A DNA stretch of 41,250 nucleotides from a virus (IMGVR_UViG_3300017913_000707:1-41250); one strand, 5' to 3'. Positions 1 through 41,250 are shown, counted from the first letter of the stretch. Notes: generated by a model not told the origin, from the letters alone. Numbers and translations are program-made.

Positions 1-276
1 ATGGGTCAAGATGGGCCTGCGTGTGTCTGCGATACCGATGGAGACATGGTTGTAGATATTATCGACTTTGCAAACTTCTTGCAAGTGTACGGAACCGACT
101 GCGAGGGGAACAACCTCCCCATCCCTACAGTTAGACAACTTGAGGAGTTGAACCTCAACCCCATATATCTCACCATGGAAGGCAAAAGGGTCCCAGCTGG
201 ACCTGTGGCCTTCGGAGCGTATATCGCTCAGTTCGAAGTGAACGGAGTAAAGAACTGGGTGAAGGTAATCCAATAA
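1..276 (+). CDS. C-terminal part (probably 5'-truncated) of a secreted protein with a dockerin/EF-hand-like Ca-binding motif and a T9SS type-A CTD-like tail
   Basis: DTDGDMVVDIIDFANFLQVYG is a dockerin-like DxDxDxxVxxxD loop. The C-terminus IYLTMEGKRV..GAYIAQF..WVKVIQ resembles the T9SS CTD pattern Y-x-x-x-G-K-x-V ... G-x-Y-x-x ... K-x-x. The ATG at base 1 may be internal. Confidence 0.55.
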   Translation: MGQDGPACVCDTDGDMVVDIIDFANFLQVYGTDCEGNNLPIPTVRQLEELNLNPIYLTMEGKRVPAGPVAFGAYIAQFEVNGVKNWVKVIQ

Positions 277-304
277 AGAAAGGGGCTTCGGCCCCTTTTC
301 TTTT
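276..304. terminator. Bidirectional intrinsic terminator between convergent genes
   Basis: AAGAAAGGGGC-TTCG-GCCCCTTTTCTTTT: GC stem with a tetraloop, T-tract on + and A-tract (T-tract on -), lying between the convergent stops at 276 and 303. Confidence 0.9.
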
Positions 305-599
305 ACCCTCTAAGTCTGTCGTTCTCTTTCTCTAGGAACTCAAGCCTTACTTTGTATTCGGCGAGTTCTGTCATCACCGTAGCGAGCCTCTCAGACACTT
401 CGTTCTTCTCTTTGTAGGCCTGCTCCAGCTTGTCCTCAAGGACGGCTACACGCTCCCTCAAATCGTCTCTAAAGAGGGTCTGCTCACCCTTGTCTTCTTT
501 ACGCTCTTGGTGCTTGAGTTTGAGTCTACTCTGGTAGAACTGCCAAGCCCCTGCAGAACCAAGGACGGTTACAATAGTGATGATTGTTTGAGGATCCAT
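303..599 (-). CDS. Single-TM + coiled-coil membrane protein (holin/spanin-like candidate), 98 aa
   Basis: Start reassigned to ATG 599 (TAATG overlap with the upstream stop). MDPQTIITIVTVLGSAGAWQF is hydrophobic and is followed by a heptad-rich charged helix. Confidence 0.6.
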   Translation of the reverse strand: MDPQTIITIVTVLGSAGAWQFYQSRLKLKHQERKEDKGEQTLFRDDLRERVAVLEDKLEQAYKEKNEVSERLATVMTELAEYKVRLEFLEKENDRLRG

Positions 600-982
600 T
601 ATTTCCTGTAAAGCTCTTCGTGAGATACACGATACAAATTCCAGATGCTCATCCCACAGATCAGGATCCACCCCAAGTGTGAGCCTTGCATCATGCCTGC
701 CGTTGTGTAGTTGGCGACAGTAGCGATTGAAATAATAGATGCGATTTGAACCGCTAATTTACGCATAAACAATCTACCGTCCCAGAGAGCACAGTAGACT
801 TGAAATCCGCCAGCCAAGTGAGCTGCGATCTGCAGCAACACCCAAGGCTTACCCAGCTCTAACATAGCGAAGGGTAGGATAGACATGTGAAGCACCCCGA
901 TCATGAGTTCATTGCTCTCGGAGTCCGTGTACTTCATAATAGCTTTGGCGCGAGCCAATCCTTTCTTATCTCTTAGCGGCAT
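599..982 (-). CDS. Multi-pass (about 4 TM) membrane protein, function unknown
   Basis: 127 aa with four hydrophobic segments; TAATG coupling at both ends. Confidence 0.7.
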   Translation of the reverse strand: MPLRDKKGLARAKAIMKYTDSESNELMIGVLHMSILPFAMLELGKPWVLLQIAAHLAGGFQVYCALWDGRLFMRKLAVQIASIISIATVANYTTAGMMQGSHLGWILICGMSIWNLYRVSHEELYRK

Positions 983-1170
983 TACAATTCTGTTTTCTTA
1001 TAACCTGCTCTCTCGAAGAACCACATAGAAGGGCAGAACTTAGCCCACACTCCGAGTTGCAGCATTGCTACCACAAACAATACAACTGCCCAAGACTGAT
1101 ACAACGCAGCCAGCACAAGCACTGACGACATTAAGCAGTAAACCATTCTTATGCTTGTCCATTTTCTCAT
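982..1170 (-). CDS. DUF2892/YgaP-like two-TM membrane protein, 62 aa
   Basis: Start reassigned to MRKWTSIR. Two TM helices are followed by GVWAKFCPSMWFFERAG, the FCP motif typical of DUF2892. Confidence 0.6.
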   Translation of the reverse strand: MRKWTSIRMVYCLMSSVLVLAALYQSWAVVLFVVAMLQLGVWAKFCPSMWFFERAGYKKTEL

Positions 1171-1226
1171 AGGTATTTGTGATATTCCATGAATGCCCAC
1201 ACGATTTTCTTCCAGATCAACTTCAT
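1167..1226 (-). CDS. Unannotated 19-aa amphipathic micropeptide MKLIWKKIVWAFMEYHKYL
   Basis: Fills the gap exactly, with ATGA overlaps to both the upstream stop (1223-1225) and the downstream start (1168-1170). Confidence 0.6.
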   Translation of the reverse strand: MKLIWKKIVWAFMEYHKYL

Positions 1227-2536
1227 CTCTTTGTTCTAAATCCTACTGGTGACTCCTTTACTGTGCGAAGCATACCCCCATACTTAAACTCACCCTTCCC
1301 GATTGTCTTGATCATGTCGAAGTGTGGCATCAGGATTTGATTCCCTGAAACCTCAGTCCGAGGAAGACCCAAGGATTGAAGCTTTGCATCAATCTTAGAT
1401 TTAATCTGAGCCACCTCGTCTGCAGATCCACTTACACTACCCTCAACAATGTCTACCTGACGTGGTTCGATTCCAAATGTCTTGGCAAATGCCTGTGGTG
1501 TTTGTCCTAACTCATTGAGTTTCAGGAACTCAACGTCGCTCAAGTCAGGCTTTGCTTTACCCTTCTCAATGTAGCTCAAGGGGAATACGTATGAGTCAGT
1601 GCTCAGATCATTGACGCTACCGAACTTTACTCTACCGCCCTTGGGGACTTGCTTGATCGTCTCAGCAAGAAGCAGTCCCTTGGTTCTAGGGTTGACGTTT
1701 TCTTCAAGGATAGCAACAAGCGTGAATTCATTAGGCTGGTTTTCAACCAGTGAGATGTAGTCAGCAGACCCATCCATCCTGTATCCAATACCATCGGGTG
1801 TAATCTCTACCTTGAAGTCTCCTATCTGTGATCTCGGTGTCGTTGACTTTTGTGTTGCAGCCTTTGTAGCTTGCTTGAAGTCGGAGGATCTGAGGAAGTT
1901 TGAAGTCTCGTAGAGTCTGTTTACCTCCTCCCTGCTAAAGTCTGGGAAGTTTAGCAGTCCCTCAGCCATTTCTTCTAGACCGTTAGCCATTTCTTTTCTC
2001 GCGTCAGCGCTCATTTGAGCAAGCTCAGGAACGTTAGTAGAGATAAGCTCGTCGGCACCGCCGCTCGCGTCATCAACCACATTAAGAATCTTCTCAAGGC
2101 TGTTGATCTGATTAGGTCTTACAAAGCTTGGCAAGAACTCCTTGATGGTATCGAGGTTGCCCGGAACAAATGCCAAGCCTGCTGCCATAGCTAGCTCAGC
2201 TCCACTACCTGCACCAGCCATAGCCTGAATGTCCCCCACTGGTGATAACGTCTCTGCGATAGGGGCGAAAGATTCTATGCCCTGCTTCTTTGTCGGGTCA
2301 AACTCGGGATACTCTTGACCAAAGAATGTCTGCATCCCCGCTCTGCTTTGATCAAGCATAGCTTCCTCAGCAGAGGTGTAGATGGGTGGCTGCATATCCA
2401 CGCGAGTGGAAGAAGCTGGAGCTGGTGACGGCTGAGGCATGCGCTCTTGCACTGTCTGATTCATTTGCTGACGCTCAAGCATCTTGAGCAAGTCGGCAGT
2501 CCTGCCACCCTCCTGATATCTTCTTCTTAATCTCAT
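1223..2536 (-). CDS. Putative virion cargo protein (xxGG-tagged; pre-toxin-TG-like segment plus variable C-terminal domain), 437 aa
   Basis: N-terminal MRLRRRYQEGG and C-terminal FKYGGM. Central LSPVGDIQAMAGAGSGAELAMAAGLAFVPG is Gly/Ala-rich and hydrophobic. Confidence 0.45.
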   Translation of the reverse strand: MRLRRRYQEGGRTADLLKMLERQQMNQTVQERMPQPSPAPASSTRVDMQPPIYTSAEEAMLDQSRAGMQTFFGQEYPEFDPTKKQGIESFAPIAETLSPVGDIQAMAGAGSGAELAMAAGLAFVPGNLDTIKEFLPSFVRPNQINSLEKILNVVDDASGGADELISTNVPELAQMSADARKEMANGLEEMAEGLLNFPDFSREEVNRLYETSNFLRSSDFKQATKAATQKSTTPRSQIGDFKVEITPDGIGYRMDGSADYISLVENQPNEFTLVAILEENVNPRTKGLLLAETIKQVPKGGRVKFGSVNDLSTDSYVFPLSYIEKGKAKPDLSDVEFLKLNELGQTPQAFAKTFGIEPRQVDIVEGSVSGSADEVAQIKSKIDAKLQSLGLPRTEVSGNQILMPHFDMIKTIGKGEFKYGGMLRTVKESPVGFRTKR

Positions 2537-2970
2537 TTTCTAGCCTTCTCGATGGTTCTACCAGCGAAGTATGCACCAAATGCTGTTAGCATAAGTATCT
2601 CCAACAAAGATACGTAACTGTCTTTTACGTTAAATGGCAGCTCATCTAAGCTGTCTAACACCATGGTAATCATGAACATGGACATCAAAGCTATAAGCGT
2701 TACAGGACGAATCAGTTTCGCCAGCTTGACATCGCTACCCATATCTGCTTTCCATCTCTCAGTAACGTTTGCTTGGTAAGCAACCTCTGCATCTACGCGT
2801 GCCTTGATCTCTGCGGGGTCAAGCTCTGTTGTGTTCTCCAACAGACTCTTCACCACACCGAGGGCTCCTCGATCTGGAAGCAAGTCCCCAGCTACGTCGA
2901 GAACAGAAGGGGCTTTCTCTTTCAACCAAGCACCAAGGCCAGTGTCTTTAATTTTCTTTTCCTCTTTCAT
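2533..2970 (-). CDS. Holin, GTA/3TM-holin family
   Basis: RWKADMGSDVKLAKLIRP motif followed by TM helices and FGAYFAGRTIEK, characteristic of the 3-TM holin family. Confidence 0.8.
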   Translation of the reverse strand: MKEEKKIKDTGLGAWLKEKAPSVLDVAGDLLPDRGALGVVKSLLENTTELDPAEIKARVDAEVAYQANVTERWKADMGSDVKLAKLIRPVTLIALMSMFMITMVLDSLDELPFNVKDSYVSLLEILMLTAFGAYFAGRTIEKARK

Positions 2971-5900
2971 CGTCTAGGTCTTTCAGGTTTGGGAGGAGTG
3001 ATGGGTCTGTATCGACCAGCAAAGATCCCCTCTGCTTGTTTCTTGCTCACCCGTGTGTACTTCTGAATCGTCTGGATGATGTCTTTCTTACTTACTCCAA
3101 GTCTGTTAGCAGACATTGCGAACTCATGCATCTCCTCTTGAATCTCTCTGTACGCATCGCGAGCCTGACCGAAATCCTTGTATTTCAGTGAGTTAGCTTG
3201 ATACAGCCTGTCTTTATATTTTATCATAGTGAATCCAAGCTGCTGATTGATATCAACATTGTATGGTTTAAAACCTGTGAGCTGACCACCAATCTCTTCT
3301 TTACTTCCTCCTGAGTTGTAAATCTTGCGAAGGGATGTGAATGTTCCGGGCTCAATCACCTCGTACATATACGACATGATGTCCTGCATCTGCTGAGTCT
3401 CAGGAGATTCTGGGTTGTATATGGGCTTTCCGTAGTCGTTGACGTTTCTGCTAAGGTTAATGAATCTTCTAGTCAAGATCTCTTCTCCGAGGAATGGCTC
3501 GATCACAGTAAACAAACCCTTGGCAAATGAGTCAACACCGTCTTCACCCCTCATAAATGAGTTGGCAATCTTGTCGAAGTGACCGTATGGGTCTGACGCA
3601 GATATATCAATGTAAGAAAACTTACCATCACCAAGATCGTATGGTATCACTCTTGAGTTCTGACTCCATGGAGCCATGAACTTGCGGAGGTCGTTCTGTC
3701 TCTGATCCTCACCTTCATCATCCATGCCCTTGCCAATAACCCCCATAACGCCCGCACCAACTGCTTTTCCGTATATTCCTGTTACCGCAGCCTTTGCTGA
3801 GGCGTAGCTCGCAGCACCTGCAAGTCTTTGCGCTCCAATCTTTCTGATCTCAGGATTGTCCGACTTGATTTCTGAAATGCCCTGAGCCATAGTATTCCAA
3901 GCAACCCTGTATGATTCGGCTTGGAAAGACACGAAGTTCCCCATGAATGGGAATCGACGAATCATCTGAATCGCCTCAGGCACACGGCTGTATGTCGGGT
4001 AGGTATTCTTCACTACCTCAGCCACGTAAGCATCAAGCTCAGCCGCCTGTTCTGTAGTCAGTTGGTCTGCCTCCACACCAAACTGAGCTTTGGCGTAACG
4101 GTTTCTCTCGTTCTCAAAGGCGACAATCTTAAAGAAGTCATCTTCTGCTTGATACAGATTCTCAATCTTCTTCATTCCCACCCGAGCCTTCCTCAAAATG
4201 TTTTTGCTCTTGCTCAGGTTCTCGTTGTTCATCCTGTTGGCCAAGGCGCTATCCATGTTAGCATCCTTGAACATGTCCCTGATCTCACCGAGTGCAGCAC
4301 TTTGCTTTACAATGCCAAGCTCAATGTACTTATTCATTCGATCCTGAGCAACTTTGTCTCTTGCTCTCTGATCTATTCCAAGAAGCTTACGTGCTTTACT
4401 TTCTATGTAAAGGTCGGCTCTAAGAGTTTTGTATGATTCGTTAAGTTGAGTCAGGTCGTAGTGACCGTTAGCCCACATGAATCCGAGGTTACCCAGAACG
4501 TTCTTAGAGTGCGTACCAACAGATCCAATGGTCTTAGCCCACTTGACAGCACCAATAGCTTTCATGTACTTCTTCATGAAGCCAGACATTTGCTCTGGCA
4601 CCTTGTTGAACTCGGCTGCAATCTCAGGCGTGGTGTACATCCCGTTGAGTGGAGCCATAGCCTCGCTACCCTCTGATGCAATCTGAACTGAGTTCCTTCC
4701 TGTTGGCTTTTCAAACAACCAAACACCCTTCCCGCTTTCCTTGACGTTGTTCAGGAACTTAGCCCCTTCTGCTGTCTGAGCCATCTTCAATACCGAAGCC
4801 GCATAGTTCTGTGCAGGGTCTGTATATTCACCCATAAGAGCTAGGATCTCCTTAGGGATGTCCTTTCTCTGCTTGAGAATGTTTGTGTTCTTTGTATCAC
4901 TGGCAGCAGATGCAAATGCAGCAGCCTCCTGTGGATCAAGGTACTTGTTCATCAAGCCCTCTACTCTTTTCTCCAAGAAAGCTTCGGCATCTAGGCCCTC
5001 GGGGTTGAGATCTGGGTCGAGGTAGTCAGTCATGGCCATCTCCCTGTTCTGCTCTCTCAAGAAGTTGCGAGCCTCGTTCTTAACCTCCTCACTAACCTTG
5101 TTCTTCCAGTCCTTGTTGCTGAACACCTCAAAGGATCTTGTCAGGTACTGACCAAGGTTTCCGATAACCTTGTCTATCTGGGAATCAGGCACTACACCCA
5201 AGTTGATTAGATCAATACTCAATCTATCAATCTGGTTTCTCATCTCTTGAGCCAACCCAGCAAACTCTTCGGGCAGTCTATTCAGTCCCTCTCCACCACG
5301 CAACGCATCGTCGAAGTCAGCAAGCAACTGATTCTGATCTCCCTGATACCCCTTGAAGAGTCTGTTGAACTCTCGGATATTTTGCTGGGCAATGTTGGTT
5401 TGCTTGGAGATGTTGGCTTCTCTCTGCTCACGTGCAGCAAACATACTCTTAGGCATGAAGCTACGAGCTGAGAAGAATCGACGACGGAGTCCGTCAAGCT
5501 TTGATCTGATACCTTCACCCTTTACATACACACCTTCTTCTTGAAGCTTACGTGCGTACTCTTCTGGATTTATCTGAGGCCCTTGAGCGGGGGAAGGCTC
5601 ACTTATTGGTTCCGCTTCAGCTGCTGGCTCCGCTGTTGTCTCTGCTTCAGCTGCTGGCTCTGCCGTAGTATCTGTTTCAGAAACTTCGGGAACAGCTTCA
5701 ACAGGAGTCGTCTCTGCTTCTTTGGTCCTTTCCTTTTCAAGAATGATTCTAATATCATTCTCTACTTGAGTCAGTCTTGTTTGAGCAGCCATCGTGTCTT
5801 TGCCCTTAAGCATCTGACGATCCATCTCCAGATCAATCAATCTAGATCTATCTTCTTCCGAGATATCTTTTGGAAGGTCTTTAGCAATGGCAGCCCTCTT

Positions 5901-7382
5901 CTTCTTGTTCTCAATCTCTGCCTGAAGCTCTGCGTCATTGTTAACCTCGATGTTTACCTGACTGACTTCATCGTCTGACAAGTCCTCCACGAGTTCTGAT
6001 GCCTGCTTCTTGCTTACTGCACCACCATTCACCTTGTAGGTTCCTGCGTCCTGAAGGGCTGCTGAAGCCAAAGTAACAGGAGTACCGATGACACCAACAG
6101 AACCCTCCATCAAGGCCTCGGACACATCCACCTCTTGTCCCGATGCAGCCTGAGCGAGCAGTTCACCAGCTACGCCAGTTCCCGCCTCTCCTGCTGCAGT
6201 TTGAGTTGCGATACGTGCTTGGGTCTTGCCTGCAACCTTAGCCGCTTTAGCCCCCTTTGACAACACAGCACCACCAAAACTGTCCACCAATCCAATAGTC
6301 CCCGATCGAAGTGCAGATCTCTTTCTAAGCTCACGAAGCTTAGACTCATCTTGAAGGATGGGGGCTACGTTCTCGTATGTGAAATCCTTCTCTCCAAGCT
6401 CCTCTCTGAGGAAGTCAACAAATGACATACCCATCTCTACAGTAGCACCAGCCATTCCCATTGCTGGGGTCAAGCTTAAGCCAAGACCAGCAAGAGCTCC
6501 AGCTCCAGAAGTTACTGGGGCAAGTGGACCCCCAACCAACCCTGCAGTAGCTCCAGCCCCTGTCCCAGCAACCACTGTGCCGAGGGCCTTCTCTGCAGAC
6601 GCTCTATTGAGCATGCCCGACGTAGAGCTAAGGAGTGTCTCGGCCATACCCTGAGGGTGCTCGTATGCGGCAGAAAGAAAGCCCCATACACCACCACCAT
6701 TTGCCTCCTTTGTTGCTGCGAAAGACTCGGCCTCATCGGAGACTCCGATCTCTCTCATGCGGTTGTCGTAATCAGTTACTTGATTAACAAGGGCTTGGAT
6801 GTTTTCTTCTGTAGGGCTAACGTCCCCAACAGCCATTGAGAAAGAGAAAGGCACGAGGTCTCCTGTAGCCTGACCCTGACCCCACGCTCTAGCAGCGTCA
6901 TCGAACACATCACCAATACCGGGAATAGCATTCACCATGTCCCCGAACTTACCGTCGAGGTACTGAGTTTCAGCACCTTCCACCTCTACACCTACAATAG
7001 GGAGGGGGGCTAGCGGAAGTCTATCAGCGCTTACTGTAACTGAACCCGAATCTCCACTCGGCTGTTCTTGAGTCTGACTCGTATCTGAGGTAGACTCCGT
7101 AGAAACCTCGTCCGAAACTGGCGCCGAGAGAGGCTGTGCGGTTCTTGCCCCAAATTGAACGGGAGGTAGATCCGCCTTCTCTTTTTTTTTTACGTCGAAG
7201 ATTGTTTCGTAGAACTTATCCTCGGCGATATTGGTGCTGATCACATCGTTCTCGATCAGAAAACCATACAACTGCTTCTGCTTCTCGGGTCTTGAGAAGT
7301 TGGTTGTAAAATCGTCGTATGATTTAGAGATGAGATCTCTCTCAACCATAAGATCGTATAGCTGCTTATGCTTTTCGTTCAT
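2967..7382 (-). CDS. Large internal virion/DNA-ejection protein, 1471 aa
   Basis: Last and largest of three genes after the tail module. Has a duplicated N-terminal KQLY motif, Gly/Ala-rich membrane-like segments (about aa 265-445), a Pro/Glu linker and a helical C-terminal region with PTYSRVP..IRRFPFMGNFVSF. No DxDxD RNAP motif seen. Confidence 0.65.
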   Translation of the reverse strand: MNEKHKQLYDLMVERDLISKSYDDFTTNFSRPEKQKQLYGFLIENDVISTNIAEDKFYETIFDVKKKEKADLPPVQFGARTAQPLSAPVSDEVSTESTSDTSQTQEQPSGDSGSVTVSADRLPLAPLPIVGVEVEGAETQYLDGKFGDMVNAIPGIGDVFDDAARAWGQGQATGDLVPFSFSMAVGDVSPTEENIQALVNQVTDYDNRMREIGVSDEAESFAATKEANGGGVWGFLSAAYEHPQGMAETLLSSTSGMLNRASAEKALGTVVAGTGAGATAGLVGGPLAPVTSGAGALAGLGLSLTPAMGMAGATVEMGMSFVDFLREELGEKDFTYENVAPILQDESKLRELRKRSALRSGTIGLVDSFGGAVLSKGAKAAKVAGKTQARIATQTAAGEAGTGVAGELLAQAASGQEVDVSEALMEGSVGVIGTPVTLASAALQDAGTYKVNGGAVSKKQASELVEDLSDDEVSQVNIEVNNDAELQAEIENKKKRAAIAKDLPKDISEEDRSRLIDLEMDRQMLKGKDTMAAQTRLTQVENDIRIILEKERTKEAETTPVEAVPEVSETDTTAEPAAEAETTAEPAAEAEPISEPSPAQGPQINPEEYARKLQEEGVYVKGEGIRSKLDGLRRRFFSARSFMPKSMFAAREQREANISKQTNIAQQNIREFNRLFKGYQGDQNQLLADFDDALRGGEGLNRLPEEFAGLAQEMRNQIDRLSIDLINLGVVPDSQIDKVIGNLGQYLTRSFEVFSNKDWKNKVSEEVKNEARNFLREQNREMAMTDYLDPDLNPEGLDAEAFLEKRVEGLMNKYLDPQEAAAFASAASDTKNTNILKQRKDIPKEILALMGEYTDPAQNYAASVLKMAQTAEGAKFLNNVKESGKGVWLFEKPTGRNSVQIASEGSEAMAPLNGMYTTPEIAAEFNKVPEQMSGFMKKYMKAIGAVKWAKTIGSVGTHSKNVLGNLGFMWANGHYDLTQLNESYKTLRADLYIESKARKLLGIDQRARDKVAQDRMNKYIELGIVKQSAALGEIRDMFKDANMDSALANRMNNENLSKSKNILRKARVGMKKIENLYQAEDDFFKIVAFENERNRYAKAQFGVEADQLTTEQAAELDAYVAEVVKNTYPTYSRVPEAIQMIRRFPFMGNFVSFQAESYRVAWNTMAQGISEIKSDNPEIRKIGAQRLAGAASYASAKAAVTGIYGKAVGAGVMGVIGKGMDDEGEDQRQNDLRKFMAPWSQNSRVIPYDLGDGKFSYIDISASDPYGHFDKIANSFMRGEDGVDSFAKGLFTVIEPFLGEEILTRRFINLSRNVNDYGKPIYNPESPETQQMQDIMSYMYEVIEPGTFTSLRKIYNSGGSKEEIGGQLTGFKPYNVDINQQLGFTMIKYKDRLYQANSLKYKDFGQARDAYREIQEEMHEFAMSANRLGVSKKDIIQTIQKYTRVSKKQAEGIFAGRYRPITPPKPERPRR
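5611..5669 (-). repeat. 30-bp tandem repeat encoding (TTAEPAAEAE)x2 linker
   Basis: gcttcagctgctggctc at 5614-5630 and 5644-5660. Confidence 0.85.
7024..7191 (-). other. A10 slippery run (7182-7191) and overlapping -1-frame coding segment of 52 aa
   Basis: GTA AAA AAA AAA GAG. The -1 frame reads REGGSTSRSIWGKNRTASLGASFGRGFYGVYLRYESDSRTAEWRFGFSYSKR-stop (TGA 7024-7026) and has no start codon of its own. Confidence 0.55.
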
Positions 7383-7390
7383 TCGAATTG

Positions 7391-9019
7391 TTATTCAAAC
7401 AAGCTGTCTCCAGCCTTTGGTTGATTTGCAGAGGATGTAACATCTTGAACAGCCTTTTCAACATCACCCTTCGGGCCAGTTACCAATCCTTTCTGAAGCT
7501 TCTCGAAGGTAATTGTCTCGTCGTTATAAACCCTTCTGATTGCCTGAATGATCTGATCAACCTTAGGCTTATCGTTGATTCTGTCAAGCATGATTGTCTT
7601 GACCTTAGATCCTTTGTAGTTCAGGTTCATTAGAGCAATCTTACCGTTAGGCAAGAACACCAAGTCGCTCAAGTTCAGGTCAAACTGTTCTGGCTCAAGC
7701 TTATCTTCTCCAAGATCTTCCTCAAGGAAATAGATTTTATCTCTAAGATCTTTGGCTGCCTCACTGTTCTTGTTTTCGATATCTGCATACCTTCTATTGA
7801 GTTCAGCAAGATCCCTGTGCTCCTGACCAAAGTTCGGGTTGGGGAGCTGGATGGCTTCAGTTTCTTTAGTGTTCTTGGCAAGGCTACCCAAGGTGTATCG
7901 CGTTCCTTTGAGCTCTTCCTCATTCATGTCCTCCAAGTTCAACACCCTACCCATCTCGTCAAATGCAAGGAGCTGACCCTCTTTGAACAGGTGAGTGGCG
8001 CTAAAGCTGTACTCAGACTTACTGTCAAACTCATTTCTGAAGACCTGTCTGCCTCTGCCAGAACCACCATCATCGTCATCTTCCTTGTCAGGAAATCGAG
8101 AGGCCTCAACCATCTCATTGATAAGATCCTTGTTCTTATTATTGATGTAGTCTTCGTGAAGATTATATTCTGGGCTGTTTATGTCTGCAGTAATGTATGC
8201 AGAAACAAGAGCTTCATTGTCTCTATATCCGTCACCCCACAAGTTTTCAACTGCCCAAGCTCTAGCAGACGCTCCATCTTCATTATCTGAACCAGCGTTT
8301 ACAATTCCAGTAGCAGACTTTACTGCTCTTGACCTATCCCAAACGTTTTTGTCAAAAGATCTAACAGATTCACGAACAACAGACTCACCAATTTGAATGG
8401 CACTTCTTCCGTATCTAGATGTAGTCGGAGCTGCAAACGTAGAAGGATTAGCCCAACGTTCCCAGCTCTGAATTGGCGCCCAATCACCAACCTCTTCTCC
8501 TGTCTCTTGATCTACCTGTTTAAAGAAGACAGTACCATCAGCGCCCATGTAGGTTGTGATATCGTTTCCTTCAAACATCTGCTGAGCCATGATGCTACCT
8601 TGTGGAGTAGCTGCAGATTGCTGATAAACGGGTAGTTGTTCGTTGTATTTTGCAGCAGCCGCAGGGTCAGTAGCAATTTCATTGAGCGTCTCTCTTGAAG
8701 ACTGCACCTCTTTGCTGTTGTGTGCCGCATGAGTGTTAAACCAGTTGGCTATGTTCTGTACAGATTGACGTGCTGCCACAGGATCATCAATAGAGAAGTC
8801 ATAAATCTTCTCCATTTCCTGATTCATGTACGTTTTAAAGTGATCTCTCAGTGGGGGTATAAGCTTAGATATATCATACCCTTCTGTCTTGGATAGAAGT
8901 TTATCAGCAGCCTCTCTTCGAGACTTCATCTGATCCATGATCGCCTTCTGATCAGGACGGATCGCTGAGAAGTCTGCCTTCCCTATTTGCGGAAGTCTTT
9001 CTGTGTACGCTACAGCCAT
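7391..9019 (-). CDS. Putative internal virion/ejection protein, 542 aa
   Basis: Middle gene of the post-tail trio; helical N-terminus; TAATG-coupled to the upstream gene. Confidence 0.55.
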   Translation of the reverse strand: MAVAYTERLPQIGKADFSAIRPDQKAIMDQMKSRREAADKLLSKTEGYDISKLIPPLRDHFKTYMNQEMEKIYDFSIDDPVAARQSVQNIANWFNTHAAHNSKEVQSSRETLNEIATDPAAAAKYNEQLPVYQQSAATPQGSIMAQQMFEGNDITTYMGADGTVFFKQVDQETGEEVGDWAPIQSWERWANPSTFAAPTTSRYGRSAIQIGESVVRESVRSFDKNVWDRSRAVKSATGIVNAGSDNEDGASARAWAVENLWGDGYRDNEALVSAYITADINSPEYNLHEDYINNKNKDLINEMVEASRFPDKEDDDDGGSGRGRQVFRNEFDSKSEYSFSATHLFKEGQLLAFDEMGRVLNLEDMNEEELKGTRYTLGSLAKNTKETEAIQLPNPNFGQEHRDLAELNRRYADIENKNSEAAKDLRDKIYFLEEDLGEDKLEPEQFDLNLSDLVFLPNGKIALMNLNYKGSKVKTIMLDRINDKPKVDQIIQAIRRVYNDETITFEKLQKGLVTGPKGDVEKAVQDVTSSANQPKAGDSLFE

Positions 9020-10065
9020 TACTTAATCGTAATTTCCTGCTGAGGAACTTGGAACTGTGGCTCATCGAAATGACTCATCTTTTCGAGCGCATCCAAGAGT
9101 TCTTTAGGAGGGTTTTCCATAGCCTCAACAGCGGCCTTGAGCATGTTGAAGGCCATCATTGTATTCTCTGTCTGTTCTGGGTTAAGAACTGCTTCCTCTC
9201 CAGTGAGTTCTGCCTCCTTCTCCCCAGTCTCCTCGTCAATCAAAGCCTTCTTGTTGGTGTCGTGATTGAACTCTCCACCCGTCATGTAGATTTGATCGTT
9301 AAGCATGCCACCATTCTCCGCCAGCATCAAGGATGTGATGTCGTTCTGACTCAAGGTATCTCCAACAGCACCAATACCCTCGACAGCAGCCTCTGTTCCA
9401 GCAGCATATCCGAGAGACGCCGCCGTCTGACCTTCGCCACGAAGCGCCTCTTGGAGGGCTCTGTTTGCCATGATATTACGATCCGAAGTAAGCTGAGCTC
9501 TTTCAACATTAAGGTCTCCAACCTGCTGTTCTCTCAAGATGTTGGCCTGAGAATACTTTTCTGCCAAGTCAGTGACTCTTTGCTTCGCTTCGGTAGATTG
9601 CATGGCCGCCTGAAGTCCTGACTGTGCCATCTGCTGTGAAAGAGCTGGAGCTATATTCGCAATGGTCTGACCAGATCTTGTAGGGTCCATAACGCCAGAA
9701 GCAATAGCCTGCTGAGACATCGCAAGGTTCCCCTCTCTAAGATTCTTCATTGCCTCAGCGCTCTGACGCATCTGAAGATCAGCCAAGTCTCTTGTATCCT
9801 GCGTTACACCAAGCTTAGGTCCTGCCTGAAGCTCTGGACCTGTCTCGTATTGAAGCTCATTAAGTCTATTGAGAGCATCTTCTGCAATTTGCTCCCCCTC
9901 TTTTCTCTGCTTTCTTGCTTTCAATCCCTTAACCCCAGCCTGAGCAAGCTTGGTGCCTCCAGCAATAACCAATCCAAGAGTGATGGGGTCGATTGCTTTC
10001 TGAAGATATGGGAGGTCGGGCCCAAAAACTAAATAGTGTAGGAAGTCGTAGATAGCCTCGATCAT
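9019..10065 (-). CDS. Putative ejection/pilot protein (Ala/Gln/Gly-rich), 348 aa
   Basis: Start reassigned to ATG 10065, 5 nt after a TATATTTG box. IDPITLGLVIAGG hydrophobic N-segment, Q/A-rich helices, C-terminal AENGGM..GEFNHDTN..EAELTGEE. Confidence 0.6.
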   Translation of the reverse strand: MIEAIYDFLHYLVFGPDLPYLQKAIDPITLGLVIAGGTKLAQAGVKGLKARKQRKEGEQIAEDALNRLNELQYETGPELQAGPKLGVTQDTRDLADLQMRQSAEAMKNLREGNLAMSQQAIASGVMDPTRSGQTIANIAPALSQQMAQSGLQAAMQSTEAKQRVTDLAEKYSQANILREQQVGDLNVERAQLTSDRNIMANRALQEALRGEGQTAASLGYAAGTEAAVEGIGAVGDTLSQNDITSLMLAENGGMLNDQIYMTGGEFNHDTNKKALIDEETGEKEAELTGEEAVLNPEQTENTMMAFNMLKAAVEAMENPPKELLDALEKMSHFDEPQFQVPQQEITIK

Positions 10066-10068
10066 AGT

Positions 10069-10078
10069 TGCAAATATA
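10069..10078 (-). promoter_or_regulatory. Bacteroidota sigma-A -7 box (TAnnTTTG)
   Basis: TATATTTGCA-ACT-ATG directly upstream of the ejection-protein cluster. Confidence 0.75.
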
Positions 10079-10085
10079 GTTATTC

Positions 10086-11036
10086 TCACTTAGAATGGTC
10101 TAAGTCAGTTGGTTCGTAGTTTACGTTGAGTGAATAGAGTTCAAAGTTTTGATTGCCCAAGTTGATGACTGACTCAGCATACTGACCCCTCAAGAAGTCT
10201 CCATTGACAGAAGGGTCTGTTATTGCAAATACAGATATACCGCCTTGAGGATTGCTTTGGGCAGCGTCGATAAAGGCCTGAAGACCAGCAAGTGCTGACA
10301 TAGAAGCCTTGAAAACAATGCCCTCATTGACAAGAACTGAATCAGTGATGGCAGAAAGCTCTTCATTACTAGGCACTGTAAATCCAGAGCTCAGTGTATA
10401 GAAGTCAACATCCTGACTTATGTTCTGCTGATTACCGTCGGTGTCAAAAACCACAGGCTGCAAGCTTGATGAGGAAGCAAAGGCCAGCTTGGTAGAACCA
10501 CCAAAAGCAGGGGCTGCACCGTAAAGACCATCAAATGCATACAGATTATCCATTGGGCCGCCAATGGTCAAGAACGAAGTGTCCGCCTCGATTACACCAA
10601 TAAGCTTGAGGTTTACGTTGGGCTTGATTCTGCTGTCCTTGGGAATACTCCCGTAAAGAATACCACCTTTGTTAGACACAGTTCCAACCTGTATAGCCCT
10701 TGGAGCTTGATTTGGCTGCAAGCTATCGCTAGTAGAGAAAGTGTGAAGGGAGCCAGTTAGGTTCTCACTACCCTCAACACTAAACGTCTTATACAACTTG
10801 TTCTGAGATGGGTTGTCATTGAAAGACACCGATATAACAGAGGGGTACGGCGTACCGTAGAAGTTGTTGTTTTGGGTGTTTGTGTTGTGCTCCCAGCATA
10901 CAACATCGTCAGATGCCTCAACTCTCTTCCGTGAAGAAAAGAACTGCTTATCCATAGACGCATAGTTTGAAGACTCATAGTCGTACTTAGACGTCCATAT
11001 ATTCTTCTTGTCGTTAAAGGCTATTGTCTTCTTCAT
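10086..11036 (-). CDS. C-terminal moiety of the tail muzzle/stabilisation protein encoded as a separate gene, 316 aa
   Basis: Begins TIAFNDKKNIWTSKYDY and contains NNFYG..SVSFN..KLYKTFSVEG and GDFLRGQY, motifs I recall from the C-terminal third of crAss-like stabilisation proteins. Confidence 0.6.
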   Translation of the reverse strand: MKKTIAFNDKKNIWTSKYDYESSNYASMDKQFFSSRKRVEASDDVVCWEHNTNTQNNNFYGTPYPSVISVSFNDNPSQNKLYKTFSVEGSENLTGSLHTFSTSDSLQPNQAPRAIQVGTVSNKGGILYGSIPKDSRIKPNVNLKLIGVIEADTSFLTIGGPMDNLYAFDGLYGAAPAFGGSTKLAFASSSSLQPVVFDTDGNQQNISQDVDFYTLSSGFTVPSNEELSAITDSVLVNEGIVFKASMSALAGLQAFIDAAQSNPQGGISVFAITDPSVNGDFLRGQYAESVINLGNQNFELYSLNVNYEPTDLDHSK

Positions 11037-11038
11037 GA

Positions 11039-14000
11039 TTACTGATCTAGACCCAGTTCAAACGTCTGTGTAGCTGGATTAAATATGATAACCTTATTTG
11101 CTGGAATTACAGAGTTCAAAATATTTGTCAAGGTGCTTATGAATTCTGGTGTTGAGTCCCCCTCGGAGAAAGAATAAAAATTAGTGCTAAGATTTTGCTC
11201 CGAAAAATCAGCAAACCTTCGATCTCCAACATATGATGTGACGTGATCTGCGCCATCCTGAGCGGATACAAGGCCGCCACCTATTTCCCCGATTTCAGAT
11301 ATCAGGGATAACAAGTCTGCATTAGTTACAGAACCATCTCCGTCTATGTCACCCGCTAGCCCTCTGGCGTTAAAGGGTGTCCCACCAAATAATTGAGCTC
11401 CAGATGATGTGCCATCCAAGAAAGTAAACTTTGGTTGTCCTTCAAACCCGAATAGTCTTCCTGTTGCAAAGTTTACGTTGCTGAGTGTTTTCTCAAAAGC
11501 AAGATTTACAGCTTGGTTTACAGCATTAAGAGCCAAGTTAGCGGTTTGTTCTGGGTCAGTTGGTGCTGGATCATCACTCAAAGAAGCCTCAATAGCAGCA
11601 ACAAGACTAGCGTATGTCTCAGGACTAAGGATGTCTTGAGCCGTGCCTTGGAAGATAATAGGATTACCATCGAGAGTCGGGAAGGTCTGGCCGTTAATCT
11701 CTTGGTTTCCATCTTGAATAAAGCTATATCCGGAAGTTACATCTATTATCCTGTCGAGTGCCTTTCTTAGTGCATCATAGGAAGAGACCAGACTTCCTGA
11801 AGATGTGGTTTTAACTATACCTCCTGCAAGATCAGATGCAGTCAACCCATCACCACCTTCTCCAGTAAATCCAACGCCGTAAGAAACGGGGCTTGAAGTA
11901 TCGATTGTCAGCCCATCAGCTGTTAATGAAGTAATGTCATCTAGACTTTCAGATCCGAATAGCGCCTGAAACTCTCTCAATCTAGCGACTGCCTCTTGGG
12001 TATTCCCAAGTATGCTAGACAAAGCCTGATATTGTGGAGTTGAACTAAATGGTGCCGACAGTCCAATGTTCAAGTAGTCTCCTATTACAGAAACATCTTG
12101 ATTGTTTACTTGATCTGAAGAAAAGAATAATTCAGAAGCTAGCGGTGTAATTGCCGAAGTAACAAGAGCCTTAAGGTTTAGAATTTGAGTCCCAAGGTCT
12201 GTCTCAGCAGCTTGAATCACATTCTTAAATGAGCTGAGTCTAGCCTCAATCAAAGTAGAATCACTCTCAGGGTCTATAATATCCTCAAATTCAATATTTT
12301 CTAGCTGTGCACCAGTAACGGTAAGACCGCCAAAAGAAACAGCAGCAGTAACTGCGTCAACGGCATCTTTAATCTTTTGACGAAGCTCAGGCGTTATATC
12401 ACCCGTGCCACCAGTAATTGGGTCGTTAGGGTCAAAGTTTGTGAGAGCGTCCAGAACATTTGATACATTGCCAAAAAGATTTAGGAAGGTATCTCCAAGA
12501 CTTACTTGGGTTAGTGTTTCTCCATTGAGAGAATCTACAATTTCTTGACCCGTTGTTGGCGGTGTGCCGATAAGGAATTCGTAAAATGCTTCTGGTACAG
12601 CGTTAGCCCCAGTGTTTTCATAGGGCACGTCAATGCCAGCTATGTCACTCTGAATGTCATACGTGGTTTGAGCAGAGTTGTAAAGAGAGAACGCAAGCTG
12701 ATCCCTTACAGCCTCAAGAGCAATGGTTGTAGTAGTAAGGTTATCAACCTCGCCTTGGTAATCAGTTCTGTAGTTCAGAAGTCCACTCTCAATAAGGTTG
12801 AGAACATTGGTGTATGTTAGGTTATTACCCCCAATGATCTGTTCTTCTAACAGGGCGTAAGACGGATCATCTTGAACCGCATCATACAGGTTTTTGAGCG
12901 GGCTATCTTGAACCCCCTCTACTGATTCAAGGCCGTAGTCATCACCAAATGGATTTCTGCTTTGAGCGTTTAGATCTTCGAGCGGTGCGTTGAGTTCTGG
13001 GCCACGACCTTCGTAAGTGGCTGTAACGAATGCAGCAATCTGCTGAAGCAGATCCTCCTTTTCAGCGTTGATCTCATCAAGCTCACCCTTGATGTTTATG
13101 TTCTCCTCAATGATGTCATCAAAGCTGTTTGCATTGATGCTGTTGATGAGCCTAGTGAGGTCTGCGTTAAGACCATTAAACCCAACAAACTCATTGACGA
13201 AGTCTTCATTATCAAACAACGCACTACCCTCGGGGTGAATGCTTTCTGTAAATTCATCCTGCAACGAAACAGTTGTGGGGATACCATACCCAATTTCAAA
13301 TGTGATAACTTCGTTGTTGCTCAGATTAAACGACCCCTGAGTTCTATCGTATCTACCCACTGCAGGTTCGTTGATCGTAGTATCGTACTCTCTGATCTTG
13401 TCAACAAAAGCCTCGACAACACTTAGGTACTGGTTAAGATTAACCGTGTCACCCGGGCTGATACCCAAGTCACTGAATACAGATGCATTGAGGTTTGCAG
13501 GGAGATTAATTTCACTGGCGCTAACCGCCTCAGCACGAGGTGTACCGGGAGCGTAAGAGCTAATGAATGTCGATCCTTCAACGATGGCTGCTTGTGCTTG
13601 CTCAAGAACTTGAAGGTGCAGTTGCTCAGTAGCTTGAATCTGAGAAGCATTAGTGTTTGTAATGCTTGCGATCTCCTGCTCAAGCTCCGAGATATCTTCA
13701 TTGAGACTGTCAATGGCTTCGTCTACACCACCATCGGGCGGGTTGTTTACAGCCTCTCCAATAAGCGTATACAGATTCAGTATCTGCTGCTGCAGATCAT
13801 CAATCGTCTGGTTAGCCTCACTCAAAGAAACCTGCAAGTCACCAGCATCCTCAAGCAAAGCGTCAAGATCCTCCTGCGTAATGTCTGGAGGAGTGGGGAT
13901 GCTTGGGTCTGGCGTTGCAACACCCTCGCTCTGACGGAAGAACTCGCCGCCAGTGTATCCAATCCTAACAGAGTTGTGTACACTGATAACAAACTCATCA

Positions 14001-17000
14001 AGAACAGGATCATATCCACCAACCACACGCACTGTATTGGTAGCATCCTGAGCTTCTATGGCGGAGCTGAAGAGCTCTCTGAAGTATGACTTCAATCCAT
14101 ACTCAGAAATGATTGCAACACCATTCGCTGGGTTGAACTTGTATACCTCAAACTTTTCTTTGTTTGCAAAGTATATGCTCTCCCCAACCTTAGTAACTGA
14201 TTCTGGGTTGTCGCTACAACCATAGTCTCCCGAGTAGAATCTCTGAGTCCCCAAGGCCTTCTCAGAGGCTACGACAACGTCGCCTCCAACAGCATCAGAA
14301 AGAAGAGTTCTTGATACAGGGATGTCGCTAATCTTGTCCTCTTGAATTACGAAAACACTGTCCCCCCTGTCAACCATCTTCTGAATACTGCCGTGAGCGT
14401 TAGGAAGGTCCTTGAAGTTAGAGGTGGTTGCATCAAATGTGCAGTACCTAAGTCTAGGAAGGGCGTAGTTGTTTACATCACTAAACGTAATCGATGAGTC
14501 TCTACGAATCTCTCTTTGGAATCTGTTGACAACCTTAGGCTTGCCCCAGTTGTGTTGATTCGCACCAATGATAGTATCAGTAAACGTCTTTGTCTCCAAG
14601 AAGTAATCCAAGAATCTTGGGCCCGAACCCTCATCATTCTGAATGAGATTTATGTAGCTCCCGTTGTCGTCATTGAATCGAGGCATATTGACGGGCAGTC
14701 TCCTGAAGTACACATCACCCTCTGTAAGGACAATGTTTGGGTTTTCCCAAGTAAAGCTACCGTTCTCCTCAATTATGCTGTACTTCTTTCCAACCTCATA
14801 GTAGATTCTGTCTTCAGCATCTTGATTCTTGAGAGGAGAGTATATCTCAACAACACACCTACTGTTCCATCTGTGAGATGCAGAGTCAGGGTTTTGATTG
14901 TCATTAAGGATGCTGTCGCGAACGTTGTTGTAGGCAAACCCAACGGCGGAAGGATTGTTCCTCAGCACAAGGAACTGACCGACACACGCTTTAGGCAGTT
15001 CTGCATCAGGGTTTCTTAGTGGGTTCTCTTCATCGTCAGCCAGAGTTACTGTCTTTACAATGTCGAACTCAAATGCCTCGGGGAACACCCTTGCAGCAAG
15101 CTCGTCATCGAGGCCCGAGAGAGAACCAAAGTATGAGATTATCCTAAGCTTGTCACCGTCCTTAAACGTGTACATGTCCTGAGCACCATCGTAATTGATG
15201 GCACCAAATGCACCCGAGTAAGAAACCTTGCTGTTGTTCTGAAGGTAGTTCAGAGAAACGTAGATGTTTCCATTGCCGTCAGGATCGTCAGAGTCATACT
15301 CAACGAACGCTCCACCCGTGGTATACTGCACGAAGTCATCAACAGTGCTGTTACCCCCGTATACGAGCTGATAATTCCAAGCCCAAGATGGAGGGGTTAC
15401 GTTTTGTAGATTTACTTGTATTTGGACGGGACCCTTCTTTGGAAGAACATTGTAGCCGGGAACGTATACGCTACCAATCGGGACAACATCACTAGCTCTT
15501 CCTCTCTGGTCGTAGAATACAATGCCAAAGTCGTGATTCGCTTTGGTCTTGAAGGACTTGTATGGTTGATTCTCACCAGCTGTCAGAGGTGGGATCTGAA
15601 CTGTTTCAAAGTCTCTTACCTCAATGTGAGGATGCAACTCATCAAGAAGCTCGTCATCATCAGCAACTCCGTAGTCCGTAAAGTCTGATAGGGTGAGGTT
15701 GAGAGTGTTAGAGATGAGCGGCATGTTGTTAAGTGCAGCCCTTTCATTATTCAATGTAACCATCCCTCTGTCTGACCAAGGAGAAACCCCCATGAGAATA
15801 GTCTGGTAAGACACACTAGACATACCCTGACCAGAAGAGCTATCCCCCTGCCTTCCGCCAGCACCAGCCTCTCCATCAACGAAGCTAAATGCGTAGTCGA
15901 AGAACAGATCGTCCCTGTCAAAAATGTTTATCCCGTGGTTCTGATACGTATCCTGAGCGTAGTTATGAAAAGTGTTGATGAGTCTACCACCCGTGAAAGA
16001 GATAAATTCATTACCCACATCAACAAGTCCATCAAGAGCATCTTGAATACCTCCGCCGCTAAATGAACTTGTAATGAATCCTTCGAAGTCCTCAGTAATA
16101 GTGACAGAGGCTTCTGAGGGTATCAGGAAGCCCAGCCACCTCCTCATGTTCTGAGTGTTCTGAACACCCTTTTGACCCGCAATAGTTTCGGCAGCGTTGC
16201 TCTGAGCGGCAGCAAAAGCCTTTGCATAAGCAATTGGACTAGGACCTGCATCATATTGCTCTTGAGCAATCTCGTAAAGATCTGTAGCGTTAAGTGTGAA
16301 TAGCTGATCGAAATCAGCTTGAGTCATGTTGGGTACTTGGAACTGAATGAAGTCCCTAGTCATACACACCCACCCCTTAAGAGCTACGTCTCCACTTTCA
16401 ACAACAATTCCAGTAACATTCCCATTAGGAAAATCCATCTTGACATCTGGAACACAAGTAAGGATGTCAAAGTCCCCAATGTCGATAAGGTCCAGAGACA
16501 AGAACAGATCGTTTGGTCTGTCTTCGTCAGCGAGCTCAGGATCTGGGTTTGGATTTTCAATGGCGTAGAAATCACTTACATCTCTGAGCCTAAACTCTGG
16601 CTGAGCCTTGTTTACAATGAAGTAACCCATGGGCGCAGAGAACTGAGCTTGATCCTCAGTGTATAGTCCATCATACCTACCCACGGCGACAATAAGATCA
16701 GCTCTAGGGTCTACGCTACCTTGGACGTTTATCTTCTCAAGATTATTGATGCCAAGGTCAATCACATATGACGCAGTAGAAACTGAGTTTATGATTGAAA
16801 TAGGAGGGGTAGGATCTTCTGCAACTCCGTCAACGCCATCAACCCTCGTCGGAGGACCAAGAAGCATTGTCTTGATTGCATTAGTCAGTTCGTCTTTTGT
16901 GAGGTCGGCAAGGGTAACGAAAGACCCACTAAAGGTCATGCTCTTGCCCTCAATGATAAAAGGATTACCAGCATTGGTTCCATACACAGCCTTCTGTCCA

Positions 17001-18625
17001 GCAGACTCAAAAGCAGACTCGTCATCTCCAGCAAAAGAAGATCTCCACCTTGGAAGACCTGCACCAGCCTCCCCATCTAAAACGCCATCTCCATATGGGT
17101 TGAAGCAAACATTGGAACCTCTGGATCTGGCCACACCACTACCATTGGATGACAGTGTAAATGACTGATTAGACCCAAAGTATTGAGACCCATCAGGCTT
17201 AAACCCGTCTCCCTTTTGATTCAGTATGGCCTGAGCTTTACCTACCTCATCAAAGTCGTCGGCTTCACCTTGAAGCAAATTGAATCTTGAGCTACCGTGA
17301 TAACCCTTTCTTGACTCGTAGAAATGAAAGTGGTTGTCTGGTGAAACAGTGATGTTAAAAATCACTTGTGTGTTAGCGGCAACACCCTCATCAGGAAGCT
17401 GAGACGTGCTGAGCCTATAAGAGGCAACCCTGTTCAGACAAGCGTTTACATCCCCAATGGGAGAGTTCGTATTCCTCACCTCAGAGGAAAGGGTGAGGTT
17501 GAATGTGATAAAGTCCTGAGGTCTATCCAATGCCTCAAACCCCAAGCTGGCGTTTACATTAGGCACATCGAATCCCTCAACATAGTTTCCGTAGAAGAGT
17601 CTGTTGTTCGTAACCTCTTGGGCCCGAGCCTTCTTAGGTACAGAATCAAACTGCCTCTTGGCCTCCGCCTGAGGAAGTATCGTAAGGACCTTGTCATTAT
17701 AGAAGTCTATCTGAACACTACTTCCATCGTACTCAACTTCGTCTGCAACAAACCAAGGACCGAGATTGCCCTCGCGTACAAGCAGCCTTACCCTATCGAC
17801 TTCCGCTGTCAGTCCATTTGGTGGTATCTGAACAGCAAGGTAGTTTTCTGAAAAGAAGGATGCATTGGGTGAAGCACCTTGGTTGATGTAAGAAAGTGGT
17901 ACGTGAAGCTTTGAGTACGTACTGATTGCACTTACATCACCAGACTTATATATGTTTTGATATGCAAACTGGAACCCCTTCTTCCCCTTGAAGTTGCTTA
18001 CAGTTACAGATGGATCGTTTTGAAACGATGCTACGGGCGGGTCAACTGGTGTCCTCGGGCACGTAGAAATAAAATCTAGGAACCCAATGTCATCAGCATT
18101 CGACAATGCCTGACCCTCACTAGCTCTAGATACATCAAGCTTTCTTGGCTCGTTGATATTGTCAGTGAAAAACAAGATCGGCTTCACAGTGGCATCCCCT
18201 GATGAGTCAGAAGGAATGTATACTATGTTCGACTCCACAAAAGAGTTAGAGTCAAAATTGAAAAATGTAGACGTAAGAAGAGGAGTAACTTGATTGTCCC
18301 TCTTTGAGTAGCGATATACACCCTGCTCTGATGCTACAGCACTGTGGACGAAGTAATAAATGTTTTCATTTCTGTCGTCTACGCAGCTTCCAATGACTCT
18401 TCCATTGCCAGTGAAACTTACTGCTTCAGAGTTTTCAATAGCTGTATTGCCCTTTACAGGCTTAAGAACACCAAAGTTTCCGCTAGGGGAATCAATACCT
18501 TCTTTAGAGAAGTCATCGTAGTTGTCGTCAATGGTTACATTGACTGCATCGATCATTTCATCTTTGCCACGAACCCGTGCATCCTTGCTTGAGTTGAGCT
18601 TCCTTGGAAATACCTTATCAATCAT
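11039..18625 (-). CDS. Tail muzzle/stabilisation protein (P22 gp10-like, crAss-type) with a ~970-aa C-terminal extension, 2528 aa
   Basis: LNSSKDAR..DAVN, LFFTDNINEPRK, FQFAYQNIY, KARAQEVTNNRLFYGNYVEGFD, FGIVFYDQRGR, NFKDLP..GSIQKM, DYGCSDNPES, GGYDP. Follows the two ring-protein genes. Confidence 0.75.
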   Translation of the reverse strand: MIDKVFPRKLNSSKDARVRGKDEMIDAVNVTIDDNYDDFSKEGIDSPSGNFGVLKPVKGNTAIENSEAVSFTGNGRVIGSCVDDRNENIYYFVHSAVASEQGVYRYSKRDNQVTPLLTSTFFNFDSNSFVESNIVYIPSDSSGDATVKPILFFTDNINEPRKLDVSRASEGQALSNADDIGFLDFISTCPRTPVDPPVASFQNDPSVTVSNFKGKKGFQFAYQNIYKSGDVSAISTYSKLHVPLSYINQGASPNASFFSENYLAVQIPPNGLTAEVDRVRLLVREGNLGPWFVADEVEYDGSSVQIDFYNDKVLTILPQAEAKRQFDSVPKKARAQEVTNNRLFYGNYVEGFDVPNVNASLGFEALDRPQDFITFNLTLSSEVRNTNSPIGDVNACLNRVASYRLSTSQLPDEGVAANTQVIFNITVSPDNHFHFYESRKGYHGSSRFNLLQGEADDFDEVGKAQAILNQKGDGFKPDGSQYFGSNQSFTLSSNGSGVARSRGSNVCFNPYGDGVLDGEAGAGLPRWRSSFAGDDESAFESAGQKAVYGTNAGNPFIIEGKSMTFSGSFVTLADLTKDELTNAIKTMLLGPPTRVDGVDGVAEDPTPPISIINSVSTASYVIDLGINNLEKINVQGSVDPRADLIVAVGRYDGLYTEDQAQFSAPMGYFIVNKAQPEFRLRDVSDFYAIENPNPDPELADEDRPNDLFLSLDLIDIGDFDILTCVPDVKMDFPNGNVTGIVVESGDVALKGWVCMTRDFIQFQVPNMTQADFDQLFTLNATDLYEIAQEQYDAGPSPIAYAKAFAAAQSNAAETIAGQKGVQNTQNMRRWLGFLIPSEASVTITEDFEGFITSSFSGGGIQDALDGLVDVGNEFISFTGGRLINTFHNYAQDTYQNHGINIFDRDDLFFDYAFSFVDGEAGAGGRQGDSSSGQGMSSVSYQTILMGVSPWSDRGMVTLNNERAALNNMPLISNTLNLTLSDFTDYGVADDDELLDELHPHIEVRDFETVQIPPLTAGENQPYKSFKTKANHDFGIVFYDQRGRASDVVPIGSVYVPGYNVLPKKGPVQIQVNLQNVTPPSWAWNYQLVYGGNSTVDDFVQYTTGGAFVEYDSDDPDGNGNIYVSLNYLQNNSKVSYSGAFGAINYDGAQDMYTFKDGDKLRIISYFGSLSGLDDELAARVFPEAFEFDIVKTVTLADDEENPLRNPDAELPKACVGQFLVLRNNPSAVGFAYNNVRDSILNDNQNPDSASHRWNSRCVVEIYSPLKNQDAEDRIYYEVGKKYSIIEENGSFTWENPNIVLTEGDVYFRRLPVNMPRFNDDNGSYINLIQNDEGSGPRFLDYFLETKTFTDTIIGANQHNWGKPKVVNRFQREIRRDSSITFSDVNNYALPRLRYCTFDATTSNFKDLPNAHGSIQKMVDRGDSVFVIQEDKISDIPVSRTLLSDAVGGDVVVASEKALGTQRFYSGDYGCSDNPESVTKVGESIYFANKEKFEVYKFNPANGVAIISEYGLKSYFRELFSSAIEAQDATNTVRVVGGYDPVLDEFVISVHNSVRIGYTGGEFFRQSEGVATPDPSIPTPPDITQEDLDALLEDAGDLQVSLSEANQTIDDLQQQILNLYTLIGEAVNNPPDGGVDEAIDSLNEDISELEQEIASITNTNASQIQATEQLHLQVLEQAQAAIVEGSTFISSYAPGTPRAEAVSASEINLPANLNASVFSDLGISPGDTVNLNQYLSVVEAFVDKIREYDTTINEPAVGRYDRTQGSFNLSNNEVITFEIGYGIPTTVSLQDEFTESIHPEGSALFDNEDFVNEFVGFNGLNADLTRLINSINANSFDDIIEENINIKGELDEINAEKEDLLQQIAAFVTATYEGRGPELNAPLEDLNAQSRNPFGDDYGLESVEGVQDSPLKNLYDAVQDDPSYALLEEQIIGGNNLTYTNVLNLIESGLLNYRTDYQGEVDNLTTTTIALEAVRDQLAFSLYNSAQTTYDIQSDIAGIDVPYENTGANAVPEAFYEFLIGTPPTTGQEIVDSLNGETLTQVSLGDTFLNLFGNVSNVLDALTNFDPNDPITGGTGDITPELRQKIKDAVDAVTAAVSFGGLTVTGAQLENIEFEDIIDPESDSTLIEARLSSFKNVIQAAETDLGTQILNLKALVTSAITPLASELFFSSDQVNNQDVSVIGDYLNIGLSAPFSSTPQYQALSSILGNTQEAVARLREFQALFGSESLDDITSLTADGLTIDTSSPVSYGVGFTGEGGDGLTASDLAGGIVKTTSSGSLVSSYDALRKALDRIIDVTSGYSFIQDGNQEINGQTFPTLDGNPIIFQGTAQDILSPETYASLVAAIEASLSDDPAPTDPEQTANLALNAVNQAVNLAFEKTLSNVNFATGRLFGFEGQPKFTFLDGTSSGAQLFGGTPFNARGLAGDIDGDGSVTNADLLSLISEIGEIGGGLVSAQDGADHVTSYVGDRRFADFSEQNLSTNFYSFSEGDSTPEFISTLTNILNSVIPANKVIIFNPATQTFELGLDQ

Positions 18626-19491
18626 TAGTACTTAGGTGCCTGCTTGAAGTTCTTTCTAATCGTTCTCAATGCCTCTTCTCTTGTAAAGTTTCCGAGGCGA
18701 GCCTTTGCCTTGCGGCGCTCATTGTAGTACTCAGAGCGAGCTCTCATCTTTTCGTTTGCAGGAACCGTTGACTTTCTTTCACAAAGCTTGTAGTAGATAT
18801 ACGCTCGCAAGGCTTCCTCTGCGTAGACGTGAATCAGTGGATTTGAGCTGCGTGCTTCATCGGCTACGTACTCAATGATAACCTCGCTGATGCTGCTAGA
18901 TGTATCCAGCTCAAGTCTGTTTTGATCTAGATTGATTCTGTACTCACCAATCCCATGTCCGCCACCGATACCATACAAGCCACCAAGACTGTTCTCGTAG
19001 ATGTAGTTTCTAAACACGTAAGACTCGAAGGGATCTTCGCTATTCAGTGTGTCTGAACCAGTTGTCGAGGTCTTGTCATCTACCCTATCCTCAACCTTGT
19101 TTTGATCCAAGTACATTGGGTCACTAGAAGAGTCTGTAAAGGTTTCTGCCGAGGCGTCATTGAGGTCAACTTTCTGGGAGTAGTTGATGTTCTTGTTTTG
19201 ATTCAGAACGTAAACCGTCCCATCGCCACCAACGATTCCAACCTTAACCAGATCCACGTAATCAGAAGGCAGTTCTACCGTATTGTTAGAGGTGTCAATG
19301 GTTCTCTTTAGTGACTTGATGCGAGCAGTCACATCAAACCCAAACTCACGGATACCACGAAGCGCAACATTGCGAAGCATAGCATCATTGATGTTTGAGA
19401 TGTGATCGTCCACATCCATAGTCAAAACAAAATCGTCCATCACCTGTCTAAGGGTGACGTAATTCATTCCCTCTGTAGAAATATCTGCCAT
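18625..19491 (-). CDS. Tail ring/tubular (head-tail connector) protein
   Basis: RGIREFGFD, LPSDYVDLVKV, IIEYVAD, AEEALRAYIYY..EYYNERRKAKARL, matching crAss-like ring proteins; directly precedes the muzzle gene. Confidence 0.7.
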   Translation of the reverse strand: MADISTEGMNYVTLRQVMDDFVLTMDVDDHISNINDAMLRNVALRGIREFGFDVTARIKSLKRTIDTSNNTVELPSDYVDLVKVGIVGGDGTVYVLNQNKNINYSQKVDLNDASAETFTDSSSDPMYLDQNKVEDRVDDKTSTTGSDTLNSEDPFESYVFRNYIYENSLGGLYGIGGGHGIGEYRINLDQNRLELDTSSSISEVIIEYVADEARSSNPLIHVYAEEALRAYIYYKLCERKSTVPANEKMRARSEYYNERRKAKARLGNFTREEALRTIRKNFKQAPKY

Positions 19492-19494
19492 GTG

Positions 19495-20247
19495 TTAAAC
19501 TTGTGGGGCCGCCCCGTATTGAGTGAGGAAAGAGTCCCTAAGAGAGACACCAATCATCTTGCAAATCTCACTAACCACTTCTCCATAAAACTCGTATGGG
19601 AGATCAAAGGCTCTACAGTTTTGAGGAGAAGGGATTGTAATCCCCCCTGAGATAGAAGAAGCAGCATAGAAAGGCTGTCTCTTTGCATCAATTTCCCCCT
19701 TGGGAACTCCACCAACCTTTACCTCGAATCTAGAGGCAGGATCTCTGTAGTAGTTAATGTAAAGCTCGTCAGTAAGAGAATCGGGAAATACTTCAATCCT
19801 GTCTGATACAAGCGCAACAGGAAAGTCATCAGTAGGCTCAGAAAGATTGCTGTTTACAATCCTAGACATCTTCTCTGTATTGTATACCAGATCTACGCTA
19901 ACGCTAGAAGAAGTAAAGACAGAGATTATTCTGTTGCAGTTTTCAGGCTTCGCATATAAAACAGAATCTCCATAAAGAGATCTGTCATTGACCGATTGAA
20001 GCGTTCCGCTTTCGATGTAATCAGACAAATAGTTCTTGGCTCTGAGATAAACTGAGTCCTCACCACCCAAGTCAGCACCACTTCTTCTAAGTGCTTTAGC
20101 CTGAGTAGCATATTCGTAAATCTTTGTGAAGATGTTTGACTGTACCGCAGGAAGAAGTGAGTTAAACATCTCAGGAGTGATGAACCCCTTTTGATCTTTA
20201 TTCGCAATATCGCGTACTGTATTGTATACCTGAATTACGCTAATCAT
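19495..20247 (-). CDS. Tail ring/adaptor protein, 250 aa
   Basis: Start reassigned to MISVIQVYNTVRDIANKDQKGFITPEMFN (ATG 4 nt after a TATATTTG box). YYRDP and FDLP..ICKMIGVSLRD resemble crAss-like ring proteins. Confidence 0.7.
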   Translation of the reverse strand: MISVIQVYNTVRDIANKDQKGFITPEMFNSLLPAVQSNIFTKIYEYATQAKALRRSGADLGGEDSVYLRAKNYLSDYIESGTLQSVNDRSLYGDSVLYAKPENCNRIISVFTSSSVSVDLVYNTEKMSRIVNSNLSEPTDDFPVALVSDRIEVFPDSLTDELYINYYRDPASRFEVKVGGVPKGEIDAKRQPFYAASSISGGITIPSPQNCRAFDLPYEFYGEVVSEICKMIGVSLRDSFLTQYGAAPQV

Positions 20248-20249
20248 AT

Positions 20250-20259
20250 TGCAAATATA
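20250..20259 (-). promoter_or_regulatory. Bacteroidota -7 promoter box
   Basis: TATATTTGCA-AT-ATG. Confidence 0.8.
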
Positions 20260-20289
20260 CAAAAACAAAAGAGGCCCCTAAGGGCCTCT
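20260..20289 (-). terminator. Intrinsic terminator
   Basis: AGAGGCCC-TTAG-GGGCCTCT followed by TTTGTTTTT, just after the stop at 20293. Confidence 0.85.
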
Positions 20290-20292
20290 CTT

Positions 20293-21129
20293 TTAACCAA
20301 GCTTCTCTAGCTTGTCTTCTAATGTGGCTAGTACTGATGCCCCTTTTTCTGTGAGACAAAATCTTGTCATTACATCAACAGGTTCCATTCCCGCTGGAAC
20401 AGATACGATAAGCTGGTTGCTGTCAAACCAGTACGCTCCGCTTTTCTTTAGGCTAATGATCTGATAATCAGAAGCTTGGGTGATGGTTGCTCTAGTTGTA
20501 ACCTCGGGTGAATCAAACGCCTGAATAAATCCAGTTGGATTTTTCTTTGCAGTCTGCAAAAGATCGTAGCGAATCTCAGACGTAGCTCTGTTAATGTTGA
20601 TGCCGTAGTAAAGGGCGACAGGAAGCAGTTCCTGAATGTCCTTCTCGCGAACCATCATGATAGCTTCAGACTGAGAAAACTCTTTTGCAAGCTCCTTCTC
20701 TGCATCCTTCTTATCATCAACCAATCGGAAAAGCTGGCCGCCATTAGAAACATTTTCTGGGTGCAAGTCCAAGAAAGCCATCAAGTTGGGCTTCTCCTTT
20801 GGAACCATCAGGCGTCCTTCGCGGAAGATAACTGCTTCGCGCACAGAGTTTTCTCCTTGTTCATCTACAAAAGGAGAGTTCTCACGAGGACAGTAACGCA
20901 AGTTGCGAATCTTCCCCTGATCTTCATCGTAGATCTGGATCTCTTTTTGACGAAGGATAGTTACTACACCAGCTCCACGAACAATCTCGTAGATTCGGTG
21001 GCGAACCTCTTCTGTCTTTTGACGAATGGCTGGGCGCTTTGGTGCTGCCTTAGTCACTACAGGTTCAACAACAGTTTTCTCTTGGGTCTTTTTAGGGCGT
21101 CCCGGTGCCCGGCGTGTTTGTTGTGCCAT
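20293..21129 (-). CDS. Conserved capsid-module protein (crAss 'gene downstream of MCP' type) with an N-terminal AT-hook-like motif
   Basis: IRNLRYCPRENSPFVDEQ..IFREGRLMVPKEKPNLMAFLDLHP; RRAPGRPKK at the N-terminus. Confidence 0.6.
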   Translation of the reverse strand: MAQQTRRAPGRPKKTQEKTVVEPVVTKAAPKRPAIRQKTEEVRHRIYEIVRGAGVVTILRQKEIQIYDEDQGKIRNLRYCPRENSPFVDEQGENSVREAVIFREGRLMVPKEKPNLMAFLDLHPENVSNGGQLFRLVDDKKDAEKELAKEFSQSEAIMMVREKDIQELLPVALYYGININRATSEIRYDLLQTAKKNPTGFIQAFDSPEVTTRATITQASDYQIISLKKSGAYWFDSNQLIVSVPAGMEPVDVMTRFCLTEKGASVLATLEDKLEKLG

Positions 21130-21140
21130 AATAAATAAAA

Positions 21141-22373
21141 TTAAAGGTTGTAAAGTTTATGCAAGTCCTTAGCTAGCTTAATGCTAGCTGTGCTACCTAT
21201 GTCTCTTTGGATAACCCCGAATCTAGCAAGAGCACCCTTAAATGACTCTACGGTGTCACCACCAGAGCTTCCAATCTGAAGGATGTTTAGGATACCAGCT
21301 GTTTCACCATTGGTTGTTACGCTAGTAGAAACGTCAGGATCTAAGGTGGTAATTAGAGCAGGGATAGAAGCTATAAGGTCTCCCTCGTAGTTGTATGCCG
21401 AGATATTGTAGTCAGCGTCTCTTCTAATGACGATTACCGTTGGTAGGTCTTCATCATACTCATAGTCTAATTCGTAAGTCGCGGGCAGTCCAACTCTATC
21501 CTCGTGTCTAACTCCAAATTTATTTTGAAGCACAGGCTGCTTCGATGTGCTTTCTGTAGTGGCGGAAAGGCCTACTGTTTCACCAGAGGCACTTCCGTAA
21601 AGGGTTCCTAGTCTACCCTCTGTCCCATTAGCCCCACTTGTGAACACAGCGTACAAGGTGTAATCTCTTTTTGTTTCGAGTGCATTGCTCAAAACGGCAT
21701 ATGAACTTACACCAAAGCTAACTGCGTTTACATTTAGTCCGTTTGTTGATGAACCAGTTGCCTCACCGATCGTACCTACAGAACTACCTACATCTACATC
21801 ATAATCACTGCCTCCAGTTCCGCTATTGACCCACGTGGCCAAAACGCTGGCAGAGTATGTAGCATCTCGGCAGTCAAGATCTAAAACAGGCTTATTCTCT
21901 TGAGCACCATAGTCGATATCATTGACCGTGTTTGCTGTAGATGCGGTAAAAGAGTTGTCAGTCTGTATGCTTACTTCTCCTGTAACCCTGTTTACTGGAT
22001 GATCTTTTAAGAATGCCTTGATGTTTTCACCGTACCTCCCAAAAGTTGGAGACGATGTGGCATCAAACAGCAAAAAGGGGTTTGTCGTCTTTGAGTTTGA
22101 AAAAACTGAAATGCTCTTCATGAGCTCAATCTCTTCACCTTCATCACAGGATACCGTAACGAATGATCTTTGTGTAGACTCCCCAGTTGAAAGATTACTT
22201 TCCTCGTATGGGGACACATCCCTAAAGAATATGTTTACCTGCCCCAAAGAAGCAGTCATATATGCAATACTTTCAACGGGGGTTGAAATGACCTCAATTC
22301 CTGTTCCATCATCTGAGAAGGATGCCCCTGCTGGGGTTACTTCTTTCAATTTAAATATGATGAACTTATTCAT
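21141..22373 (-). CDS. Virion protein with a C-terminal LamG/concanavalin-like beta-sandwich, 410 aa
   Basis: LDLDC..LATWVNSG..YTLYAVF..LQIGS..FKGALARFGVIQRDI pattern of phage LamG-like domains. Confidence 0.5.
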   Translation of the reverse strand: MNKFIIFKLKEVTPAGASFSDDGTGIEVISTPVESIAYMTASLGQVNIFFRDVSPYEESNLSTGESTQRSFVTVSCDEGEEIELMKSISVFSNSKTTNPFLLFDATSSPTFGRYGENIKAFLKDHPVNRVTGEVSIQTDNSFTASTANTVNDIDYGAQENKPVLDLDCRDATYSASVLATWVNSGTGGSDYDVDVGSSVGTIGEATGSSTNGLNVNAVSFGVSSYAVLSNALETKRDYTLYAVFTSGANGTEGRLGTLYGSASGETVGLSATTESTSKQPVLQNKFGVRHEDRVGLPATYELDYEYDEDLPTVIVIRRDADYNISAYNYEGDLIASIPALITTLDPDVSTSVTTNGETAGILNILQIGSSGGDTVESFKGALARFGVIQRDIGSTASIKLAKDLHKLYNL

Positions 22374-22375
22374 AT

Positions 22376-22385
22376 TGCAAATATA
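22376..22385 (-). promoter_or_regulatory. Bacteroidota -7 promoter box
   Basis: TATATTTGCA-AT-ATG. Confidence 0.8.
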
Positions 22386-22389
22386 AGGG

Positions 22390-22414
22390 AAAAGAAAAAG
22401 GCCCCGTAGGGCCT
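22390..22414 (-). terminator. Intrinsic terminator ending the capsid operon
   Basis: AGGCCC-TACG-GGGCCT followed by TTTTCTTTT. Confidence 0.85.
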
Positions 22415-22434
22415 ATTTCAAATATCAGTATGTA

Positions 22435-22887
22435 TTATGCAACAACTGCTGGTGGCTCAAAGCCAATCCAAGCGTCTGCATCATACTTAAACAAAATCAA
22501 CCCTGAGCTTGCCGCAACCGTAATGCCAGCATTGTCAGCAGCAGGAAGAATTTTATCACCAGTAGCGGGATATACTTCAAGCGCAGCAGCAGCAGCAGTA
22601 TTGACGATGATAACCAACTCACCAACGGCAGCCGTTGTCAATGCAGGCAATCTAACACCAACAGTTCCGTCTGCGTCAGTGACGAAGACAAGCCTTCCGT
22701 CAGCCAAGTCGATAGCCGCAGCTGTGGCCTGATTAGTTCCCAAGCCAGCTACACTCTGAGAATCAAAAACAATTTTTGAAACATCAGACAATGTAGTAGC
22801 TCCAGAGAGCGTGTTCGTGCCTCTCAAGTCGGCTTCACCACCAACAATCAGATTGCCAGATGACTTTACGTATGTAAACTTAGCCAT
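22435..22887 (-). CDS. Capsid decoration/auxiliary protein
   Basis: Ala/Gly/Thr-rich; VRLPALT..GELVIIVN..LEVYPATGDKI small beta-sandwich; in the MCP operon. Confidence 0.55.
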   Translation of the reverse strand: MAKFTYVKSSGNLIVGGEADLRGTNTLSGATTLSDVSKIVFDSQSVAGLGTNQATAAAIDLADGRLVFVTDADGTVGVRLPALTTAAVGELVIIVNTAAAAALEVYPATGDKILPAADNAGITVAASSGLILFKYDADAWIGFEPPAVVA

Positions 22888-22897
22888 ATTATTCTAA

Positions 22898-23236
22898 TTA
22901 GCTTGCAGCAGCAACAGAGAAGAAGAACCAACCGTTATCCTCGCTATACAAAACAGTAACCGTATCGCCAGCACCGCAGGAAACTGTGTCTGCCGTAGCG
23001 TCACCAAATGGGGCTGGGGCAATAGTCACGTTTTGAGCTGTGCCAGTAACGTTTACAACAGCAACAAGGTCTCCGGGCTCACCGGGATAGTTTGTTGAAT
23101 CAAAATCTACTGTGTGAGCTCCATTGATCTTGATGATTCCAACCTCTTTTGTGGTGTCATCACCCCAAGTAGTACCCGTCTCAGTAGTGGTGTGTGTTTC
23201 TCCTCTCATGAGAGGAAAGATTCCTTTTTTAGCCAT
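22898..23236 (-). CDS. Capsid decoration/auxiliary protein
   Basis: Directly after the MCP; GDLVAVVN..VTIAP..VTVLYSEDNGW, similar to the neighbouring gene. Confidence 0.55.
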   Translation of the reverse strand: MAKKGIFPLMRGETHTTTETGTTWGDDTTKEVGIIKINGAHTVDFDSTNYPGEPGDLVAVVNVTGTAQNVTIAPAPFGDATADTVSCGAGDTVTVLYSEDNGWFFFSVAAAS

Positions 23237-23257
23237 GTGTCAAAAGTTTAAGACTAA

Positions 23258-23285
23258 GAGAAGGGGCGCCTGAGCACCCCCTCTC
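23258..23285 (-). terminator. Strong hairpin with weak U-tract after the MCP (leaky terminator or mRNA stabiliser)
   Basis: GAGAGGGGGTGC-TCAG-GCGCCCCTTCTC then TTAGTCTT; 12-bp stem with two G-U pairs. Confidence 0.7.
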
Positions 23286-23301
23286 CTTCGTCAGTTAGTT
23301 A

Positions 23302-24693
23302 TTACTTGAGCAAGACGTGTTGGTTGGCAGCACGAGTCACCAAAGCAACTTCAGAGCGGTAGTGGAACGTAGCCGTATCCTTACCGTTGTCTCCGTTGTT
23401 GTTGTGACCCAAGACGCCACCACCAGTCACCCAGTGCTCCATCTCACGGCTGTAACCGTTAGCCTCCTTGTAGCACAACTCCAAAGCAGGAGCCTTAACA
23501 CCAGTGCGAGCGTCAGCAACGTTCGACATAGGAATCATAGCACCAGCAACGCCACCGCTAGTCACGGCACCGAGGAGAGTAGGATCGTTCAGCAACTTCC
23601 AATCGTGCTTGTGGAAAGTGTATCCACCACGTGTGAAGCTCTTGAATCCGAGCTGTACAGCCATGTCCGCGCTGTTGTTGAATGCACCGAACTGTCCGGG
23701 CAAACCAGCAGTGGTCTGAGTGGCGATGCCAGCAGCGAGCATGTCGTCGATAGCCAAAGACTGCTTTCTGTTCAAGTACATAGCGTACTCAGAAGGAGCT
23801 CCCTGACGGTCGAGCTCAGTCAAGATCAAATCGAACTCAGTGAAAGAGTCGAGAGGATCAGAGCCAACGCCAGTCACCTCGATACCGCGAGTGTCAATGG
23901 CAGAGAAGTAACCCTGAGAGCCTTCAACCTTATCCTTGTTGTCAGAAAATGCGCCGTCAGCAGCAGAGCTCAACTGATCACCGAACAACAGCATCATCTC
24001 ACGACGGTCCATAAAGCGCTTACGAGCTTCCTGCTCACCGTGCATGAACCATCTGTAGTCACCGTTACCTACGTTCACGTAACCAATGTTAGTGGCTTGT
24101 GATCCGTTCACTTCGTAACGATCCTTCACGATCATGTATGGGTTTCTGCGACGGACTGGAGTAGTCTCGAAGAAGAAGTCAGGCTGATCGCTACCCTGTG
24201 GGTACATGTTACCGAGGTACACGAACTCAGCGTTGTCGGACACAGACAAGGTAGAGGTAGCATCAGTCAAGTGAGCGACATCAACAGTTCCGCCAGTGGT
24301 TGCAGCCTGATCAGAAGTAATGATGATCTTATCACCAGTGGCGACAGCCATCAAGACGTCGTACTTCTGTGGGTTGATTTCAAACACGAAGGTAGAGGCC
24401 AAGACACCATTGGCAAGATCACCACCAGTGGTAGCCTTGTACAATCTGTGACGACGACCCTCCTCAAACCACTCAACTTGGTCTGCAGAGCCACCGCTGT
24501 TCACAGCGCCAGTCAAAGTCAAAAATCCAGTGATACCTTGATCACCATAAGTCTTAACCAACAAATCACGAACGTCGGGCTTGTTGAAGTCAGTTTCGCC
24601 CAAGAAGTCACCGAGGGCCTTGTAGTTCCGTGGATCCAGTGCCAGCGAGTTAGCTGTACCGTGCTCCAACGTAGAAGAAGCAATAGTTGCCAT
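23302..24693 (-). CDS. Major capsid protein (crAss-like, HK97 fold), 463 aa
   Basis: WFEEGRRH, IVKDRYEVNGSQATNIGYV, RFMDRREM, AVQLGFKSFTRGGYTFHKHDWKLLND, FHYRSE. Follows the scaffold-like gene. Confidence 0.85.
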   Translation of the reverse strand: MATIASSTLEHGTANSLALDPRNYKALGDFLGETDFNKPDVRDLLVKTYGDQGITGFLTLTGAVNSGGSADQVEWFEEGRRHRLYKATTGGDLANGVLASTFVFEINPQKYDVLMAVATGDKIIITSDQAATTGGTVDVAHLTDATSTLSVSDNAEFVYLGNMYPQGSDQPDFFFETTPVRRRNPYMIVKDRYEVNGSQATNIGYVNVGNGDYRWFMHGEQEARKRFMDRREMMLLFGDQLSSAADGAFSDNKDKVEGSQGYFSAIDTRGIEVTGVGSDPLDSFTEFDLILTELDRQGAPSEYAMYLNRKQSLAIDDMLAAGIATQTTAGLPGQFGAFNNSADMAVQLGFKSFTRGGYTFHKHDWKLLNDPTLLGAVTSGGVAGAMIPMSNVADARTGVKAPALELCYKEANGYSREMEHWVTGGGVLGHNNNGDNGKDTATFHYRSEVALVTRAANQHVLLK

Positions 24694-24698
24694 AATTT

Positions 24699-25838
24699 TT
24701 AGATTCTAAATCTCATTCCAGAATTACCCCCCATGATTTGTTTTAGTTGGGAGATAACTGGATCTGAGTCATTGTTATTTGTTTGTTGTTGTGGGGTGCT
24801 AGCTTGAACATTAGCAGCCTTCTCAACCAAACCACGCTGACCATCACTGAGGCCTTGTCTATAAAGAGACTGGGCAATCTGATCAATGTTGTCAATCAAA
24901 GCGCGGTGTGAAGAGAGGGTGTCAATATCCCAACTACCATCATCCCGAATGTAGGGGTCGAAGTACTCGTCGAGACGAGCATTCTTGTCCTTGAGTTGTG
25001 ACTTGTAGCTGTCCTCCAACCCGAACGTAAAGGTCTTATCAGAACCGAGATCGAACTCCAGTCCAGTCAAAGAATCAACCTCTCGGTTCATGTTGGCGAT
25101 CCACTCTTCGTCAACGATAGACTGTGGCTCTTGACTTTGTTGCTCAACCTCTGGGGCGCGGTAGGTCTCTCTCAGATCTGTAATGCGCTTACGAGATTCA
25201 GCAGCATCAATCTTGAGCTGCAGTTGTGAAAGCTGAATCTCTTCTTCCGAATGGATATCAGGATTCAGTTTGTATTTGCTCTGCATAAGAAGGTCGATCT
25301 CCTGTCCGCTAAGATCCTTGTACTCCGTAGCCATGTTCACGCGAACCGCCATAACATCATCCATCTCGGATGGGTTAAGGGATTGGTATGTGAACCAGTC
25401 TTGAGGAGAACGTCCAGTCTCTTGAACGAACTTGGCGATAGCTTCGACTCTCTCATCGAGCGGGTTAGCAGGCTCCGTAACAGGAGTCAAGTCCTCGAAA
25501 GAAGTGATGTCACGTCCGAGCCTCTCGCTCAGAAAGCTCATCACAGCACCCTCGATTTCTTGATCGCTGTAGTCTGTTGCCTGTTGTTGCACCTGAGGTT
25601 CAGGTGCGGGTTCAAACGTTTCTTGTGTAGGTTGTGCAGGAGCAGCTTCAGGATCAACGTAAGGGGTGTCCTGAACAGGAGCCTCTTGTGTTTCTACTGG
25701 CGCTGATTCCTGAGGTGCAGCTTCTTGAACGGGAGCTTCTTGAGCAGGAGCTTCAGACTGATTCATACTAGCCTGAAGAGCCTCTGCTGATTCAAAGATC
25801 TCGAACGTACCGCCTTCTGTGGGATTGTTATCCTCCAT
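24699..25838 (-). CDS. Acidic scaffold-like protein upstream of the MCP
   Basis: EAPxQ low-complexity repeats, FVQETGRSPQDW, IAQSLYRQGLSDG and coiled-coil segments; conserved position before the MCP. Confidence 0.65.
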   Translation of the reverse strand: MEDNNPTEGGTFEIFESAEALQASMNQSEAPAQEAPVQEAAPQESAPVETQEAPVQDTPYVDPEAAPAQPTQETFEPAPEPQVQQQATDYSDQEIEGAVMSFLSERLGRDITSFEDLTPVTEPANPLDERVEAIAKFVQETGRSPQDWFTYQSLNPSEMDDVMAVRVNMATEYKDLSGQEIDLLMQSKYKLNPDIHSEEEIQLSQLQLKIDAAESRKRITDLRETYRAPEVEQQSQEPQSIVDEEWIANMNREVDSLTGLEFDLGSDKTFTFGLEDSYKSQLKDKNARLDEYFDPYIRDDGSWDIDTLSSHRALIDNIDQIAQSLYRQGLSDGQRGLVEKAANVQASTPQQQTNNNDSDPVISQLKQIMGGNSGMRFRI

Positions 25839-25869
25839 TTAAATTTAATTGATATGGTTTATAAATTAT

Positions 25870-26205
25870 TTACGCTGGGCCGTAGTAAGCAATGATAGAG
25901 CCCGAAGCAATATCAACTGTATCCCACTTACCGTAAATAGTGATGCCCTTTGGGAAGGTGTCTGAAGACGTGACTCTATCGCCAGTGGCATCAAAATCAT
26001 TATCCGTTCCGTCAGAACCAAAAATCTTAGTGTTGTCTACCGCCTCAAGCTGAGAGAATGTAGTGTCCTCCAAGCAAGTGATGGCAACAAAGGCATATCC
26101 GTCAGGACATGTAAGGTCCTGAGCCGTAGTGGTGTTGCAGAAACAAGAACCATGCTGCCCAAAGGCAGCTTGATTTGCTTCGCTCGTGTTAGAAAGATTT
26201 GCCAT
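25870..26205 (-). CDS. Small virion structural protein
   Basis: FVAITCLEDTTF..TFPKGITIYGKW..IASGSIIAY beta-rich motif common in aquatic phage structural proteins. Confidence 0.55.
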   Translation of the reverse strand: MANLSNTSEANQAAFGQHGSCFCNTTTAQDLTCPDGYAFVAITCLEDTTFSQLEAVDNTKIFGSDGTDNDFDATGDRVTSSDTFPKGITIYGKWDTVDIASGSIIAYYGPA

Positions 26206-26212
26206 AGTCTAA

Positions 26213-26620
26213 TTATGAAAGGGTTACTGCTGAGCTGTCCAAACCAAACACTGCGTACTCAACCATTTGATCGACGTCAGTCCCGTAAGCCTTGAGCGTC
26301 TGATCGTTTTGGACAGGCAGGAATGCAAACTCTCCACCACCAAGCTTAATCACTTCTGGATCATCCGTAGTAGTGTCCGCGAAAACGTAGATGTACTTCT
26401 CTTTCTCTTGGGTGAGATTGCGAATGTACAAGTATGCGTTCTCCAACTTATCACTGGCTTTGTAAACAGTGATGGGGTTGGAACCTGCAGAGGTGCCAAG
26501 AATCTTGACGCGCTGAACACTGCCTGAGTCGGCACGGACAACCATGTTCACCCCAATGTTAACTGGGGTTGGCATGACGGTGGTGGTAGAGAGACTAAGT
26601 GTAGCTCTTACCGTAGCCAT
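26213..26620 (-). CDS. Small virion structural protein (paralog of 26620..27048)
   Basis: LYIRN..KLGGGEFAFLPV..VEY. Confidence 0.55.
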   Translation of the reverse strand: MATVRATLSLSTTTVMPTPVNIGVNMVVRADSGSVQRVKILGTSAGSNPITVYKASDKLENAYLYIRNLTQEKEKYIYVFADTTTDDPEVIKLGGGEFAFLPVQNDQTLKAYGTDVDQMVEYAVFGLDSSAVTLS

Positions 26621-27048
26621 TACGTGTGGTAGATTGCCATGTACTCCAAAGTCATTGCAGTAGCAACGCTTGGGGTAATGGTGATATCGGTATCTGCGGC
26701 TGCGCTATAGGGGATAAACATCCAGTCTCCTGCATACAATCTGCCGAGCTCCTGAGCATTAGCATCTCCAGTGCCATCACCCAACTTAATGGTGAAGTAC
26801 TCCGACGTGGTAGTGCTTGGGTTTCTCAAGTAGATCTTGTGACCGGGGTCAGAGGGAGATCCGAAATCAGTTTCGTCAAAGAGAACCACCTCAGTCGTTG
26901 CTGAGTAGATTCGTCTATTGACACCAGTGGTCTGGTCCAAGCCAGTCACACTGTTACCCTTAGTCAACGTGGCCGTTGAAGCAAGAGACAAAGAGTCCCC
27001 CGTCAAGTCCCCGCTGGAAAGCGTAATGGATGCTGTTGTAGTAGGCAT
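26620..27048 (-). CDS. Small virion structural protein
   Basis: IYLRN..RLYAGDWMFIPY..LEY; first gene after the promoter at 27073. Confidence 0.55.
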   Translation of the reverse strand: MPTTTASITLSSGDLTGDSLSLASTATLTKGNSVTGLDQTTGVNRRIYSATTEVVLFDETDFGSPSDPGHKIYLRNPSTTTSEYFTIKLGDGTGDANAQELGRLYAGDWMFIPYSAAADTDITITPSVATAMTLEYMAIYHT

Positions 27049-27072
27049 TATTTATTTTGTTGTGTTTGGTTT

Positions 27073-27082
27073 TGCAAATATA
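27073..27082 (-). promoter_or_regulatory. Bacteroidota -7 promoter box driving the capsid operon
   Basis: TATATTTGCA followed by an A-rich leader to ATG 27048. Confidence 0.8.
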
Positions 27083-27556
27083 TTACTTTTTCTTTTTGCC
27101 TGCGCGGATCTTAGCAGCCTCCTTCTTTCCGAAAGCGCTGTTGACTCGACCCATAGCCCAAGCGTGCTGTGATGTCTTAGGTCTGTTGCCAGAACTCATG
27201 TAAGCAGCAAGGCCTCTCTTGTATACTTCCTTCTCGGCAGAATCAAGTCCAGCCATACCGCCCTTCTTGTACATGCGGACCTTCCCGCCCTTCTTCATCA
27301 TCTTGAAGTCAGCACCAGAAATCTTTCCGTCTTTGTTTTTGTCGAGGGCCTTTTGCTTTTTGGTAAGACCCCCCTTAGACATTTTCTGAGGAACAGACTT
27401 GGCGCCCTTCTTTTTCTTGCCGTAGTCTTTCTTGTCTGGTTCTGCAAACTCTGGTGTGCCTTTTGAGCTTGACGCAGACAACCCTTTCAGAAAAACTGAA
27501 ATCTTGCTCGGGCGCTTCTTTGTTGTGCCCCCCTTGTTATACTTTTTTACTTTCAT
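27083..27556 (-). CDS. Highly basic protein with xxGG repeats, an EF-hand-like loop and a DUF5824-like C-terminus
   Basis: YNKGG, MSKGG, MKKGG, YKKGG; DKNKDGKISGAD; VYKRGLAAY..RP..QHAWAMGRVNS. Confidence 0.6.
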   Translation of the reverse strand: MKVKKYNKGGTTKKRPSKISVFLKGLSASSSKGTPEFAEPDKKDYGKKKKGAKSVPQKMSKGGLTKKQKALDKNKDGKISGADFKMMKKGGKVRMYKKGGMAGLDSAEKEVYKRGLAAYMSSGNRPKTSQHAWAMGRVNSAFGKKEAAKIRAGKKKK

Positions 27557-27738
27557 AGTTTATCTCTTTGCGCCATAAGCTTCTTAAGTCTTGCGGCTAC
27601 GGCAGGTGGGAATCCTTTCTTTTTTCTTTTGTCCTTAGTGCCTCGGTGCTTCTTGTAGATGTTAGCAATCTCAGTCATGAGCTGCTTACGTCTACCTACA
27701 TTCTTGCTGCCCGAGGTATACTTCTTATTGAACTTCAT
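27553..27738 (-). CDS. Small basic protein, 61 aa
   Basis: K/R-rich; ATGA overlaps on both sides. Confidence 0.65.
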   Translation of the reverse strand: MKFNKKYTSGSKNVGRRKQLMTEIANIYKKHRGTKDKRKKKGFPPAVAARLKKLMAQRDKL

Positions 27739-27920
27739 GAGTGATTAACCAGTTTGAACTTAGCCTTAGCAACAGCCTTGTCGTGAGGCTTGTAATCACC
27801 CTTCATGAGGAAGTACCTTCCACCTTCTTGCATCCAGTGGTATCCTTTTGGCGGATCAACCTCCATGGACTTCTGAGAAATCTTGAGCTTACCGCCTTTG
27901 TTGTACTTGACAGTATTCAT
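27735..27920 (-). CDS. Small basic protein, 61 aa
   Basis: Start reassigned to MNTVKYNKGG (TAATG overlap); PPKGYHWM..YFLMKGDYKPH..A.F motif. Confidence 0.7.
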   Translation of the reverse strand: MNTVKYNKGGKLKISQKSMEVDPPKGYHWMQEGGRYFLMKGDYKPHDKAVAKAKFKLVNHS

Positions 27921-28210
27921 TACCACTTTACCTTGTTGGCCCAGTAAGCTGCACTCATCTTGCCTTTGGCAATGTTCTTTGCATGACGAGCTTTAAATGA
28001 CGCGCGCTTCTTTTTCATCTTAGATCCTTCACCAGCCTTAGGCTTTCCCGCAGTCTTAGCACCCTGCTCTCCAAAGCGGATTGTCTTGACTTTATCACCA
28101 ACCTTAGCCACAACAATGTGTGACTTCTTGGGATGACTAGGGGTTCTCTTTGGCTTGTTAAAACCACTGACTCCCGCTCTTTTCAATCTAGGGTCTCTCT
28201 TAGACTTCAT
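27920..28210 (-). CDS. Basic protein (DUF5754-like), 96 aa
   Basis: KTIRFGEQG..RASFKARH..SAAYWANKVKW. Confidence 0.65.
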   Translation of the reverse strand: MKSKRDPRLKRAGVSGFNKPKRTPSHPKKSHIVVAKVGDKVKTIRFGEQGAKTAGKPKAGEGSKMKKKRASFKARHAKNIAKGKMSAAYWANKVKW

Positions 28211-28212
28211 AA

Positions 28213-28222
28213 TGCAAATATA
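28213..28222 (-). promoter_or_regulatory. Bacteroidota -7 promoter box
   Basis: TATATTTGCA-TT-ATG. Confidence 0.8.
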
Positions 28223-28228
28223 ATCAGT

Positions 28229-28486
28229 TTACTCAGAGGGCTTTACCCCGTACTCCCCAGCCTGTAGGGTGTAAGTTGACTCACCTGAGCTTGTCAGGTA
28301 TGTGAATGACATGGTCTCTCCCGTGGGAATTTCAAGAGTTTCGTATGTGGCTACGTAGGTCCCGTCATCTTGAAGGCAGTCTTCGAGCTCAAGCTCGTTA
28401 AAACCCCAGCCAAGGTTTGGGCAGCTTGAATCTTCCCATGTCTCTTCGAGTTCTGATTGAGATGTTATGGTAACACTTCTCTTCAT
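28229..28486 (-). CDS. Small acidic protein (possible fibre/RBP chaperone)
   Basis: 85 aa, E/T-rich; ATGA-coupled to the RCC1-like gene. Confidence 0.5.
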   Translation of the reverse strand: MKRSVTITSQSELEETWEDSSCPNLGWGFNELELEDCLQDDGTYVATYETLEIPTGETMSFTYLTSSGESTYTLQAGEYGVKPSE

Positions 28487-29769
28487 GATACGGCAAACAT
28501 TATCACTGGTTTGTTTTGATTCAGGTTGCTTTCAAGGCAGAGTATGCTGTCTATGGTCCCTGTTATATCGTTTTGCTGCATAACTGTATTTAGAGCCACC
28601 CAAGATCCCTGAGCGGTAGACCCCTGATACGCTGGACCTGCCCAACCCCCAGCATCTACCGATAGCGTAGACACATACCAACTACCATTCTTTTTAGCAA
28701 ATACGGTGTAGTTGTGAGACGAGCTGTCTCCACTGAAAAGAGCTAGGTCTTCGTAGTCTGTATCGGTCCCGATTTTCGTAAACGTCCTACCCGTGCTAGG
28801 CTCTATTCTCCATGAACTGCTTCCAGTAGACATATACATCGTTCCGTCAGTCTTCTTTGCAAATCCTCCGTATCTCTGCACCCAGCAGTCATCCCAATCA
28901 GTATCACTCCCTACTTGTGTGGCGTATTGCTTGTCCGTGGTGCTTCCGCTTCCAAGCACTCCCTGCCCATTTTCTCCCCAAGAGAACAGCTTTCCTGAAT
29001 CAGATACAGCAAGATTGCTGCTGTATGAAACCTTGACCTTGTCAAAGCTCTCTGTAAGGTCTGTGTTTGCTGCACTCTTCACTCTTGTGAAACTATAGAG
29101 TCTAGTGGTGTTTCCTTGACCGTTTGAATAGTTGTTGCCATACCCAGTGCTGTAAAGATATCTAGACCCAGAGCTACCCTTGATGGCAACCATGTTGTAA
29201 GGATAGCTCGCGAAAGCGTCAACATCGTGCCAGTCCGTATCTGAACCAAGCTGTTTCCATGCGTAATAATTGGCAGTGCTTCCCCCGCCAAGCCCCGTAG
29301 AGTTTAGGTATGTACCTACAGATCCAGTCCACCAAAAAGTTCCATCGTTTTTAATGGCAACATGTCCTGAGCTCAGACACTTCGCTGTCTTAACATTCGT
29401 TAAGGTCAATTTGAAGTTGGCGTTATCTATAGCGTCTACAGAGTCAGCATACGAAAGACCCATTTGAGCATTGTTGGTGTACCCCCCTACGTATAGATTT
29501 CCGTCATTCAGCAATATGAGAATGTTGTACGTGTTGTACGACATCGACTTTACGTTAGTCAGATCAGAGATCTGAAACATGTGAGCTGGGTTTGCGTAGT
29601 CCTCAAAGGTGGCGGCACTCCAAGGTCTGGCTAGATTACTATTTTGAGGGCACAAAAGAATACCAGAATCTGTCGTAGCGGGGACTGCGCTTATGCCTCC
29701 ACTCTGCGTCACAAAGAAACCGCTTACATTGTCGATACTCGACGTGTCTACTCCTATAAACTTACTCAT
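28483..29769 (-). CDS. RCC1/BLIP-II-like beta-propeller protein (probable receptor-binding protein)
   Basis: GKLFSWGENGQGVLGSG, DGNLYVGG, DGTFWWTG; repeated QLGSDTDW/QVGSDTDW/KIGTDTDY. Confidence 0.7.
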   Translation of the reverse strand: MSKFIGVDTSSIDNVSGFFVTQSGGISAVPATTDSGILLCPQNSNLARPWSAATFEDYANPAHMFQISDLTNVKSMSYNTYNILILLNDGNLYVGGYTNNAQMGLSYADSVDAIDNANFKLTLTNVKTAKCLSSGHVAIKNDGTFWWTGSVGTYLNSTGLGGGSTANYYAWKQLGSDTDWHDVDAFASYPYNMVAIKGSSGSRYLYSTGYGNNYSNGQGNTTRLYSFTRVKSAANTDLTESFDKVKVSYSSNLAVSDSGKLFSWGENGQGVLGSGSTTDKQYATQVGSDTDWDDCWVQRYGGFAKKTDGTMYMSTGSSSWRIEPSTGRTFTKIGTDTDYEDLALFSGDSSSHNYTVFAKKNGSWYVSTLSVDAGGWAGPAYQGSTAQGSWVALNTVMQQNDITGTIDSILCLESNLNQNKPVIMFAVS

Positions 29770-32006
29770 AGCTCAAGCCAAGTTGTATCTGGATCAAAGT
29801 AAATAATTCTGTTTGAGGCCTCGTACACATACCCAACGACACGAACTATATCTCCAGTTCCTGATGGTGGCGTCGTCGTCACGTGGCCAGCCGTGGTGTC
29901 GAGGTAAAGGACATCACCTGTGGATGCAGAGCTAAACCCTGTATTGTCGGCCATTCTTACCAACCCTTCTTTTACCATGCCGTTGTTTGAGGTAGAATCA
30001 GATGCTACGGCAAGCATACCGCTTGCTGTAGAAGCAGCATCGGCATCAGCCGCAGCCCAGCTAGAAGCCCCCAAGTAATATACATCCCCAGCAGTAAGGC
30101 CTGTTGTGTTGGTTCCAAACTTATTGAGAACACGAGAGCCAATCCCAAAGTCACCAGCACCAGTGATGCCCGTCCCTTTCGTGACACCAATCTCATCAAT
30201 TGTTGCTTCACCCTCAACGATTAGTTTACTACCATCCCAAGTAAGAGATGAATCACCCTCGATGGTGTCTGCGTCAGTAAAGACAGCAAGCTGATTGTCG
30301 GCTGGGGTTCCTGAGGTGTCTACTGTTCCAGACCCGCCGCCACCAGAAGCAGCCTCAAGGCTAATGGTTCCTGAAGCGTGATCATAGGTAAGCACGTAGT
30401 CATCTTGACCGCTACCTACAGTTTGGTCTGCATCGAACTTGAAGTTGCCAAGTAGAACGTTGCCTGTTCCATTCGGCTCGATGTCGATGTCACCGTTAGA
30501 AGTGCTAACGATTTTTCCCTGAACCTCTAGGTCACCAGTAATCTCAGCATCGCCCTTCAGGTATAAATCAACAATATCAGATACACCACTGTTTTTCAAG
30601 TAGAATACTTGAGTCTGGGAGTTCTCATCTTTGAGTTCAATCGGATAATTGACAGCGTCGTTATCAACAGTCATCTGAAAAGAAGCTGGGCTAACAAAAT
30701 TCACTGCCTTCAGAAACTCCATGTCTCCGGGGCGGTTAATTTTTATAACATCAACATCTGAACCACTGTTTATCGAACCAATGTAAGCTCTGTCGCTGTC
30801 GTACCTAAAGTACGAACCAAATGTACCGTTACCTTCTGTGAGCTCTATTCTTGAATTTTGACCGTTCGTCTTGTGATTGAGCTGAAGTATTGCGTCCCCA
30901 GTAGTTTTATCTACTCTAATCTCTCCCGTCCCATTGGGGTCCAGAATGATGTGACCGTTAGAAGCGCTGACGATGCTCTGGCCGTTTACATCTAAGTCTC
31001 CACCAAGCTGTGGGGTGGTGTCGTCAACGAGGTCTCCAGAAGGAATCGTAGGGGTGTTAGATACATCCGTAGTGTAGTCTACTTGACCCAACGTAATTTG
31101 CTGTCCCGAAAGAGTCAAGTAATCATAGGAACCAGCCAGAGTCACATCAGTAGAGTTATCTGTGCCTACGGGGTCGAAGTCAACACCTGACGCTGGTATG
31201 GATGGAGTACCGCTCAAATCAGAGTAAGCGCCGCTAGTAGCTACATCTGCTAGAGTAGTAGGTGTAGCAACCCCAGAGGCGTTTCCAATCCATGCCTGAC
31301 CGTTAGGTATGTTGGGGACGTCGTTAGAACGACCGATAGCCATCACGACAATCTCACCGTTGTTTTGCTGACGCCTACCTACTTTACCTACATTCTGAAT
31401 GAGGTTTGTGCCAGTGGGTTTGACGTTGGTGAGACCACCGCCAGCTTTCACATACAAGACATCTCCTTCCTGAAAGTCATTAGGAGAAACCTGAGTGTTT
31501 ACATCTTCAAGGCTTCCAATACATGTAGCCTGACCGTTGTCATTCTGAGAGTAATCATCTCTAGCCAGTCCAATAGAAGGCATCTTAGCTGAATCAGCTG
31601 CGTCAGCTTTTGCTACAGTAATTCTGTTTTGACCGTTGTTATAACCTGTGATATATAACGGGTCGCCCTTAGAGACAGCTTCGTCGAACCTCACCTCAAT
31701 GGTAACCCGATCTGAAAAAGTCCACTCTGTGTCGTAGTCAGTTCCGCTTACCTTTCTGAGAACTTGATACTGGTCCCCACCAGTAGGCACTCCTTGACCA
31801 TCGGCACCATCAGCCCCGTCTGCTCCCGCAGGTCCCTGAGGTCCCTGAGGTCCCTGAGGTCCAGTCTCCCCTGTGTCACCCTTAGGTCCTTTCTCAGTAA
31901 CGTCTACAGAAGCGGAAGCTAAGGTTGTAACGTCTACAGAAGCAGCAGCAGATACCGTTACATCAACGGACGTGGAATCACTTACAGTTATAGAAACATC
32001 GCTCAT
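29766..32006 (-). CDS. Tail/head fibre protein with collagen-like repeats, 746 aa
   Basis: GPKGDTGETGPQGPQGPQGPAGADGADGADG; DDTTPQLGGDLDVNG; two SNGxIxxxPNGTG repeats; two KADA/AADA-type domains. Confidence 0.75.
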   Translation of the reverse strand: MSDVSITVSDSTSVDVTVSAAASVDVTTLASASVDVTEKGPKGDTGETGPQGPQGPQGPAGADGADGADGQGVPTGGDQYQVLRKVSGTDYDTEWTFSDRVTIEVRFDEAVSKGDPLYITGYNNGQNRITVAKADAADSAKMPSIGLARDDYSQNDNGQATCIGSLEDVNTQVSPNDFQEGDVLYVKAGGGLTNVKPTGTNLIQNVGKVGRRQQNNGEIVVMAIGRSNDVPNIPNGQAWIGNASGVATPTTLADVATSGAYSDLSGTPSIPASGVDFDPVGTDNSTDVTLAGSYDYLTLSGQQITLGQVDYTTDVSNTPTIPSGDLVDDTTPQLGGDLDVNGQSIVSASNGHIILDPNGTGEIRVDKTTGDAILQLNHKTNGQNSRIELTEGNGTFGSYFRYDSDRAYIGSINSGSDVDVIKINRPGDMEFLKAVNFVSPASFQMTVDNDAVNYPIELKDENSQTQVFYLKNSGVSDIVDLYLKGDAEITGDLEVQGKIVSTSNGDIDIEPNGTGNVLLGNFKFDADQTVGSGQDDYVLTYDHASGTISLEAASGGGGSGTVDTSGTPADNQLAVFTDADTIEGDSSLTWDGSKLIVEGEATIDEIGVTKGTGITGAGDFGIGSRVLNKFGTNTTGLTAGDVYYLGASSWAAADADAASTASGMLAVASDSTSNNGMVKEGLVRMADNTGFSSASTGDVLYLDTTAGHVTTTPPSGTGDIVRVVGYVYEASNRIIYFDPDTTWLEL
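31831..31862 (-). repeat. 9-bp tandem repeat encoding (GPQ)n collagen motif
   Basis: ggtccctga x3 plus ggtcc. Confidence 0.9.
31897..31943 (-). repeat. 30-bp-period repeat encoding ASVDVT units
   Basis: gtaacgtctacagaagc at 31897-31913 and 31927-31943; a degenerate third copy follows. Confidence 0.8.
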
Positions 32007-32488
32007 TATCTAGCATCTGTTTCTATTGCTTCAGAGATATCTTCCTTCACAACGAAATTTCCAAACAAAACAGTCTTGTGTGTGTCAAGGCCTCCAGTAG
32101 TACTGGGCTTAATGTATTGAATATCATACACATAGCTGCCAGAAGGTATGGACCTCATAACCTTTGCAGAAGCCTGAATGGTTGCATTACCGTTGTCATC
32201 AACAGACACTGGTTCAAAATTATTTTCAGCCCCAGCCCGATCAACAGCTTTGTCTCCAATGTCTTGAGTTCCAAGAACCAATCCACCCTTGCCTCTAACA
32301 TTTCTTGAAGTAGACCGAACATCAGAGGGCTGTCTAACTTGGACAATAAACCTGTAATTGTCTGTGTCAAGTTGAAGAGCCGTACCCGAAGAATCCTTTA
32401 GGGTTATGGTAAGAGAAAATGTATCACCCCTCTTACACGTAATGTCGAGCTTGGATGACTCGTCTAGATTTACTTTACTAGTTGCCAT
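32006..32488 (-). CDS. BppU-like Ig-fold fibre-attachment protein
   Basis: LDITCKRGDTFSLTITLKD..GSYVYDIQ..LFGNFVVKEDI. Confidence 0.6.
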   Translation of the reverse strand: MATSKVNLDESSKLDITCKRGDTFSLTITLKDSSGTALQLDTDNYRFIVQVRQPSDVRSTSRNVRGKGGLVLGTQDIGDKAVDRAGAENNFEPVSVDDNGNATIQASAKVMRSIPSGSYVYDIQYIKPSTTGGLDTHKTVLFGNFVVKEDISEAIETDAR

Positions 32489-34923
32489 TATTGAAACATA
32501 TTAATGAATGGTGGGGTCTGTTCTTGAATCTCCCCTCGATCGCCCTTGCGCTGTGAAATAAGCTGAGACTGCTTTACAGCCTGCTTATCAACTCTCTCAT
32601 CCTTTCGGTCCTCCTTGAGGACTTCAAGCTTTTCCTTAAACTCTTGCTCTTCAGTTCTGAAGCCAAGAGTAGCCTGTGCTTTAATCAGTTCTATTTGCTT
32701 ACGCATCTCGTGCTCCATCTGCATACGCTGCATTTCCAACTGACTCTTCATTTGCTCCATCTGCATGTCGATCTGAGCCTTCATTTGCATTTCTTGCTGC
32801 TTGGCTTGAGATGCTGCTTGAGCTGACTGCTGAGCCACCTGAGCTTGCATAGCTGAGTTCTGTTGAGCCTGCTCTGCCATACGCTTCATGCGTTTGTTAC
32901 GGCGTACAATAAGAAGTCTTTCTGCTTGATTGACGTCACGCATATTTCGAACAGCGATAGCGTCTTCCAAATCAATCTCCTTCTGACCCAATGCCATTTG
33001 GATATTCTGCTCAAGGTACATGCGGTCTTTATCCTCCATGTCCTTAACCACTTGAACACCAAAGTTATACATGGGCAGATCACCAAAGCTACTGAGAACC
33101 TTCATGTTACTTTCACCAATAGCATTGGTGTAGGCTTTGTAGATGGGTGTATCCTGAGGCAGGATCTGAAGACACTTAACGATGTCCTCGCATACCTTCT
33201 TGTAGATCACCATTGCAGCATTGGTGATATCGTAGATGGCGTTGTTGCCAGCTGCAATAGCGTTCTGCTGAACACCAACCAATGTGTCTCCTTTCGGAGT
33301 AGACGCATCCATCATCTCGTTAATTCCCGTAACGTCACGGATCATACGCAAGTAGTGGTTATACAAACTCACCAACTCATTGATGTTGCGAATATGGTTG
33401 TCAATAGTTCTGACTGGTGGGTTTTGGAATCCACCTTCTGGGTTTTTACTTCTGTAGTAAAAGACACCCGTCTGCTCGTAGATATCGTGAAGCTCCAAAG
33501 GCTGAAGCTCACCACCCTTACCCAGCTGAACGTTCTCCAATCCCTCGATGTCGATAATCAGTCCATCAGGCTTCGCCTTGGCCAGTGCCTGCTGAAGCTT
33601 GAGGTGTGTGATCTGAAGCATGTCAGCAAAGCCAACACAACCATCGATCAAAGACTTAGGGATCATACGTCTGATGTTCGTGGAGATGCACGAATAAGAC
33701 ATACGGGCCTTGGAGATGTCGTGAATGTTCTTCGGGACGTTGCTCTTCATGCCGTAGTCAAACAACATGTCGCATCCCAAGATGTATGTGCCGCCGTAGA
33801 TTGTCTGAACCTCAAGCTTGTGTGGCTTGCGAGCAAATACCGAGTTCTTCTTTTCCTTGTATGAGTAACCCTCATAGAAGAAACCCTTGTTGCCGTACTT
33901 ATTTTCTTTCTCCTCGAAGTAAATGCAGTCTGTAGAAACAAACTCAAACTCAAGGATGTCAACCATGAACTCATCGTACCCATACATCGTCTTATTCAAA
34001 GAGCGATCATACTGGGTGTCGTTGAGCTTTGACTTGTCATATCCACGGCTATTCGCTGCGGTAGTGGCGATCTTCTTGTAATCCTCTTCTGTAAGAGAGT
34101 CGCCAGCAAGACGCTTAAGCTCGCTAATACTTACTCTCTTGATATGACCAGCATACTGCAAGTCATTCATACCGGGATCTTCCGTGTAGCTATGAATGAA
34201 GTTGATAGGGTCTACGTACTCCTCGCGAATACCGTAGCTTGGATCATTGCTTCTCTTTACAACACCCATACCCAAAGAGACGAGATCATTAACGACTCTT
34301 CTGAAGATGCCGTCATTAAAGTTGCTCCAAGAGAGTGTAAGGTTTGTTCCGATCTGAGCAGCAATCTCTGCGTCAGTCTTAACGTTGGTCTCCAAAAAGA
34401 TTTCAGCCTCTTCAAGAGTTTCAGGGAGCGACTCTGGGTCATCACCCAAAACCAAACCACCAGTCATTTCTTTAAGCTGCAAAAGCTCCTCACGGAGCAT
34501 AACCTGATTTTTTAGACGATTCTTTTCTTTCTGCTTCTCTGATGAAGAGATAGGATCAATCGCCTCAAGGTTAGGATACGGATCTCTTGACAGAATCTTG
34601 TTTGCAACAATCTTAGCGAACTTAGGGAGGATGGGTACGGGAGTATAATCAAGGTTTACCAAACTGCCGTCAGCATTGTTTGGGTCGAGATTGGTAAGGA
34701 TCTGCTTGTATATAGTAGTATCCTGAGTGCCGTTGGCATACTCTCTGTTCCTCTCAAATGTTTTGTTTCGCTGCCTAAGTAGAGAATTCTGATTTGTCAG
34801 GCTACCCCACTGGCTCTCAATTGCCTTGGCGTAACTAGCGCCATAAGCTTCTGAAGACTTTTCTTGTTGAGAAGCAAGCGGGTCCGGAAAGTTGCTTGAC
34901 TTCTTGTTACCATATGATTGCAT
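32488..34923 (-). CDS. Portal protein (crAss-like), 811 aa
   Basis: FPDPLAS, LDYTPVPILPKF, FADMLQITHLKLQQ, IYEQTG, MIRDVTGINE and a Q/M-rich C-terminal coiled coil; directly follows TerL. Confidence 0.85.
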   Translation of the reverse strand: MQSYGNKKSSNFPDPLASQQEKSSEAYGASYAKAIESQWGSLTNQNSLLRQRNKTFERNREYANGTQDTTIYKQILTNLDPNNADGSLVNLDYTPVPILPKFAKIVANKILSRDPYPNLEAIDPISSSEKQKEKNRLKNQVMLREELLQLKEMTGGLVLGDDPESLPETLEEAEIFLETNVKTDAEIAAQIGTNLTLSWSNFNDGIFRRVVNDLVSLGMGVVKRSNDPSYGIREEYVDPINFIHSYTEDPGMNDLQYAGHIKRVSISELKRLAGDSLTEEDYKKIATTAANSRGYDKSKLNDTQYDRSLNKTMYGYDEFMVDILEFEFVSTDCIYFEEKENKYGNKGFFYEGYSYKEKKNSVFARKPHKLEVQTIYGGTYILGCDMLFDYGMKSNVPKNIHDISKARMSYSCISTNIRRMIPKSLIDGCVGFADMLQITHLKLQQALAKAKPDGLIIDIEGLENVQLGKGGELQPLELHDIYEQTGVFYYRSKNPEGGFQNPPVRTIDNHIRNINELVSLYNHYLRMIRDVTGINEMMDASTPKGDTLVGVQQNAIAAGNNAIYDITNAAMVIYKKVCEDIVKCLQILPQDTPIYKAYTNAIGESNMKVLSSFGDLPMYNFGVQVVKDMEDKDRMYLEQNIQMALGQKEIDLEDAIAVRNMRDVNQAERLLIVRRNKRMKRMAEQAQQNSAMQAQVAQQSAQAASQAKQQEMQMKAQIDMQMEQMKSQLEMQRMQMEHEMRKQIELIKAQATLGFRTEEQEFKEKLEVLKEDRKDERVDKQAVKQSQLISQRKGDRGEIQEQTPPFINMFQ

Positions 34924-34941
34924 TACTGTAGGCGCATTTTG

Positions 34942-34951
34942 TGCAAATATA
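34942..34951 (-). promoter_or_regulatory. Bacteroidota -7 promoter box upstream of the portal gene
   Basis: TATATTTGCA about 20 nt before ATG 34923. Confidence 0.75.
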
Positions 34952-34956
34952 AGAAA

Positions 34957-37080
34957 TTAGCCGATGGGCTTATACCGCCTAAAAAACTTAGCCTCAGTGA
35001 GGTTAGACTCCCTCTTTTTCTGTTTTACTTTTTGAGCGGCCAACAAACATAAACCAGAACTGATAGACAAGTCATATTTGGTTCTGTTGTCAATCTTAAA
35101 ACCAATCCAGTCCTCTAGAGTCCTGTTGAAATACATCTTACCATACTCCCCAGTCTCTCTGTCTATACCGATGTGATCATGAATATACGCCTCGATCGCA
35201 TGAGCGTGAGCCTGAATCACATCCTGAGAGTTGGAAGGAATGCCCTTAGTCTTTGTTTTGACAACAGTACTTGTAGACATCAAATGCTTTGGTCTATCCA
35301 TTAGATACCCATCGTAACCTCTTGATTCAAAGTATCTTGCAATGCCGTACTTGTTGTTCTCAATCAAGATGGGGTACCCATAAAACACAGCCGCCATCAA
35401 TACATCTTCATAAAAGATCTTAGCCAAAGGCGGACGGGACGCATACTCCACTACAAACATGTTCGATGGATGCTCCATGTGAAACTTGTTGTAGAGGTGT
35501 AGCGCTCCTTTCGACCCCCGTCCATCGACGGTGGCGTCAAGGTCGTAGGAGTCAACCCCGCCTACCCCCAGCTCTGCATTCGGTGCTATGCGCTTATCTC
35601 GATTAAACTTCTTTAAGTTCTGCAACTCTTTTGGAGGCATCCATGAAACATGGAATCTACCCTGAGTGTCTGGCTTAAATATGACTTCAGTGTCTTGGAC
35701 ACCATCCCGCCAAACAAAATTTCCTCTGACTACAGGATTGGGAAACAGTTCATCATTAAACTGAATCTGCTCATAGATCTTTCCAATGTTGAACAAGCTA
35801 CCCTCAATACTATCTCGAAACGCTTCGTCCTCAGTAAATGGGAACTGCCTAATAATCTCATTCAGCTCTGATGGATCATCTTTCAAGCTTTCCCTTTCGT
35901 TTTTAAGAAACGTCTTAGCTCCTTGAAAAACACTATCACCATCAAGACCATCGAGAACCTTATCAGGATCTTCAATGATTGGATTTCCGTATAGGTCAAA
36001 GAAACCTTCCAGAGATTCATAAGCAGGAATAAAGAGTCTATATAAACCTGTTCTAGTCCTGCCATTTGCATTGCGTTCTGAGGGGTTGGAATCTTTCCAA
36101 AGAGATCTATACTCCTTGCCACCCTTATCCATTGGGTTTACAGTAGAGCCCACCAAAGCCTTTCCCACAATCTTCCTACCCACAATAAGACACGTGCGCT
36201 GAATCCTCCAAGCATCACGAATATCCGTAGGCTTCTCCCACTTGCCCGCCTCATCCAAATACATGAGATGAAGCTTTTCACCATCGTATGCGTTGTTCGT
36301 TGTGTTCTTCCAGTTGATTACCGTATTAAGAGCCTCGCCCTTCTGCGTAGTCTTATTGTTCTTCGTGATTCTCTTACTCGGCTCGCGAAAAGCCAGCTCC
36401 ATGCGCGGATTGGTCGTTCCATCTTGAATGGGTTTAAAGAAGAATGGGTAGTGCCTAAACATCTGCACCACCTTCTTCATGAATATATTTTCTTGCGCGT
36501 CCTTACCAGTCTTTGACTGGATGCCAAGGAGTTTATCCTTGACCTGCGTCGCTTCATCTAGAAGCACAGACGAGCAGATATTCGTGTACCCGCTACGTCT
36601 GCACTTCGTGTAGAGCTGCCCGATACATCGGGGGTCCGCCTCACACGCTGCTAAATGTACGAAAATATTTCTTTGGAACTGGAGGAAGTTGGGATATCCG
36701 ATATCCAGCTTCGTCCACTGAAGCATCATGTAGTGGCGCCCCGTAATATATGTAGGGACACCGTTATTATAAAACCAAAGGCCCTCACGCCGACGGCGAA
36801 ACTCTTCTTCGACATACGTAGAAAACCTTTGTCGAAACTCCCTTGGCATCTCGCTCCACTCATCCATAGAGCGAATCCGAGACAACTCCTCGGGCATAGC
36901 CTTTCTCTCCCACATTTGCATGTGGACTGGTTTGCCATATCCCTCAATCTCCTTTTCGGGAGGCTGAGCGGGAAGAATAATGACCAACCCACCGAGTTCG
37001 ACAATCTCACCTTGTGTACCCTTGGGGCAAATTGAGATAGCAAGGTCGTCATACTCTTCTATGTTTACAAGGGAGTTCAT
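34957..37080 (-). CDS. terL: Terminase large subunit
   Basis: Walker A-like KCRRSGYT, Walker B LMYLDEAGKW, GSTVN coupling motif, RNase H-like GGVDSYD and LIENNK. Confidence 0.9.
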   Translation of the reverse strand: MNSLVNIEEYDDLAISICPKGTQGEIVELGGLVIILPAQPPEKEIEGYGKPVHMQMWERKAMPEELSRIRSMDEWSEMPREFRQRFSTYVEEEFRRRREGLWFYNNGVPTYITGRHYMMLQWTKLDIGYPNFLQFQRNIFVHLAACEADPRCIGQLYTKCRRSGYTNICSSVLLDEATQVKDKLLGIQSKTGKDAQENIFMKKVVQMFRHYPFFFKPIQDGTTNPRMELAFREPSKRITKNNKTTQKGEALNTVINWKNTTNNAYDGEKLHLMYLDEAGKWEKPTDIRDAWRIQRTCLIVGRKIVGKALVGSTVNPMDKGGKEYRSLWKDSNPSERNANGRTRTGLYRLFIPAYESLEGFFDLYGNPIIEDPDKVLDGLDGDSVFQGAKTFLKNERESLKDDPSELNEIIRQFPFTEDEAFRDSIEGSLFNIGKIYEQIQFNDELFPNPVVRGNFVWRDGVQDTEVIFKPDTQGRFHVSWMPPKELQNLKKFNRDKRIAPNAELGVGGVDSYDLDATVDGRGSKGALHLYNKFHMEHPSNMFVVEYASRPPLAKIFYEDVLMAAVFYGYPILIENNKYGIARYFESRGYDGYLMDRPKHLMSTSTVVKTKTKGIPSNSQDVIQAHAHAIEAYIHDHIGIDRETGEYGKMYFNRTLEDWIGFKIDNRTKYDLSISSGLCLLAAQKVKQKKRESNLTEAKFFRRYKPIG

Positions 37081-37262
37081 TAAAGAACCTGTCCGTAGCG
37101 ATTACTTCGAAAGCTTGGGGCTCCAACCTTAGGGTCTTTCAGATTCATGTACTCGCCACACTTACACTTAATGTCGTGGTAAGCACCATCGTTGCCAAAC
37201 TTAATTGTTACACCGCTCTTTGATTCTTCGTGCTCACAGCACCTGCAGATATAGTTGGCCAT
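37080..37262 (-). CDS. Small zinc-ribbon protein (FmdB-like)
   Basis: MANYICRCCEHE...IKCKCGEYM; TAATG-coupled to terL. Confidence 0.6.
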   Translation of the reverse strand: MANYICRCCEHEESKSGVTIKFGNDGAYHDIKCKCGEYMNLKDPKVGAPSFRSNRYGQVL

Positions 37263-37264
37263 GA

Positions 37265-37396
37265 TTATCGTCCTTGTGAAGCGTAGCGCTTCTTGTAGTT
37301 CTTTGAATTCTTGTTCTTAGACTGCTTAGTCTTGGCGTGTACACCCTTGCGGCGCACTCTCTTCGCCTTGTAGTTTGATACTTGAACCTTTGCCAT
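37265..37396 (-). CDS. Unannotated 43-aa very basic peptide MAKVQVSNYKAKRVRRKGVHAKTKQSKNKNSKNYKKRYASQGR
   Basis: Translated by hand; AT-rich TAATTTAATTTACC before the ATG. The C-terminus resembles the K-x-Y-x-x-Q-G-R ending of small basic phage peptides. Confidence 0.8.
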   Translation of the reverse strand: MAKVQVSNYKAKRVRRKGVHAKTKQSKNKNSKNYKKRYASQGR

Positions 37397-37411
37397 GGTA
37401 AATTAAATTAG

Positions 37412-37485
37412 TACGCGAGGAGGGACTCGAACCCCCAATAACAAACTTAGAAGGTTTGGGCATTATCCAGTTATGCTACTCGCGC
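37412..37485 (-). tRNA. tRNA-Arg(TCT)
   Basis: GCGCGAG/CTCGCGT acceptor, GCAT/ATGC D-stem, CAAAC-CT TCT AA-GTTTG anticodon arm, GGGGG-TTCGAGT-CCCTC T-arm, discriminator A; CCA not encoded. Confidence 0.93.
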
Positions 37486-37491
37486 ATGTTA

Positions 37492-37499
37492 CGAAATTA
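37492..37499 (-). promoter_or_regulatory. Variant -7 box (TAATTTCG) upstream of tRNA-Arg
   Basis: TAnnTTCG 6 nt before the tRNA 5' end. Confidence 0.5.
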
Positions 37500-37515
37500 G
37501 TGATTTAAATCGTTG

Positions 37516-37592
37516 TCCGCAAGGTGGGACTTGAACCCACGTGTGACCAGTTACCCTTTCTACAAGGTATAAGCTTGAGGGGATACTTGCGG
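37516..37592 (-). ncRNA. Atypical tRNA-like RNA, anticodon TAT (Ile-like), with no D-arm in the normal position
   Basis: CCGCAAG/CTTGCGG acceptor; canonical GTGGG-TTCAAGT-CCCAC T-arm; CAAG-CT TAT AC-CTTG anticodon-like hairpin; D-loop-like TAACTGG located 3' of it. Confidence 0.75.
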
Positions 37593-37618
37593 AAAAGTGG
37601 ACACATATATACTCTTCC

Positions 37619-37975
37619 TTATTTGTTTCTTCTCTCGTGTGTTTTGATTCTGTGGCAGTTGGCGCACCTGACCTCGCACTTTCTGATCTCTTCCTTGATT
37701 ACGCTCACCGATAAGGGTGCATGAACCATGTTCGCTATGTTGCCGAGCTTGTCTCCTCTTACATGATCAAACTCTAGGATTACGGGATTAGACTCACCAC
37801 AGTCTATACAACCAAACATTTTTTTGATCCTGTCAACAAAAGATCTGTTCCACTTCCTTTGCTTTGACTTTGACGCCTTTGCCTTTGACTTGTAGTAGTC
37901 TTTGTTTTTTTCGTAGTGCTTTTTTTGATACTCCTTGTTGTACGCACGACGTGCTTCTGGATCTTTAAGTGGCAT
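37619..37975 (-). CDS. HNH endonuclease
   Basis: CIDCG..LEFDHV..EIRKCEVRCANCHRIKT with a basic N-terminal helix. Confidence 0.85.
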   Translation of the reverse strand: MPLKDPEARRAYNKEYQKKHYEKNKDYYKSKAKASKSKQRKWNRSFVDRIKKMFGCIDCGESNPVILEFDHVRGDKLGNIANMVHAPLSVSVIKEEIRKCEVRCANCHRIKTHERRNK

Positions 37976-38130
37976 CAGTCTTCAAACTCTTCGTTCCAGC
38001 TTTCTTCCCAGAACTTATAGTCCCTCTTGATTCTTTCTTCGTGCATCTTAAGGACGATGGCGTGCCAATCATTTAGAGAACTTTTCAGCGAAACCTCCGC
38101 TGTAGTCTTTGGCTTCTTCGATTCCTCCAT
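37975..38130 (-). CDS. Possible unannotated 51-aa protein overlapping the putative TerS 3' end (or 23 aa from ATG 38046)
   Basis: MEESKKPKTTAEVSLKSSLNDWHAIVLKMHEERIKRDYKFWEESWNEEFED; its stop overlaps the HNH ATG (TGATG). Confidence 0.4.
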   Translation of the reverse strand: MEESKKPKTTAEVSLKSSLNDWHAIVLKMHEERIKRDYKFWEESWNEEFED

Positions 38131-38356
38131 TGGTTTGTAGGTCTTTGATCATTTGCTCCAATCGCTGTCTTTCAACAATCAGTTCTTTGCAATCTGTTGC
38201 GGTTTGCTTGATAGCCTGAAGCTCAGCTTTTCTGGCGCTACCATTGATCTCAGGATCAACGGGCTTTTTGATCTCGTCAATCATGTTGTTTATAGCAACT
38301 TCCATTGACGACATCAATCGCTTTGCGGCCTCAATGGTTGTAAACTTCTTCGCCAA
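38069..38356 (-). CDS. Putative terminase small subunit (TTG start)
   Basis: All-helical 95 aa ending GGFAEKFSK, located between GroES and TerL. Confidence 0.5.
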   Translation of the reverse strand: MAKKFTTIEAAKRLMSSMEVAINNMIDEIKKPVDPEINGSARKAELQAIKQTATDCKELIVERQRLEQMIKDLQTNGGIEEAKDYSGGFAEKFSK

Positions 38357-38594
38357 GACTAATGTATAAAGGGGTTTTTTCTCCTACGTATGCTCCTACG
38401 ATATTGAAGTCTAGGTGCTCAACAGCGTCGTTGTAGTCCATACCTTCCGCTACAAGTATTTCGAGCATACGGTCTATGTCATACACCGCAACCACATTGG
38501 CGCCATAACTGCACCCAATAAGAGCTTCGTCAAATCCGTCAGCAGTAAGACATCCTTCTTCTGCTAGGATCTCCATCATTTCTTGCTTATCCAT
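38331..38594 (-). CDS. Conserved phage hypothetical protein
   Basis: ADGFDEALIG..VAVYD..A.E..DFNIVGAYVGEKTP motif, widespread in aquatic phages. Confidence 0.65.
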   Translation of the reverse strand: MDKQEMMEILAEEGCLTADGFDEALIGCSYGANVVAVYDIDRMLEILVAEGMDYNDAVEHLDFNIVGAYVGEKTPLYISLGEEVYNH

Positions 38595-38898
38595 TGTCGT
38601 CAATTAAATTATATTCTTCAATGTTGATCTTATACTCATCACCGAGTCCATGCAAATCTATGAGATCATGGCAGGACTTTGTGGCTTCGATGTAGTATTC
38701 TTTTCGAGACTGCCCATCTTTCTTAGAAAGCATCTTTTCGACGCGGCATATGTCCGGCCTGTCTTCGTATATAGAACAGATGTTTCCTACTAAATGCCCG
38801 CAGCTACCATCCTTTTTTACTGGTAGTCCATGTTCCTGAGCATTTAGCATGCCAGCAGACTTACAGCAAGCTGCACACTGAGAGCAAAGAAAGTTCAT
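38587..38898 (-). CDS. YkgJ-family (CxxCxxCC) Zn/Fe cysteine-cluster protein
   Basis: CSQCAACC..CGHL...CSIYEDRPDICR. Confidence 0.8.
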   Translation of the reverse strand: MNFLCSQCAACCKSAGMLNAQEHGLPVKKDGSCGHLVGNICSIYEDRPDICRVEKMLSKKDGQSRKEYYIEATKSCHDLIDLHGLGDEYKINIEEYNLIDDNG

Positions 38899-39485
38899 TC
38901 CTCTACGTACAGAAGATCGTCTTTCCTCGTTCTGTAGTGTTCCTTCCCGTCAATCAAAAGGCGATAGTCTGCATTCTTTACAAAGCCTACGACATCACCC
39001 TTCTTAACCCCCATCTCTTCTAGCCAAGGTGCATCAAAAGAAACACGACCCTTTCGTGGGAGCTTGTCATTGAGCTCGATAACCTCAATCACATCAGACA
39101 CAAACTCTTCCTCTTCATCAACTGATTCCAAAAGAGCCCAACCTCCCAAAGGATACACATCCCCTGTGTCCTGACACTTATAAGCTATGGCTTGGCACCC
39201 GTGAGTGTAGTCAGGATCGTAGTTTACGATGTAGTTATTCTCTTTACCAGTAAGGGGCTGGCCGTCATTGATGACTACGTGGTGATGGAAATACAGGGTA
39301 TCACCCTCCTTTACCCCAGTATCATACTTGATGGGTGAGCATACAACAGGTCCTTCATTGACGCGGTTGTTAAATTCACCCATCTCAAAGCGGGTGTCGA
39401 TATAAAGCTCAAGACCGCTATCAGTCTTAATAGTGTCGTTGACTGTTTTTTCAAGCTCAACAACAAACAAGTCAAGTGTTTTCAT
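38895..39485 (-). CDS. GroES-like co-chaperonin with two tandem domains
   Basis: GPVV..GVKEGDTLYFHH and PLGGWALLE..KGRV..GVKKGDVVGF..LIDGKEHY. Confidence 0.7.
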   Translation of the reverse strand: MKTLDLFVVELEKTVNDTIKTDSGLELYIDTRFEMGEFNNRVNEGPVVCSPIKYDTGVKEGDTLYFHHHVVINDGQPLTGKENNYIVNYDPDYTHGCQAIAYKCQDTGDVYPLGGWALLESVDEEEEFVSDVIEVIELNDKLPRKGRVSFDAPWLEEMGVKKGDVVGFVKNADYRLLIDGKEHYRTRKDDLLYVEE

Positions 39486-39722
39486 TTAGAAGTTGCAATC
39501 AAATTCAATTAAACAGGGCATGCTATCTACAGCTTTCCATAGAACTTGCCCTTCTTCGTTTTCCAAATATACGAGATATCTGGTCTTTCCGTGAAGGTGC
39601 AGGTGCCTGTCGTCAAGAACGATTGCGCAAACTTCACCATTACCAGCCCTCATCCCCACGTAATACGCCATGGCGTTCTTCGGGTCTTTGCCGATAATGA
39701 TTTTCCTAATAAGTCCTTCCAT
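39486..39722 (-). CDS. Conserved hypothetical protein upstream of GroES
   Basis: IRKIIIGKDPKNAMAYYVG..WK..MPCLIEFD. Confidence 0.7.
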   Translation of the reverse strand: MEGLIRKIIIGKDPKNAMAYYVGMRAGNGEVCAIVLDDRHLHLHGKTRYLVYLENEEGQVLWKAVDSMPCLIEFDCNF

Positions 39723-39723
39723 T

Positions 39724-40038
39724 TTAATTTAGTGAGATGCCGAGGCCGCTGAGCAGATCATCAAGATCTGGACCCTCGTCCTCAGGCGGAGTATATGAGT
39801 CTGTCATGAAGTCTTTTACAATGTCAAGCTCACCATCACTCTGAATATTGTAATGAAAGAAAGCCTTCATATTGCTAGTGTCTTCATCTAAAGGTTCCAG
39901 CAAACCTACGACGAAAGCAGAAATAACCCTATCTTCCAGTCCATATTTGTGGATTAGTTCCCCAAGAGCACCAGCAAGTTCTTGCATCTCGAACCAAAAT
40001 CCCTCCTCTTCCATATCGCTGTACTGATCCTCACTCAT
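39724..40038 (-). CDS. Acidic hypothetical protein, 104 aa
   Basis: Start reassigned to MSEDQYSD (ATG 40038); D/E-rich. Confidence 0.6.
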   Translation of the reverse strand: MSEDQYSDMEEEGFWFEMQELAGALGELIHKYGLEDRVISAFVVGLLEPLDEDTSNMKAFFHYNIQSDGELDIVKDFMTDSYTPPEDEGPDLDDLLSGLGISLN

Positions 40039-40039
40039 A

Positions 40040-40462
40040 ATGCCAAAAAGTTTAGTTTCAAAAAAGAAGCTCTTTCGAGACTTCTCTCGACTCAATCAAA
40101 GGTACATAAAAAAAAATCACCTTAAGTACCTAAGAACCAGCACCATGGAGTTCTGCAAGAGGTATGACATCTTTGAAAGAGAACTGCACTTTATGCTCTG
40201 GGCATACGACTTAGAGTTTTGGACACTTAAGTATGCAGCAGAAGATTATAAGTATTCTCAAAAGAAACTTGGGGATAGACTTGTGTATGAGATGGTTAAA
40301 CAAGGCTACATCTACAAACACTTTGATAAGATGACTCCGTCTCAAACAAGAGAGGATCACATCTTCAGGGAGGAGACCAAGTACAACTACAGAGTTAGAT
40401 ACGCCCTGACGCAAAAAGCCCGCTTGTTAGTGCAAGCTTTCTATAGAGAACTAGAGAGTTGA
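40040..40462 (+). CDS. Winged-helix (MarR-like) DNA-binding protein on the opposite strand
   Basis: ELHFMLWAY..LVYEMVKQGYIYK..YALTQKARLLVQAFYREL. Confidence 0.6.
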   Translation: MPKSLVSKKKLFRDFSRLNQRYIKKNHLKYLRTSTMEFCKRYDIFERELHFMLWAYDLEFWTLKYAAEDYKYSQKKLGDRLVYEMVKQGYIYKHFDKMTPSQTREDHIFREETKYNYRVRYALTQKARLLVQAFYRELES

Positions 40463-40463
40463 C

Positions 40464-41108
40464 TTACTTGATGAGCTTACCGTACACTAGCTCAAAACCC
40501 AATCCGTAGCTCAGAGAATACAGCAGCGTTCTCTTAACGAACGGCTTCCAACCCTTGGTCTTGGGTGAAAGACAGATAGATGTGGTTATCATGATGTTTC
40601 TCGCAGCAACCGTTGCATGATACCCGTCAGTAAATGCAGCAAAAACTGTATTAGAACCTAGGAAGGCCTCACCTTGAGCTGGGTCTCCGTTCTCGTACTT
40701 GTTTCTCCAGCTTACTTCTGGATCCCAGAATTGCGGGTCTGCATTAGGGAAGGTGTTCTGAAACTCGTGGTAGTGAAACAGCAGGTCTTGATTGACGCCA
40801 TTAAAGGCACCAGCCAAAAACATAGAGGCTACTGGGAGAACCTCTTTCTTCCAGCTCATATCGCTTGGGGTGTACCCAGCATAGTCAGACTCTATCTCAC
40901 CAGAGATTAAGTTCGCTACACCACCTACAGCCCATACAGCTCCGATAGCTTCAGTTGGACCATCAGTGTAATTAACAAGAGCTAACCCACTGATAGTCAT
41001 TGCACTACCGACAAGATATTTATCTCTGTGAGTATTACCTGTATCGAAACGAAGCTGAGCGTTAAGACCGCTACTTATTGCAAAAAGAAATATAAGAACG
41101 AACCTCAT
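40464..41108 (-). CDS. Signal-peptide-bearing multi-pass membrane protein
   Basis: MRFVLIFLFAISSGLNA|Q signal; FWDPEVSWRNKY..F.GS.TVF..FTDGYH; several TM segments. Confidence 0.65.
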   Translation of the reverse strand: MRFVLIFLFAISSGLNAQLRFDTGNTHRDKYLVGSAMTISGLALVNYTDGPTEAIGAVWAVGGVANLISGEIESDYAGYTPSDMSWKKEVLPVASMFLAGAFNGVNQDLLFHYHEFQNTFPNADPQFWDPEVSWRNKYENGDPAQGEAFLGSNTVFAAFTDGYHATVAARNIMITTSICLSPKTKGWKPFVKRTLLYSLSYGLGFELVYGKLIK

Positions 41109-41250
41109 TAGTAGATCGAGTAGTAGTCGTTGATGTTGGTCTCAATGCCTGAGCGGTTGGAGGATTGGTCGGAGAAGTAAATGATAGTTTCCTGACGAAT
41201 CGGGGCATACGCGGTATTGTTTAAGCCGTACCTCAGTTCAAAATCGGAAT
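41108..41250 (-). CDS. C-terminal end of a fibre/LamG-like virion protein (5'-truncated by the window)
   Basis: Translated by hand: ..QETIIYFSDQSSNRSGIETNINDYYSIY-stop, TAATG-coupled to the next gene. Confidence 0.65.
   Translation of the reverse strand, partial: SDFELRYGLNNTAYAPIRQETIIYFSDQSSNRSGIETNINDYYSIY

Follow-up and report, generated by a model that had tools for sequence, protein, structure and literature searches.

A conserved A10 run and a selected overlapping frame point to a hidden, probably beta-stranded second product of the largest ejection gene in Bacteroidota-type podophages

Introduction

Does a run of ten adenines near the 5′ end of the largest ejection-type gene of an environmental virus give that gene a second product and, if so, what might the product do? 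We addressed this question in a 41,250-nucleotide stretch (IMGVR_UViG_3300017913_000707:1-41250; hereafter, the window), a virus genome record that is 68% complete. A first-pass annotation had singled out the run and proposed that slippage there replaces the bulk of a 1471-residue protein with a short tail of beta-strands. Production of two isoforms by recoding is already known from dnaX, tssM and lambda G/GT. Here we ask whether the frame switch at this locus is programmed, by which machinery it might occur, and how its product might serve the virus.

Results

A slip site and an overprinted frame at the 5′ end of the gene

The run reads as T10 on the plus strand and as A10 in a minus-strand open reading frame at 2967–7382. 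The relevant features of this gene are listed here, each with the evidence on which its assignment rests.

2967..7382, minus strand: large third ejection-type virion gene, frame 0, 1471 aa (PHROG 22602, match to phi18:3 gp123, third after the muzzle)
7194..7382, minus strand: duplicated helical N-domain, aa 1–63, common to both predicted isoforms (sequence matches, model of a natural relative)
7182..7191, minus strand: A10 putative slip site, GTA AAA AAA AAA G, codons 64–67 (sequence, orthologs, relatives)
7024..7182, minus strand: overprinted -1 frame, a 52-aa basic Gly/aromatic tail (selection, null test, predicted fold)
7026..7181, minus strand: frame-0 S/T/E/P linker bearing the overprinted frame (low third-position variability in its core)

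The first-pass annotation had placed the A10 run at codons 64–67 of the 1471-aa gene, between a duplicated N-terminal domain and an S/T/E/P linker in frame 0, and had described a -1 frame that is open for 52 codons, has a TAA upstream and contains no start codon. The sequence bears out each of these points, including the translation given for the -1 frame, and the A_AAA_AAA heptamer noted within the run is present there twice in phase. The -1 frame is bounded upstream by the TAA at 7218–7216, eight codons before the run, and closes at the TGA at 7026–7024, 52 codons past it; ATG, GTG and TTG are all absent between these stops. A shift at the run would thus join the N-domain to a 52-residue tail in a predicted isoform of 119 aa. 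An independent -1 start was considered and rejected: there is no common start codon, and one ATT falls within a segment that L006 and L007 lack.

A10 is the only A-run longer than seven on the coding strand across the whole window; the other long run in the window, A9 on the plus strand at 40108–40116, is intergenic. Contigs from four public sequencing runs carry no indel in A10, and one of these contigs spans it fully. The run is therefore not an assembly slip, and its sameness in orthologs likewise excludes an assembly artefact. Residues 735–1449 of the large gene match the virion structural protein family PHROG 22602, and its C-terminal half is 26% identical to gp123 of Cellulophaga phage phi18:3, annotated as a virion protein by MS/MS. 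The virion RNA polymerase motif DxDxD was not found in the large gene of this 68% complete record.

The -1 frame is under purifying selection

We fetched eight loci with the frame-0 protein, of which six retain the 5′ end; L002–L004 are near-identical. In all six, the A10 context is identical and the -1 frame is open. The run is invariant though its three lysine codons could be AAG. To locate constraint, we counted variable columns at frame-0 codon positions 1, 2 and 3 in five sequences, position 2 of frame 0 being the wobble position of the -1 frame. In the core of the overlap (aa 85–117), the counts were 9, 16 and 11 of 33, and over the whole overlap they were 10, 18 and 21 of 43, compared with 137, 104 and 299 of 321 in the gene body and 36, 29 and 46 of 52 in a second linker of the same gene. 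Position 2 was at least as variable as position 3 in just 5 of 276 sliding windows, all of them at aa 72–126.

Pairwise counts, made on 16 non-overlapping pairs with overlaps of equal length and each locus used once, gave ratios of synonymous to non-synonymous codon differences of 65/120 in the -1 frame, 39/140 in frame 0 and 28/156 in the +1 frame. One pair, the closest (the window and L001), runs counter to this pattern, as all seven of its overlap differences are non-synonymous in -1. The -1 frame is under purifying selection, and the +1 frame is not. As in a dual-coding region, the second frame is selected and synonymous change in the first is suppressed. Alignment of homologs had been proposed as a check on the original reading, and it upholds the part concerned with the frame switch. 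The accompanying caution about the +1 frame was right in that this frame is open for 49 codons past the run; as a product, however, we reject it on its ratio of differences, which reveals no selection.

Two further explanations were discarded. Selection for lysines is contradicted by a relative with a T-run (L067) and by the non-run sites described below. The idea that a conserved RNA structure keeps synonymous change low is contradicted by the lack of folding excess at A-run sites and by change at the -1 wobble position. Among the variants listed for strain contigs, none falls between 7046 and 7247; the two nearest, from one contig at depth 3, alter frame 0 but leave both the Gly and the stop of the -1 frame intact.

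The tail exceeds a compositional null

A Ser or Thr codon that follows a codon ending in T reads as Phe or Tyr in the -1 frame, and the aromatic content of the tail is for this reason partly mechanical. We therefore built a null in which the frame-0 protein was held fixed and its codons were redrawn synonymously 2000 times, for 23 genes. The -1 frames contain 158 aromatics versus 101 under the null (z 7.6; above the null in 20 of 23 genes), 108 alternating hydrophobic pairs versus 60.5, and 95 Gly versus 53. Their mean open length is 32 codons versus 12, longer than the null in 23/23. For the window alone, the null gives P(open) of 0.007 and P(aromatics) of 0.021. In the second linker, the -1 frame is full of stops, and we found no comparable open frame.

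Relatives reach a like tail through different signals

We surveyed relatives in two ways, noting that the loci are not all independent. Seeding with the muzzle N-terminus, we took the best 80 of 566 confirmed loci, of which 38 have at least 5.5 kb downstream and 30 show the start of the large gene. Within this sample, 26 of the 30 genomes carry A9–A11 at the site, where the long ORF stays in frame. The 511 kb lying downstream of the muzzle match contain 27 runs of at least nine A, and 26 of these are the A-run site itself. Three of the remaining four have a like tail behind another signal (T10 in L067, short heptamers in L109 and L110), and L073 has neither. A second survey of 65 further loci was seeded with a natural short protein and is biased, since one of its six patterns came from that protein's tail. 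It scored the run in 49 loci, counting L197, where the run lies inside the N-domain of a cut contig. Of the other 16, four have a short site followed by an intact tail, three (near-identical to one another) have a degenerate tail, one has a stop in the tail, one is a cut locus and seven have neither; the tail of L171 is interrupted by a stop and that of L185 is degenerate. The isoform is not universal: 1/30 muzzle-seeded and 7/65 N-domain-seeded loci have neither site nor tail.

The run is also present in all nine cultured Bacteroidota-phage relatives examined. It is an in-frame A10 in elemoA gp21, phi38:1 gp101, Calle_2 and Gundel gp074, and an A9 with split annotation in phi18:3, phi13:2, phi19:3, phi46:3 and Panino. 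Run and tail are absent from the Crassvirales members crAss001 and phi14:2, and the run is absent from three other phages that share the C-terminal half alone.

Where the A-run is replaced, the substitutes differ. In L067, known from one contig for which no second supporting contig was found, the run is T10 and the long ORF lies in +1. An in-phase G_GGA_AAG, a motif that occurs in phase once in 94,703 body codons, is used by L166, L203 and L185/187/188; L184 and L214 have NNA_AAG, L109 has A_AAG_GGG and L110 has A7 (A_AAA_AAA). Eight non-run sites were chosen by eye before scoring. A stem starts 6 nt past the site in six of them, and a predicted H-pseudoknot beats shuffles (p ≤ 0.05) at 5/8 non-run sites, 3/21 A-run sites and 1/21 controls (Mann-Whitney p 0.005). 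The non-run sites look like ordinary -1 ribosomal signals of the kind covered in PMC5009743.

A profile built from A-run tails alone ranks the tails of L067, L110, L166, L184, L203 and L214 first in their own loci (E ≤ 0.02); it failed to recover those of L109, phi38:1, Gundel and L185. Upstream and body proteins are too divergent across the non-run loci for a tree. In one cluster of five natural proteins (P0061), N-domain and tail stand in one frame without a Lys run; DNA encoding this fusion was not found, L150 being unrelated. That different signals converge on one product is the strongest argument that the product matters.

These data bear on the reading in which there is no functional second product, the run merely lowering output of the long protein or serving as an on/off switch in the DNA, with the aromatic -1 frame arising as a by-product of Ser/Thr codons. 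Ser/Thr after T-ending codons does account for about 101 of the 158 aromatics, and databases contain -1 and +1 fusions alike, from contigs with altered runs. Yet aromatics exceed the null, variation follows the -1 wobble pattern, the second linker lacks such a frame and independent slip signals lead to the same tail; moreover, five of the eight fusion clusters looked up are singletons, and the contigs from four sequencing runs carry the run without an indel. We consider this reading very improbable.

The switch is very likely programmed and may be mainly transcriptional

Because the run is conserved, the -1 frame is selected, other signals reach a like tail and the tail exceeds the null, the frame switch is very likely programmed, and the 119-aa isoform is very probably made. 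The central proposal of the first-pass annotation, a programmed switch at A10 leading to a protein of about 119 aa in which the N-domain bears an aromatic/Gly tail, is thus supported by selection and conservation. A share of the gene's output would switch frame at A10 to give the 119-residue protein.

In the window genome, RNA polymerase would add one A, turning A10 into A11. Bacterial RNA polymerase slips efficiently on nine A or T, according to the treatment of slippage in PMC5009743. As in dnaX of T. thermophilus, the run here comprises at least nine A or T within an ORF (A10, and 9–11 in relatives) and is conserved (6/6 and 26/30), and it is 9–11 long wherever a pseudoknot is not predicted. 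Insertions are described as predominant at A/T runs (PMC5574713), which would favor the -1 product; ribosome sliding is described as weak on A9/A10 (PMC4363877). The A-run sites have no excess of 3′ structure (mean z -0.24; 3/22 below -1.5 versus 6/22 controls), and the window itself has a weak stem at 6 nt (MFE z -1.0) and a pseudoknot score of z 0.1. Given run lengths that fit the nine-nucleotide threshold, the lack of folding excess, the prevalence of insertions and the weak ribosome sliding on such runs, we favor, by a modest degree of confidence, a switch that is mainly transcriptional in the window genome; ribosomal -1 shifting may also act.

The transcriptional step is less than established, because A_AAA_AAA is in phase, a weak stem begins 6 nt past the run and relatives plainly use ribosomal signals. 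The same 119-aa product could arise by tandem -1 ribosomal slippage on A_AAA_AAA with the mRNA unchanged. The window holds two in-phase heptamers of the X_XXY_YYZ type, and relatives reach the same tail from in-phase G_GGA_AAG, A_AAG (as in A_AAG_GGG) or A7, with a 6-nt spacer and a predicted pseudoknot; G_GGA_AAG is highly shift-prone in E. coli, as stated in PMC5009743. However, seven bases would be enough for a ribosome, yet the stimulator-free sites have 9–11; the A-run sites show no more structure than controls; and the long ORF behind the T10 of L067 (one contig) lies in +1, unreachable by a -1 shift. We regard ribosomal slippage as a close but less favored rival route in this genome.

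A shared N-domain and a predicted beta-strand tail

A search with the N-domain finds 649 representatives at E ≤ 0.001. AlphaFold2 models the natural fusion P0061 as four helices, which make up the N-domain, and a strand meander. The same domain heads proteins of ~247 aa that have weak, sub-cutoff SLT/glucosaminidase matches; since it also heads these other probable virion enzymes, we infer that it may act as a packaging or ejection tag.

For the tail of the window, AlphaFold2 predicts three strands of 9–10 residues (tail residues 15–23, 27–36 and 39–48; pLDDT 75.6, pTM 0.47) plus a weaker N-terminal strand. Along each predicted strand, successive residues fall in strict alternation on an aromatic/aliphatic face and on one made up of Gly/Ser/Arg/Glu (ALAF/SGS, YVLY/FGYRE and AWFFY/ERGS). 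Strict alternation of aromatic/aliphatic and Gly/polar faces is the pattern of membrane barrels. The model accordingly agrees with the earlier description of the tail as amphipathic beta-strands, and, as in BAM-assembled barrels, the predicted strands have aromatic ends and a Gly/polar face suited to a lumen. Across 61 tails, mean identity is 18%, and two Gly are conserved in at least 90%. Median tail length is 30 residues and mean net charge +5, and some tails carry Cys pairs; in many relatives the tail has just two strands of ~6 residues, a short length for crossing a bilayer.

Searches of Pfam, PHROGs, PDB sequences and Foldseek returned no family for the tail, the N-domain or the fused relative. 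The best fold comparison (Z 5.9, rmsd 3.5, 52 aligned) is level with many unrelated sheets, and the matches are generic. In the ESM Atlas the best score was 0.86; "Phage_OMP" (PF24653) scored 0.85 on 14% of one cluster, below the tool's marks and without a Pfam match, and this accession was not found in the literature searched.

An aromatic last residue is a feature of the BAM beta-signal. Such a signal had been proposed for the tail, but the window tail ends in SKR, and only 8 of 78 distinct tails have an aromatic terminus. A Sec signal peptide is also absent: the N-terminus is a charged helical domain whose top 12-residue hydropathy mean is 0.41. We therefore reject the tail as a BAM substrate. 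The companion suggestion of an exclusion factor is likewise unsupported if that factor has to reach the outer membrane from the cell interior, the N-terminus having no hydrophobic signal stretch.

The gene lies in a crass-type ejection block

The window encodes a crass-type muzzle, portal and terminase. Three further features, upstream of the large gene on its coding strand, define the block.

7391..9019, minus strand: second ejection-type gene, 542 aa (positional inference; placed as phi18:3 gp121 and crAss001 gp46)
9019..10089, minus strand: first ejection-type gene, ~350 aa (placed as phi18:3 gp120 and crAss001 gp45)
10086..18625, minus strand: crass-type muzzle split in two genes (Pfam crAss_MUZ and crAss_MUZ_C above cut-off)

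The muzzle is a feature used in placing Crassvirales. The second ejection gene has no family match; the first has neither a family match nor a 19-residue transmembrane stretch above the cut-off used, and by position it may be an analogue of the alpha-helical outer-membrane pore proteins. In phi18:3, all three genes at matching positions, among them gp121 at the position of the 542-aa gene, are annotated as virion proteins by MS/MS, and the crAss001 genes at matching positions are cargo proteins in the structure described in PMC10172136.

The terminase is closest to MW202828 (49%) and Elemovirus (41%), and the portal to Elemovirus, Pachyviridae and Pervagoviridae. By both proteins, the nearest cultured relatives are Flavobacterium elemo phages, Pachyviridae, Pervagoviridae and Maribacter phage Panino, from which we infer that the host is a Bacteroidota bacterium. 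Elsewhere in the window are three small membrane genes and, at 27083–28210, separate small basic proteins.

Discussion

A candidate component of the ejection channel

We propose that the shared N-domain would bring the isoform into the virion, as with the long protein, and that several copies would pool their three strands to form a barrel or sheet, the aromatic face toward lipid and the Gly/Arg/Glu face toward the lumen. The isoform would then anchor the ejection channel or form its pore, in a proportion set by the slip rate. An oligomeric ejection-pore role is plausible, and we give a little under an even chance to the reading in which the isoform is packaged as a protomer and enters the outer membrane from outside. 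The gene lies in the ejection block, the location of T7 gp14 and DEV gp73. A helical transmembrane segment of the gp14 type is absent from the tail, which is predicted to be all-beta. Against a membrane role stand the short two-strand tails of many relatives, loss in some lineages and the presence of a separate gene at the gp14 position, the first-gene position that alpha-helical outer-membrane pores occupy in T7, P22 and DEV (as presented in PMC11445570 and PMC10172136). In phi18:3, the N-domain ORF is annotated separately as gp122 without an MS/MS note, whereas gp123 has one, so the N-domain may be removed or absent in virions.

Alternatively, the isoform could work away from membranes, as a partner during assembly or within the particle (a lambda G/GT-like linker, a tail-lumen plug or a DNA-binding basic/aromatic peptide) that adds its strands to the sheet of another protein. 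Lambda-type phages set chaperone ratios by -1 shifts, with neither product in virions in the account given by PMC5009743; crass-type tails store cargo in barrel and muzzle (PMC10172136, for its phage); and the two-strand tails of many relatives would suit such a role. On the other hand, a wholly hydrophobic face, aromatic ends and low identity suit lipid better than a fixed protein partner, and the small basic proteins at 27083–28210 could themselves bind DNA. We think this partner role unlikely.

The isoform might instead aid lysis: a cationic beta-hairpin protein made late could rupture the outer membrane from the cell interior in spanin-less phages. The tail can be likened to beta-hairpin antimicrobial peptides and to spanin-free "disruptins". 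It has a net charge of about +5 and an aromatic-strand hairpin, some tails have Cys pairs, and the window has three small membrane genes and no recognized spanin-like gene, although at 68% completeness lysis genes may be missing from the record. Fusion to the N-domain of a virion protein would be needless for such a function, however, and the isoform has no export signal. This role appears improbable, more so than an assembly partner.

Returning to the channel reading, its full form holds that a large group of Bacteroidota podophages builds a beta-barrel outer-membrane segment of the ejection channel, whose protomer is concealed by overprinting on the largest ejection gene and made by recoding that has switched between polymerase slippage and ribosomal frameshifting. 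Such a part would be unlike helical gp14-type pores and missed by all annotation. We offer this combined model tentatively.

Relation to known recoding systems

The closest precedent in layout is dnaX tau/gamma, produced by transcriptional slippage on a nine-nucleotide run in Thermus thermophilus and by a ribosomal -1 shift in E. coli, as outlined in PMC5009743. As there, a long frame-0 product is paired with a short one sharing its N-terminus, and orthologs use either a homopolymer run or a heptamer with stimulators; whereas the dnaX shift just truncates, the shift here opens a selected frame of 17–52 residues in a phage virion gene. In Citrobacter rodentium, tssM1 undergoes transcriptional slippage on A11 and encodes part of the type VI secretion membrane complex (PMC4256274, in its description of the gene). 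The parallel lies in poly-A slippage that yields two length variants of one part of an envelope-spanning machine, whose ratio matters in tssM1; there, by contrast, it is the long form that depends on slippage, and the short one is truncated and has no overprinted domain.

Phage recoding offers a second comparison. The T7 gene 10 frameshift makes 10A and 10B. These two forms figure in the reference list of PMC8310308. As with lambda G/GT (covered in PMC5009743) and T7 gene 10, a conserved -1 switch in a phage structural operon would set a ratio, and lambda G/GT shares G_GGA_AAG with some relatives here. Those switches make 3′-end extensions, whereas the present one comes early in an ejection gene of a podophage, close to its 5′ end, and its product is far shorter. 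Among ejection proteins, the isoform resembles T7 gp14, P22 gp7, DEV gp73 and crAss001 gp45 in belonging to a three-gene ejection block, in being basic and hydrophobic and in its proposed entry into the outer membrane from outside (as those proteins are portrayed in PMC11445570 and PMC10172136). They are separate first genes with helical membrane segments, whereas here we propose a hidden beta-strand isoform of the third gene.

In the literature searched, which lay outside subscription papers and supplements that may bear on novelty, we found neither a description of the site nor any account of a podophage ejection gene whose 5′ end is overprinted with a beta-strand module under selection. The word "frameshift" is absent from the main text of PMC8776804 and PMC11590407, and its single use in PMC7886860 concerns RNAP genes.

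The findings would give abundant aquatic Bacteroidota phages a gene that is widely conserved yet unannotated, and they offer a candidate for how these podophages cross the outer membrane. They also reveal a series found in nature: homopolymer run, T-run and heptamer plus predicted pseudoknot each lead to the same product, and little recoding has been described in the hosts concerned. Five GenBank genomes in which the gene is split at the run are probably homopolymer miscalls and are worth resequencing, and cultured carriers of the site exist in elemoA, phi38:1, Calle and Gundel.

Frame at the slip site in cultured phages

In five cultured phages, the run that corresponds to the window's A10 slip site is recorded as A9, at the following positions in the related loci:

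L010, 8353: A9 run of phi18:3; long ORF out of frame
L011, 8188: A9 run of phi13:2; long ORF out of frame
L052, 2545: A9 run of phi19:3; long ORF out of frame
L059, 23313: A9 run of phi46:3; long ORF out of frame
L062, 23750: A9 run of Panino; long ORF out of frame

Because A9 leaves the long ORF out of frame, the GenBank gene is split at the run in each of these phages. The four Cellulophaga phages (phi18:3, phi13:2, phi19:3, and phi46:3) share a family with the Illumina-sequenced Gundel, which has an in-frame A10, as does L085, a locus whose run has the same flanks. The Cellulophaga phage genomes were reportedly sequenced by 454. For Panino, the assembly used Nanopore reads alone (PMC11590407). 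The A9 runs in all of these genomes are probably homopolymer undercalls, although the run of phi38:1 is A10.

Variants of the slip site and its tail

The tails of L020, L021, and L022 are close to that of the window, but the N-domains before them and the bodies after them are unrelated; the run-plus-tail cassette is retained while its flanks have been swapped. Other slip sites, in L171 (about 6177) and L185/L187/L188 (about 6177), precede decaying tails, with an internal stop or lost Gly positions, and the isoform seems to have been lost in some lineages. In a single contig, L067, T10 (19733–19742) replaces the A-run, the N-domain is very short, and the aromatic tail shares the frame of the start, with the long ORF in +1. 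In five natural 107-aa proteins (P0061 and P0151–P0154), the three-strand tail shares a single frame with the N-domain, and a Lys run is absent; they possibly represent a stand-alone gene or a lineage in which the short form is the default.

The N-domain also begins ~247-aa proteins of L042–L044, L046, and L049–L051 (about 3001–3745), which have no A-run and give weak, below-cut-off SLT/glucosaminidase-like matches.

Other genes of the window

No endolysin or spanin was recognized within the window, which additionally encodes:

599–1200 and 2533–2970: three small membrane proteins, one a PHROG holin
10086–18625: muzzle, divided between two genes, one of 2528 aa that contains a large acidic insertion and one of 316 aa for the C-terminal part
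27083–28210: within the structural block, four proteins that are small and very basic, one matching PHROG 7595
38895–39485: GroES-like co-chaperonin, near terminase

The four basic proteins are perhaps internal DNA-binding proteins. A GroES-like gene likewise lies near terminase in elemo, Calle, and Panino.
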